From positions 23,622,001 to 23,686,000 of the forward strand of contig CM059443.1 of NCBI GenBank assembly GCA_030390025.1: 64,000 nt of DNA, given 5' to 3'. The DNA comes from Squalus acanthias (lineage: Eukaryota). Made by a program: the position numbers and the translations under genes. The notes under the pieces were generated by a model. It saw only the letters and a program-made list of their open reading frames with translations, had not been told where the DNA came from and made no database searches. Shown here piece after piece: positions 1 to 64,000 of this stretch (positions are counted from its first letter, which is position 1; each line of letters opens with the position of its first letter).

Positions 1-98
1 CAAATTGTCTGATAATGTTAAGTCACATTGTGAATGCTGATTCTATGTACAGCTACAGTAAGCTTGTCATATTGTTCTAACACCTATTTTTCTGTTAG

Positions 99-172
99 TT
101 TGGAGCCCTTACCCCGCTTGAGCCACGGCTGGGGAAAAAACTCATCGAACCACTGACAAATTTAATACACAG
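99..172 (+). CDS. AP3D1: AP3D1 exon (FGALTPLEPRLGKKLIEPLTNLIHS)
   Basis: tctgttAG acceptor, AG|GTtagt donor, 74 nt. Confidence 0.95.
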
Positions 173-3100
173 GTTAGTAGTTGCATGTCATGGTCACTTT
201 TTCCACTTGGGTGGTGGTATTTGTCCACCCAAGAGTGTATGCAGATAAGTCGCATACTTTTAAGTCTCATGATGTGCAGAAGACGAAAGTGGCATTGTTC
301 CGTGTGCTTGCCAAGCTTGCTCCGTATGAGTAATTATCTTGATCAGCAAGATCAAGTCTTGCAGTTATCCGTCTATTTCCAAAATCTCCAGAATGATCTC
401 CAAACATCAAACTCCTGTTTGTAGTGCGATGGCGGAATCCTAAAATAACATTGTTTTGCAATAGGACCTCTGAAGATTTACTGAAGGAATTCTTTGCAGA
501 AAGGATCGTGCAGCCTTAAGTTGACAAGATTCCTTAAATGCCATGCCTGTCTTTCAAAATTAGATCTTGTCATGTGATTTTGGAAAAACCGCCATAATAA
601 AAAGCTAGTTGTACTGTACAGACACAGCTTCATTTGAGGATAAGATTTGCAAAAAGCATTTTGGCAGTCGTCATATTTTGATTTCAACAATCTTTATTTT
701 TGCATAAAGCTCCAGTCTGAATACTGTAAAGCTTTGTAACTCTTCATTTAGAAGCATTTTGTAATTTAAAGACATGTTTGTCATAAAGCAGTAACATGAC
801 CACAAGCTTGTTGTATGTTTATTATATAGAATTTCACCTTATTCAGATAACTCTCTTCACCTTCCTCTCCCTGCCCCAGCAGAAAATGTTGAAGGTTTCT
901 TGACTTGAGAATTGTTCTCATTATGATAGAAATTTTAAATTACTGGTCGCTTGATTTCTTGAAGTGAATTTAATTTTTAATGTGACGAGTGGAGAGATAT
1001 TATAAGGCTTCTTATAGTGAGGGTTAGTCATTGCTGCCACATTTGGGAATTGCTGCAAAAGTTTAGCCAACTCATGGGCTCGGATGGCGTTTTATTAATC
1101 GGTAATCTGGTTATTTACAATCACTGTTAATATAAGGAGTGGTGCTTGCCCTCCTTTTCAAAGGTGGAACCTGTGGCTTTTCTGCAACAATAGCTTTCTA
1201 AATTTACTTCAGCTTGTATTGTGGCCAGAGGAGGGAGGGGAGGGGTGGGGTGGGACAGGCAGAGGCAGAGTGAGGCCAGGAAAGGGACGGAAATATGTAT
1301 TATAAACATTTAAAATTATCAGTGGCCTGTTACAAATATGGGGTATGTAAATTCTCTGAATATCCACCCATTGTGTGCAGTATCATTCAATTGCTTCAAC
1401 TGTAAGCAGCACTTGGGTGACGGCGTGATGCTGAGCTGAGGAGTGAACAGTGCCGGGAAGAAAATGGAGGGGGAGTCACATCTGGGCCTGTCTGAAACTG
1501 CGGCGGGAGGAGTGAGAAACTGTCGGCATGAAATTGGAAGGATGGATGGCAAAAGTGGTAACATGAAATTTGCAGCAGGGCCAACTGTGCCAGCATGACA
1601 TTGGAGAGGGGCAATAGTGCCAGCTTGAACTTGCAAGGAAGGGGGAGAAGCATGACAAATCATCAAAAGAGTAAGAAACCTGCACTATCTCAAACAGGGC
1701 GGTCTTGTATGTATGCCTCCAGGCTATATCGTGAAAAGTTGAGTGACCCGTAAAGAAAAAAGTTTGACACCTCTGTTGTATTATAAATACAACAACAATT
1801 CTGCAAAAATGCATTATGATCCCACTTGTATGAAATCCAAACTGATCTCAAATCATTCATGTATTAAGAAGTGAAGAAAATACTTTCTTTTCTTTGCAGC
1901 ACCTCAGCCATGTCCCTTTTGTATGAATGTGTGAACACCGTAATAGCAGGTAATACATCCTCTGGTGATCTGGAGCATTTTTGCTTTGCAGTGCAAAACA
2001 GTTGTTAAGCAGTTTTAATGGTGATCTGTTACGAAATCAAATGCCTATGTGTATATTTAGTTGTCGTACATAAACTTTGCGAAATCCTATTGTACAAGAT
2101 TTTTTTTAAGTTTAATAATGTATGCAAGAGGTGCTGCAACATTGTTAGAACTGTCGTACACTGAATCATGGAGCGAGTCAACTTCTAAGTTAAGAAAGCA
2201 AATGTATACTGGAAAAACAACGAGAATAAAACGTTTATTATGACGTTTATGAAGAAAGCATTAAAACTTGGGCAGAATTGAACTAAGAACAGAAAAATAC
2301 ATATGAAGAAAATTAGATACGAGTCAAATTTAAGACATAAGGCAAATATGTCATGGTGCAACAGGTTCCAAAATGTGTATAATCATTATTTCAGAAAGAT
2401 CACTGTTCCAGTTTACTTTAATTTTGTGAAAGTCCCTTCAGCTAACTTTATTGTGGCTTATCTTAAACAGATGAATGTAGATTTAATGTACATGGTTACC
2501 AGCTGCGAAGTACTTTAGCAGAAGTGGGAAGAAATTTTGCAGAACTTGGTGTTAGCTTGCTTCACTGTTGGCATTCTTGCCTTTGAGGGAGGTCATGGGT
2601 TGAGGTCCCACTGCAGGACTTAAGCACACTTCTTCACTGCAGTGTTGAGGTACCTTCTTAAAGATGCTATCTTTTGGATAAGGGGTTAAACCAAGGTCCT
2701 GTCTGCCTGTTGAGGTGGACTTGGAAGATCCCATGGCACTATTTGAAGAAGAGCAGGGGAGTTCTCCTGGCCAGCAATTATTCCTCAACCAACACCACCA
2801 AAACAGATTATGTTCATTCATCTCATTGCTGTTCGTAGGACCTTGCTGCTTACAAATTGGCTTCCATGTTTGCCTACATAAGTGATTACACTTTTGGGAC
2901 AGATGTAAAAATTGTGTTTTTCTCCTCTACCAACCATCTCATTTTACCCTTCTCCTCTGACCCCTCCACCATAGACTCCAACAAATGCGATGAGCTCATG
3001 GACTTGATTAGCATTAAGATAGGGACCATCTGTTTAGCTGCCTCTGCTGCATCTCTACCTTCTCCTTGCCTACCAAGTCAAACCTCCTCCAAGGGATGCC

Positions 3101-6100
3101 CTAGCCTTGAATCTACATCTATCTCGAGTTTCACTCCTGTCTTCCTTTGTGCCACTTCCAAGCTCATCTTGCCCATGAAACCTGCCTCTCTTGACCCCAT
3201 TCCCTTTAAACTGCTGAGTACCTGACTTCTCTCCCTGGCCCTTTTGCTAGCTAACATTGTTAATGATTCCATCTCCTCGGGTGCTGTCCCCCCTCCTTTA
3301 CAAAACCACCATTATCACCACCTCCCCTTGAAAAATCCACCCTGAACCCTCTGTCCTTGCAAACTACCGCCCATCTACAACTTCTCTTTCGTCGCCAAAG
3401 TCCTTGAACATTTTGTCGCTTCCCAAGTCCGTGCCTATCACTCCTATGTATAAATCTGTCCAATCAGCTTTCAGCCACTGCCACAGCACTGAAGGCGCTC
3501 TAATCGAATTCACAAATGACATCCTTTGTGACTGTGACGCATTACCCATCCTCATCCTCTTGACCTTTCTGGAGCCCTTCACGCGGTCAATAATTCCATC
3601 CTCCTCTAATGTCTGTCTGTCCGTCGTCCAGCTCAGTGTAACTGCCCTCGATTCCACTATTAGCTATCAAATTGTAGCCAGAGCATCTCCAGCAATGGCT
3701 TCTCTTCCTACCCCTGCACCACCACCTCGGGACTCCCCAAGGATCTAACCTTGGCCCCTCCTCATCCTCATCTACATACTGGTAACATCATCTGAAGATA
3801 TTGGGTCATCTTCCACGTGTATGCTGATGACACCCAGGTCTACCTTTCCACCGCCTCTCTCGACCCCACCATTACCTCTGTTGTGACACTACTTGTCCTG
3901 GATCAGCCACCGTTTTCTCCAGTTAAATACTAGGGAGACCAAAGCCACGTTTCGGCCACCGCCACAAACTTCAAACTCTTGCCAGCGATTCCATCCCTCT
4001 CCTGTCTCTGGTTGAGCCAGACTGTATGCAACCTCGCTTCCTGTTTGACCCCAACTGCGCTTCTAACCCTGTATCCTCTCCATCACCAAGACTGCCTACC
4101 ACCACCACCATATGGGATCCTCTGTTTTATAAATTATGCAAAAAGTAAAGAAGCAATGGCAAACATAGATCATTGGTTAGGCCACAGTTAAAATTGTGTC
4201 CAGTTTTGGGCGCTTTAGAAAGGGTATAGAAGCCATGACGTGAAACTGGGACTCTTCATTAAAACAGATGATTAAGAGGCAAACTGATGGGATGTTCTAC
4301 TAAAGAGAGAGGAAAAACTGTTTTCCCCTAGTCGGTGAGTCTGTAACTGGAGGGCATAAATTGAAGATAATTAGCATAAGAACAAACGTAGAGGTTAGGA
4401 AAAATGTTACTACCCATTCTGTTAGGACATGATGTGATGCAAGCATAATCCGTTATAGGTTTTAAGGAGAAGTGGATTTATATTTGGAAAGAGAAGAATT
4501 AAAAGGGGTGTGGGGGAAAAGGCAGTGGAGTTAGTTACTGGATAGTTCTGTCATTGAGCCTGCACGAGCCCAATTGAATTTCTGTGGTGTAAAATTCTAA
4601 GTTTCTTTGCTCTTGTGACCCCCTGCTGTTCATAATTCATATTTGTGCACTTCCGAATTGAGACAGTCTCCTCTTTCATTCTAATGGTATATTCTCAATT
4701 GTCTATCAGTATATCTACAAATAATTTACACTATTTGAAGCAGGTGTCTTGGTTCAATGTTTCTCCTTCAACGTAAAGCATTATGAACTTTATGGGCTAT
4801 TGAATTCATTGTTTTTGTCAGAAAAATCTTTTCCAGATTGGGGCTAATATTTTATTTCTTCTACAGTGCTCATCTCTTTATCTTCTGGAATGCCGAATCA
4901 CAGTGCCAGCATCCAGGTAACAACTTTTCTCAAAACATAACATCCTCTGTCAAAATGCATTGTTTTGTGTACGTACATGTATGTCAGCGCTTTCTTGACC
5001 GATCGGAAATGGCGGTTTCCAGCACATGCACTGTGCATGCCTGAAACCGGCATTTCTGATGTGCCTACGGGTGGGTACACAGCGCGTATCCACCCATAGG
5101 GGGATCGGAATATCCGGCCCAAGAATTAGAAGTAGGCCATATAGCCCTTCGAGCTTGCTCTGCCATTTAATAAGATCATGACTGATCTTCGACCTTAACT
5201 CCACTTTTCCGCCCGATCGCCATATCCCTTGATTTCCTCGAGTCCAAAAATCTGTCTATCTCAGCCTTGAATATACTCAACGACTGAGCGTTCACAGCCC
5301 TTTGGGGTAGAGAATTCCAAAGATTCACAACCCTCCGAGTGAAGCAATTCCTCCTTGTCTCAGTCTTAAATGGCCGACCACTTATCCTGAGACTATGACC
5401 CCTAGTTTGAGACGCTCCAGCCAGGGGGGAACAACCTCTCAGCGTCTACCCTGTCAATGTTCAGTTGATCGCGATGCCTTTTAATAAGCTAATATTGTAG
5501 GATTTGTGTTTTTGCTGCATCTTTCTGCTTGACAGTTACAGATCACTGTTGGTCTGCCTCTTATTGCCGCAAGCTTGACATACTTTTTTTTCTATTCAGC
5601 TTTGTGTGCAGAAATTGCGAATTCTCATTGAAGATTCTGACCAAAACTGTAAGTAGGTAGTTATATTGTGCAGTTATATTTTATTTCTTTTGTTTGGATT
5701 TTTAAATATCACCCCCCCCCCCCCCCCCCTCCCTTTTTTTTTTAAATCCTTGTCACTCTGTTCCATTTTCTGAGATGAAAAAGCTGCTGAAACTGTGCAC
5801 TTGTCAGACCATGGGCTTCACTGCCATCCATGCCAAGCCATGGTTGGCCAACATTCATGTTACTTTGGTGTAGACACATGCTGGCCTTTTCTCTGGGGAT
5901 GAAATGCTTTGCCATCCAAGTGTTCCTACCTACTGGCCCAGGCATGAATTGTCAGATGTTACCCATCGCAGATGATGAATTTTAAATTGTGCTCAAGGCT
6001 TGGCTCTGAGATTTGGTCCCTTAACAAGAACCTAATGCTGTTTAGATAGAGCTTCCAGGATTCTGCACTGAAGTACCTAACTTTAAAAAAAAACTTCTTG

Positions 6101-9100
6101 CCATTATAGGTAATATTTAAATATTTTTCCTACAGTATTTGTTTATATTGTAATTATTCTGACCAGTTGTCAAGGATTCTGAACTGTCTTGCAGTGAAGT
6201 ACCTGGGTTTGCTGGCCATGTCGAAAATTTTGAAGACTCATCCTAAGTCTGTACAATCCCACAAGGATCTTATTTTACAGTGTTTGGATGACAAGGATGA
6301 ATCTATAAGACTCCGAGCTTTAGATCTTCTGTATGGAATGGTAATTTAATATCGTCTTTTTGTGACTTGATGTATTTCTGTTAAGTTTTTGATGAAACAA
6401 ATGAAAATTTCAGTGAACAGTGCTAACCTGGCACTTCTGTTAATCTGTTAGGCCTTCTAAGTAATAAGTTTGTTGATTTAAGACTAGTGCATTGTCTCAG
6501 ATTTTGAGTTTAATCAATCATAGTCCAGTAGCCCATCCATGTTCACTGTGTAGGCTCACGCATGAAAAATGACCACTTGCATGATGAATCAGAAGGCTGC
6601 AAACACCTGTAGAACTGTACCCCAGCATAAATTGGCACTTTCAAGAGAGGAGCAAAGCAGAGAAAGTTGATACTTAAAATTACTGTTGTGGCAAGGTGTA
6701 CCACTGAATTTTCCTAGAAACCTAAATGTTACACTGGGAAATATCTACACATTTTATGGTGCACTTCAGCTATCTTTTTAATACAGGGCTTCATGCTTAA
6801 GCGCTGCTGATTAAAGGCAGCCTGGGTATAGATTTGTTGTGGAACACACTACTTTAGTTGCAGTCCTGTAGGGTTCATGTAAATACCAGCTGTCACATGC
6901 AGCCAGTTACGGTAATGTTAGGTTGGCATCCTAGTATTTTTGCTGAAATATATTTGAGGGTTAGAATGAGATTTCAGAGTTGTTCTTCACAGGGATATTG
7001 TGTACTTATGCACTTCACTCGGTTAGTTGCAACCCACGCTGCCATGGACTCTCTCAAATTTAATTAATTAATTTGTTGGAAATGGTCACCATTATGAGCT
7101 AAATTGTCATTTCTTGTTTTCCAATTGTGTAATACCATAGCTGCTCTTCATAGTTAATCCAGTAAAAGTTTAGTCGGCATGCACTTGAAAGCCTTTGTAT
7201 TTTTCTGTAAATATTGCAGATACATCTTTTAAAACCAACCTTTTATTTCTCCAACTTTATTATAAGCTGTACAAATGTACAAGTACGATTCTATTTTTGA
7301 TTGACGTCAATGTTTTTCAACGGTGGCGCTTTAGAGTCATGACGTATGCACATTAAATAAATGATTCATTTCAATTATGGACAGTATGACTGGATACCCC
7401 ACTGACTGAAGTCATTAATCAAACTATAAATACAACTGTCCTTAATGTCAGGGCTGCCATCTATAATCAGTTAAAGCTATAGACAAACCATTGAAAATTA
7501 GTGCTTGTATTGTCTAATTCTAGAAAAGCCAACATGTTGGCTGACGCAAAACATTATCCTACTTTCTGGTTTCTCCGTTATTAATAATCTTGAATGTGCT
7601 AAATTGATTTTCATATTTTTACTGGTAACGGGTCAAGCCCATCTTCTTCGTATTCTGTTCTTTCTTTCCAATCTACAAATTTACATTTTGTAATAGCTAG
7701 TTTGGGGTGGGGAAGCAGATTTTGCCAGCAGAGGAGTATGAAGCAAAAATCAGACACCTGGATTTAAACAGTTCTGGACTAGAAATAAAAATGTAATTCA
7801 GTTTTCATTTTTTTTTAAATTCTATTTTGGTATCATTTTGGAGGTTCACCACTGGGTCTATATACTATATTGTGATTTTTAAAAACTGTGAGTACTCGAT
7901 GGTTTATAATTTATTTGCGATTAAGTTTTTCTTAACTCAAATGTTGGTAGGTTTCAAAGAAGAACTTGATGGAAATAGTTAAGAAATTAATGATTCACGT
8001 AGATAAAGCAGAAGGCACAACGTACAGAGATGAGCTCCTCACAAAAATCATCGACATTTGCAGCCAGTCCAACTATCAGTACATCACCAATTTCGAATGG
8101 TGAGTTTTCAGTAGTCACCATAATACATTTTTAACATTGACTATCTCAATCTAGAATATCCTTAAGTTTTATGCTATTTTTTAAATTGTCCTAAGGCTTT
8201 GCAAATGTTGTTGTTTAAGTTGCTATAAAGTCATGTTTTGCTCCCAAAACAAATTTCTTAAAATGTTGATGTGCTTCATATTTTTAAAACACAGGTATAT
8301 TAGCATCCTGGTGGAACTGACTCGACTGGAAGGAACGCGACATGGCCACCTAATTGCAGCACAAATGCTTGATGTAGCTATCCGAGTGAAGGCTATCCGA
8401 GCATTCGCCGTGTCACAGATGGCTATGCTGTTGGATAACGCCCATCTGCTTGCTGGCAATATGCAAAGAAATGGTATCTGTGAAGTTCTGTATGCTGCTG
8501 CGTGGATCTGTGGTGAATTCTCAGAGTATGTACTGCCTAAAATAGCACTTAAAAAAAAAAAAATGAAAATTGAAGGTTGCTGTGTCGTGGTTGCATTTAT
8601 TTCTGTGCTCAAGATGAAGGATTTTAGTATTGGCAAATGGAATACTTGCATTTCAGGCCCTCATATCCATATCATGCATTCCCAGGTCAGGTGCACCAAC
8701 CAGATGCAGAGTTTCTTTATGCTGTGCCCTAACAATGTTCTTCAGCTCCAACCTCAAAAGAGCCCCTGCCCCCTCCCATCCACTGCACCAGTCTGATATT
8801 TTACCATTTCCCACACCAGCCATCCTTAGGCCTGTCTCAATGGCATTGCTGAATTTGGGCCAGTTTTGTCATGTAAGCCCATTCCCCCAGGAACTGCACA
8901 GACTCATTTAATTAAAATTGTGCAAGGTTTTATAAAACTGAAAATTGGTCGATTTTTGTTCGAGACATTAATCAACTGAAAAATTGCATTCGAACTATTT
9001 CGCAGAAACATCGGAATAGGAGTAGGCCATCCAGCCCCGAGAGCCTGTTCTGCCATTCAATCAGATCTTGGCTGATCTGTACTTCAACGACATTTACCTG

Positions 9101-12100
9101 CCTTTGTTCCATATCCCTTGATGCCTTTGCCGAACACAAATCTTTTGATCTCGGTCAGAGAGCATTCCCTTTACCCCTACTCTCTGTCTGAAACTTACCA
9201 ACCAATTAACAACCAATTTCAGAAATTCAGTGTACATACAGTTCTAACTTGTGTGTGTTTTCCAGACATCTTCAAGAGCCTAATCAAACATTGGAAGCTA
9301 TGCTGAAGTCCAAAGTCACAACACTGCCAGGACACATCCAGGCAGTTTATGTGCAGAACGCTGGAAAGCTGTACGCATCAGTATTGCAACAGCACGAGCA
9401 AGCAGGCAACAAGGAAGCTGCTCAGGAAATAACACAAATGTTGATTGACAAGCTACCCCAATTTGTTCAGAATGCAGACCTTGAAGTGCAGGAGCGGGTA
9501 TGTGAGCAGCCTTTACTTTCACCGCAGAGTATGTAATAATCACGCTGTACCATTGTTGTAGTGTTTTTGATATATTCATTCCTTGCTGTTGTAAATCTGC
9601 TTTGAGTGTTATATTAACTTGCCTTTGAGTTGTCTGCTCTCTTTGCTGCCCCCGCCCCCCCCCCCCCCCCCTGCAAAATCCATTGAATAAATGTACATTT
9701 TTTTCCTTGACATTTTCCCATCTCCTTTGAAAACATTGATCTATTGTTGGACTCCTGGGAACCAGTCATCTAGTATATTGCTTGAACTCCTGTTACTCAT
9801 GCATGATTCTGAACCATGATTGTTGAGCGACTACTCAGTCACGACTGGCATTATAGCCAAGCACTCCATTCCTCCTCCGACATCCACACGTACCTTCAGC
9901 AAAGGTCGCTAGTTAGTTGGAACCCTGGAAAAAATTTTCTCCCTTAACCCAGAAGCACTGAGGTGTTATGTAGCATCCCTATCGTTCCCTTGGTTGACTG
10001 GACACTGAACCTCAGACTTTCTGACTCCATTAAGTTTTAAATATCATATGAAAGAATGCAGATTCACCGATAGTCGAGTGTAATATCGATAGTGTTTACT
10101 ATTTATTGGTGTTGATATGTATTGCACAATCTTGGGCTCTAGATGTTTGAAGTCATTTTCTGATAGGTTGACATCTAAATGAGGAATATTGTGATCGCTG
10201 GTCTGTGTTGATGAGAAATGTACAGCAAATGTTCTGACATGTATTACTTTGGGATATTTTGATATCTTCAGAACCATACTGTTAGTTGCAGTATATTTTG
10301 TTTAGATTCATTAGTTCTCCCTATTTGTTCACTCCATCTTTAACATAACCTTGGCACGGTTGACAGTCTTGCGGTGAATCAATGGGGTAGTTGCCCTTTT
10401 GAAGAAGCTTTCATACTTCGCCCCGTGGGTTCATGTAATCGATCTTCCAAAAATTCTATCTCTATTCTTTCATCAAACTTTCTGCTAACAGTACAAAATC
10501 TGTGTTTTGCATGGTTAAAATTTTATTCTTGATTATTTTAACTGGAAAGCATAAATGCAGCTTTAGCTTTGAGAACTAAATGGCTAAGTTCTTCAGAAAA
10601 CAGCCATCACTTTTTCTGCTACAGTGGCATCCATAGCTTGAAACTTCTGAATATATTTCATCAGCTGCAGAATGCAGCTAGTGTGGAATATATCCATTCC
10701 ACCACATCCTCTCCTGCACAAAATCCCACTCTTTTTAACCCCCCCCCCCAATTATTTCTGTCCTTGCCAAGGTTAACCTTTTTCCTGCACCACTGTGGAT
10801 AGATTGAGCTCCTCATCCATGTGTTTAAATCCCTCTTGGGCCTTGCCCCACCCCTCTCTCTGATTGTGTTCAATGAATCAATGAAACTTGTGTCCTAAGT
10901 ATATGGTAGTAACCATTGCCCGTATTTGAAGCTTTATGCTTCAAGACAATGTTGCTGAACACACAAAATTCGAAAATCAGGAAATTAGCCCTGCCCGTTC
11001 CTGACAGTAATGCAGTGGATAGGTTCAGCTATGCCCACAATCAACAGTTTAAGGTGCAATTTCCCTGAAATGCAGGAAAGTCATTTTTGTTCCTGCTAGG
11101 AATTCGGGCAGGGTTATGATAGCTCATGTCTTTAACCTGAAAATTTAGTAGTTATACCTTTTTTGAGCTATGTTCATTTTAGACACGTACTCATTTTTGT
11201 GCTTCATGAGCAGAAGTCTGCTCTGATGGCTTACTGTTGTTAATTGGCGCACAACACTAAATCATTTCGCTTGTGAAGTCCCCACAGCCAGTGGTTCAAA
11301 TCTTTAGTCTTTATATATGCAAATTATTTGATGTGAATATGAATCATATGGTGTGAATGTTCTACAAATATCCTTCAATAAATGTCATCTTTGACTTTTA
11401 TTTTCCAGGCTTCCTGTATTCTTCAGCTAATAAAATATATACAAAAGCTTCAAACTAAGGATGTCCCTGTTGCAGAAGAAGTGATGGCTTTGTTTGCTGG
11501 AGAACTTAACCCTGTCGCTCCTAAAGCACAGAAGAAAGTTCCATTGCCAGATGGGTGAGACCTCTATTTTCAGCATTTCAAGAGCATTTAACAGTACCTG
11601 TGCCAATTTCAAGAACTGAGCTTTTTATAGTTGTGATCTTTTCTGTGATTTAGGTAAATGGTTGTCCAAACCAAACTGAATTATAATTGGAAAACAAAAT
11701 TTGCTGCATTACTTGCTAAGTAAGAACAGCATGAACTTTTTCACTTCCTGGTTCATCCTATTGTCTTGGTGCCCTACTAAATCAGGTTTACAAGTACTGT
11801 GCATTGTTAACATTGAGTTACAGCCTTGCATTGTTAAATGCTGTAGCTCCTCTCCAGACCAAATGGACAAAGGCCAGTTAAATACAAAACCAAACAGATT
11901 AACAAATTCCTAGGTTCAATTCTGAGTCTCCACTGAGTTAACTGACCTCGGAGATCAGCCAAAATTCCTGCTTCTGACAAAGGTTTAGTGAGCCCTATTG
12001 GAGAGTGCACATATGGGCATCAAGTGACATCAGACTTATCTTGGCTTTGATGTCCCCATAATTGAATAGCAGCTGACACCCCCCCCTCCCTCCCCATCTA

Positions 12101-15100
12101 GGTTCACACATGAAAAATGATCACTTTGGTCAAAGTACTGGAGACAGCCAGTGTCCGCAGAACTGTACCCCGGCACCTTGAGGAAACAAGGAGAGAAAAT
12201 ATAGTCGTAGGTAGAGTGGGATAAGTCTTCTGTACACAATGGCAACTACATTTAGACCCCTTCATTTATTCTTGCAGTCATGTGAACTGGCAGCACTTAA
12301 CTATCTTTTCCCAGTGCTCAATGATATAGATGGTTTCTTTTGCATAAACATATTTTCTTCTCCATAAAAACTGCCATCGTCACCTCCCTCAAGACCAGCC
12401 ATGACCCCTCTGTCTTTCCAACAATTCTAACCTCAATTTTTCTCTCCAAGGTCCCTGGTTTGATTTTTGACCTCTTAACACTCTCCTGTCTGGGGATTGG
12501 CCAAACGGGGCTGACAATTAAACCAGCTTATCTGCCCCTTCTTCCCAGAGCAGAGAACTTGATGCTCTATGCATTAATTCTCTCCCAACACATTCATGTG
12601 TGAATGACCACCTGTAGGTGTCAGAATGTGATAATGATCCACCAATTGTTCAGACTGTTGACTAGCACTTTCCATGGCTGGCCCATTAACTTCTAGGACA
12701 TAACTATTTCCTCTTGCTCTGGCCTGCTTTCCTCAGTCAACAGAAAGAAAAGGATGATGGCCCTTTGGGAGTTAACCCCTAGAATTCTAAATCTGAAGTT
12801 CATATTCAAAATATAGAACTTAAATCAAAAAGCCTTTCTTGATAAATAGATGAAAATCCCTAATGTGACAGATGCTAACCAATGTGTGATAATTCACCGA
12901 TATCTAGATAGGCTAGGTTAGTAGGCAGAGAGAAATAAGCACAAACTCCTGAGACTCTGGGAAAAGTAGGATGAGGAAAGTTTTATTGAGGTCTTCAAGC
13001 TTTATGTGGGTTATGGATCTAGGTAAGTTTTTCTTTTGGCACAGGATTCTAAGGTAGATGGTTAGATATCAAAAGAAAATAAGAAATTTAGGCAACATTT
13101 TTGTTTGTGAAAGGGTGATAAGATTGTGGAACAGTTTGCCAGCAGAGGTGCTTTTTAATACTGATGGATGAATTTGTATTGCGAAAGAGAATATAGTGCG
13201 ATCAGTTCCAGAGTCACAGTAAGGATGCTGATTGGAAATGGTCAATATGCAGAAGGTTCACTAGAATTTGGTTAGTGTCTTTGAGATACAAGACAGATGA
13301 ATTTGTGGAAAGCACATTCAGAGGCATTCTTGCCCTTTCTCAAATTGAGATCCATGCATCTCGGGGAGTATCAGGAATTGAGCTTGGAGAGTAGTTTTGG
13401 AAAAACTTGTAAGAGAAGAACTAATTCTGGGGCCAGTTTTTTTTCGTAAAATTCAATTAGGAAACCATCAGGTCCAGGGCCCCAGTTAATCTGAAAAGAG
13501 TCTATGGCTTGGAGAAACTCCTCTGATGGCACAGGTGCAGCCAAATCATCCTCCTCCTCCTCCTCATACTCCAAAATCACTAGCCAAAGATGATACTGGT
13601 TACTGCAAATTGATCTCGTGAGCATCCCTGGATTCTGACTTGGAGAATTTAGAATGAAACTGGTTAGATTCATTGTTAATCTTAGGATGACTAAATCAAC
13701 CATTCCCTGAATTCACCACAGGAATATTGCCACTATTTTGTTGTTCCCTGAAGGTGTAGCCAGAAGATGTCTTTGTTTACTTCCATTCTCCCAGTATAGA
13801 ATTTCTGTGAATTGAATAAGACACTCAGGTACTTCCTACATGAGAAATCAAAAGTGTTTCCTATTGTGCCTCCTACAGGGCATGCGGGATCTTAAATCTG
13901 ATGAGCCTTGTGAGCAGATTCAAATTGAGAAATCTGCTCCTCCCGTTGCTTCTCGGAAGTCAAAGCCTCCTTCCTCTTAGTGGAGACAATATTAGCACCT
14001 TGATCAATTTTTGACAAAAAGAGGTCCGAAGGATATATTTGTATTCAAGGAAAATTATTAAGGAGTCCCAAATCATAGAGAGAAACTACAGAATGCCATG
14101 GAAGATAGTAGATGCTCCAGCTCCTTCAAAACTTGCCATGTCATTGTGGTCGTATATATATGCATGTGCAGTGGTCTTCCAGGTTGGAGGAAGCCTCTTA
14201 AGATGCCAATTGTGTGGCCTTGCCTATGTGACAAGAATGACGTATATAAACTCCATGCTTTGCCTTTGTTTTATATGTACTTGAAAATGTGTTTTATTTG
14301 GCCTCTCTCTCTTCAGGTTGGATCTTGATGCCTGGATCAATGATGCACCTTCAGAAAGCTCTTCAGATGACGAAAGCACTAAGAAAACAATCTTCCATGA
14401 GGAGGAACAAAGAACTGTCAGACACAGACAACCAGAAATGGATGAAGATGAGCTTGCTAGGGTAAGAAACAGCAAGGGGCAGAAAACACTGGTGGAAGTA
14501 GTTTATAGGCTCCCTAACAGTAATTGTAGTGTTGGGCAGAGTATAAATCAGGAAATTAGAGGTGCATGTAACAAGGGTAATACAGTAATTATAGGCGACT
14601 TTAATCTTCATAGACTGGTAAAACCAAATTTGCAGTAATAGTGTGGAAGATGAATTCATGGAATGCATTCAAGATAGTTTTCTAGACCAGCATGACGAGG
14701 AACCAACTAGGGAACAGACTATTTTAGATCTAGTATTGTGCAATGAGACAGGGTTAATAACCTTGGAGCAAAGGAGCCCTTGAGGAAGAGTGATCATAAT
14801 ATGAAAGAATTTTATGTTGAGTTTGAGAGTGACATAGTTAAGTCCGAAACTAGGGTCTGGCATCTGAACAAAGCAAACTACGTAGGTATGAGGGCTGAGT
14901 TGGCTACGGTAGATTGGGAAACTAGATTAGATTAAAACTTATGACTGTAGATAAGCAATGGCAAACATTTAAAGAGTTAATTCATAATTTGCAACAGATA
15001 TACATTCCCCATAGGAATAAAAACCCCATGGGATTAGTAGTCCAACTGTGGCTAACGAGAAGTTGTAAAGATAGTATTAGATTAAAGGAAGAGGCTTATA

Positions 15101-18100
15101 ATGTTTCCCAATAGTAGTAAGCCTGAGGATAATAGAATTCAGCAAAGCATAACCAATACATTGATAAAGAAAAAGAGAATGAGAGTAAACTAGCAAAAGA
15201 CATGAAAACAGATTGTAAAAGCTTCTATAGATGTGTAAAAAGGAAAAAGATTAGCGAAAGTAAACGTGGTCCCTTGGAGGCAGAGACAGGTGAAATTACA
15301 ATGGGGAATAAGGAAATGGCAGAGACATTAAACATACTTTGTATCTGTCTTCGGTAGAAGACACGCAACATTCTGGAAATAATGGATAACCAAGGCGAGA
15401 ATGAGGAAGATTAGTATTAGTAAAGAAATAGTACTGGACTATAAGTCAACAAATCCCCTGAACCTGATGGCCTACATCCTAGGGTTGTAAGAGGTAGCTA
15501 CAGAGATAATGGATGCATTGGTTTTGATCTTCCAGAATGCCCTAGATTCTAGAACGGTCCCCGTGTATTGGAAGGTTGCAAACGTAACCCCGCTATTCAA
15601 GAAAGGAGGAAGAGAAAACGGGGAACTATAGACCAGTTAGCCTGACATCAGTAGTAGGGAAAATGCGAGAATCTATTATTAGGGATGTGGTAACAGGGCA
15701 CTTAGAAAATCATATGATTGGGCAGAGTCAACATGGATTTGAGGGAAATTGTGTTTGAAAAATCTGAGTTTTTTGAGGTTGTAACTAGCAGGGTAGATAA
15801 GGGGGAACTAGTGGATGTATTTGTTTTTCCAGAAGCATTCGATAAGATGCCACACAAGAAGTTATTGCACCAAATTAGGGCTCATGGGATTGGGGGTAAT
15901 ATATTAGCATGGATTGAGGGTTGGTTTGCGGACAGAAAACAGAGGGTGGGAATAAACGGGTCATTATTGGATTGGCAGGCTGGAACTAGTGGGATACCGC
16001 ATGGATCAGTGCTTGGGCCTCAGCTATTTATAATCTATATCAATGACTTTGATGAGGGGATATGAGTGTAATGCACCAAGTTTGCTGACTATACAAAATT
16101 AGGTGGGAAAGTAAGCTGTGAGGAGGCTGCAAAGGGATATAGACAGATTAAGTGAGTGGGTAAGAACATGGCAGATGGAATATAATGTGGAGAAGTGAGA
16201 AGCTATCCACTTTGGTAGAAAAAATAGAAAAGTAGTATTTTTTAAATGGTGAGACTGGGAAATGTTGGTATTCAGAGGGACCTGGGTGTCCTTGTACACG
16301 AGTCACATTGTTAACATTACAGTTACAGCAAGCAATTAGGAAAGCAAATGGTATGTTAGCCTTTATTACAAAGGGATTGGAGTATAAGAGTCAAGAAGTC
16401 TTACTATAATTATATAGGGCCTTGGTGAGACCACACCCTGGAGTACTGTATACAGTTTTGATCTCCTTACCTAAGGAAGGAAAAACCTGCCTTGGAGGGT
16501 TCACCAGACCAATTCCTGAGTTGAGGGGATTGTCCTATGATGAGTGATTGAGTAGACTAGGTCTATATTCCCTAGAGTTTAGAAGAATGAGAGGTGATCT
16601 CATTGAAACATATAAAATTCTTAAGGGGCTTGACAGGGTAGATGCTGGGAGGATGTTTCCTCTCGCTGGGGAGTTTAGAACTAGGGGTCACAGTCTCAGA
16701 ATAAGGGGTTGGCCATTTAGGACTGAGATGAGAAATTTCTTCACTGAAAGGGTTTTTCATCTTTGGAATTCTCTACCTCAGAGGGCTGTGGATGCTCAGT
16801 CGTTGAGTATATTCAAGACAGATTTTTGGATACTAGGGGAATCGAGGGATATGGGGGTAGTGTGGGAAGGTGGAGTTGAGGTAAAAGATCAGCCATGAAG
16901 TTATTAAATGGCAAGCAGGCTCGAAGGGCTGAATTGCCTGCTCCTGCTCCTTTTCTTATGCTCTTGTCTAACTTCTGTCTTCACATTCTTCTAAAAAGAA
17001 AACATCAACCCTTAATCCCTCTGCCCTATCCAGCTATACCCTATCCCCAATCTCTCCTCCTTCGCAAATCTTGGAATGCATCGTTGCCAGCCCACTCAGT
17101 AAACTTCATTCCCATCAATCTGAAGTCCACCCTACCCACAACACTGAGACTGCCCTGGTCAAGGACACCAATGACATTCTTTGTCACTAAGCATCAGTGG
17201 TAAATCTCGATCTTTCAAATCGATCATTCAATCCTCTCCACCATCTCTACTTTATGGTCTACTTCTATGGCACTTCACTCCTTTTCTTATCTATATCTTA
17301 CCCTTGGAAACATCATTTGGAGGCATGGGGCAACTGTCCTATGTGTGCTGACAACACTTGGCTTTACTTCTCTGCTGCTGCTGTGGACTCCTCAACCACC
17401 AATGTATGTGGAACTGCCTAGCAATTATCAAGTCCAAAATAAGCAAGGATTTCTTTCAACTTTGCACTGACAAGCCCAAAGCCATCTTGTTCAGCTCTTG
17501 CCTAAAACACCACACCTTGCCACCTGATTTGTTAATTTTCTCTGGGCATTCCTTCAGACCAATCCCCATGGTGTTTAATCTTGGTGTCCTGTTTGACCTT
17601 GAACTGAGTTCCAATCCCCAAATCCTTGCCACCACCAAGACTGCCTATTTCCACCTCTGCAACATGTCTACCTCTGCCCCTACCTCAGCATGCATTACCT
17701 CCAGTCTGGATTATTCTAATGCTCTCCTTGTCAGAGTTTTGCCCTTTCTCAAATTGCAACTTGTACAAAAGTCCTGCACTAAGTCACATTTCCTTCTGCT
17801 CTTCAAACTTCATTGCCATAGGCAGATAGGGAGCCAATTTCTAAATCCTTCTCGCCTACAAATCCCTCCAAAGCCTTCCCTCTTCCGATCTCTGCAGCGT
17901 CATTCAGCCCTATGTTTGTCTCCAAACCTTCTGCTGTTCCAACACTGACCTCTCCTGTCGTCGCCTTTTTTAATCACTCCATTACACTTTCAGGTGCAGA
18001 GCATTAAGCACCAGACCCCACCACCTCCCTTGTGCTCTCCCCTCTGTCCAAACCAACTTCTTCGATCTTGCTTTTGGTCACCACCCCAATCCTCTCCCAC

Positions 18101-21100
18101 CAATTCTTGATTCTGATTGTTTTCACCTCTGTAAATTACTTTTGAGATATTTTATTATGGTGAAGGTACTACATAATAAGTGTGAATTGTCTTTTGGAAA
18201 TCCACTTTGACAGAAAAGGTAATTGACATGTCTCAATGTTAGGCCCTTAACCCCAGATGTGTATGTTCTTCTTAAATTGCTGTTTTAGATCCAGTGCTAG
18301 CATATGCAGAATCTATATATTTTTTTCAAAAACCTGTGATCAGTCTGAAGAAAGTGCTACCAGTACGATAAAGTAAACTGCCAGAAGTGGGGATAAGATT
18401 TTAGTGTCACTGGAGTACATCTGTTTACTTTTGTACCTTATCAAGTTATTTACTCATGTGATTTTATTTATATTTTTAGGTTGAATTTCTGAAGAAAAAT
18501 GCACCTTACATTGCCTGTCTGTTCCTTTGTGATCTATGTTACTGCTGAAACTCTCATCTGAGTGTTTGTCTTCTCCAAAGCTTTTCTTGCCAGCCTCCTG
18601 AGCTCCACTCCACTTAAATTCCAACTGATCCCAAACTATATTACACACTTTTATTCCACGCTGAGTCCAGCTCACCTATCATCCCAGTCCTCACTAACCT
18701 TTATTTGGTTCTCCATCCCTCTGCATTGACTTCAAAATCCTCATCCCCATTTAAAATTCCCACCATCGCATTGCCCAACCCTACATCCAAGTTCACACCA
18801 TCATCTTCCAAGTCTAGCCTATTGTGCATCACCCCCTACCTTGCTGCACTGTTGGTTGCATATCTTTATCCATCGCAGCATACCATGTGGAATTGTCTTC
18901 CTAAACCCCTCTGCCTGGCTGCATCTTTTCTCCCACCATAAAAAGTTTCTTTAAAAACTCACTCTTCAAACAAGTCCTCCTTATCATTCTTAACTGTTTT
19001 AACACTGCTTGGTGTTTGTTCCCCTCCCCTTTTGTTTTGTGTCTTGGGTGATATACATGTGCATAAGAACGTGTATGTATTAGATTAAGTTCTTAATATT
19101 CAAAGTACTTTGCCTCTTCTGCGTTTCCTTCTCGTGTGTATATATGCCTTGTTACATGAATATGTATTTATTTTATAATGACCTTGTGGGAAAGCAGGCA
19201 GTAGTTTTCCCCCCCCCCCCCCCCAATTTTCCTCCAGACTACTTTGCTGTGATCAACCACTTGCTGTCTGGGGAATTGTAGGTCTTCGAAACTTTAAGCC
19301 AATGTGAAGTTTCAAATGAAATGTAATTTGTGATTTATATAATTTGTTTCCATCCTAGCGGCGAGAAGTAAGAAAACAAGAACAGGCAAACAATCCATTT
19401 TACATCAAAAGTTCTCCGTCTCCTCAGAAGGTGAGTTGACCACATGTAATTTTATGCCTGTTTCTTGTTGCATTTTCTCCTTTCAGTATTGTGACTACGA
19501 TGTATCTTCATCTCTTCGTTGGGCGGGTATGTGGAGAAGGGAACGCCTTCTTTAAATTTAGACTGGACACGCTGTATGTGGCTTGCCCAAGTGTTTGAGT
19601 TACCTGACCAGAAAAAAGTGTGACAAGGGAGCAAGTAGATAAAATGAGTGGCTTCCCGGAATAAGACACAAGTGTAAGCCTAAGCCATGTAGCTTGGAAG
19701 GCTCAAAGATTCCTTGTCTGCATTGTGTTGGCTCATCTCATATAAAGCAGCATTTGGGGTGTCACATTTGACATTGGTGTCCTTGAGCTGAAAAAGGGTA
19801 GAAATCAGCAAGGATTTCCACCCCAATTGCTGTTCAATAACTGGATAGAAAATGCATAAATATGGATGTTGGCTATGAACAGGATTGGACTTGTGTCTCC
19901 CATAACGGCTGACATCCACAGCTGCTGGCAGTTACTACCTGGCCTCGTATATGAAGAATAGGAACTTGGGTAAGGGGCTGTAGGGTTGCCAATGCCTGTG
20001 GGGCCATTCCTCAACGTGGGTCAATGCCTATAGGAGGAAAGGGGTGAAAATTGGAAAGGGGAACAGCCAAAATAGTAAATGTAAACATTTGCGTTAGTCC
20101 TGTAGAATAATGTTTGAAAGATGTTTTCAACAATAACTTTATAAAGTGAAGATGCATGTTTTAGCTATTGGAAATAAATTCAAAATCACAACAGATAAAG
20201 ATGTCAAGTGTGCTTTAATTAGAATACCTGTTCTTGGAGCAGTTCCAGAGTTATAACCACACACAGGCTAAAGTGAGAGATGTATTACATTTGATAGGCA
20301 TGTGAAGCTTTTCCATTTATACCAATATTTTAAAAGGCAGCAACTCAGTGTAAACCATGAATATGAGAACGATACCGATTGATTAATTTGATGAGCAGCC
20401 ACTATTTCGTTTGATTTCAGAATTACCAGGATGCCAGTGGTGTGGAACACATACCTGTGGTGCAGATAGATCTTACAGTACCATTGAGAGTACCAGGTAA
20501 TTGATGCAACTATTACAGTTCTCTAGCTTCCATTTATTGCATGTAAAAGTAGTTGCTATCCGTTCTACTCATTGGCGATGTTTTCTGTAGCCCGAGAGAC
20601 CTAGTGAAGCTGCTTTCCCCTCGTAAGTCCAAGATTCCACAATAGCTGATCATTGAACCGACATTGCAAGTGTGATGTGTTGGCTAAATGTATTTGCCTG
20701 GGAAGAGCACTGCTGTTTTTACTCTGCCATAAGTACCATTCTGCCTGCCATGCGATGAGTAGCAACAGTGTCGGAACTTGCTGTCGCCAAGTAAAAGAAA
20801 TGTGTGCAAGATCACACAGATTCTTCGGGGGACAGCAGAGACCGGCGGTGATAGATCTGCAGCAGTTTTTGGCCAGAATATTATGTATTTTATTAATTAA
20901 CTCACCCAATCATCTGTATACTATTTGATCAGAAAGTTTCAGAGAAAATGGGTAGCTGCTGCCGAAAGCTTGGAAATGGTTACATCAGAGTTGGCAGTTT
21001 TCTGATTTGGGTAATTGTGGGCTAATTTCTCAATTCCAATTTTCTTCAGTCTTGATCACAGCTGATTTTTTTTGGTTGCATAAAATCTAGTGTCTAGGTC

Positions 21101-24100
21101 ACACCTTGATGAACTGTAAATGAGTGAGGGCATAAAAAATTGCACGTGTGATGGTGCACAAGGATTTATGCAGTTGCCCTTTTTACTGAGTTTCTCTGTA
21201 AGCAATTGTAGTATTTGTAGGTTGTTTAGATGCAGTGATCTATGTTGTATTGATGTGCACAGGAATGCCTTTGTCAGATCAGTATCTAAAACTGGAAGAA
21301 GAACGTAGGCAACAGCAGAAGCAGGATCGAGAGAAAAAGAAGAAAAAACAGAAGAAAGACAAGAAAGGCAAACGTCGTCATGATTCACTTCATACGGAAA
21401 GTGATGAAGACATTGCTCCCGTTCATCACGTTGACATTATCACAGAAGAAATGCCTGAGGTTAGTACTTAAAAGTTCTCCTTTATCACCCTGTGCTGCTT
21501 AAAGCAGATGAATTTACGTGGTTGACAATCCTGGCAGTTGATCCATTTGACAGGCGATAGAAGAATCTAATCTGTCCAGCAAGATGATGAAGTATGGACA
21601 CGGAGTAGGCTCTTAAAACTCTCACTAAAAGCAATTTGAATGCCAGTCATCTGAGTAATCAAACAAAAAGTTCACAAAATTGACATCACTCCTCTGGATG
21701 TGTCCAACGATATTACTAACATGGTTTAAGTAAATTGGCAGGGCACAGAGGGCTATTACTGGCAACCCATGATCACCCTTGATTGCGATATTACATATCT
21801 TGGGGGTCATTTTAATGCAGTCTTGAGCAAGTACTGCACCGTTCCATCTTTGGATGAGATGTTGAACCAAGGTAGCCTCTGTGCAAGCCGATATTTAAGA
21901 TTCCGTTCCACTTTTCGAAGAAGAGCAAAGAGTTCAGGTGTTCCAGCCAGCCATCCTCCTTGATCCAGCATCTTCAAAGAAATAGATTAACTGGTCATTT
22001 ATCGCATTTCTGTTTGGGGGATTTTGATGTGAGCAGATTGGCTGCCCCATCTGCCTACTTGAGTCACTGCACATCAACAAGCTTTTGTGTGAAGTACTTT
22101 GACCAACTTCTCAGGAAATGATATAGCCTTATATAAAGGCAATCTTTTTCTTTTCCTTTTTTCTCTCTCTTGCATGCTCTTGATCTCGCTCTCTTGATGT
22201 CGGTCTCTCGTCGCTATTGTTTTTTTTTTTGACGCCTTGCTTTGTCTCTTACTTTTCATGCTCTCTTGTACACAGTTAAGCACTGTCACAAGTGCTCTTT
22301 GTCATGCGCGCGCTCTCGCGCTCTCTCTGGTTACTCTTACTTTTTCTGTCATGTGCATGCGCTCTTTTTTTTCAAGTTTTATCATTCGTGTTCTCACTTT
22401 CTCTCATTCTCTCTCGTATTTTGCTGTTGCGCTTGCTCTCTCTCAACATGAATTTTGGTAATGTTTAAGAAAGCTTTTTAAAATTTCCAAAGTATTTTTC
22501 CATTGATACCAAAAATTTAGCATTTTTGGTGCTTTAACTAAGTGTTTTAGTTTCTAAGTCAGCATGTATAAAATGGTGTGAATTCTATAGACCGGAAGGC
22601 TGTAGAGGTACTGGATAAATACAGTAGGCATATACTGAACTGTTCAAATGCTTTGTTAAAGTCAATAAATATTATCCATCACTTCCTCTTTCATTCTATT
22701 AATGTACTCAAAAGTATTCCCATAAATTAGATTGTTTATAAATCAGTTAGGTTGAGTTTATTAACTTTATTCTTGCAGATCCCTTTCTAGCTTTCATTGT
22801 AATGGAATTTTTCACAGTGGATGCCAAATTAATGAACATGACATTTCAAGGGATATGAGGATAGTGCAGGAAAGTGGAAATGAGGTCGAAGATCAGCCAT
22901 GATCTTATTGAATGGCGGAGCAGGCTTGAAGGGCCGTATGGCCTACTCCTGCTCGTACTTATGTTCTTATGTAAATTAATTCATGTTATTGCTCTAACAT
23001 GGTATTTGGCTGGACCCCAAGTAGTACACTGGTACTTCATATTGAGGTGCAATGAATAGTGGGGGAAATTCCAGTGACAAATAATTGCAGTGAAGGGTTA
23101 AGTGTTGTACTTTTTTAAAATCCCTATTGATAATCCATCTACTGCAATGCTTTCTTCATCTCTAGCAGAAGGTAACTCTTAATGCTACAAGTTCACACTG
23201 AACTTTAAACACCACAGTATGGTATTCAATGTTTTTGGGTTTTGTTTAGAATGCCTTGCCTAGTGATGATGATGATAAAGATCCAAATGATCCATACAAA
23301 GCACTGGACATTGATTTGGATAAGTAAGTATACGTTTGTTATTTGTCAGTATTGTCACAAAGCCAAGAAACTACTGTTTTTGAAACAATTAGCATTTATT
23401 TTGTTTGCAGCTGACATTTATACAAATTGCTTAAAGCCAATTATTAGTGGTTGTGGTAAATGTTCAGGTGATTTATAAACCAGTGCTGTACGAGTATGAT
23501 CATAAATGGGTCATTCTCAAGTACTGGGGGCTCACTGCCATATAATTTGCATGAGTGTAAGTACATTTTGCATGTTGATGTTTAATCACATTTTTCGTGC
23601 ATTGTAATTAATAAATTAACCCAGTATTTTTTTCGCAGATAATTTGAGTCTTTTCCCCTTACGTTTGCACATTTGTAAACAACAATTATTGGACTTTGCT
23701 CTTTCATTCAGTTTATCAAATTTGGATGCTTTAGAAAAAGCTAATTTTAGACATATTCTCCCATTTTTTTGGATGGCTTCTGCCCCTCTTTAGATCTAGT
23801 TCTCTCTTTCTCTTCCTTTCCTTGCCATTTTATCACTTCTAACAGAGGGGTTTGAGTGGCCAAGTTTGCATCCTGGAGCTGGCTGTCTGGTCTGCCATTA
23901 AATGAGCCACGTGAGCCGACTCTCTATTTTCGTTTGCTTCTTCTTATCTCCCCATCTATTTAAACCCTTGCTCGGCATCTCCCCAGACAGTCCAGTCAAG
24001 ATCAAATGTTTGCCATATGGGAAATTGCAAAGCGCACAAACCGCATTCAGTGACATACACTCAATAAAATCTTTCAATATAGGTATCAGTTCAAACAGGT

Positions 24101-27100
24101 TGACAAGTCATTTTAAATTGACGTAATGTTGCATATGTAAACTAGATCTAATTATGACCAACTGAACTTGAAATACTTAAAGATGTGTGGATGCATTTTA
24201 AACTATATTTAATATCAAATGCATTACTGTACTTTTGAACAGGAGTTGGGTTTACATGAATGCACATACAGAATTTGACACAGACACTAAGATTCCTTCC
24301 CCCCCCCCCCCCAATCTTAATGTAAAATCACAATTGTAACATTATTGCACCTCTGGCCATACGGCCTTTCTTCATGATAACTATTCTGATTCTAGATGTA
24401 ACTACAGTAATAGCAAAATGTGTTACGGTAACACAGCAATTTTTAACATCAATGCTTAGTTAGTTTTATAATTGCTCCAAAATGAATATCACTAATTTAT
24501 GGCTGTTTAATGAGTTCTGTGACTATCTCTTTTTCTCTCTTTCTTTCTCTCTCTCTCTCTCCATACTTAATACGCCACTCCATTTTTTTCCTGTCATTCT
24601 TTCTCTCTCATTCTTTCTACTGCTCGCACAACCATCATCATCTTTGTGTCCCAACAAAAGTCTAAATCCTATGAAAAAAGGAAGGTATGTAAAATGTAAC
24701 ATTTTGTGTTTTTAAACTTTGATCTTTCATCAGTCAATTTGACTTGGAGATGAGTTGGAGTGTTTTTAAAGATTTATCCCTTTGATATCTACCCAGTACA
24801 TTTTTTATATGGTAAAAATGGCTTTGTTTGTTAAAGCTGAATATTGACAAATGCAATAAAATTTCAGGCTATTCAAAATTTTCCTTGAGTATTCAAATTT
24901 GCAATTTCAGTCATCAAAGGGTTAAACCCAGATGTGGTGTGGGCATGATGCCGTATAGTTATTGATGTTCAGTTAAAATTTTATCAGTGAGTTACATTAG
25001 AAAGCTGTGAAAAGATTGAAATTCTTATACTTCTCTAACTTGTTTTTTTTTAATGCTTCCAACATCACAAAATAGGCAATTTATATTGTGCTTGTATCTA
25101 TCCATTAACTCTTCAGTTATTACTTGCCTTACAATTGTTGGGATACTTGATAAAGGGCTTTGTCTATTCCAATTCTACGTTATATGTGAAATGGGCATGC
25201 TGGTATTCTGAGTAGAGTGTTTCTCAAATACTGACTTGTTTAAGAACTAAACCTCTGCTTTCAGATTTTCTCCCAGTTTGATAAACTCTCCTCAGCATTC
25301 TGACTTCCTTTGAAATTTGTACATGCTTTGAACTATTTGTGCCTGATTATGTGTGCATTAGCAAGTTACCTGTTGCTTTCTGATCTTAACCAGCTTTCTC
25401 ATGTTCTGAAGTTTCCCCAAGAAAACTGGCCATTCATTACATTACAATACTTGTCAGTAATTTTGAAATGCTTTAGCCCTCTTTTCTCTCTCCCCGCCTC
25501 CCCCCCCCCCCCCCCCCCCCCCCAAAAAAATCCTCTAGTGCTTTGGTAATAATAACTACACTCAAGCACTAGTGTTCCCTTTTTAATTATACAATGATGT
25601 TTCAAATTGTGCAAATAGATTTTAAATTGCCTGATTTGTGTTTTGGATTGTTCTTGGAAGTGGTCTTGTTGGAAAACTGTATTGGCTAGGAAAACATTTA
25701 ATTCTCACTGTCAAAGTTACATACATTGGCCAAACTTGATCAGTAACATGTTTTCAAAAGGTTCAAGCTTTCTTCCAAATGCGGATGTGCTGAGAATTGT
25801 CTATCAAATTGTTTTGCAAATATTACCGTGGATTTTCCTACTTGCATGACAATGAGTTGTGGTCACCTTAACACACCTGGTTTGTTCTGTGAATGAATTG
25901 TAGAAACTTTTTTTTTAATGTTAGTTTGGTGAAACTAAAATTATGGAGCAGTGAGTGGAAATCCAAACTTTTTGCACATCTGTATCATAATTTTATTAAA
26001 CTAATAGCCACTTAATTATAAAACTTTATTTCTATGCAATTTTAAAGGCCTTTGACAGATAATGAAAAACTGCCTGTGAGGACACACCGAGTAACTGAAA
26101 AGAAGTCACCAGAAGTTGAAGCTGCCCCAGTAGAGGAAAAAAGCAAAAAACCTAAGAAGGCAAAGAAAGAAAAGGACAAAAAGAAGGATAAAGAGAAAAG
26201 GGTAAACTAAACTGTTCTGAATTCGGAGTAGTTTATTGAACTCTGTTGGTCCCTGCAGCTGTTGAGGGTGACTTAATCGAGAACAAATCAGACTGTTGCC
26301 AGTCGTGATATCTAAATGGTGCATCTCTATTGGATGGCATTGCACAGTAGGCTAACCAGATATTCTCTGAACCTCGGGAATCCAGTTCAGATCCAGGCTG
26401 GACTAATTGCTGCAAATATGGCAGTAAAATACATCAAAACTAGTTCAAATTGAGTACAAAACTACAACATGAACTTAACTATGATTCAGATCTTAATTAC
26501 GACTAACTGTCCATCTGGCTCTCGATGGCTGGAATAGTTAATGTACAAGGGCAACACGGTGGCATAGTGGTTAGCACTGTTGCCTCACAGCGCCAGGGAC
26601 CCGGGTTCGAATCCGGCCACAGGTGACTGTGGAGTTTGCAAATTCTCCCCGTGTCTGCGTGGGTTTCCTCCCGGGTGCTCCGGTTTCCTCCCACAGTCCA
26701 AAGATGTGCGGGTTAGGTTAATTTGGCTATGATAAATTGACCCTTAGTGTTAGGGGGGATTAAATATGTGGGGTTACGGGGATAGGGTGGGATATGTGTC
26801 AGTGCAGGCTCGATGGGCCGAAATGGACTCTATCTGCACTGTGGGGATTCTGTGAAGTTAATGTTGGTGTGGTGGGGATGCTTGTTTGAGGTTCAGGCAC
26901 ATTGTTGGAGGAGAGCAGAAGGGAAGAGCTTTACACGGCACCTAGTCTGTGTTCATGGTTTGAAAATGTTAGATGCTGATAAATGTGAAAGTCAACAAAA
27001 TTACAGCTTTTCTCCTGTGCTGCAACTAGCATTTTACACGATGTTCCAGCATAAAATGACAGTCTTACAATTATTACACCGTGTAATTATTTACTGTCGA

Positions 27101-30100
27101 CACTCCGGATGTTAATTCTAGCGGTGTATCGTTTCAGTTATTTCAACAGTGGTTCTGGTTCTCGGACATATAAATAAGTTATAATGGTTTTAATGGGTAT
27201 TCCTGGTTACTTGTGTTACAGTAGTGAACTAAGAGCTTAATAAAGCATGAGATGCAGCGGTGTGCTTTTAAAATGCTCTCAAAGTCCCTGCTTCCTTTTA
27301 GCCATGTTGGAGAATTCATTATTGTTGATGATGAATGTTGCCATTTTTTAGAACAGTAAGATTCTACTCTTAATTCTTAGTCATTTGGCTAATTGTTACT
27401 CAACCAATGTTCCCTTTAGGCCGCGCAGCGCCCTGGAGTTCCTGTACAGCCGGCTCACCGGCTTTTAAATGGGAAAAACCGTGCATGCGCGGTATTTTGA
27501 ATGGGCCGCGCACCCAAAAAAAATTAAAGGGAACATTGTACTCAACAACCATAACTTGCATTTATATAGTGCCTTTAACGTAGTCAAACATCCTAAGGTG
27601 CTTCACAGGAGTTCCTTTTAGGACCTTGTGTTATAGGAATGTGTTGCTGTTTAAGAACTTCTCGCCCTTGTCATTTCTCTTCCTGAAAGCTTGGTGCATC
27701 TTTTTCTTTGTGTTGGTTTGGTAAAAGTTGTTGCACAACTTGTCATAATTAATTGGAAACACACGCAGTAGGTATTGGTTAATTCTCTAAGTGCTAAAAT
27801 TTACTGTAACCGTCCTAGTCATGCCCTGGTTAAGTGTAAGTATTTTTAGATTTTAAAAAATACATGACCAGGATATATTTACCACCTGGAAATAGTTTTA
27901 CAGCAAATCACCAACTCTTGTTGAATATTTAGGTCTGACTCTGTAGCAGTGTAGCTTTCCAATTCAAACAGCAGGGAAGGTAGGCCGGACTGCTCCCCCC
28001 CTGCAGGAGCACACTTCCTGTTGATAAGGTGAAGTTGTGTTGGCAGCCCTGGCCTGCTGGCTGGGAAGAATTCAGTTATATTGTTCACAAATGTGATTAA
28101 TGCTTTGTTTCTGTTCTCTTGGCACAGAAAAGTAGAGAGAAAGTTAGCAAAAAACACAAGAAGTCTTACGAAAATGCAGAGAATGAACATGCTGCACCGA
28201 AAGAAGAAATGATTACACCGACATCCAAAGAGGAAGCAAATGAAAAACCCACAGGAGAGGTGAGTACTGTGCTGTACATTTCACAAAAAAATAGCCTTCC
28301 TTTGAATCTGTTTTTATTAAGCAAGTAAATATTAAACATAAAAACTTCTTCCTTCATTGGATGAACTTAATTATCAGCTAGGTTTTCTATTGGAGCTCTT
28401 CCCTCTGATCCAGAAGGTTCATGTCCTACTGCAACATTTTGGCACATATACTAGGCTGACACTTCAATGCAGTACTGTTGGAGGTCCCATCTTTTGGATG
28501 AGGCATGAAATTGAAGGCTGGTCTGCTCATGCAGGTGGTTGTAAAAGTTACCCTGGCAGTATATGAATCCTTCAGCCTGACAACCCTCAACTCTTCGTTC
28601 CTCCAATTCTGTCCTCTTGTGCATTACCTCTCCTCCTTATCCCACCATTGGCTGCCGTGCCTTCAGTTGTCGAGGCTCTGTGCTCTGGAATTCCCTGCCT
28701 AAACCTCTTCAACTCGCTCTCCTTCGTTAAGACCCTCTGTAAAACCCACATCTTTGAACAACCTATTAGGCAGAGAGGTATAGGGAGAGAATTCCCAAGT
28801 GTAGGACCTAGGTGGCTTTAGGCACGGCTGCCAATGATGGGGCAAATGGAGAGGAGAGGCACGAGGCCAGAGTCAGGAACGGAGAGTTTGGGGAGTGGTA
28901 TGTGGTTCTGGTGGAGTTTGCGGAGAATACAAAAAGGCCCCTGAAAGAATGCAAAGAGAATGAGAATTTAAAATTTGAGGCATTGGGGGACCTGGAGCCA
29001 GTGATCTGCAAGGGCCGTAGTGATGGGTAAGTGGGACCCAGTGCAGGATACCGGCAGCAGAGCATTGGATGAGCTAAAGTTGACACAAGTTTGAGGATGG
29101 GAGGCTGGCCAGGAGAGAATTGGAATGGTTGAGTGTGGAAGTAACAAAGGCATACATGAGGGTTTCAGCAGCAGATGGGCTGAGGTAGGGCTAGAGCCAG
29201 GTGGTGATATGGAGGTAGAAGTAGGCAGTCAGTGTAATGGAGAGGATATGGAGTCGAAAATTCAGCTCTGGTCTTATAGGAGCCGATGTTGCGAACAGTC
29301 TGCTCCAGCCTGAGACAGATGCTTTGGAAGGGGATGAAATCAGCGGTGAAGGTACGGAGTTTGTGGCGGGGGTCAAAGACTATGGCTTCGGTCACCAATG
29401 TTTAGCTGGTGGAAATTGCAAGACTAGATGTCTGGCAAGAAGTCTCTCAAATCAGAGGTTAGAGAAGTGGTGGTGGAAAGGGAGAGCTGGGTGTCGTTAG
29501 TGTACATGTGTAAGCTGACCCCATGTCTGTAATGTCTCTAAGGGGCAGCATTTACATGAGGAAGTGGAGAGGGTTAAGGATAGATCCTCGGGCAACTCCA
29601 GAGGTAATGATGCGGAAAGAAAAAAGCCGTTGCTGGAGATGCTCTGGCTACGATTAGATAGTGCCCCGCTATGTTTGTCTTTTGTGTTCTCTACATCTAT
29701 CTATGTAACTTTTAATCTATGTTCCAAATGAGAAATCTTGATTACAATCTTGCTGGAATTTTTTTCTGCTTTTTCCTGTTAAGGGATCAGATTTGGACTT
29801 CTGGCTGTCTAATGATCCAGTACAAAGCAAATCACAGGTCAGTATACTTGGGTTCTATTCACCCATTAACCAGCTATTCATTTTAGATCGTGCTCCCTAA
29901 GCTGGATGGTTTGCAAAGGATTCCATGTAGCTTACGACAAATTTCTCAAACATAGGTAGCTAGTTCTTATTTATATTAGTTTTCAGACTGGAAATATATA
30001 GTGTGTGGGGTCTGTATTGATTTGTTATACAAAAATAATTTGAAGATCTTGAGAGAACAAGAATGTCAACTTGCCTATTTCTTGTATTTTTTGAAATATG

Positions 30101-33100
30101 AGGTTAAAGATGCATTTGAATTATTTGTGTATGTATTTGTATAATTAATAGTTGAAAATCAAAATAAATATAATCAAGAACTTTACTACCAGTGTTTTGG
30201 AGATGTTTGCTGGTCTTTGTGATGATTGTTCTATGCTGTTTGGAGTACTTGTGTCTGAATTGTTTAATACAGTGGGCCTCCTTGTGCTCCTTTAAAATTG
30301 TATAACTACATGCAAGTGGAGGATTTATACTCTGGAATTAACATGTCTGGCGCAGAGTGCAGTGGTGTACTAGTCGTGCTACTGAACTAGCTGCTCTGAG
30401 GTTGAGAGTTTAAATCCCACCATGACTAGTTGTGAAATTGAATTCAATATATCTAGTAACTAATCTAATGATAGACAAAATTACCATGAAAGCTGTTGGG
30501 TTGTTGTAAGAGCCCAAATGGTTTACTTATGTCCTTTTTAAGGAAAGGAACTTGCCAGCCTAGTAAGAAATACTAGGGACACCTAGGAATGGGCAATAGA
30601 TGTAGCCTCGCACAACCTGAGAACAAATACTTTTAAAACTTAGTCCCGTGCTGATATTAATATCATCATTTCAATGCTGGTATAAGTTTGCAGGTGTGCT
30701 GGTTGATTTCCGGTGAGAACTGAAATTAAGTGAAGAAAATTGTTTTGTTGTCGTGCAGATGACATTCAGCAGTTGAAAAGTTTTGATGTCTTTTTGCAGC
30801 CAGAACCACTTAGAAATGAAGTGGCTTCTGAACCAGAAGAGACATTAAAAGAAAAAGAAGATAAGGAAGAGGATGCAGTAAGTACCAATTTCTATAGAGA
30901 CTGATTTGGCAACTCGCTGTTGCCTAAAGCAATTTTGCGCTAAAGCACAAGTGTTTAAAAAATGTTTCAAAAAATTCAAGCACAAAATTTCAACGAGGGG
31001 ATTCTACATTATGCTGTTGCTGCTCACTCAAGTATGCTTGCTGCACTAAGTTAAATACTTTGTCCAGTTTATCAAACTTCGTAAGTAACTTCTCTGGGAT
31101 CCTTTTGGTAATGTTAGGATTTGTCATTCTGTCCTTAATAATTGCCACTTAAATAATTTAACCTTTGTTGGTTTTTCACTTGACTTGGAGTTGCTTCCTG
31201 TTATCTTCAGTTCCTTTTGAAAATGGTTTGCTTGAAAAGAGTTGTTGCTTAAGGCATACACTCTTCTGTACGTTACTAAGTGACTGTTAAAGTATCTTCT
31301 ACTTAAAACACAATTAGAATTCAGTGCACATACAATGTTAAATTCAGCAGCACAACCCTTGGATTGCTACGATCTTGTATTTCAAAAAATGTTAGTTAAA
31401 TATTCTGAAGTATAAACTATTACTGAAAATAATTTGCAAGTAAGTACATGTTGGTCATTATTATAGTGGCATGCTAGTTTTATGTAGAAAATTAAGGGCT
31501 TAAGCACAATCATAACCCATTGATGTTTGCTGAGTAATCAAACAAGCACACAGCTTGTATTTATATAGAAAAACGTCCCAAGGTGCTTCATGGTGTTGTA
31601 ATCAGAAAATTAACACTGAATCAAAGGAGCAGATAATAGGAGGGGTGACCACAAAGGTTTAGTCAAACAGGTGAGTTTTAAGGAAGGTCTTTGAGGAGAG
31701 AGGGGTGGGGAGACAGAAGGGTTCAGGGAGGGAATTTCCGAGCTGAAGGCATGGCCAGCAGTGGCGGGACAAAAGGAGTGGGGGCAGGAACAAATGGCCA
31801 GATCAGAAGAACAGTGAGTCATGGGGTGGGGGTTTATACTGCTGTAGAAGGTTATGGAGATTGGGGCCATGAAGGGATTTAGCAGGAGGATGAATATTTT
31901 CTGTTGGACTGGGAGCCAATGTAGGTCAGCGAGGACAGGGGTGATGGATGAGTGGGACTTGCTGCAGGGTAGGACAACAGAGTTTTAGATGAGCTGAGGT
32001 TTACGGAGAATGGAAGGTGGGATGTCGACCAGGAGTGCATTGGAATAGTCAAGTCTGGCGGTGACAGAGCTACTCTGGCTCCGATCAGTTCGCTAAGTGG
32101 GACCGTGCGAGGGCATTCCCGCTGAGATGGGCAACGGAAGAGGTCCTGGAGGGTAATGGTATGATCAACCCTGTCAAAGGCTGCATAGAGGTCAAGGAGG
32201 ATTACACAGCACAGAAACAGGCCATTCGGCCCAACCAGTCCATGCCGGCGTTTATGCTCCACTCGAGCCTTCTCCCGTCTTTCTTCATCTAACTCTATCA
32301 GCATAACCCTCTATTCCCTTCTCCCTCATATGCTTATCTAACCGCCCCTTAAATGCATAATTTTTGCAAATCCATCATCATGGATAATGCACCATAGTCA
32401 CAGAAGACACTTGTGGCTTTGGTTTGGATCTTTTCAGTGCTGTGGCAGGGGTGAAAAGCTTTATTGGAGAGATTTAAACAGGGAGTTGCAGGAAAGATGG
32501 GTATAGATTTGGGAAGTGACGACACATTTGAGCACTTTGCAGAGGAAAGGGAGGTTGGAGATGGCGGTAGTTTGCAAAGACAGAGGGGTTGAGGATTCAT
32601 TCTTTGAGGTGGGGGGTGATCATGTGGGTTTAAAAAAGGGGAGAGGGACTGTACCTGAGGGGGGAGAGTGCCATTTACAATGTCAGCTCGTATGGGTGTC
32701 AGGAAGGGAAGTTAGGTGATCCGCTTAGTGGGAATAGGGACAAAGGAGCGGGAAATGGATCTCATGGACAAGATAAGCTCTGAGAACACTTGAGGGGAGA
32801 TAGAATAGAAACTAGAGAAAAATGTGGGTTCATGGCTAGGGCATGTAAAAGACTAATTTGTGTATCAGAATATGGGGTTCGGAAACAATTTGATTAGAAT
32901 TTAAGAAAAGTCCTCTCTTAAAAGGTTCATATTCCTTTTTGTATTCCATCTTAATTGTGCTACCGAGTTGTGTTGGATATTCCAGTATATTTAAGTAATA
33001 CATACCTCAAAATATTCGGTTTGCCAAAATGTTTGTATGTGCACGTCGCAAATTTGTGAAGTGTGCAAATGTAAATAAATAAGACCAGGGCTACAATACA

Positions 33101-36100
33101 ATAGGGACTGCAGTTGTATTATGTTCAATTAGTGGTGTAGCTAAGCACAGTGCTGTCTATTAACTCAACAGCACCACCAACAGGAATTTTATTATTCTCT
33201 AGTTACAAAGTGCACATCAAAACACAACCCCAAATTGAATGGCACTTTGGTACAATCCCAGTCACTTATAGCAGGCGCGTTCGTGTAAACGCGATTTGCC
33301 CGTTGTATGAGATGGCCGGTATAATGGGAAAGAAATACATATTTGAAATATACTTATAAGGGACTGAGAGTGTTGGAATCACCCAGCTTTGGGACACCTC
33401 ATCTAAATTGTTTCCGGACTGTCGGGTCAGGAGATAGGCTCAAATTAAACAAACTTGACAAAGTCTGTGAATTTCTCCCAATCCTTATTCCTGGAACAGA
33501 TTCCGTCCTTCAGGGATCAATAAATAGTTTATATAAAACTCCCATCAGGCAATGCTTGTGCTCCTCTTGCCCATTAGTTCTAATCTACAATCAGTTTATA
33601 ATCTCAGGACATAGTTTCTGGCATCAAACTGCACGGTTCAGATGCTGACCACTGATATTCAGTGTAGTCGCAGGGTCAGTGTTAATGTTTGACAGGTGAT
33701 CACCATTTTTAATAAAGACGTTATTGCCTGAAGCACGTTTAAAGTCTCGAACTAGATGTTGCCACAGCTGCCAGAGCTTTCTATTTTGACTCGCGAACCA
33801 CTGTTAAGTGCTTGGAGCAGACAGCATAATTAAAGAAACCGCACATTCCGGGCTGATGCCACATTGTGTTAATTATGCCAGCTACAATTTGCAGAGCATG
33901 ATGCAAATTAAGAGACTGAACTTAATTGGTGAAAGAATTGCTTTTTGCGTTTCTTGGAGGGTATCAGATTGAATAAAAAAGACAGCATTTCTGTTTCTGC
34001 CTAAACTAAACTGAGCACTTAAGACACCATAACCAGCCACTATAGAAATTGACGTTAACGCAACTGGATTATAGTTATCGCCTTTTGCCTGAGAAAACGA
34101 CTGCCCGTGTTAAACACCGACCTTTAAGTAGTGGGGCCTGTATTAAGATTTTCTGATTGCTGTGCCACTACTGCATTAGAAGTCGTCAAAACACAAGAAG
34201 AAGAAACATAAGAAAGACAAGTCAAAAGAAGAAAAGAAATCAAAGAAAAAGAAACACCACAGTGACGAAGAGGCACCAGAGTCTGTTCAGAATGGCAGCT
34301 TGGACGATGAGCCCTTACCGGTATGTTCATTTGTACACTATAGCAGATATTGAGATTCAGGGTGATGGTGGTCCTTTTATACAGAGAGAACTGTCAAAAA
34401 TAAATGCTATTGAATAAAAATTGTGGATATTTATGTTGTGCTTTTATTGCTGTTCCCCTGCTATGAGGTCCTTTGTCTTACAGAAATCAATGTGATAAAT
34501 GGGAAACCGCTTCAAAATGTTTAAATTTGCAGACCCTAATGAGAAATCATTTAATTAAGTCAAGCAACATTGTGTATTAAATATTGCAAGTAACCTTCAG
34601 GCTCATAAGCTAATTTTTTAAGTTTAAATTTTTTTTTGAGGCATTCCCCTTTTTCTCTCCCTTTTCTGCCCATCGAGTCTGTCTGAACCACACACCAGCT
34701 ACAGGTGAGGGGCGGGAGGGTAACTTGTTCTCTGGCATTCTTTAATGGCCATTGGTAAGTCTGGCCTACTAACTATTTTCCTGCCTATTTAATGCTTGAA
34801 TTAAAAAGCCAGCAAATATGTATGTGCATGGGACATGTGAAAGAATATACAGTAGTTGACAGTTTAAATCTAGCAAACCTAACCCAAGAAAAAAAGTGAA
34901 CTATCTTTACAACCAGTCACAAGTTGAAAAGCTTCTGACGAGACTAATCTTTAATACGTATAGCAACCAGGTTTCAAACACACATGGCTTGGTTGAATGT
35001 TTTTTTCTGAACATGCTTCAATATTTGGCCATTTTATATAATCCTGTGTTCTCAGAAATACTGCGACAAATCTAACTCACAAGAATTAAGTGTGAAGTGT
35101 TTCTGAAAAGCTCACATGATGGGGATTATTGAAGCTTTAGAAAGGGTCCAGAGAAGGGCCGTAAGATAATTTGCAGTTTAAAATAGCTTGGTTTCCCAGA
35201 TAGGCTCAACGAGCTGGGTCTCTATATTTTAGAGAAGTGCAGACGTATGGGTAATTAGATTGAGATGTATAAAATAATGAAGGGACTAGCTTAGTTTATG
35301 TAGGCCTATTATTTCAACTGGATAGGTTAGGGAGGACATGGGGTCGTGCTTATAAGTTATGTAAGGACAGAACTAGGTTGGATGTTAGGCTGTTCTTGTC
35401 CCAGAGAACAGTGGACCAGTGGAATAGGTTGCCATCTCATGCCAGGAACGATGATTTGCTGTATTCCTTCAAGTGATAGCTGGGCCTGTTTCTGGTTGGG
35501 GTGGGGGTTCATGTTTTACAAGAAATAGGTATCCTGCAGGGTCTCACTGATCTCCTGGAATAGTTTCAATTGCCTTAGGCGGTCAGAGGAATTTTGCTAT
35601 TTCTCTTCCTCCCCACCCCCCCCCCCGCCAAATTGGCCTGTGCTTTTTGCCCCCCCCCAGGAGATTACATGGCTCCGACTGGATGGGGAGTGGATGCGTC
35701 ACAACTGTGTTGGATAGGCTGGATGGATCACTGGGTCATTTCGTATCATTTTTTGTATATTCATATGTCTGACTGACTGTTTTTAATATTTTACAGCCAA
35801 TGTCCAGCTACTACCTTCTGGCAGAAAATTCCTATGTTAAAATGGTGAGTACCATAATACTTCAGTATAAATTGTTACAGTATTGTTATGCAAGTTACAT
35901 TTTTTTATGAAGCATTGTATTTTTTAAATAGCTCCAGAATATTTGTTCTTCAAATTTTTCCTGCTTTATTTAATCCCCATTCATACCTGTTTCCATTTCT
36001 TGCACCTTCCTCCAGGTGGGAAACCATATGGTCTCGAGTATGGCTTGTACTGCACACCTGTGATCAGATTCCATACAGTTGTAGCTAGCAGATTATTTTT

Positions 36101-39100
36101 TTAATACAGATGTTTCTGTAACTCTCTTTCAGTTTACAACACAAATGTAAAAGTTTGTGATACCCTGTAATACAAATGGTACAACAGGTTCGGGTCACAC
36201 TGGTAATTATAGCTCAAGTGGATGTGACCATCAAGTTGCAAACAACTGCATTACCATCGCCGAATCCCCCACTATCAACATCCTCGGGCGGGGGGGGGGG
36301 GCGCGTCACCATTGACCAGAAACTTAACTGGACCAGCCACATAAATACTGTGGCAACAAGAGCAGGTCAGAGGCTAGGTATTCTGCAGTGAGTGTCTCTC
36401 CTCCTGACTCCCCAAAGCCTTTCCACCGTCTACAAGGCACAAGTAAGGAGTGTGATGCAATACACTCCGCTTGCCTGGATGAGTGCAGCTCCAACAACAC
36501 TGAAGAAGCTCGACTCCATCCAGGACAAAGCAGCCCGCTTGATTGGCACCCCATCCACCACCTTAAACATCCACTCCCTCCACCACCTGCGTACTGTGGC
36601 TGCAGTGTGTACCATCTACAAGATGCACTGCAGCAACTCGCCAAGGCTTCTTCGGCAGCACCTCCCAATCCCGCGACCTCTTCCACCTAGAAGGACAAGG
36701 GCAGCAAGCGCATGGGAACACCACGAACTCCAAGTTACACACCATCCTGACTTAGAAGTATATTGCCGATCCTTCATCGTCGCTGGGTCAAAATCCTGGA
36801 ACTCCCTCCCTAACAGCACTGTGGGAGTACCTTCACCACACGGACTGCAGCGGTTCAAGAAGACTGCTCACTACCACCTTCTCGAGGGCAATTAGAGATG
36901 GGCAATAAATGCTGGCCTTGCCAGCGATGCCCACATCCCATATACGAATTTTAAAAAAATGTACAATTGATTAGTGTACCACCCCAGAATTATAACTGTA
37001 GGGAGGCGTATAAACCAACTGAAATATGTCCTAAGAAATAGGAGCAGGCCACTCGGCCCTTCGAGCCTGCTCCACCATTCAATACGATCATGCTGATATT
37101 CTACCTCAACTCCACCTTCCTGCACTATCCCCATATCCCTTGGTTTCCTTAGTATCCAAAAATCTATTGATGTCTGATGGGTACCTTACTGGAACAGACT
37201 GATGATTGCAGTAAGACTACATGCAAGCTTCATAGAGCTGGAGAACATCAAGTGGAGATGTAATCACATGTCTTTCATTCTATACCATCAAGCAGCAGAA
37301 GGCCACACATTGAGAAGGAGCCATAGCAGAGAGAAAAAATTGCATCAAAGACTGAGTCCTTGATGATGATTGGAGTATGAGAATAGCAGGCAAAGGGATC
37401 GTTGCTGAACATAGCATGAGAAAACGGGCCCTTCGTTATCCACTCCTCTGATTTTTCCCTTCTCCCCCCCCCCCCCCCCGGCCCACAGCATGTTTCACCA
37501 ATAACTGGAGATGTTTGTTCAGGGAAATCAACAATGTTTTAGAAAGGGAACTTTGTATACTCTTAATTTGATAAATAAATTCACATTTAGTTCTTCACCT
37601 TGTGGTTTTTTTTTGTAAGTGCCAGCAGTTGCTTGCAGTACCAGTTGTGCCTGTAGGTGGTGCCATGATAGGCATTTTCAGTAGCAAATGCTTGTCCTGT
37701 GATGTTAGGTGCAAAGCGCTCCCCTAGCATTTGGTTTTGGCAGCGAAACCTCCTACAGGAAACTCTCTTTTAACCGGCACCCAAATAACCGGAAATCTCT
37801 CTTAACCGGCAAAATTCTTGAGTTGGTTTTCCTTCATCTCTCCTTTAAAAATAACTTTAAAATAAACCCCGAGGCGTTTGCCTTGTGTCGGAGCATGTAG
37901 ATTGGGAGGGGAATGTGCAGCCCGGGTAGGCAGCGGACACGACAGATGGTCAGCTGGCGGTCCCCGGGGAGACGGAGCTCCGAATGCAGGCGCATGTCAG
38001 TGTGTACGGGGCTCTCATACGTTGGGAGATATAACTCTCCATTATCCGGACTTTTTGATTAACCGGCACCACGCCGGTCCCGTCGGTGCCGGTTAATAAA
38101 GAGTTTCCTGTATATAGCTCCATAATAAAGACACAGTATTTTCAAGAGTGCTGTGGTATATCCAGTTTTGCTGCAATCAGTCTGTTCCAGTAAGATTGAC
38201 AGTCTGAAAAAACACTTTACCAACCTGCCAGTACAGAAACCCCTCGATACTAATCACCTGAAAAAGCAGTCTCCAAAAGTATTACTGAAATTTTAAACGG
38301 CATCATATTCAGCATCCCTTTTCAGCCCTCCTCCGCCCCAGACCCAAAAACTCCCAAACGATGGAAAGTGCTACAGGCTCGACTAGCGGAACCTCATTCT
38401 TTACCAGCATTCACAGGCAAGCTAGACCCCCCCCCCCGGAAATGCAGGAAACGCGAATCCAAAAGACAAAGTCGGAGGCCTAATTAGGATGGAAAACCAC
38501 TTCTGCCCATCGCCATTGAGTGGGAAGTCCAGTGAATTCATTTTCCCATCCCACCCCCAACAGCACAAAGTTGTCCTTCTAGTAGTTCAATAAACCTGAT
38601 GCAATTCGCCACAATTAACTTAAAACCACATGATCAACACCATGCGACACAGTCTGAGTTGGGGGAAAGGAATGAAGCTTATGTGAAATCCCCACCACTA
38701 ATCTGAAAGGCCACCAATGCCCTTTCTCTTTCTCCCTTCCCCCCCCCCCCCACCCCAAAAAAACCTGTCAAGAAAAGACAGGCTTAGCAGTGACAGCTGC
38801 ACCATCCAACCCCTGTGGCTAAAGAATGTTTGCTGCCTTGTCTTTCCGCCATCCAGTCCTCTTATTTTCTCTCCTTTGCCCCTCCCATCGTTCCTCCTTG
38901 AGCTGCATACTGTACTTGGTCTTGATTCCCTGTGTGCAATGCCATGGGAATTTGACTAGTGTATTAAATATATTGAATGCTTTTTGTAGTGTAAAATGAT
39001 TATTTAAATACATAAACGTATTTCATTTTTTTTAAACTGTTTACTAGATGTGTGATATTCAAGGAAATCTTCAGGATGGAAGTCAAGTGGTTGTATCGGT

Positions 39101-42100
39101 TATCTTTGAAAACCAAAGTAGCGGTTATCTCAAGTCAATGGAGTTCAATGTTTTAGACTCTCTCAACACTAAACTGGTCCGATCAGAAGGGTCCTCCATA
39201 CACGATGGTATATCGGTTCCTTTCCAGCTTCCACCAGGTAAGACACTTCATTGATATGGCACGATCAGTAATTTTATTTGCTTCTAGGATTACATTTTGA
39301 GATAACTCCTAACTATTTGAGCATTGCTCTAGAAATTGGTTTTAAACTTCTTGAGCTTTACCACAAATTAAATGCCTGAAGAATAAACATAATATTGTAC
39401 AACTACAAAGGGGAATAAAAAAACTGCAGTTGCTGGAAATTAAAGTGCTGGAAATAAGAAGCAGCTCAGTCAGCATCTGTGGAGAGAAAAGGCAGGTTAA
39501 CGTTTTGGGTCCTCGGGGAGGGTCTCAGTGCTTTAGGGATTTTGACTGACCTGTGTATTTCTCTCTTTCTGGTTTCATTTTACAATATCTCACCAAGTTG
39601 TACATTTTCTTACACTTGTTCAAATAAGTTTTTCACAGTGATGGACAAATTGCTGTCATTCACTTATTCTCGTGTCACTTCCTCTACGTAACATACATGA
39701 ATAGTTACCTTCCTTTTGGTGGTAGTGCACTATTTTCAGTCACACGGTCTGTCAACATTTGGTTTTGCCATGCTTGCTTTGTTCCCCAACATGTCCGTGG
39801 AGGAGTTCACGCACCACAGGAGAAAAGGGACAGCAATCTGTATAAACTCAAAACAACAGTGGAACTGTGTGCATGCTGGAAGGCTGCAACACAAGCCTTG
39901 GGTTCTGATGAAATTGTGAAACCATTTGGGCGTTGTATATTTCTGTGTGCCCAGTAGAATTACTTGAACTGATCGCTGTTGAATTATATTTAACTGTTGC
40001 ATGTCTAAGAAAACTAACCTATTGAATTGCATTTTGTTTCTGAAGAAGTTTCAAATGAAGCTCGGTTTGTGTTTACTGTGGAAAGCATCGTCATGCCACA
40101 AAAACTGAAAGGAACACTTACATTTATAATAAAAGTAAGTTCAATCAGTGGCTAGTTTTTCTGTTTCTGTATTTTCTTTGCATTATATTCAGTCTTTCAT
40201 ATTTCTATTTTTTTCCCCCCCCAGACAGATGATGGATCTTCTCATGAAAAACTTGATTTTAAGTTACACTTCACTTGCACTTCGTACATGATCACAACGC
40301 CTTGTTATAGGTTTGTTTTCAAATTCTTCTGTTTTACTGGGAAAGTTCTGCTTTATGAAAACTTCAGGGGATCCCAAAACAGCTCAAACAAGAATGATAC
40401 TTCATTATATAGTCATGAGGTGGTGATACCGTTAATATGAACTCACTGAAGTCAGAATAGAAAACAGTCAAATGTGCAATCAACATCTGAAGTGAAAGAC
40501 AGGTTAACATTTTAGGTGAGATCCTTCATTAGAAGTCTGTACTAGCAATTTAGTTGCAGCTAACTAATGACAGACCTGCGGTACTTTGCATCACCCGGTT
40601 TGTTCGATGGTCTTGGGTAAATGATGTACATTTATTCTGTTTCCAGTTATTTGCAGCAGAGTACTTTATGCCATTGAATGTGCACACATCCTAGATCTTT
40701 AATTCCTGTAGTGGGCGGTATGATGTGGTGGCATGCTACTTCAGTTTTACTGGTAAATGAGTAAAGCAGCCAGTGTGGTTCTTGTTAATTTGTGTAAAGC
40801 TATGCTTCTGTAAAACCATAATCCTTCAATAGGAGCATCCTGTTCTTCCCCTTGTTCTATCTTTTCAGTTTAATTCCTGGTATTCGTATCTGGAATAATT
40901 GCTCAACATCGTAATGATATTGGGTTGGAGTGTCTGCTGCAATAAAGTGGCTCCAATGTTTCTTGTACACAGCAACCTTGGTGTTTGAGAGCTGTTGCAA
41001 GGTTATTTTAATATATTGGACAACTGATTAAATTGCAGGAATTGACAAGACTTTGCTAAAGGTCTGTTGATTGAGAACTGAACAAGCAGGAACTTGCACC
41101 GCTGAACTCCAGTCAGGGTCGTTCATGTGTTTAGCTCCTTGTGTAGTACTTGTGACACAACAGCAACATAAACAATAATATAAATAAATCTGATAACTTG
41201 TTGAGCTTATGACCAGTAAACGCAGGCATCATGTGTATTAACTGGGGTATGCCAGCAAATACAGCAATGTAATTTAGTGGTTATGGTACAGGGCAAGCAA
41301 CCCCTGACCAGTTGTAAATTCAGTAAATCTTTTAATTTGTGGGCTGACAGCAGGTGAAAAAATCTCCATGTAAGCTGTTAATATAACCCAACTGGTTCAC
41401 TGCAGTCCTTCAGGGAAGGCAACCTGCCATTCCTTTCTGGCCTGGCCTATATGTGACTCCAGTTCCACTGCGTAGTTGACTCTTAATGCCCAATGAAGTA
41501 GCCTTGCAGGCTTCTCAGTTGTAAAAACAATTACTTCTCAAAAAGGTGCCCCCACCACCTTGGGGAACTAAGGATGGGCAATAAATGTAGCCTTGTCGGC
41601 TACTGAGAACAGCAGCAGGAACTCCGCACCATTCCTGCTTCATGTCTTAAGTGTTCTTCAAACTGGAGCATGGCAAGAATCAGCGGGCACAATGATTCCA
41701 ATATATGGGATAGGTAATGGTAAATTGAGTAAGTGCAGGTAAACTTTACTCCTGATGAGGCTAGTTGTTGGGAAGGTTTGAGACCGAGTAAAACAAATTG
41801 TTTGAGGTCTTTTTTCATTCACAGTCTGAGCTCAAGTTGTGCTTCTTGTGGCTGTATTGACGTTCTCACACTGCCTTACAAATTGGTCCTTTCTTTTTTT
41901 ATTGAAAGCTTCTTGATTACATAGTACCATTTCTAAATGCTTCCTCTTTACTTTTGCAGTGACGCATTTGCAAAATTGCTAGAATCTGGTGAACTAAAGA
42001 TAAGTTCAATAAAAGTAGATGGAATAAGTATTTCCTTCCAGCTCCTTCTGGCAAAGATTTGCTTTCATCACCACTTCTCAGGTACTTGTTTCTAGACACA

Positions 42101-44803
42101 GTTTGCTGCACTCACACAACTGCTTGAGATTCATCTGAATGTAGATGGCCTGTATACAGCTGACTTTGTACTTTTAAGAGTTGGTTGCAAATAGACTGAA
42201 TGTAAATCGCAGCTCTACAAAGTACCAGCTGATCAATTCAGAGCCATTGTGGAACATTCAAAGCCCATAGAAAACACACTTGGTCTTTCACGTGTGAACA
42301 TTGTAGTGGAAACTGAAAAAAACAAGAATTATAATGGCTGAATGCTGTTTTCTACCGTCAGTTTATTTCATGTGGACAAAATGTTTTTGGAATACCAGTG
42401 GCTCCAGCCTGTGTTTTTTTTTGTCTAACCCAATGTACCCTCTTACTGGCAATAATTTGATTTCAACAATGCATGTTTATTTGACACATTCAGTTTCCAG
42501 CGTATGCAATGGTTGTACTTATTGCGTCCAAGCTCTGCCTCCCTCTAATTGGCTGAATCCAGTGCATCTTGTGTGGTACATTTGACACTAACACTAATTT
42601 TTAGTGCCTATGATGCATTCCCAACCTAACCTGTCCATTGTCACATAAAGATGCATCACAATTAATCTCTCACTAAGTAATTGTAAGAGTCACATAATAG
42701 CATTCTTTGTATAGTGGGTTGAGGATTGCCGACGACTCCTATTTGCCTGGAGCTGACACACTGCTCCTGTGAGATTACGGTCTCATTCTTGCCAAAACGG
42801 TGAAGAAAAAAGCTGCCCTAGCAGTTTGAATGTTCATGATGCATTTACAATTGTAGCAATGTACACGTTACTAATGGGTATTACGTATATCCAGCATGCA
42901 TCAGGCCAGCACTGTATTCAATTCATTCTACTTTATATGCTCAGTGTGTGTGTTCCATTTCCATTAGTTACACTGGCATGTTTTTTTTTAAACCGATATG
43001 GGCCAGTTTTTAAGTTGCTACTCATAGTTGATTTTAAAGGCTACTTCAAAATTCTGGCTAGAACGTACTTCACTCTGGTACAGTTACAGAAATCATACCT
43101 GATGTATGTCATTACTTCTAGACAGTGTAGAAAATTAACTCTCAGCTTCTGGACTTGCCCTCCAAATGCGTGTATATTAAGAGATCCATCATTTCAGTAA
43201 AAGGATGACAGAAAAGTGCAATGAAATAGTAACTACGTTTTTTTTTAAAAATGGAATTTCGCTTCGCTAGAAAATGTTTAGTGATTTTGAAATAGTACAT
43301 TGTGGCAGTATGTGTCAAATAATCTGTTTCATTTCATCTTCCCAGTTGTGGAACGAATCAATTCATGTGCATCTATGTATAGCCGTTCTATCCAGGGTCA
43401 TCACATGTGTCTTTTGGTGAAAATGGTGAGTATGAGCCTCGAACTAGAATATTGTGATGCATCCTTGTCAAAAGCCTTTTATTTGTGTATCATCCTTGAC
43501 CGTCATCAGTTTCTGAAAACAAGCATGTGACTCCAATAGTTTAAGCCCATCCACAGAATTTAGTCACGGGTTGTAAGTTGGCTCCTCGAATCAGACAATT
43601 ACTTTTAAGACCTGCTTGAAACTGTCTGCATATCCTGTTTGTGTATCATGCTTATCACACGGAGTCTTGCTTTGGTTGGAGACTTCTGCAGGATGCCACC
43701 ACTATCTTCACTGCTCTTTTTGTAAGGTTGGTTGATAGCAGGGAAGAATCTAGAGATTTATACCTTCGTTTCCAAATGTGCTGCAGAGTAAAACCTACCC
43801 TAATGTTTCTTGGCCTATTTATGCTTTAAAATAGGTTGGTTTGTTTCGGGATCAAGAGGACAGTGTAAACTGGGTTAAGAAAATTCATATATTCTTCAGT
43901 AACTTAAAATTATTTGATTGAAAATTTGCCTCGAAACCACATAATTTTAGGAGTGTTCAGTGTATGTTTTGGGGAGCCTGGAGTACCCATTTAAAAACAG
44001 AATTTTGAAGTTTGTGTAATACTTTGTAAGTACTGTTCTAACCTCCCCAATGCAATTGATTTGAAATAAGTGGTCTGTTCATTCTACTATTAGCAGATAT
44101 CACCATATTGCCCCTAGCTGGAAACCTGTATGAGGCCAGCTGTGTTGGGTCTCCTGGTTGTGAGAGCTATTCTGCAGACGTAGGCAACTTGTCTGCCAGT
44201 GAGAGGCTTCATTGTGGGAGCGAGGATTAGTGTCCCACATGCCAATCCTGGTCTTATTCCCACTATTTTTTTAAAAAAATGTTCGATATACTCCCCTCTT
44301 ATCCTGACTTATACTGGAATAAAGTTCCAAAGCTGTCAGCAGCCCATTGGTATCTCACCCAAGTGGCCATTCTTAAGTCTAGACAGTTGAGTTTCAGGCA
44401 TTTCGACCACAAAGGGCATCACAGCTGAACAAGCACATCAGTCAGTAGTGCCGAGGCTGATTGTAGTACTCCTGCCATTGCCTCAGCACCGACAAATGAT
44501 AAAACTTGGTCTTAATAGCTCAGGGTCACACTGGGCATTTAATTTGCCAGCTTAGTTAGGGGAGCTCAGGATTTCGCCAAGTCCTTTCAAACTGAAATAT
44601 TGAATTTGGAAGCAGACTTTAGGAGATAAATTCTATTTTGATAGTGAACTGACCTCTCCTGCATTTATGCTAAGTGTGATGAATTACAATTTTATTTTAA
44701 ATAGGGTGATAACTCCATCTCTGTGGATGGGAAATGCAACGATTCTACCCTTCTGGGAAACCTACTTGATGAATTGAAGCAGACATTGACAGAAAAGTGC
44801 TGA
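99..44803 (+). CDS. AP3D1: AP-3 complex subunit delta-1, 5'-partial multi-exon gene (26 coding exons in window, 2964 nt spliced)
   Basis: Spliced translation runs from FGALTPLEPRLGKKLIEPLTNLIHSTSAMSLLYECVNTVIAVLISLSSGMPNHSASIQLCVQKLRILIEDSDQNLKYLGLLAM to GDNSISVDGKCNDSTLLGNLLDELKQTLTEKC*. It matches vertebrate delta-adaptin from memory. All junctions are GT-AG and phases are consistent. Confidence 0.97.
1900..1949 (+). CDS. AP3D1: AP3D1 exon (TSAMSLLYECVNTVIA)
   Basis: ctttgcAG ... G|GTaata, 50 nt. Confidence 0.95.
2547..2895 (+). mobile_element. Deu-domain SINE (AmnSINE1/SacSINE1-like)
   Basis: Core gatcccatggcactatttgaagaagagcagggga...caaattggct; related copies at 21826-22140, 47107-47400 (-) and 61445-61860 (-). 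Confidence 0.7.
2905..4110 (+). mobile_element. Degenerate L2-clade LINE, RT region
   Basis: Frame-broken motifs LDPIP, NYRP..KVLE and FHVYADDTQVYLS. Confidence 0.75.
4110..4590 (+). mobile_element. Old CR1 LINE 3' fragment
   Basis: gttaggccacagttaaaattgtgtccagttttgg (VRP.L..CVQFW) and RGHKLK-like tail region. Confidence 0.55.
4867..4916 (+). CDS. AP3D1: AP3D1 exon (VLISLSSGMPNHSASIQ)
   Basis: ctacAG ... CAG|GTaaca, 50 nt. Confidence 0.95.
5125..5457 (-). mobile_element. CR1/HER1 LINE 3' end
   Basis: Reverse complement matches the 3' end of the CR1 at 52100-52447. Confidence 0.85.
5600..5648 (+). CDS. AP3D1: AP3D1 exon (LCVQKLRILIEDSDQN)
   Basis: ctattcAG ... T|GTaagt, 49 nt. Confidence 0.95.
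6195..6340 (+). CDS. AP3D1: AP3D1 exon (LKYLGLLAMSKILKTHPKSVQSHKDLILQCLDDKDESIRLRALDLLYGM)
   Basis: cttgcAG ... ATG|GTaatt, 146 nt; inside ORF 6167..6349. Confidence 0.97.
7951..8099 (+). CDS. AP3D1: AP3D1 exon (VSKKNLMEIVKKLMIHVDKAEGTTYRDELLTKIIDICSQSNYQYITNFEW)
   Basis: ttggtAG ... TG|GTgagt, 149 nt. Confidence 0.96.
8295..8525 (+). CDS. AP3D1: AP3D1 exon (YISILVELTRLEGTRHGHLIAAQMLDVAIRV...AAWICGEFSE)
   Basis: acacAG ... GA|GTatgt, 231 nt; inside ORF 8233..8796. Confidence 0.97.
9005..9155 (-). mobile_element. CR1 3' tail fragment
   Basis: ataggagtaggccatccagcccc...ccatatcccttgat. Confidence 0.75.
9266..9497 (+). CDS. AP3D1: AP3D1 exon (HLQEPNQTLEAMLKSKVTTLPGHIQAVYVQN...ADLEVQER)
   Basis: tttccAG ... 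CGG|GTatgt, 232 nt. Confidence 0.96.
11409..11554 (+). CDS. AP3D1: AP3D1 exon (ASCILQLIKYIQKLQTKDVPVAEEVMALFAGELNPVAPKAQKKVPLPDG)
   Basis: ttttccAG ... GG|GTgaga, 146 nt. Confidence 0.96.
11860..12200 (+). mobile_element. Old SINE-like interspersed repeat (family not named)
   Basis: Shares ctagg(c/t)tcacacatgaaaaatga(c/t)cactt...agaactgtacccc with 6530-6660; related copies at about 9760-10030 (-), 12530-12760 (-), 19680-19990 and 44290-44560 (-). Confidence 0.55.
13400..13550 (-). mobile_element. L1/Tx1 LINE RT fragment
   Basis: ORF 13371..13703 contains LAAPVPSEEFLQAIDSFQ..GPGPDGFLIEFYEK..APEL, the L1-type PGPDGF..EFY motif. Confidence 0.65.
14317..14461 (+). CDS. AP3D1: AP3D1 exon (LDLDAWINDAPSESSSDDESTKKTIFHEEEQ...DEDELAR)
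   Basis: ctcttcAG ... AGG|GTaaga, 145 nt. Confidence 0.95.
14464..16965 (+). mobile_element. 5'-truncated degenerate CR1 LINE (endonuclease remnant + RT + 3' tail)
   Basis: VVYRLPNS and IIGDFN (APE endonuclease); PLFKKG; AFDKMPH and GIPHGSVLGPQLFIIYINDFD (RT); LGLYSLEFRRMRGDLIETYKIL; many frameshifts. Confidence 0.92.
17100..18190 (+). mobile_element. Degenerate L2 LINE 3' half
   Basis: CADNTWLY (YADD-like), NLGVLFDLELS, TKTAYFHL, TSSLDYSNALL, KLQLVQ. Confidence 0.72.
18590..18980 (+). mobile_element. L2 LINE 3' fragment
   Basis: cacctatcatcccagtcctcactaacctttattgg...gacttcaaaatcctcatc (PITPVL..L.W..FKIL). Confidence 0.55.
19359..19430 (+). CDS. AP3D1: AP3D1 exon (RREVRKQEQANNPFYIKSSPSPQK)
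   Basis: catcctAG ... AAG|GTgagt, 72 nt; conserved NNPFYIK hinge motif. Confidence 0.95.
20421..20496 (+). CDS. AP3D1: AP3D1 exon (NYQDASGVEHIPVVQIDLTVPLRVP)
   Basis: gatttcAG ... G|GTaatt, 76 nt. Confidence 0.95.
21263..21459 (+). CDS. AP3D1: AP3D1 exon (GMPLSDQYLKLEEERRQ...HDSLHTESDEDIAPVHHVDIITEEMPE)
   Basis: gtgcacAG ... GAG|GTtagt, 197 nt. Confidence 0.95.
21826..22140 (+). mobile_element. Deu-domain SINE
   Basis: tcttttggatgagatgttgaaccaagg...gaagaagagc...ctggtcatttatc; homologous to 2547-2895. Confidence 0.65.
22140..22446 (+). repeat. CT-rich low-complexity / degenerate microsatellite
   Basis: Runs of (CT)n, (CG)n and T. Confidence 0.7.
22848..22968 (+). mobile_element. CR1 3' tail fragment
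   Basis: aagggatatg...gatcagccatgatcttattgaatggcggagcaggcttgaagggccgtatggcctactcctgctc. Confidence 0.8.
23250..23323 (+). CDS. AP3D1: AP3D1 exon (NALPSDDDDKDPNDPYKALDIDLDK)
   Basis: ttgtttAG ... AA|GTaagt, 74 nt. Confidence 0.95.
26048..26201 (+). CDS. AP3D1: AP3D1 exon (PLTDNEKLPVRTHRVTEKKSPEVE...KDKEKR)
   Basis: ttttaaAG ... AGG|GTaaac, 154 nt. Confidence 0.92.
26549..26855 (+). mobile_element. HE1-type V-SINE (tRNA head, V core, HER1/CR1-like tail)
   Basis: Pol III A box tggcatagtgg and B box ggttcgaatcc; V core gtggagtttgc..ttctccccgtgtctgcgtgggtttcctcc; tail gatgggccgaaatgg...ctgcactgt. Confidence 0.88.
27405..27538. mobile_element. hAT-type MITE, 134 bp
   Basis: Perfect 14-bp TIRs CAATGTTCCCTTTA / TAAAGGGAACATTG; perfect 8-bp TSD TACTCAAC at 27397-27404 and 27539-27546. 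Confidence 0.9.
28128..28259 (+). CDS. AP3D1: AP3D1 hinge exon (KSREKVSKKHKKSYENAENEHAAPKEEMITPTSKEEANEKPTGE), phase 0-0
   Basis: polypyrimidine tract + ggcacAG acceptor, GAG|GTgagt donor, 132 nt, open frame, K/E-rich like its neighbours. Confidence 0.82.
28770..29660 (-). mobile_element. Degenerate L2 LINE
   Basis: Minus-strand TEAIVFDPRHKLRT, AYFYL and TIPILSW remnants; abuts a + strand L2 3' piece at 28565-28760. Confidence 0.72.
29784..29837 (+). CDS. AP3D1: AP3D1 hinge exon (GSDLDFWLSNDPVQSKSQ), phase 0-0
   Basis: ttcctgttaAG ... CAG|GTcagt, 54 nt; DLDFWLS motif of long vertebrate AP3D1 isoforms. Confidence 0.9.
30355..30620 (+). mobile_element. tRNA-headed SINE with LINE-derived tail
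   Basis: agtggtg...gagtttaaatcccaccatg head; tail ggaatgggcaatagatgtagcc; second copy at 41265-41600. Confidence 0.62.
30800..30877 (+). CDS. AP3D1: AP3D1 hinge exon (PEPLRNEVASEPEETLKEKEDKEEDA), phase 0-0
   Basis: ctttttgcAG ... GCA|GTaagt, 78 nt, acidic. Confidence 0.82.
31550..32830 (-). mobile_element. Degenerate L2 LINE with a nested CR1 tail (32205-32360)
   Basis: Minus-strand LLDLYAAFDRVDHTI; interrupted by acagcacagaaacaggccattcggcccaaccagtccatgccggcg... Confidence 0.72.
34180..34320 (+). CDS. AP3D1: AP3D1 exon (KSSKHKKKKHKKDKSKEEKKSKKKKHHSDEEAPESVQNGSLDDEPLP)
   Basis: ctgcattAG ... CCG|GTatgt, 141 nt. Confidence 0.92.
35125..35760 (+). mobile_element. Old CR1-like LINE 3' region
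   Basis: ALERVQRRA, RLNELGLYILEK.R..G.LIEMYKIMKGL. Confidence 0.65.
35797..35844 (+). CDS. AP3D1: AP3D1 exon (PMSSYYLLAENSYVKM)
   Basis: ttttacAG ... ATG|GTgagt, 48 nt. Confidence 0.95.
36247..36940 (+). mobile_element. CR1/L2-superfamily LINE 3' end
   Basis: VTIDQKLNWTSHI, LSTVYKAQVRSVMQYTPLAW, LDSIQDKAARLI, WNSLP; tail gggcaattagagatgggcaataaatgctggccttgccagc. Confidence 0.85.
37030..37175 (-). mobile_element. CR1 3' tail fragment
   Basis: aggagcaggccactcggcccttcgagcctgctccaccattcaat. Confidence 0.78.
37756..38110. mobile_element. Tc1/mariner (Tigger/pogo-like) MITE, 355 bp
   Basis: 26-bp TIRs CAGGAAACTCTCTTTTAACCGGCACC / GGTGCCGGTTAATAAAGAGTTTCCTG (2 mismatches); TA on both sides. Confidence 0.88.
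39048..39237 (+). CDS. AP3D1: AP3D1 exon (MCDIQGNLQDGSQVVVSVIFENQSSGYLKSMEFNVLDSLNTKL...VPFQLPP)
   Basis: ttactAG ... G|GTaaga, 190 nt; ear domain. Confidence 0.95.
39415..39580. mobile_element. Decayed Penelope terminal repeat
   Basis: tgctggaaat...cagcatctgtggagagaaaa...gttaacgttt, same family as 57050-57185; another remnant at about 40470-40535. Confidence 0.6.
40046..40134 (+). CDS. AP3D1: AP3D1 exon (EVSNEARFVFTVESIVMPQKLKGTLTFIIK)
   Basis: ttctgaAG acceptor (tandem AAG-AAG), AAA|GTaagt donor, 89 nt. Confidence 0.92.
40225..40310 (+). CDS. AP3D1: AP3D1 exon (TDDGSSHEKLDFKLHFTCTSYMITTPCYS)
   Basis: ccccAG ... AG|GTttgt, 86 nt; preceded by a 90-nt intron. Confidence 0.95.
41265..41600 (+). 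mobile_element. SINE sharing its 3' tail with the LINEs at 36247 and 53645
   Basis: acccaactggttcact..gtccttcagggaagg..cctggcctatatgtgactccag...caccacct..ggatgggcaataaatgtagccttg. Confidence 0.65.
41960..42081 (+). CDS. AP3D1: AP3D1 exon (DAFAKLLESGELKISSIKVDGISISFQLLLAKICFHHHFS)
   Basis: cttttgcAG ... G|GTactt, 122 nt. Confidence 0.96.
43346..43425 (+). CDS. AP3D1: AP3D1 exon (VVERINSCASMYSRSIQGHHMCLLVKM)
   Basis: cttcccAG ... ATG|GTgagt, 80 nt. Confidence 0.96.
44705..44803 (+). CDS. AP3D1: AP3D1 terminal coding exon (GDNSISVDGKCNDSTLLGNLLDELKQTLTEKC*)
   Basis: aaatAG acceptor; TGA at 44801-44803. Confidence 0.95.
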   Translation, partial: GDNSISVDGKCNDSTLLGNLLDELKQTLTEKC

Positions 44804-45395
44804 GCTGTTGTAAATCGCACTAGAACTGTATTATGTTTTCCCCTGAAAGCATGAACTACATAACACAAGGCATGTGCATTATTTATCTTCACAGTCATTT
44901 ACAGTTAGACATCCTGATTGCGTGTTCCAAGGTTTTTTTTGTTTTCTTTGGCCACTACTCCACGTACAGTTTCACCAGAACCTCCTAATGCAGCCATGTG
45001 TATTGTACTGGTTACCGAGACCAGCAGACATTCAGATATCCAGACTCCTAGAGTGTATTGAACTGGTTTGTGTATTTCAAATTGATACTGCATTCCTGAA
45101 GAGTTGAACTGTAGTGATGCTGTGCAAGCAGCTGTGAACCCAAAGTAGTCTGCCAGTCTGTGTCAGAGACTGAACATTTACTTTAAATTTGTCTTAATTA
45201 AATGTTTATTCCAAAAAAAATAGTGGTGTTTTGTTTGATGGTCAAAACTGTCAAATTAGCATGTAGAGTTCTCTTGTAGAATCCTGTGTGTTGATTCTAG
45301 GATTTTGAACAATGTGTTTAAAATAATTTACTATCAACATTCCCTCTTGGAGAAAAAAAAATGACAAGCTGCTGTATCTTTTGTGTCGATAAACC

Positions 45396-45401
45396 AATAA
45401 A
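45396..45401 (+). terminator. Probable AP3D1 polyadenylation signal (3' UTR about 600 nt)
   Basis: AATAAA followed within about 30 nt by a T/GT-rich tract; weaker ATTAAA at 45197-45202. Confidence 0.6.
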
Positions 45402-45906
45402 AATGTAAAAACTTCTGTTGACTTCTGCCTTTTTTCGTTTATTTTTCATCACATTCCAGCAGGTGCCTTCTGTCCTTGAATAATTAGCCGGGCGGTCAGG
45501 CAAATGGTTTTTGAACTTGTTCCATTGCATCATTTCCTGGTCTTGGCCAACTTGCCGAGTCTGACCGTGGGGCTCCAGGGACACATCAGGTTTTTTCCTT
45601 TTTTATATGAAATCTTTTACCGAAGGTTAAAAAGCCACACATGATCAAGAACAAACTTTATTTGTCTGTCTACCTTGTTTATATAGTGCACAGTACACAC
45701 TTCCTCGCCGCAAACCTTACTTCCTTTTGTCACTTTTTGTAAATTGCTACCTCCACATTTGCTGTGTGTCAGTCACCATCTGACCACTAGGTTCTGTGGA
45801 ATGGGTTCCTGATGTAACACACTCAATTCCATCACCATCTTGTATATTTGTTAAAAAATCTTAAGTTCATCATGGACAGCACCACAGGCAGTTTACTTTT
45901 TTTTTA

Positions 45907-46314
45907 AACATAGAAACATAGAAGATAGGAGCAGGAGTAGGCCATTCGGCCCCTCGAGCCTGCTCCGCCATTTAATGAGATCATGGCTGATCATCCAAAT
46001 TCAGTACCCTGTCCCTGCTTTCTCCCCATATCCCTTGATCCCTTTAGCCTTAAGAAATATATCTATCTCCTTCTTGAATATATTTAATGAATTGGCCTCA
46101 ACTGCCTTGTGTGGTAGAGAATTCCACAGGTTCACCACTCTCTGGGTGAAGAAATTCCTCCTCATCTCAGTCCTAAATGGCTTACCCCTTATCCTTAGAC
46201 TGTGACCCCTGGTTCTGGACTCCCCCGCCATCGGGAACATCCTTCCTGTATCTAGTCTGTCTAGTCCTGTTAGAATTTTATAAGTTTCAATGAGATCCCC
46301 TCTCATTCTTCTAA
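45907..46314 (-). mobile_element. Young CR1 LINE 3' end
   Basis: ORF 46001..46330 is nearly identical to the C-terminus of ORF 51240..52355. Confidence 0.92.
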
Positions 46315-47106
46315 AATTCTGTTGGGTCATGACAGGGTCTTACTAAAAGCTAGTGTTCAGAATTGACATCCTAAGTTTAATTACTACACTGTTTTGCTTT
46401 ATATAAACTGTTCCACTGCATGATTTCAAGGGTTATTCAAGTGCAAGAGGTAGGACTTGAAATTCAACCCCTAAAAAGAATTGAAGAAAACAAAAGTTGA
46501 CAAAATTGGAAGCATAAGTTTAGCACTTCAATTTTTTGAACATTAGACTTCTAATACAGGATTTATTACTTAACAGAATTTTAAAAACTTTGCTGTTAAT
46601 CAGTCATTTAATGCTCAGTGGCTTATAAGTAGCCAACCTGCCAGAACCCTAACCGACAAGCTAGACTCCAGAATCGCCATTCTGATCTGGCTGACTTCCC
46701 TCTGTGCCACTCACTCCTTCCAAACTTCAGCTATCTCTGTCCAACTCCCCCCAGGCTCCAGCTGCCTCCTCTTTCTTCCCGCCCCCACCTAGTTTCTCTC
46801 ATCTGTTACAGCTCCTGGTAGCCTGTCCTGATCCGATTCCAGTCCTCACCTCTAACTTGCTATGTACCTTGGATTTTAACAAGGTGAGATATGGAAATGT
46901 GTGTACATTCGTAAAGGAACATGGGCAAGAGTTTTACAGAGCTTTTGATAGACATAGAGAAGACTTGTTAAAAAAATAAGTGTCGGAGACAGATAGACAT
47001 CATAAGTGTATGACATCCATACAGAGAGGGAAAAGTGGTGTAGAAAGATGGAGAGAAGAACAAAGAATTAGATTGGAAAAGAGGAGAAATAGTTCGAAAT
47101 AATTTA

Positions 47107-47400
47107 TAGCACCTTATCATGTAATTTCACACTGAATTATTTTTGAAGCCTTGTGCTGGCAACCATGACAATTATTCTGTCAGTAATATCTCATAAGCAG
47201 CAGTGAAATTAATGACCAGTTAATTCTTTGTGCTATTCTATTGGCTAGGATACCAGGAGAAATCCCTACACCTCTTCGAACAGTGCCTTGAGATCCGTGT
47301 CCACTGAGGGGTGCAGATGGAACCTTGGTTTAATGTGTCCTGACAATGCAGTGCTCCTTTAGTACTGCATTGGGAATGTCAGCCTAGGTTATGTGCTGAA
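47107..47400 (-). mobile_element. Deu-domain SINE
   Basis: Reverse complement of the Deu core (ctcttcgaacagtgcc..gatcc..ccttggtttaa). Confidence 0.6.
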
Positions 47401-48939
47401 GGGGGAGTTTTCTTTCTTCATGAGCAGTGCCAACAAGAGGTTGACTAACCTGGTGTAATTCTCCTGTTAGGAAAAGGGTGTAGGTGTATTCCTGATCTAT
47501 TGTGAACAGTGTTAAGATCAGCTAATATATTTTCAATTTTCTCCCTCACCTAATTATTTGGGATTAAATTGAGGATTTTTTCTAATGATGTAGAGAAGTT
47601 TGTTCCTACTTCTCTCGACATTAGTAGCACAGGTCTGTACACTAGAGAATAATTAAATCTTTGCACCAATATTATTTTGAAGTAGTTGATTTAATATTCA
47701 AGACTGAAGAGTGCTATTTTCTGTTGAACAGTTGTCTACACAGTTTTTTGGCATTTGGGGCATGCTTCCATAATCACTGGAAATTGGCTGCATTGGCTTT
47801 CAAACCTCTTTCTGTGGTGAATCCCATGCAAATATTAACACGGTCCCAGAGGCCCCATGACCTGAGTTCCAAAAGACCGTGTCCTCTACCCAAAGGATAA
47901 TTGTCATCATTGCAGAAAATGTTTTAGTGTACAACAACGGAAGTAATGAGCTAGTAAGTAGAAAGTACAGAAATGTTATGAACTCCAGGAGCCCCTAGCA
48001 GCTGGTGACCCCATTTTAAAAACATGATGGACTGAAACATATTTCTGCCAAATCTCCTGTGTTTATAAAAAAAAATGTTTTAAAGCTATGTCTCTATCTT
48101 CCCTTTTCTTTGCACATGAATTTCAGTGGAAAATTTGCATCATGAGGGCGAGACTATAGGCATAATTTTTCTGTTCGATTCCTGACGATTGTGTCATGTT
48201 GGTTGCAGGTTCCACTTCTGAATGTTTGAGCTAATCACTAGTAGGCATGCAGCATGGTTGTATTTTACAGCTGTTGGTGGAGGTTTAGGTCATTGTATTT
48301 CATCCTTCTGTAGGATTTATTTAACATCCATCTACAAACACTTGGTCTGATATTTCTTGTGAAACTTGATAAATGTGTACTATTATGACAAGAAACAACA
48401 TATTCTTTCTCCCCTGCTCCCTCCACACATGCATACCCTGGCTTAGAGGAGCTTTCTACACCCAAAATGGATCATTTTATAGCGATAGTCATGGAGCTGG
48501 GGTAAGGCTATGTCTTAATGAGTCCATATAAAAGCGAATTTACAGGAGTTTTTAAAATTGCATTTAATTTGTGTCCAAATGCAGACTTTTTTCTGTGGTA
48601 ACTAAAGATCAAATGGAAATATCCTGGTTGCCTGCTTGCTGCAGTATGTCTTATTTCAGCCTACAGCTGGTCTATGCATTTAAATTCTTAATTGCATTAA
48701 TGAGATTTTCAGGATGGCAACCATTCACTTGGAGAACAATGAAAGACCACTCATATGACAATATTGAAGTGTGTGTGCTTGTAATCAATCAAGAGTACGA
48801 ACTTGAATTTAAAAACTAATATATATGAAAATATTTTTTAAATTTGTATTAGAAACATGTATTGTTCACAAGAAGGAGGAACTTGCATTTATATAGCACT
48901 TTCATGACCTCGGGATTTCCCAAAGCGCTTTACAGATAC

Positions 48940-49260
48940 GTATCAAACGGGGTAGATACAGAGAAACTATTTCCTCTGGCGGGGGAATCCAGAACAAGGG
49001 GGCACAATCGTAAAATTAGAGCTGGGCTACTTAGAAGTGAAATCAGGCAGCACTTTTTCCTCTCTCGGGGTAGTGGAATTCTCTCCTCCAAAAGGCTGTG
49101 GATGCTGGATCAATTGACATTTTCAAGACCGTTAAATAGATTTTGTTTTTGTTAGGTAAAGGGTAGCAAGGGAAATGGAGTTGAGGTGCAGATCAGCTGC
49201 AATCTGATTGAATGGTGGAGCAGACTCAAGGGACTGAATGGTTTACTCCTGTTCATATGT
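48940..49260 (+). mobile_element. CR1 LINE 3' end
   Basis: VDTEKLFPLAGESRTRGH..KIR plus CR1 tail. Confidence 0.8.
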
Positions 49261-50991
49261 ATATGTGAATTGAAGCTGGACACCTTCCACAGGCTTTGAT
49301 GCTATCTTATTTTTGGTCTTTCTACCCTTATTCACTAACTTTCACACAGGTACAGACAGCACTATGACAATACAGTACATTACTGTGTAAGTAGTATTTG
49401 ATGGGATGCTTTGGAGCCACCATTCTAACATGTTCTTCAGTTTCTGGAAGAGTTCCCCCAGGACCAGCCAATTCTCCCAGTGTATAGAAGAAGCTGGCAG
49501 CACACAGCATCTTTCATCCCACCTGTTGCAAGAATCTGGTATTAGCTGCAGTCATTTGTACCTGTCCATAACACCCTACAAAGTCTAGTGATTTCTGTGT
49601 GGACATCCAGTACTCACAGCACAGATGTGTAGTTCTGCACAACTCCTTGAAACTGCAGTCTACAGTGGAGCACTTGGCAATCCTGTGGCCTTTTGCAATG
49701 GAGCACCCAGATGGCAGAGATCCTTTGCATGGGGATGTATGGTGCTCATGGGCTCAAGTGTACATCAGCCTCTTTTACCTAGCTTCAAAGTGTTAGGGTA
49801 TTGAATGGAGACAGCCATAATCCAGGGCTTCACAAACCTCTAGGCTGCCCACAGGCCTGCTTCCCCTGTAGATCAGTGGACATGCTGAGGGGGAGCCCAG
49901 CAGGAGCATAGCTGGATAGACATGAATAAGGCAACTGCCTCTCGGGTTGATGCTACACCTGCTGTTGCTACTCCACCCTCATTCGAATAGAAAATGTACC
50001 AAATAGCAGGCAAGATCAGCCAACCACTGATGGCATTGAATATGATGAAACCAGTGCAGAATCACCAAGACCCAGCACAATGAAGTACAGTCACTTCAAT
50101 TCCAAGAGGCTCCCAATAATACCCAGTAGTCAGACTCCAAAGTTACTCCTGCCACTGGCAAAGCACCTTGGGAAGAGCACTAGCTTAGGTTCTCAAAGAT
50201 ATTTAGCATACACTGTTGCAAGGCTGAAACCATACCATTTTTGCAGTATTATATTTGGTTGTCGTTTATTACAACTTAGTCTAGAAAGTTTTTTTTTTCC
50301 CGATGGTGCAGAATAAGGTAACAGCAGGTAAAAATGTTGGGCATCCATGTTAGTTGAGCTAGTGCAGAGGATGCTTTTGTGAGGGTTTATTGAGTCCCTA
50401 CATAATTCATGAGCACACAACTGTTAATACACAAGACTCAGGCACTTAGTTGAACATCCTGTCTGTGAGAACCTGGCGTACGACTCCTGATGCCTGAAAA
50501 ACACTTTTGGGGGGTAAAATCTCTTAATTCTCAGTCCTGCAGTTGGATACCATCCACTGGGTTAGGCCTGTCAGAATGACAAAAGTTGTGTAATATGTTG
50601 CAGACAACAATGGCTTCTTTACAAATAACCCAGGCACCTTTAAAATGTGAGAATCATGATTGCTGTCTGGAAAGCAGGCATTCACCTTTAATACTCAATC
50701 TAGTAGCCATTTTAAGAATATAGGTTGCAGTAATGAAAAGTTGCACAATTTAGCTTTTAAGAACTCATGTTCTGAACAGCCTTTACTGTCCATCTAATTG
50801 CCAATTGTGCCCAGCCTTATCTCAATGTTAATTGCATATGTTGTAATAAAATTAGGCTTATGAAGATACAAGTGCACTTTAGGCCAGTTGGAAGATTCAA
50901 CATTGTGTGATTCAGACAGTATCTGGTGATAAGGATCTCTGCTTGATTTCCTGGCCCCGGTCTCGTCTCTTCTGCACCAGGGCCAGTCATC

Positions 50992-51086
50992 CTGACGAAA
51001 GGTCTTCGACCTGAAACGTTAACTCTGTTTCTCTCTCCGCGGATGCTGCCTGGCCTGCTGAGTTTTTCCAGCGTTTTCTGTTGTTA
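50992..51086 (+). mobile_element. Penelope-derived mini-element carrying a minimal hammerhead motif
   Basis: CTGACGA-A-AGGTC-TTC-GACCT-GAAACGTT-AACT, followed by the PLE terminal repeat; near-identical inverted copy at 62497-62590. Confidence 0.75.
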
Positions 51087-51191
51087 TCCTGCCACACAGA
51101 TGGTTTGCCAGAGTGTCAAACATTAGGGAGGTACTGAAGCTTTTACAGCAGAAGTAAGTTAGAACTTGTGGCTCCACACTTCCCCTAATTC

Positions 51192-52447
51192 CTGGAATTT
51201 TTTGAGGATGTAACTGGTAAAATAGATAAGGGAGAACCAGTGCATGTGGTGTATTTGGACTTTCAGAAGGCTTTCGATAAGGTCCCGCATAAGAGATTAG
51301 CATGCAAAGTTAAAGCGCACGGGATTGGGGGTAAGGTACTGTCTTGGATAGAAAACTGGTTGGCAGAGAGGAAGCAAAGAGTTGGAATAAACGGGTCTTT
51401 TTCTGAGTGGCAGGCAGTGACTAGTGGGGTACCGCAGGGATCGGTGCTAGGACCCCAGTTATTCACAATATATATTAATGATCTAGACGAGGGAACTAGA
51501 TGTAATATCTCCAAGTTTGCAGACGAGACAAAGCTGGGTGGGTGTGTGTGCTGTGAGGAGGATGCAGAGAAACTCCAGTATGATTTGGACAGGTTGGGTG
51601 ATTGGGCAGATGCATGGCAGATGCAGTATAATGTGGATAAATGCGAGGTTATCCACTTTGGTGGCAAAAACAGGAAGACAGATTATTATCTGAACGGCAA
51701 TAGATTGGGAAAAGGGGAAGTGCAACGAGACCTGGGTGTCCTTGTGCACCAGTCGCTGAAGGTAAGCATGCAGGTGCAGCAGGCGGTTAAGAAGGCAAAT
51801 GGTATGTTGGCCTTCATAGTGAGAAGATTCGAGTACAGGAGCAAGGATGTCTTGCTGCAGTTGTACAGGGTCTTGGTGAGACCACACCTTGAGTATTGTG
51901 TGCAGTTTTGGTCGCCTTATCTGAGGAAGGATGTTTTTGCCATGGAGAGAGTGCAGCGAAGATTCACCAGACTGATACCTGGAATGGCAGGAATGACGTA
52001 TGAAGAGAGATTGAGTCGATTGGGCTTGTATTCGCTAGAGTTTAGAAGAATGAGAGGGGATCTCATTGAAACTTATAAAATTCTAACAGGACTAGACAGA
52101 CTAGATGCAGGAAGGATGTTCTCGATGGTGGGGGAGTCCAGAACCAGGGGTCACAGTCTAAGGATAAGGGGTAAGCCATTTAGGACTGAGATGAGGAGGA
52201 ATTTCTTCACCCAGAGAGTGGTGAACCTGTGGAATTCTCTACCACAGAAGACAGTTGAGTCCAATTCATTAAATATATTCAAGAAGGAGTTAGATATATT
52301 TCTTAAGGCTAAGGGGATCAAGGGATATGGGGAGAAAGCAGGGACAGGGTACTGAATTTGGATGATCAGCCATGATCACATTGAATGGCAGAGCAGGCTC
52401 GAGGGGCCGAAAGGCCTACTCCTGCTCCTACCTTCTATGTCTATGTT
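51192..52447 (+). mobile_element. Young 5'-truncated CR1 LINE with an open 371-aa RT/C-terminal ORF (51240-52355)
   Basis: YLDFQKAFDKVPH, GVPQGSVLGPQLFTIYINDLD, KFADETK, RDLGV, VRPHLEYCVQFWSP; tail ttctatgtctatgt. Confidence 0.96.
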
Positions 52448-52487
52448 AAATGTAGCACGAGGATTTAAAGAAAAAGTCCAGAGGTGA

Positions 52488-52592
52488 TTTCCTACATTAC
52501 AACAGTGACTACACTTCAAAAGTACTTCATTGGCTGTAAAGCACTTTGGGACGTCCTGAGGTTGTGAAAGGCGCGATATAAATGCAAGTCTT
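52488..52592 (+). mobile_element. Deu-SINE/L2-type 3' tail
   Basis: cctacattacaacagtgactacacttcaaaagtacttcattggctgtaaagcactttggg...ataaatgcaagtc. Confidence 0.65.
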
Positions 52593-52908
52593 AAGTCTTA
52601 ATTTCACAATCTCACACACCATAAAGCTCTTCTCCACCTTAAGCACCCTCACAATGAATGGCACTAGCGAGATATTTTAACAGTTGGCTATTTTTTTTTA
52701 AACTCCAATCTGTATAACTGAGCGAATAATTTGGCAAGAATTGCAATTAAAAAGATGACAACCTTCAACCTCTTTCTGAATGATATTGGTAATTAAAATT
52801 TAAACGGATAGCTTACTGTAGTTATGGAAAATCACATTCATTGTCACCTACTGATGATACAAGTAGATTTGGTTTTATTGGTGCCTGGTTGTTCCTTTTA
52901 AAACAGAC

Positions 52909-52980
52909 CACTTCCTGCTAACAGAATGCGTAGTTAAATACTGTGCTTTGTTCCACCTTTCAGTTTCGGGGGGAAATCAC
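52909..52980 (+). promoter_or_regulatory. Candidate immune-type proximal promoter: ETS site, ISRE/IRF site and adjacent kB-like site
   Basis: CACTTCCTG at 52909-52917; CTTTCAGTTTC at 52957-52967 (GAAACTGAAAG on - strand); GGGAAATCAC at 52971-52980; all within 160 nt upstream of ATG 53065. Confidence 0.5.
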
Positions 52981-53064
52981 AGGGCTTGTGAGGGCTGCTT
53001 TAGAGGATGCAACATTTACTTTGAAAAGTTTATATTGAAAGCGGTACTTTGAACACACATTGGG

Positions 53065-53149
53065 ATGATCCGTCAACATCCTAGACGTGTAATGGTGCCT
53101 CTTAGAAGGGTATTTTTATTAATTACTTGGTGGATGTCCACAGTACAAG
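53065..53149 (+). CDS. Ig receptor leader exon (MIRQHPRRVMVPLRRVFLLITWWMSTVQ|G)
   Basis: In-frame ATGs at 53065 and 53092; basic N-region and hydrophobic core; CAAG|GTagga phase-1 donor matches the next exon. Confidence 0.78.
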
Positions 53150-56100
53150 GTAGGAACAATTTTACAATTGTCAAATTATTTTTTTAACTCCAAGCAGTGT
53201 GAAATATATTTTTATAAATAGGTTATCAAAACTATAGAATCATAAAAATTTCTGCTCAGAAGGAGATCATTTAATCCTTCATGCCCGTGCTTGCATTAAC
53301 GCCACATTGTAACTTCTGCTCTTCTGTTTGATGTTAGAATAATCTTTGCTAATACATGGTAAAGGCCTTGTTTTGTGGCACTCAAACAAGTGTGTAGAAT
53401 TATGTTGTGTGAATGATTAATGAAAACTAATTGATTATGCTATCTCATATTTTGGTGTATAGAAAATATTTCAACTGATTAATTTTGTGTTCACCCCTCT
53501 CTGAATATGATTAGTGATTAGTCTAAGCTTTTATAACAAATAAATTGACTTTTATGAAAAGTTGAATCAAAACTTGTGTTCCACTAAAGTAGCTGAACTA
53601 AGTTGTAGAATCATAGAATATTACAGCACAGAAGGAGGCCATCTAAACATTCATTCCCTCCACCACCGGCGTACCGTGGCTGCAGTGTGTACCATCTACA
53701 AGATGCACTGCAGCAACTCGCCAAGGCTTCTTCGGCAGCACCTCCCAAACCCGCGACCTCTTCCACCTAGAAGGACAAGGACAGCAGGCGCATGGGAACA
53801 CCACCACCTCCAAGTTCCCCTCAAAGTCACACACCGTCCTGACTTAGAAGTATATCGCCGATCCTTCATCGTTGCTGGGTCAAAATCCTGGGACTCCCTC
53901 CCTAACAGCACTGGGAGTACCTTCACCACACGGACTGCAGCGGTTCAAGGCGGCGGCTCACCACCACCTTCTCGAGGGCAATTAGGGATGGGCAATAAAT
54001 GCTGGCCTTGCCAGCGACGCCCACATCCCATAAACTAATTTTTAAAATGTATTTTTAATTTGCAACTGTACTGGCTCTCTAAGATCTGTACAATTAGTCC
54101 AATCCCTTTCCGTTTACCTATACTCTCTCAATTTCTATTTCAACAATGTATCCTATAGACTCTTTCACTACTGCTTCTAAAGGACATTCCATTTCCTAAC
54201 ACTCTTCGTTTAAAAAAAATTGTTACTAACCTCTTCCTTTGGTGCTGATCTTAAATTTATGCCCTTTTAATTACCAACTCGCCAAACTTTGAAATTAATT
54301 TTTCCCTATTTATCTCATCAAAACCTTGCATAATTTTTACCACCAGCAGATCTTCTCAACCTTTTTCTGTACTATTGAAAAGAGCCCCAGTTTCTCTAGT
54401 CTCCCTTTGTAACTAAAGACTCTCATCCCTGGTATCATTCTAATGAAACTCTGTTGCACCATATCCATGGTCTTGACATCAGTAAGGTGCCCAAAACCAG
54501 ACATTACATTCTAAATGTAGTCTAACCAACGACTTGCATGTTTTTGGCATTACATCTTTGCTTTTGTATTCTATACCCCTTTCTATAAAAGCTAGGATCT
54601 CGTATACCTTTTTAAAGCTTCAGCAACTTGTTCTCCCACTTTTAAAGATTTGTGCTTCTGAAAATCTAAGTCTTTCTGCTCCTCTACTCCTTTTAAAGTT
54701 TTGCAATTGAGTGTATAGTTCCTCTCCTTATTCATCTTTTGGATTTGGATGATCAGCCATGATCTCATTAATGGCGGAGCAGGCTCGAGGGGCCGAATGG
54801 CCTACTCCTGCTCCTATCTTCTATGCTTCTATCTTCCCAAAATATATCACCTCACATTTCTCATTTTCATTTGAGCTCTATCTGCCCAACGTGCCACCCC
54901 GTCTGTCTTTCTGAAGTTGCTTCATGGTCAAATGCACACACTCTTTTTGTGCAAATATTTTCATTGTGCCACTATACCCAAGTCCAGATCATGCATATAT
55001 ATTGATAAGAGCACTGACCCAGGGGGACACCATTGTTTGCATCTCTCCAGTTGTAAGAAACCTTACCTTTAGGCCTCTCTTACTTGTCCAACAGGTTAGA
55101 GCCGACACCATTGGGTTACAGTAAAAAATTTATTTTGAGAAGTAAAACAAAGGTCGGTACATGCAAGTATCTAAGCAGTAATTAACAAAACAGAGCAAGA
55201 AATTATATTACCTGGTCTGATTTAGGTAGGGGTCATAACTATGGATGCCAGTTGCCTCTTCCTGTCTATGACTGTCGTCTTCGCCTCGTGAATGCCTCTA
55301 CGCTAACAAAAGCCCAAAGCACGTATTTGTCCAGATGTACAGTTCCTTGTGGCTCCCCCTTATCGCTCTTTTAGTCTCGACACAATGTTTTTCTGTTCAT
55401 GCAGATGATGACTCACTGTATGGACCTTGAAGATATCAGCTTTAACTGTAAGAAACTTCTGTTTCAACATCATCTTTTCATGCATTCTAAAGAGTAAAAT
55501 AAAATTATACACTAACAAAACTTAATACTAAACTGCAATCTAGCAAAGCTTAATACTGAAAGTAAAAAAAAAGACCATATTTACACACACTCTTAATATC
55601 CATTAACCACTACTTTGTTTTCTGTCCTTTAGCCAACTTTCTATCCTTGCTACCCCATTCCCTTTAATACCACGTGTTAATTCTATTAGCAAACCTTACT
55701 TTATCAAACGCCTTTTGAAAATCCATATGCACAGCAATCCACTGCATTTCCTTTATCAATTTGCTCCATTCTTTCCTCAAAGAACTCATTACTTGACATT
55801 TATCCAATGAAAAAAATCTAACCAGTATATAGTAAAATATTACAACTAATTAACCTTCACCCAATTTATATTTCACAAAGTATCCAATAAATACATAGTC
55901 AGTTTTATTCATGTTTTTCTCCTCCATTTTAGGGCAGAATCAAAACAGGTGTGAACTAAAACTCTCTTATTCAAAATCCACAATCTACGCTATGGAAGGT
56001 AGTACGTTTTCTCTCTCGTGCAACGCTATCTACTGTGCGAACAGTTCCTCTGAACCAGAATTGAATTGGTGTAAGCTAACATCAAAAAGTTGCATGTTGC

Positions 56101-59100
56101 TCCCTCAGCTGGATGAATATGTCAATCGGACCACGGACATCCCACGTAACGGGTCCGGTACAATGACTTCTTTGCTTTGGATTTCTCCTGCTCACATTAA
56201 CCACAGTGGACATTATCAGTGTCAGGGCAGGCTCCCCAGCTACAGCCTAGGCACTGTGATGGGTCACATGATAACAGTTTTGGTGATTGGTAAGTGTCAA
56301 AACATTGGGCATAACAAGGTATCATTTTAAGCCAGTTTTAAAAGGTATAGTATTAAATATACAGCATAGTATTTAAAAATTACACTGTATTGTGCAAGGC
56401 TACAAATCTACTCCCTGAATATTTCCTTTACACTCTTGGCAATTATTGTTGCAATTTTCAACCAAGAATATACGGTACGATACAATCTTGGTTAAAAGCT
56501 TTCAGTTCAGCCATATCTGAAACTGTCATGTATGCCTCCTGCACATATCTGCTATGTAACCACCAGAACAGAGGTGTCCATGTTTAAGAGCTTTGTTGGC
56601 AATGCAAGAGCCTGTATTTCTCCATTTAGCTAATAGCTGACAGCAGCCGTATATGTGGCTTAATTTCCTGTACATTATTTTAGAAATGGAGTTCAGATCA
56701 CGTGATGCATCTGTGAAATGAATATGATCGGTGTAGTATTGGCAGCTTTTAGATGGTGTATGTTGTATCTAGGCAATGGTCATATACTCATTTAGTTTAA
56801 GATGTGAGATACCCTTACAAAGTCAAATTGAGATGCCTGTATTTGTGTTTGAGTATGTGGAGTGATTTAGCACTTTTAATGTTTATAATGATCATCTGGG
56901 TCAGTTAATGCAGGAAGTTCCCCTTTAAAATCAATTCCCTTTAAAAGATAATTAAATCTATTATCACAGTTTATTCAGTAACTGGTAAGCATTCATGAAC
57001 CTATGACATCATTATCAAAGTTATAGATGAGTCACACACAAACTAGAATGCAAAAGCAAAATACTGCGGATGCTGGAAATCTGAAATAAAAACAGAAAAT
57101 GCTGGAAATAATCAGGTCAGGCAGCATCTGTGGAGAGAGAAACAGAGTTAACATTTCAGGTTGATGACCTTTCATCAGAACTGGAAGAAGTTAGAGATGT
57201 AATAGCTTTTAAGCAAAAACAGAGGCAGAGAAAGGGGGAAGGGGAGGAAAGAACAAAGGGTGAGGTCTGTGAAAGTGTGTAAGGCAGGAGTGATTAAATG
57301 ACAAAAAGAGATGATGGTGCAAGGCAGAAACAGGTGGTAATGGGACAAGTAAAGAAACAAAAGATGAGTCTTGAGGAGTTGGAAACCCTATCATGGATCT
57401 GGGAGGGAAGGGATGGGTGTAGAAGTGCAGGAAATGGGATGGACACGGTCGAGGGCCCTGTCAACCACAGTGATGGGAAATCCTCAGTTGAGGGAAAAGG
57501 AAGTCTTGTCTTATAAGCACTGGTGTGGAAGGTGGCACGGTCAGAGCAGATGCAATGGAAACCGAGAAACTGGGAGGCTGGAATAGAGTCCTTGCAGGTA
57601 GCGGGGTGGGAGGAAGAGTCATCAAGGTAGCTGTGGGAGTCGGTGGGCTTATAGTAGATATTCATTGACAGCCTATCCCCAGAAATAGGAGATGGAGAAG
57701 TCGAAGAAGGGTAGGGAAGAGCCAGAGATGGACCATGTGAAGGTGAGGGAGGGGTGGAAAATGGAAGCAAAGTTGATATTTTCCAGTTTGGGGTGAGAGC
57801 AGGAAGTGGTACCAATACAGTCATCAATGTACCGGGAAAAGAGTTGAGGGAGGGGATGAGTAGACTGGAACAAAGAATGTTCTACATATCCCATGAAAAG
57901 GCAGGCATAGCTAGGACCCATACAGGTTCCCATAGCAACACCTTTTATTTGGAGGAAGTGAGTGGAGTCAAAGGGGAAGTTGTTCAATGTAAGAACATGT
58001 TCAGCCAGGCAGAGGAGGGTGGTGGTGGATGGGGTCTGGTTGGGCCTCTGTTCAGGAAGAAGCAGAGGTCCCGCAGGCCGTCATGGTGGTGTAGAGGGAC
58101 TGGACATCCATGGTGAAAAGGAGATGGTTAGGGCCAGGAAACTGTTAAAGGGCTAACACTAATTAGCCCTGGCATCCTGCTCAAGCTTGAGCTGAGGTTT
58201 GTTAACCTCATCTGATCTAGGACCACAAGCACCTCTGACACATTACCTGCTTTGTTCTCTGCCTCTCCCCTACTACTGTTGAGCCCCTAATCGAGGTCTT
58301 TATCACCTTGAGGCTTGACTGCTCCAGTGTTCTCCTTGCTAGCTTCCTAACATCCACCCTGTACTAACTGTAACTTATCCAGATCACTGCCTCCCATGTC
58401 CCCTCTCTAATGATTTCCTGCACGCCGGTCGCCAACATCCTTGCAATGTCCCACTGTCTTCTCGTGCCCTAGCAGACTGATTAGAAGATCTACATTATCA
58501 TTTTAAAATCCTTCATGGCTTTGCCCCACCACACATCTGTGATTTCCTCCAGTTTAATGTCCCTGCATGTACCCTAAGCTCCTCTGACTGGATTAATCCT
58601 CATTCCCAATATCTTTGTTCCAGCAACAGCAGCCATTCTTCCAGCCATACTCTCCCTGACTTCTGGAACTGCTTCCCCAGAACCCTCCATCTCGACACCT
58701 CCCTTCGCCCTCTGAAACCATTCTCTTTGAATTGAATGGCTTCATTCCCACCCAGCTTCTATTTTCACCTTTTCCTCCCCTCTTCGCTAACAAGTACTCT
58801 GCGACATTTTCTATGCAAGAGGCCCAACAGAAATAAAAGTTGCTAAATTCAATAATTGAGGGTAATGTCTCCAATACTTAGTTCCTGTTAATAACCTCAT
58901 GTACTCAGACACAAAAAATGTACATTATTTAATCTTATGATCACAAATAGTTTTATTTTTGAATCTTAAGATTTCAAGATGATTATTCCCAATTCCAAAG
59001 TGAGAGGACTAAGAGGAGGCTCCCTAAAGCTTCAGTGTATTGTGAAACTTGATAAGCATTTGAATAACACACTCAGAGTATTTTGGACAAAGGATAATGA

Positions 59101-61353
59101 AAACTGTAGCCAGTTGATGTCAATAAACAGAGGCAACATCAGCAACCAAACTGTGGCAGCAGACAGACGTGATTTTACACTTACTCTCTCCAACCTCCAA
59201 AATGAAGATGCTGGAGTTTACTCCTGCTGTGCTACCACATATTTGTCGTCACAGATCTTTGCAATGGGTTCGATAAATGTGCAAGTTCATGGTGAGTTGC
59301 ATTCATTTTACTAGTACTTTTTAAAAATACATACCTTCCAATTCCACGTATTAATATAACATTGTTGTCAGTCACTCGGGTATCTGTGCTTTCAGTTAAG
59401 ATTTCTATATATGAGAAACATCATGTCTTGTCCAGTCTCACTTCTTCATTTGTTATGCCATCAATCACCTATATTTGACCATTGATTAGAATGTAGAAAT
59501 ATGTTGCGTTCTCTGTGATGATCTATGGGTACATTTTATATTGATTTTTCATAGCATAAGGCTATTTTTTAAAGTATAAGTTTGAATGATAGAAGAATAA
59601 ATCTTCTTACATCAAGAATGTACAACAGCACCATCGACAAACAAAGCTTAATCAGTGTGAAGCAATTGAGTACGAGGAGCAGTTCATTCAGGAGCAGTGT
59701 TTCAGTTGGGAGCAGCAGTTTGGTTTGAGTGGTTGGCATCCAACCATTCCTGTTCATCCTCTCTTCTCCTCCAAGTAGCTCAAGTATATTGAGACCTCGG
59801 AGTGTCCAGTGTTTAAGGGGAATGGTGGCAAGTAAAAAATGGTACTCCAAATCACTTGGCAAAATCACTTGACAATTGGGTGAAGCAGAGAAGCAAAGAA
59901 TAGTTGTGCTTGGTGCTGGATTGGCTTGGAAAGAGACAACACATGGGATGCCTCCAGGAGCAGTGCTGGGTCCATTGATGTTTATAATGTACATAAATTA
60001 CTTGGCTGAGGTAAGGGCGGAGGTGGGCAATGTTGTGGAGGTCGAAATAAATAATCTTGGTAATGGATGCGATGCAGGCTTCGAAGCTAATCCTAAGGTT
60101 TCTGAAAAGGTGACTGGGGAAGAGGATGCAGTCAATGGCAAAGAAATGAGTTTGTGGTGAGGGCTGAAAACAATGGCTTCAGTCTTCCCAATGTTCAGTT
60201 GGAGGATGTTGTGACTTACCCATGACTTAACATCAAACAGGTAGTCTGACACCATGGAGGTGGACATGGTATCGAGAAAAGTGGAGAGATAGAGCTGGAT
60301 GTTATCGGCATACATATGGAATCTGTCACCAAAGGATAGCATGTAGATGAGGAAGGGGGTGAGGCCAAGGATAGATCCTTGAATGACTCCAAAGATGACC
60401 GTGCAATTGCAGGACTAGAAACCATTACTGCAGAAGTACTGGTTGCATTCAGACATCTAAATTTCTATGATTCTACATGCAACTCCCAGTCTCGTTTGTA
60501 CTTCTGGGAGTTGTTGGGCTATGCCATTTCCATCTTTTTCACTTCTGTTTCCCTTATCTCCATTTCTGTCTCTGCTCCCCCATTACTTCAGCAGTTATTT
60601 CAGGACAGTTTCACTCAGCCAGGACTAGGGTTGCCAACTCTGGTTGGACGTATTCCTGGAGATTTTGTCACGTGACCGCCTGACTCCAACCGCCGCGCTC
60701 CCAGCATTGGTTGCCTGACGTGCATCCTCACGGAGCACCACCTTCCCATGCCAGTTCAGAAATAATGTTACCCGAATGATGATTCTTGACTCTCGGACAA
60801 ATAGCCTTTTTTCCACATCTCCAATATTTTTATAACTAAAAAGCAAAAGTGTTTAAAAGAAAATGGAAAAAAAAACACTCTTTTTAATGCCCCCAATGAT
60901 TTTTCTTCCTGGTTGCTGGCAGCAGTGTCCTGGAGATTAATCCTCAATTCCTGGAGACTCCAGGTCAATCCTGGAGGGTTGGCAACCCTAATCAGGACTC
61001 GTGATTGGCAGGCCTATCAGGCTAAGACATTGCTCTCCCCGCCCACCCTCCAGAGTTGGTTGGCATGATGAAAGGCAGGTTAAATCATTTGTGCAGATTC
61101 TACCTTAAAATATGCCATCTATGGAGGCAGAAATGACACTGGACATCATTCATCACAACTTGAAACCATGCTAACCCTCAAAATTTAAAATGTTTTTACC
61201 GATCATTTTTTCACCTTTACGTCATTACTATTTTCTTATTTTTCCAGCATTCAACTATGACCTGTTAAACTTTCTTCCACTCATCATCTGCAAAGCTATT
61301 GCCTTGGTGGTTATTATGGCAGTTGGCCAAACTCAGGTTTGCAAACAGAAATG
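53065..61353 (+). CDS. BTLA-related two-Ig-domain type I transmembrane receptor (leader + Ig1 + Ig2 + TM; 289 codons through the TM exon)
   Basis: Four exons (85, 357, 321, 106 nt) joined by phase-1 GT-AG introns, the classic IgSF layout, giving an uninterrupted frame. Confidence 0.88.
53607..55790 (-). mobile_element. Old CR1 LINE fragmented by nested insertions
   Basis: Tail agaatcatagaatattacagcacagaaggaggccat at 53607-53642; body resumes at about 54095 and runs to gccttttgaaaatccat (MDFQKAFDK on - strand). Confidence 0.65.
53645..54032 (+). mobile_element. LINE 3' end, same family as 36247-36940
   Basis: Near-identical to 36565-36940 (LNIHSLHHRRTVAAVCTIYKMHCSNSPRLLRQHLP). Confidence 0.88.
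55933..56289 (+). CDS. Ig domain 1 exon, BTLA-type six-cysteine Ig domain
   Basis: ccattttAG ... G|GTaagt; RCELKL..EGSTFSLSCNAIYCAN..PELNWCKLTSKSCMLL..HSGHYQC..GHMITVLV parallels human BTLA SCDVQL..AGDPFELECPVKYCANRPHVTWCKLNGTTCVKL..DNGSYRC..SHSTTLYV (recalled, not searched). Confidence 0.92.
57050..58150 (-). mobile_element. Penelope-like element (RT remnant + 3' terminal repeat with hammerhead motif)
   Basis: NNFPFDSTHFLQIKGVAMGTCMGPSYACLFMG, FSRYIDDCIG and IYYKPTDSHSYLD are PLE RT motifs; terminal repeat at 57050-57185. Confidence 0.88.
58160..58780 (+). mobile_element. Degenerate L2 3' fragment
   Basis: ITLRLDCSS.LLA-like remnant and L2 3' region. Confidence 0.55.
58971..59291 (+). CDS. 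Ig domain 2 exon (V/I-set)
   Basis: gaatcttaAG ... G|GTgagt; GGSLKLQC..VFWTKD..FTLTLSNLQNEDAGVYSC..INVQV contains the canonical B-strand Cys, C-strand Trp and DxGxYxC. Confidence 0.92.
59860..60440. mobile_element. CR1 RT fragment (+, 59860-60000) joined to an L2 fragment (-, 60000-60440)
   Basis: KQRIVV..GMPPGAVLGPLMFIMYINYL on +; FHMYADNIQLYLS..LQLNIGKTEAIVF on -. Confidence 0.7.
60626..60990. mobile_element. hAT (Tip100-like) non-autonomous element, 365 bp
   Basis: TIRs TAGGGTTGCCAAC / GTTGGCAACCCTA; imperfect 8-bp TSD GCCAGGAC / ATCAGGAC; subterminal cctggaga repeats. Confidence 0.85.
61248..61353 (+). CDS. Transmembrane exon (AFNYDLLNFLPLIICKAIALVVIMAVGQTQVCKQK)
   Basis: Long polypyrimidine tract + tttccAG; phase-1 entry matches Ig2; about 22-residue hydrophobic stretch with a central Cys-Lys; TG|GTaaga donor. 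Confidence 0.85.
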
Positions 61354-61444
61354 GTAAGAGTGATATTAAGTCTGATATTTCTTAAAGGACTCACAACTGT
61401 CAGAGGGACTTAGCCTATAGTTGTTTTGTTTATGATGAAAAAAA

Positions 61445-61860
61445 ATTATAGCACCTTTCACAACCTCAGGATGTCCAAAAGCACCTCACAGCTAATGAAG
61501 TACTTTTTAAGCAGTGGTCATTGTTGTAATTTAGGGAAACACAGCAGCCAGTTTGCACACAGCAAGGGCCCACAACCAGCAATTAAATAAATGATTAGAT
61601 AATCTGGTGATGGTTGAGGGATAAATGTTGACCAGGACTCCAGGCGAACTCCTCTGCTCTTCTTCAAATAGTGCCACAGGATCTTGTGCATCCACCCGAG
61701 ACAGGGCCTTGGTTTTACAGCTCATCCAGAAAGCAGCACCTCTGACAGTGCAGCACTCCTGCAGTACTGAACTGAAGTGCCAACATAGATTATGTGTTGA
61801 AGTCTCTGGAGTGGGGCTTGAACTCACAACCTTCTGACTTAGAGGCAACCAAGCTGCCAA
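61445..61860 (-). mobile_element. Near full-length Deu-domain SINE
   Basis: Reverse complement has a tRNA-like head (tcagaaggttgtgagttcaagccccactccaga), the Deu core and the tail. Confidence 0.78.
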
Positions 61861-62496
61861 AGCTGACACATTGGGGGTCACAAAAGGAAGATTTTATATA
61901 CAAGTTATATTGGTATAGTTCTAAAATGGATTTCGGTCTCTTTTCTCAAATTTAAAATGGCTGTTCAGAGACATGTTGTCTAATTTACAGCGATCCACAA
62001 CCATGTCAACTTGACGTTTTTAAAATGTCAAAGCCTCACTGCATCTGCCCTGGGAATATATTAATTCCCTGACGAGATAACCTGTTTGCTGAATAAAAAG
62101 GGCATTATTAATATACCCTGGCCTTTAATTAAAAAGTTTTAAAAATTCTCTGTATTTTTTCAAAGCAGAGAGCTAAGGATCCAAGAGAACTTAGGCCAAA
62201 GCTGGTGGTTTTTATTAAAGCTCATTACAAGAAAATTGAAAGTTTGTAGAGGTTTTACTATGCTTACAAAAATTAAAAGTTAGTTGAAAATGTTGTCTCC
62301 AATACCATTGGATATTCCATTTTCAGCCTGTTTCGTGTAAGCACATTGCCAGTGCACCCATGAAGTACACCGTGCTAGATTTTTACTCCTGTTTGCCCTG
62401 CCCTACTTTTTAGTGACATGGACAAGGCATTTAATTTTATCATGAAGGTTTAATCGCCCTTTCTTTGTGCTGATCCAGTACTCAAATCTCAGCTAT

Positions 62497-62612
62497 AACA
62501 ACAGAAAACGCTGGAAAAACTCAGCAGGCCAGGCAGCGTCCGTGGAGAGAGAAACAGAGTTAACGTTTCAGGTCGAAGACCTTTTGTCAGAACGAAGACC
62601 TTTCGTCAGAAT
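62497..62612 (-). mobile_element. Penelope-derived 116-bp mini-element with hammerhead motif and 15-bp TSD
   Basis: Flanked by TCAAATCTC(A/C)GCTAT at 62482-62496 and 62613-62627. Confidence 0.8.
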
Positions 62613-62670
62613 TCAAATCTCCGCTATGGGCAAATTGAAGATGGGAAATGAATTAATTCAGATCTTAATA

Positions 62671-62812
62671 CAAAAGGCAAAATACTGCGGATGCTGGAAA
62701 TCTGAAATATAAACAGAAAATGCTGGAAATACTCAGCAGGCCAGGCCAGAAATGTTTCTCTCTCCACAGATGCTGCCTGACCAGCTGAGTATTTCCAGCA
62801 TTTTCGGTTTCT
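62671..62812. mobile_element. Inverted (fold-back) pair of Penelope termini
   Basis: gaaaatgctggaaatactcagcaggccaggc (62716-62746) versus gcctgaccagctgagtatttccagcattttc (62775-62805). Confidence 0.78.
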
Positions 62813-63326
62813 TATCTGTGCCCAATGACTCAAATCTGGCAGTTTTTATAGACTCTGTGTAGCAGAGAGACAGATGTGAGTTCCTATTGAGGCAACCACT
62901 GAATATAATTATACGTCTTTAAAAGCATTCAACATTTTAAAAAAATTCTGAAATGCGCAGGATTCTTAGGCAGTGAAGACACTCTGATTTCTCCCATTCT
63001 GTCGAATCGATTTTGTAATGATCACAGAGGCAGTGATAGTACAATTGGCCCCATGCAGATTAAGATATTAAATTGTGGACAGCCTTAATACTAGTGCACA
63101 CCAGGTGCACGAGCACAGATGGCTTAGTGGCTTTTTTTAAACCAAATTTTGTAGTCTTTGTTATATAGAAATGTTGGTGTTGTACACATCATGCTAATGA
63201 ATCCATTTTGATTTTTAATTTTTTATAACATTTTTCACAATCGGTATATTTTTTGTATCACCTGACATCTAAAAAGTCTTACAATTAGATGGAGAAAAGG
63301 GAATAAAATATATTCATTTGTTTCAG

Positions 63327-63423
63327 ACAATGGCAGAAATCTGAAGATGCAACACTGGAGTTCTGTGAAGAAGGAAATGAATACAAACCTTGTCTATTAG
63401 AAATGCTGCAACACTTGGCATAG
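63327..63423 (+). other. Candidate terminal exon of the Ig receptor
   Basis: ttcatttgtttcAG acceptor at 63325-63326. Direct splicing from the TM exon forms TG|A = stop. Other small exons (62166-62204, 62327-62336) cannot be excluded. Confidence 0.4.
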
Positions 63424-63949
63424 ATCCCAATTGAGATTATATATAATTTGTTTCACACATTTGCTTTAATACCTGTGTTTTATGCATGTTTTGTAATCTG
63501 CTGTAAATCTCTTTCCAGTCACTTTTGGAATATTCTCAGTAAAAGAAAGAAAGTAGGTCACAAGATCACAAGATAAAGACAGACGAAGGAGGCCATATCC
63601 CCATTTCAATGGAATGGAAAATCTGTCGGGGTGTATTACAAGTGGCCAATCTGCTACCACCTATTTTCCACCACCGCTGCAAGTTAGAATGAGCCATTAA
63701 ATCTCAAAAATATGTATTTGTGTGTCACGGTCAATTTTGCAGGCAAAAAATGCATTAAGTAAGGATAATGTCACTCCAAATATCAAACAATCTGCTTTTG
63801 CAGTGAATAATGACACCATATATTTATATATTCCCAGATCACAACCATTTTCTGCCAATTTGCTCCCATGCCACATGACAACAGCTCTGAGATAACTTCC
63901 CACTTTGGGAGGCCACCACTAGCCGTACAGCTGAGCTCGGGAGTTCAGT

Positions 63950-64000
63950 CATGGTTCAGTGGGTAGAACTCTCGCCTGAGTCAGAGGTTGTGGGTTCAAG
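63950..64000 (+). mobile_element. 5' head of a Deu-type SINE, truncated by the window end
   Basis: tggttcagtgggtagaactctcgcctgagtcagaggttgtgggttcaag; same head as 61810-61860 (-). Confidence 0.6.

What the first reader, a model, noticed from the sequence alone, without database searches (positions are those of the whole stretch)
53065..63423. Unnamed BTLA-related two-Ig receptor with a transmembrane lysine: candidate activating counterpart of BTLA
Seen in sequence: a leader exon, an Ig1 with the BTLA six-Cys signature (N-terminal Cys, C-x4-C in YCAN, WCKL-x4-C, YxC), a second Ig domain, and the TM segment LLNFLPLIICKAIALVVIMAVG with a Lys in the middle. Established: mammalian BTLA has one Ig domain, an uncharged TM and a long ITIM/ITSM tail, binds HVEM (TNFRSF14), and lies on human 3q13, not beside AP3D1 (19p13.3). 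A TM Lys or Arg with a short tail is the hallmark of receptors that signal through DAP12, DAP10, FcR-gamma or CD3-zeta (TREM, NKp44, activating KIR and CD300). Inference: this is a BTLA paralogue wired for activation, which would give cartilaginous fish a paired inhibitory/activating BTLA-type system that I do not know of in mammals.
Basis: partly seen in the sequence, partly recalled or inferred. Interest (0 to 1): 0.85.

Follow-up and report, generated by a model that had tools for sequence, protein, structure and literature searches.

The report
Activating-type relative of immune brake BTLA
This shark gene, also present in rays, sturgeon and a caecilian, encodes a relative of the immune 'brake' receptor BTLA whose membrane anchor looks built to switch cells on rather than off, but neither its signalling partner nor its ligand has been shown.

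Summary
The gene is real: five exons with GT-AG introns give an intact 289-aa protein (leader, Ig1, Ig2, TM, about 9-aa tail), 8.3 kb downstream of AP3D1. Ig1 has BTLA's six-cysteine spacing (35/58/63/75/82/125 against 34/58/63/72/79/115). BTLA is its best single-domain PDB sequence hit and best TM-score match. Relatives, all uncharacterised, occur in six shark and three ray species, sturgeon, a caecilian and two unnamed records. The mid-membrane Lys is present in 13 of 13 TM-bearing sequences, down to 20% identity, and none has an ITIM, ITSM or ITAM. The last exon is read in three different frames across species, so the tail is unconstrained. Best reading: an ancient BTLA-family receptor that signals through a DAP12-type adaptor. 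No shark inhibitory BTLA, shark DAP12, HVEM binding, expression or conserved synteny was shown. Trees do not reject a pIgR/CD300/TREM affinity. Ten literature searches found no description.

The parts
53065..53149 (+). Exon 1: start codon and signal peptide (28 codons plus 1 base), phase-1 GT donor
   Evidence: tblastn to orthologue leaders, E 6e-10 for Heptranchias. Signal-peptide role is inferred from composition; no predictor was run.
55933..56289 (+). Exon 2: Ig1, BTLA-type domain with six Cys (protein positions 35, 58, 63, 75, 82, 125)
   Evidence: BTLA disulfides 34-63, 58-115, 72-79 from PMC5464627
58971..59291 (+). Exon 3: Ig2, V/I-type domain with four Cys (170, 193, 233, 234) and a family-specific YxCC motif; no close known relative
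   Evidence: Pfam V-set E 1e-10; YxCC in 13 of 13 family Ig2 domains and 0 of 5 other second domains; fold searches give only generic Ig hits
61248..61353 (+). Exon 4: very short stalk, TM helix (residues 260-280) and 9-residue tail, ending in the first two bases of the stop codon
61292..61294 (+). Codon for the mid-membrane Lys (position 11 of 21 in the TM), preceded by a Cys
   Evidence: Lys in 13 of 13 TM-bearing family sequences, preceding Cys in 11 of 13
63327..63423 (+). Exon 5: first base completes the stop codon; the rest is 3' UTR here but matches coding tail in other elasmobranch models, in three different frames
52958..52967 (+). ISRE-like core about 100 bp upstream of the ATG (weak, possibly chance)
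   Evidence: 1 of 9 such sites in the window; consensus recalled and looked for after seeing the sequence
6110..44803 (+). Upstream neighbour AP3D1 (context only; part of the gene)
   Evidence: last coding stretch at 44705-44800 assigned to AP3D1 from recall of its C-terminus, not by a search

Best explanation
A type I membrane receptor of the BTLA family, conserved since before cartilaginous and bony fish split. Ig1 is a BTLA-type ligand-binding domain and Ig2 a spacer or second interaction domain. The receptor has no signalling tail of its own. Its central TM Lys most likely pairs with the two Asp residues of an ITAM-bearing adaptor dimer, DAP12 (TYROBP) being the best fit, so that ligand binding activates the cell through Syk-family kinases. 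Shown here: gene structure, BTLA-type Ig1, invariant Lys, motif-free and unconstrained tail. From established knowledge: the Lys-Asp assembly rule. Inferred: adaptor binding, activating output, leukocyte expression. The ligand is unknown; HVEM is a candidate only (about 0.3).
For: Six-Cys spacing equals human BTLA's and is complete in 12 of 13 family Ig1 domains (sturgeon has five). BTLA is the best single-domain PDB hit (28.7 bits against 22.2 for mouse pIgR domain 5). The AlphaFold Ig1 model built from family sequences only matches BTLA with the highest TM-scores among the Foldseek rows listed (target-normalised 0.78-0.83, rmsd 2.5-3.3), and BTLA is rank 1 of 48,161 chains in VIA (Z 13.7, rmsd 2.5, 103 aligned). 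Profile-profile scores are 94.8 against four PDB-checked BTLA-like domains and 47.2 against seven pIgR/TREM-like domains. The TM Lys is invariant in 13 of 13 TM-bearing sequences at 20-80% identity. It falls at position 7-12 in 11 of 13 by a sliding-window TM, the range given for DAP12 partners in PMC1440944, where one Lys in polyleucine suffices for assembly. No ITIM, ITSM or ITAM in 13 of 13 tails, while the same scan found two motifs in the BTLA-like control P0026. The last exon is used in three frames.
Against: No binding, expression or signalling data. I found no paper showing DAP12 in cartilaginous fish; PMC1440944 names only amphibians and bony fish. The family profile scores mouse pIgR domain 5 (42.0 bits) as high as human BTLA (42.1). 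The VIA top hit is tied within 1 Z unit with many unrelated Ig domains, and two neuroplastin chains rank above BTLA by Foldseek E-value. Tree support depends on sampling: family Ig1 clade 96/98 and family-plus-six-Cys group 95/95 in one tree, but 66/71 and unresolved in a reduced tree. AU tests do not reject grouping with pIgR/TREM (p 0.20, 0.35). Only 1 of 9 residues is identical in the BTLA 35-43 HVEM-contact segment. TCR chains also use central TM lysines with CD3, so the adaptor cannot be fixed from sequence.
Confidence: 0.6

Rival explanations
1. BTLA-family receptor whose Lys pairs with a different acidic partner (DAP10, a CD3-type dimer, zeta/FcR-gamma, or a dedicated partner chain), giving co-stimulation or a partner-defined output rather than DAP12-ITAM activation.
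For: TCR-alpha can bind DAP12 weakly and CD3 dimers use the same chemistry; specificity also depends on ectodomain sterics (PMC1440944). DAP12 in sharks was not verified. A Cys precedes the Lys in 11 of 13 sequences, which hints at a further assembly feature.
Against: All type I human DAP12 partners have a central Lys, while FcR-gamma partners have an N-terminal Arg; this family has a Lys and no such Arg.
Confidence: 0.2
2. Ig1 derives from the pIgR/CD300/TREM (or shark MDIR-like, recalled) lineage, in which TM-Lys receptors are common, and the BTLA look is convergent. It would then be an ordinary activating receptor of that group.
For: Mouse pIgR domain 5 scores level with BTLA on the family profile; whole pIgR tops the PDB sequence lists; the WC-x-C pattern is shared; AU p 0.20 and 0.35.
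Against: The first (A-strand) Cys, which pairs with the fourth-from-last in BTLA (34-63), is present in 13 of 13 family Ig1 domains and absent at that position in mouse pIgR domain 5. Human pIgR domain 5 scores only 25.6 bits. Profile scores favour BTLA two to one. pIgR is not among the rows listed for the Ig1 model.
Confidence: 0.1
3. A non-signalling decoy or modulator: membrane and secreted forms compete with BTLA for ligand, and the Lys serves ER retention or turnover rather than adaptor recruitment.
For: A Heterodontus model (isoform X2) lacks the TM exon, and human BTLA has a soluble splice form (PMC10795259). Exons 2 and 3 are symmetric (phase 1-1), and a Rhincodon model skips Ig2.
Against: A Lys kept at one TM position from sharks to caecilians while its neighbours diverge is better explained by a binding partner. 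The TM-less form is one predicted model among 14 family sequences.
Confidence: 0.08

Closest known systems
BTLA (CD272)
   Same: Ig1 with six Cys at matching spacing, YC and WCK motifs, best sequence and structure match among single domains
   Different: Extra Ig2; charged TM; no Grb2/ITIM/ITSM tail; 23-24% identity to human BTLA; neighbour is AP3D1, whereas human BTLA lies beside CD200 on chr3 at 112.5 Mb
DAP12-coupled type I receptors (KIR2DS2, NKp44, TREM, activating CD300)
   Same: Central TM Lys and, for most, a short tail: this is what it probably works like
   Different: Ectodomain is BTLA-type; appears single-copy and conserved rather than a recent, clustered offshoot of an inhibitory gene
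pIgR domain 5 / CD300 / TREM V domains
   Same: WC-x-C disulfide pattern; mouse pIgR domain 5 scores as high as BTLA on the family profile
   Different: No A-strand Cys; half the profile-profile score
CD28 family including TMIGD2/CD28H and NKp30
   Same: Ig-superfamily co-receptors present in sharks (PMC11599192); TMIGD2 lies on human 19p13.3 like AP3D1 (recalled)
   Different: The CD28 family has one V domain and Tyr motifs in the tail; NKp30 uses a TM Arg; neither AP3D1 nor BTLA-like genes appear in that survey's text or nine supplements
CD160
   Same: An HVEM-binding Ig receptor that competes with BTLA in mammals: the functional precedent for a second HVEM reader
   Different: No CD160 hit in any of my PDB sequence or fold lists; GPI anchor of its main form is recalled, not checked

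Membership tests
BTLA orthologue | Ig domain with three disulfides (34-63, 58-115, 72-79) | tested here: met
   Cys at 35, 58, 63, 75, 82, 125 against PMC5464627; 12 of 13 family Ig1 domains. Pairing itself is inferred.
BTLA orthologue | Single Ig ectodomain | tested here: not met
   Two Ig exons; one Rhincodon isoform model has Ig1 only
BTLA orthologue | Uncharged TM and long tail with Grb2 site, ITIM and ITSM | tested here: not met
   TM Lys, 9-aa tail without Tyr; no motif in 13 of 13 tails; control P0026 has both motifs
BTLA orthologue | Location beside CD200/CD200R | tested here: inconclusive
   5' neighbour is AP3D1; no other Ig exon in the window; the 3' neighbour lies beyond the window
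BTLA orthologue | Binds HVEM | not testable with these tools
BTLA family (paralogue) | Ig1 closer to BTLA than to other Ig families by sequence profile and fold | tested here: met
   margin is clear in profile-profile and TM-score, tied in VIA Z and against mouse pIgR domain 5
BTLA family (paralogue) | Robust phylogenetic grouping with BTLA | tested here: inconclusive
   95/95, unresolved; AU p 0.20 and 0.35; no mammalian BTLA in the trees
DAP12-associated receptors | Lys near TM centre (position 7-12) in a type I protein | tested here: met
   Position 11 of 21; 11 of 13 in range, the other two at 6 and 13 by the window method but in the same alignment column
DAP12-associated receptors | Short tail without its own signalling motif | tested here: met
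   7-36 residues, no ITIM/ITSM/ITAM; three reading frames in use
DAP12-associated receptors | Physical, Lys-dependent association with DAP12 | not testable with these tools
FcR-gamma-associated receptors | [quoted passage not shown] | tested here: not met
   No TM Arg in 13 of 13 family TMs; rule from PMC1440944
Classic paired receptors | Highly similar, closely linked inhibitory twin (definition recalled) | tested here: inconclusive
   No twin in the 64-kb window; 29% identity to the one ITIM-bearing BTLA-like protein found, species unknown; a shark twin elsewhere was not found but not excluded
pIgR/CD300/TREM family | V domain with C-C' disulfide, no A-strand Cys, profile affinity | tested here: inconclusive
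   WC-x-C shared, A-strand Cys present, lower profile score; AU test does not reject
CD28 family (including TMIGD2) | One V domain plus Tyr signalling motifs in the tail | tested here: not met
   Two Ig domains, no tail Tyr; definition from PMC11599192

The most novel reading that the evidence does not exclude
The first jawed vertebrates had an activating BTLA paralogue that read the same ligand as BTLA (HVEM), forming a CD28/CTLA4-like on/off pair. It survives in sharks, rays, sturgeon and amphibians and was lost in teleosts and amniotes. The BTLA family may have produced activating forms twice: this Lys type, and a second type with two six-Cys domains, an N-terminal TM Arg and a 4-aa tail (P0010, P0028).
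Probability: 0.2. Interest if true: 0.82.

Novelty: new variant of a known kind. Interest (0 to 1): 0.62.

Why it matters
BTLA is known as an inhibitory checkpoint. A BTLA-family receptor wired for activation, and kept from sharks to amphibians, would show that this checkpoint began as a two-way system. It would add an unrecognised, testable member to the ancestral co-receptor set that recent surveys of the CD28 family and PD-1 have been filling in (PMC11599192, PMC12151841). It would also be a rare long-lived activating receptor: PMC1440944 describes KIR- and NKG2C-type receptors as mammal-restricted offshoots of older inhibitory genes. The mechanism itself (TM Lys plus adaptor) is textbook, which caps the score.

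Tried and rejected
Alternative splice choices: every GT donor near exon 4 was paired with 10 pyrimidine-rich acceptors. Orthologue tails support the 61353/63327 junction, and I saw no orthologue support for the longer products.

Tandem paralogue or inhibitory twin in the window: an Ig HMM found only the two known exons.

Ig2 as a duplicate of Ig1: no BLASTP similarity (E 0.26), profile score 59; not supported. Ig2 fold searches gave generic Ig hits only, and BTLA was not among the listed rows.

ESM Atlas gave only generic Ig clusters.

Synteny: the reedfish chromosome 12 gene list (supplement of PMC10751288, part 70 of 98) shows no annotated gene between ap3d1's neighbours klf13-like and dot1l other than ap3d1. 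That ap3d1 model is over-extended (1.1 Mb) and may hide one, so the test is negative to inconclusive. Synteny in other species could not be checked.

Cluster look-up for further species was unavailable, so P0008, P0019, P0026 and P0010 remain without organism.

A recalled zebrafish name (si:dkey-52l18.4) led only to an endothelial-progenitor marker; no link was shown and I dropped it.

Promoter motifs: the preset PU.1 pattern did not match and the kB pattern had 102 hits, so only a weak ISRE core remains.

No Rfam or tRNA hits.

Rows dropped from trees: three long-branch domains (two of P0020, one of P0029); also six unverified six-Cys domains and seven Ig2 rows. Of seven proteins first labelled BTLA-like by motif, three were confirmed against PDB (P0026, P0027, P0013), P0010 had no BTLA hit at E 1e-4, and three were not tested.

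No complex prediction was run, as no shark adaptor or HVEM sequence was in hand.

Absence in teleosts and amniotes is not shown: the one exhaustive search used Ig1 alone (26 hits at E 0.001), and human BTLA's 29.5 bits is below the weakest hit listed there (35.7 bits).
Full report
Observation. The window is vertebrate DNA of about 40% GC. The closest named relative of the gene is from the sevengill shark Heptranchias (79.6% over 289 aa), so the source is very probably a shark. AP3D1 occupies the + strand upstream (Pfam Adaptin_N on three exons and AP3D1 on one, of 20 ORFs scanned; PDB AP-3 delta E 4e-40). Its apparent last coding stretch ends near 44803 (assignment recalled). The gene of interest starts 8.3 kb later. 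Five exons (53065-53149, 55933-56289, 58971-59291, 61248-61353, 63327 onward) have GT-AG introns and give 289 aa with no internal stop. The stop codon is split across the last intron. The protein has eight N-glycosylation sequons and a 21-residue TM (260-280) with Lys at position 11, followed by nine residues without Tyr.

Relatives. Three word-seeded searches and one exhaustive search with Ig1 (26 hits at E 0.001) gave 13 family proteins. Eleven carry source names, all 'uncharacterized' or 'hypothetical': Heptranchias, Heterodontus, Cetorhinus, Chiloscyllium, Stegostoma, Rhincodon, Mobula, Hypanus, Hemitrygon, Acipenser oxyrinchus and the caecilian Rhinatrema. Two have no name (P0008, 49% identical; P0019, 20%). 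An HMM built from six named shark and ray sequences plus P0008 ranked the sturgeon, P0019 and the caecilian first among 24 other fetched proteins. These were end-to-end matches (121, 90 and 80 bits; next best 51, Ig1 only). They had been retrieved by Ig1 alone, so the Ig2 and TM matches are independent evidence of one family, although the caecilian Ig2 alone barely outscores unrelated domains (23.9 against 23.5 bits). All 13 family Ig2 domains share a YxCC motif. The family therefore predates the split of cartilaginous and bony fish, if these are orthologues; synteny could not confirm that.

Transmembrane Lys and tail. Of 14 family sequences including the window's, 13 have a TM; the Heterodontus isoform X2 model lacks it. 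All 13 have the Lys in the same column, and 11 have a Cys just before it. None of the 13 tails (7-36 aa) has an ITIM, ITSM or ITAM by pattern scan, whereas the control P0026 has two such motifs and an uncharged TM. The window's last exon translates in its three frames to sequences matching the annotated tails of Chiloscyllium, of Heptranchias and the rays, and of Stegostoma and Rhincodon respectively. The exon is old but its reading frame is not conserved, which argues that the tail carries no signal. These tails are predicted gene models, so part of the variation could be annotation error.

Is Ig1 BTLA-like? The Cys positions 35/58/63/75/82/125 parallel human BTLA's disulfides 34-63, 58-115 and 72-79 (PMC5464627, passages); 12 of 13 family domains keep all six. 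BTLA is the best single-domain PDB hit (E 5e-6). An AlphaFold model from family sequences only (pLDDT 80) gives BTLA the best TM-scores in Foldseek, at ranks 3-10 by E-value behind neuroplastin. In VIA, BTLA is rank 1 of 48,161 with Z 13.7, tied within one unit with many Ig domains. Profile-profile scores are 94.8 against BTLA-like domains confirmed by PDB search and 47.2 against pIgR/TREM-like domains. Against this, mouse pIgR domain 5 scores 42.0 bits on the family profile and human BTLA 42.1. The trees depend on sampling: 95/95 for family plus six-Cys domains, unresolved, and AU tests do not reject a pIgR/TREM grouping (p 0.20, 0.35). The pIgR/TREM labels for P0014 and P0030 are my reading of their sequences, not a search result. 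I put BTLA-family membership of Ig1 at about 0.85. The protein is not the BTLA orthologue: it fails the single-domain, uncharged-TM and ITIM/ITSM criteria.

Mechanism. PMC1440944 (abstract and passages) shows that a single Lys in a polyleucine TM suffices for DAP12 assembly. It also reports that human DAP12 partners carry the basic residue at position 7-12, and that FcR-gamma partners use an N-terminal Arg. PMC6514059 (passages) gives the same split for NKp44 against NKp30 and NKp46. The family fits the DAP12 pattern. I estimate 0.8 for coupling to some acidic adaptor and 0.6 for the full reading (BTLA family, DAP12-type, activating). The ligand is open. BTLA contacts HVEM with segments 35-43 and 118-128. 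The shark protein has 1 of 9 identities in the first and keeps the His aligned to BTLA His127 in the second (hot-spot status recalled). The bona fide BTLA-like P0026 is also divergent in the first segment, and a reference title reports a PD-L1/BTLA axis in zebrafish (title only), so sequence cannot settle this.

The gene is not a cartilaginous-fish speciality. No named shark inhibitory BTLA came up, so the 'pair' is not shown. Ig1 is 29% identical to P0026 and there is no second Ig gene in the window. If a pair exists, it is an ancient one of the CD28/CTLA4 kind, not a KIR-like twin. In reedfish, no Ig gene is annotated next to ap3d1, though that model is over-extended (supplement of PMC10751288, parts 1 and 70 and a term search).

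Literature. Ten searches found no description of this gene, of five of the family's LOC identifiers, or of BTLA in sharks. I saw passages only of PMC11599192 (plus a term search of nine supplements, no hits), PMC12151841, PMC13262535, PMC10795259, PMC6795676, PMC10751288 and one bioRxiv preprint. A term search of the one supplement held for PMC3964593 gave no hit for any of six gene names and is uninformative. Bernard et al. 2007 ('multiple BTLAs') was not held (title only). It and other subscription papers or unseen supplements could already mention BTLA-like genes of this kind, so novelty is provisional.

Verdict. A real, intact, deeply conserved and apparently undescribed BTLA-family receptor with the anchor of an activating receptor. 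It is a new variant of known parts, directly testable, with ligand and adaptor unproven. Interest 0.62.

Noticed in passing
proteins P0010 and P0028 (unnamed): Two six-Cys Ig domains, a TM with Arg near its N-terminal end and a 4-aa tail: an FcR-gamma-type layout, possibly a second activating BTLA-related family. P0010 had no BTLA hit in PDB at E 1e-4, and the TM is only moderately hydrophobic.
   Followed up: partly
proteins P0013 and P0025 (unnamed): P0013 has two near-identical BTLA domains in tandem. P0025 has two six-Cys-type domains followed by a domain that resembles CD200R by recall (not tested). BTLA-type domains seem to be duplicated and shuffled often.
   Followed up: partly
window 63327-63423: Last exon is read in three frames across elasmobranch models. 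The junction codon is a stop here; the Cetorhinus protein ends at the same residue, while Heptranchias, rays and P0008 have Arg there.
   Followed up: yes
window 61289-61294: Cys directly before the TM Lys in 11 of 13 family sequences; possible acylation or inter-chain disulfide site.
   Followed up: no
window 55933-56289, 58971-59291, 61248-61353: Exons 2 and 3 are phase 1-1 and can be skipped in frame; database models show a form without Ig2 (Rhincodon) and a form without the TM (Heterodontus).
   Followed up: partly
window 52908-52981: A generic ETS-like core, an ISRE-like core and a one-mismatch kB-like site lie within 160 bp of the ATG; only the ISRE core passed a preset pattern that is rare in the window.
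   Followed up: partly
window 51189-52352: 388-codon reverse-transcriptase ORF remnant (Pfam RVT_1, E 3e-21) of a LINE, about 700 bp upstream of the ATG; similar remnants near 15.1-16.9 kb and 45.9-46.3 kb.
   Followed up: no
window 57297-58080 (- strand) and 59572-60414 (- strand): Degenerate retroelement-like ORFs inside introns 2 and 3 of the gene (resemblance recalled; no Pfam hit at E 0.01).
   Followed up: no
reedfish NC_041405.2, 141.06-142.20 Mb (supplement of PMC10751288): The ap3d1 gene model spans 1.1 Mb over 15 other annotated genes, probably a mis-joined model that could mask a neighbouring gene.
   Followed up: no
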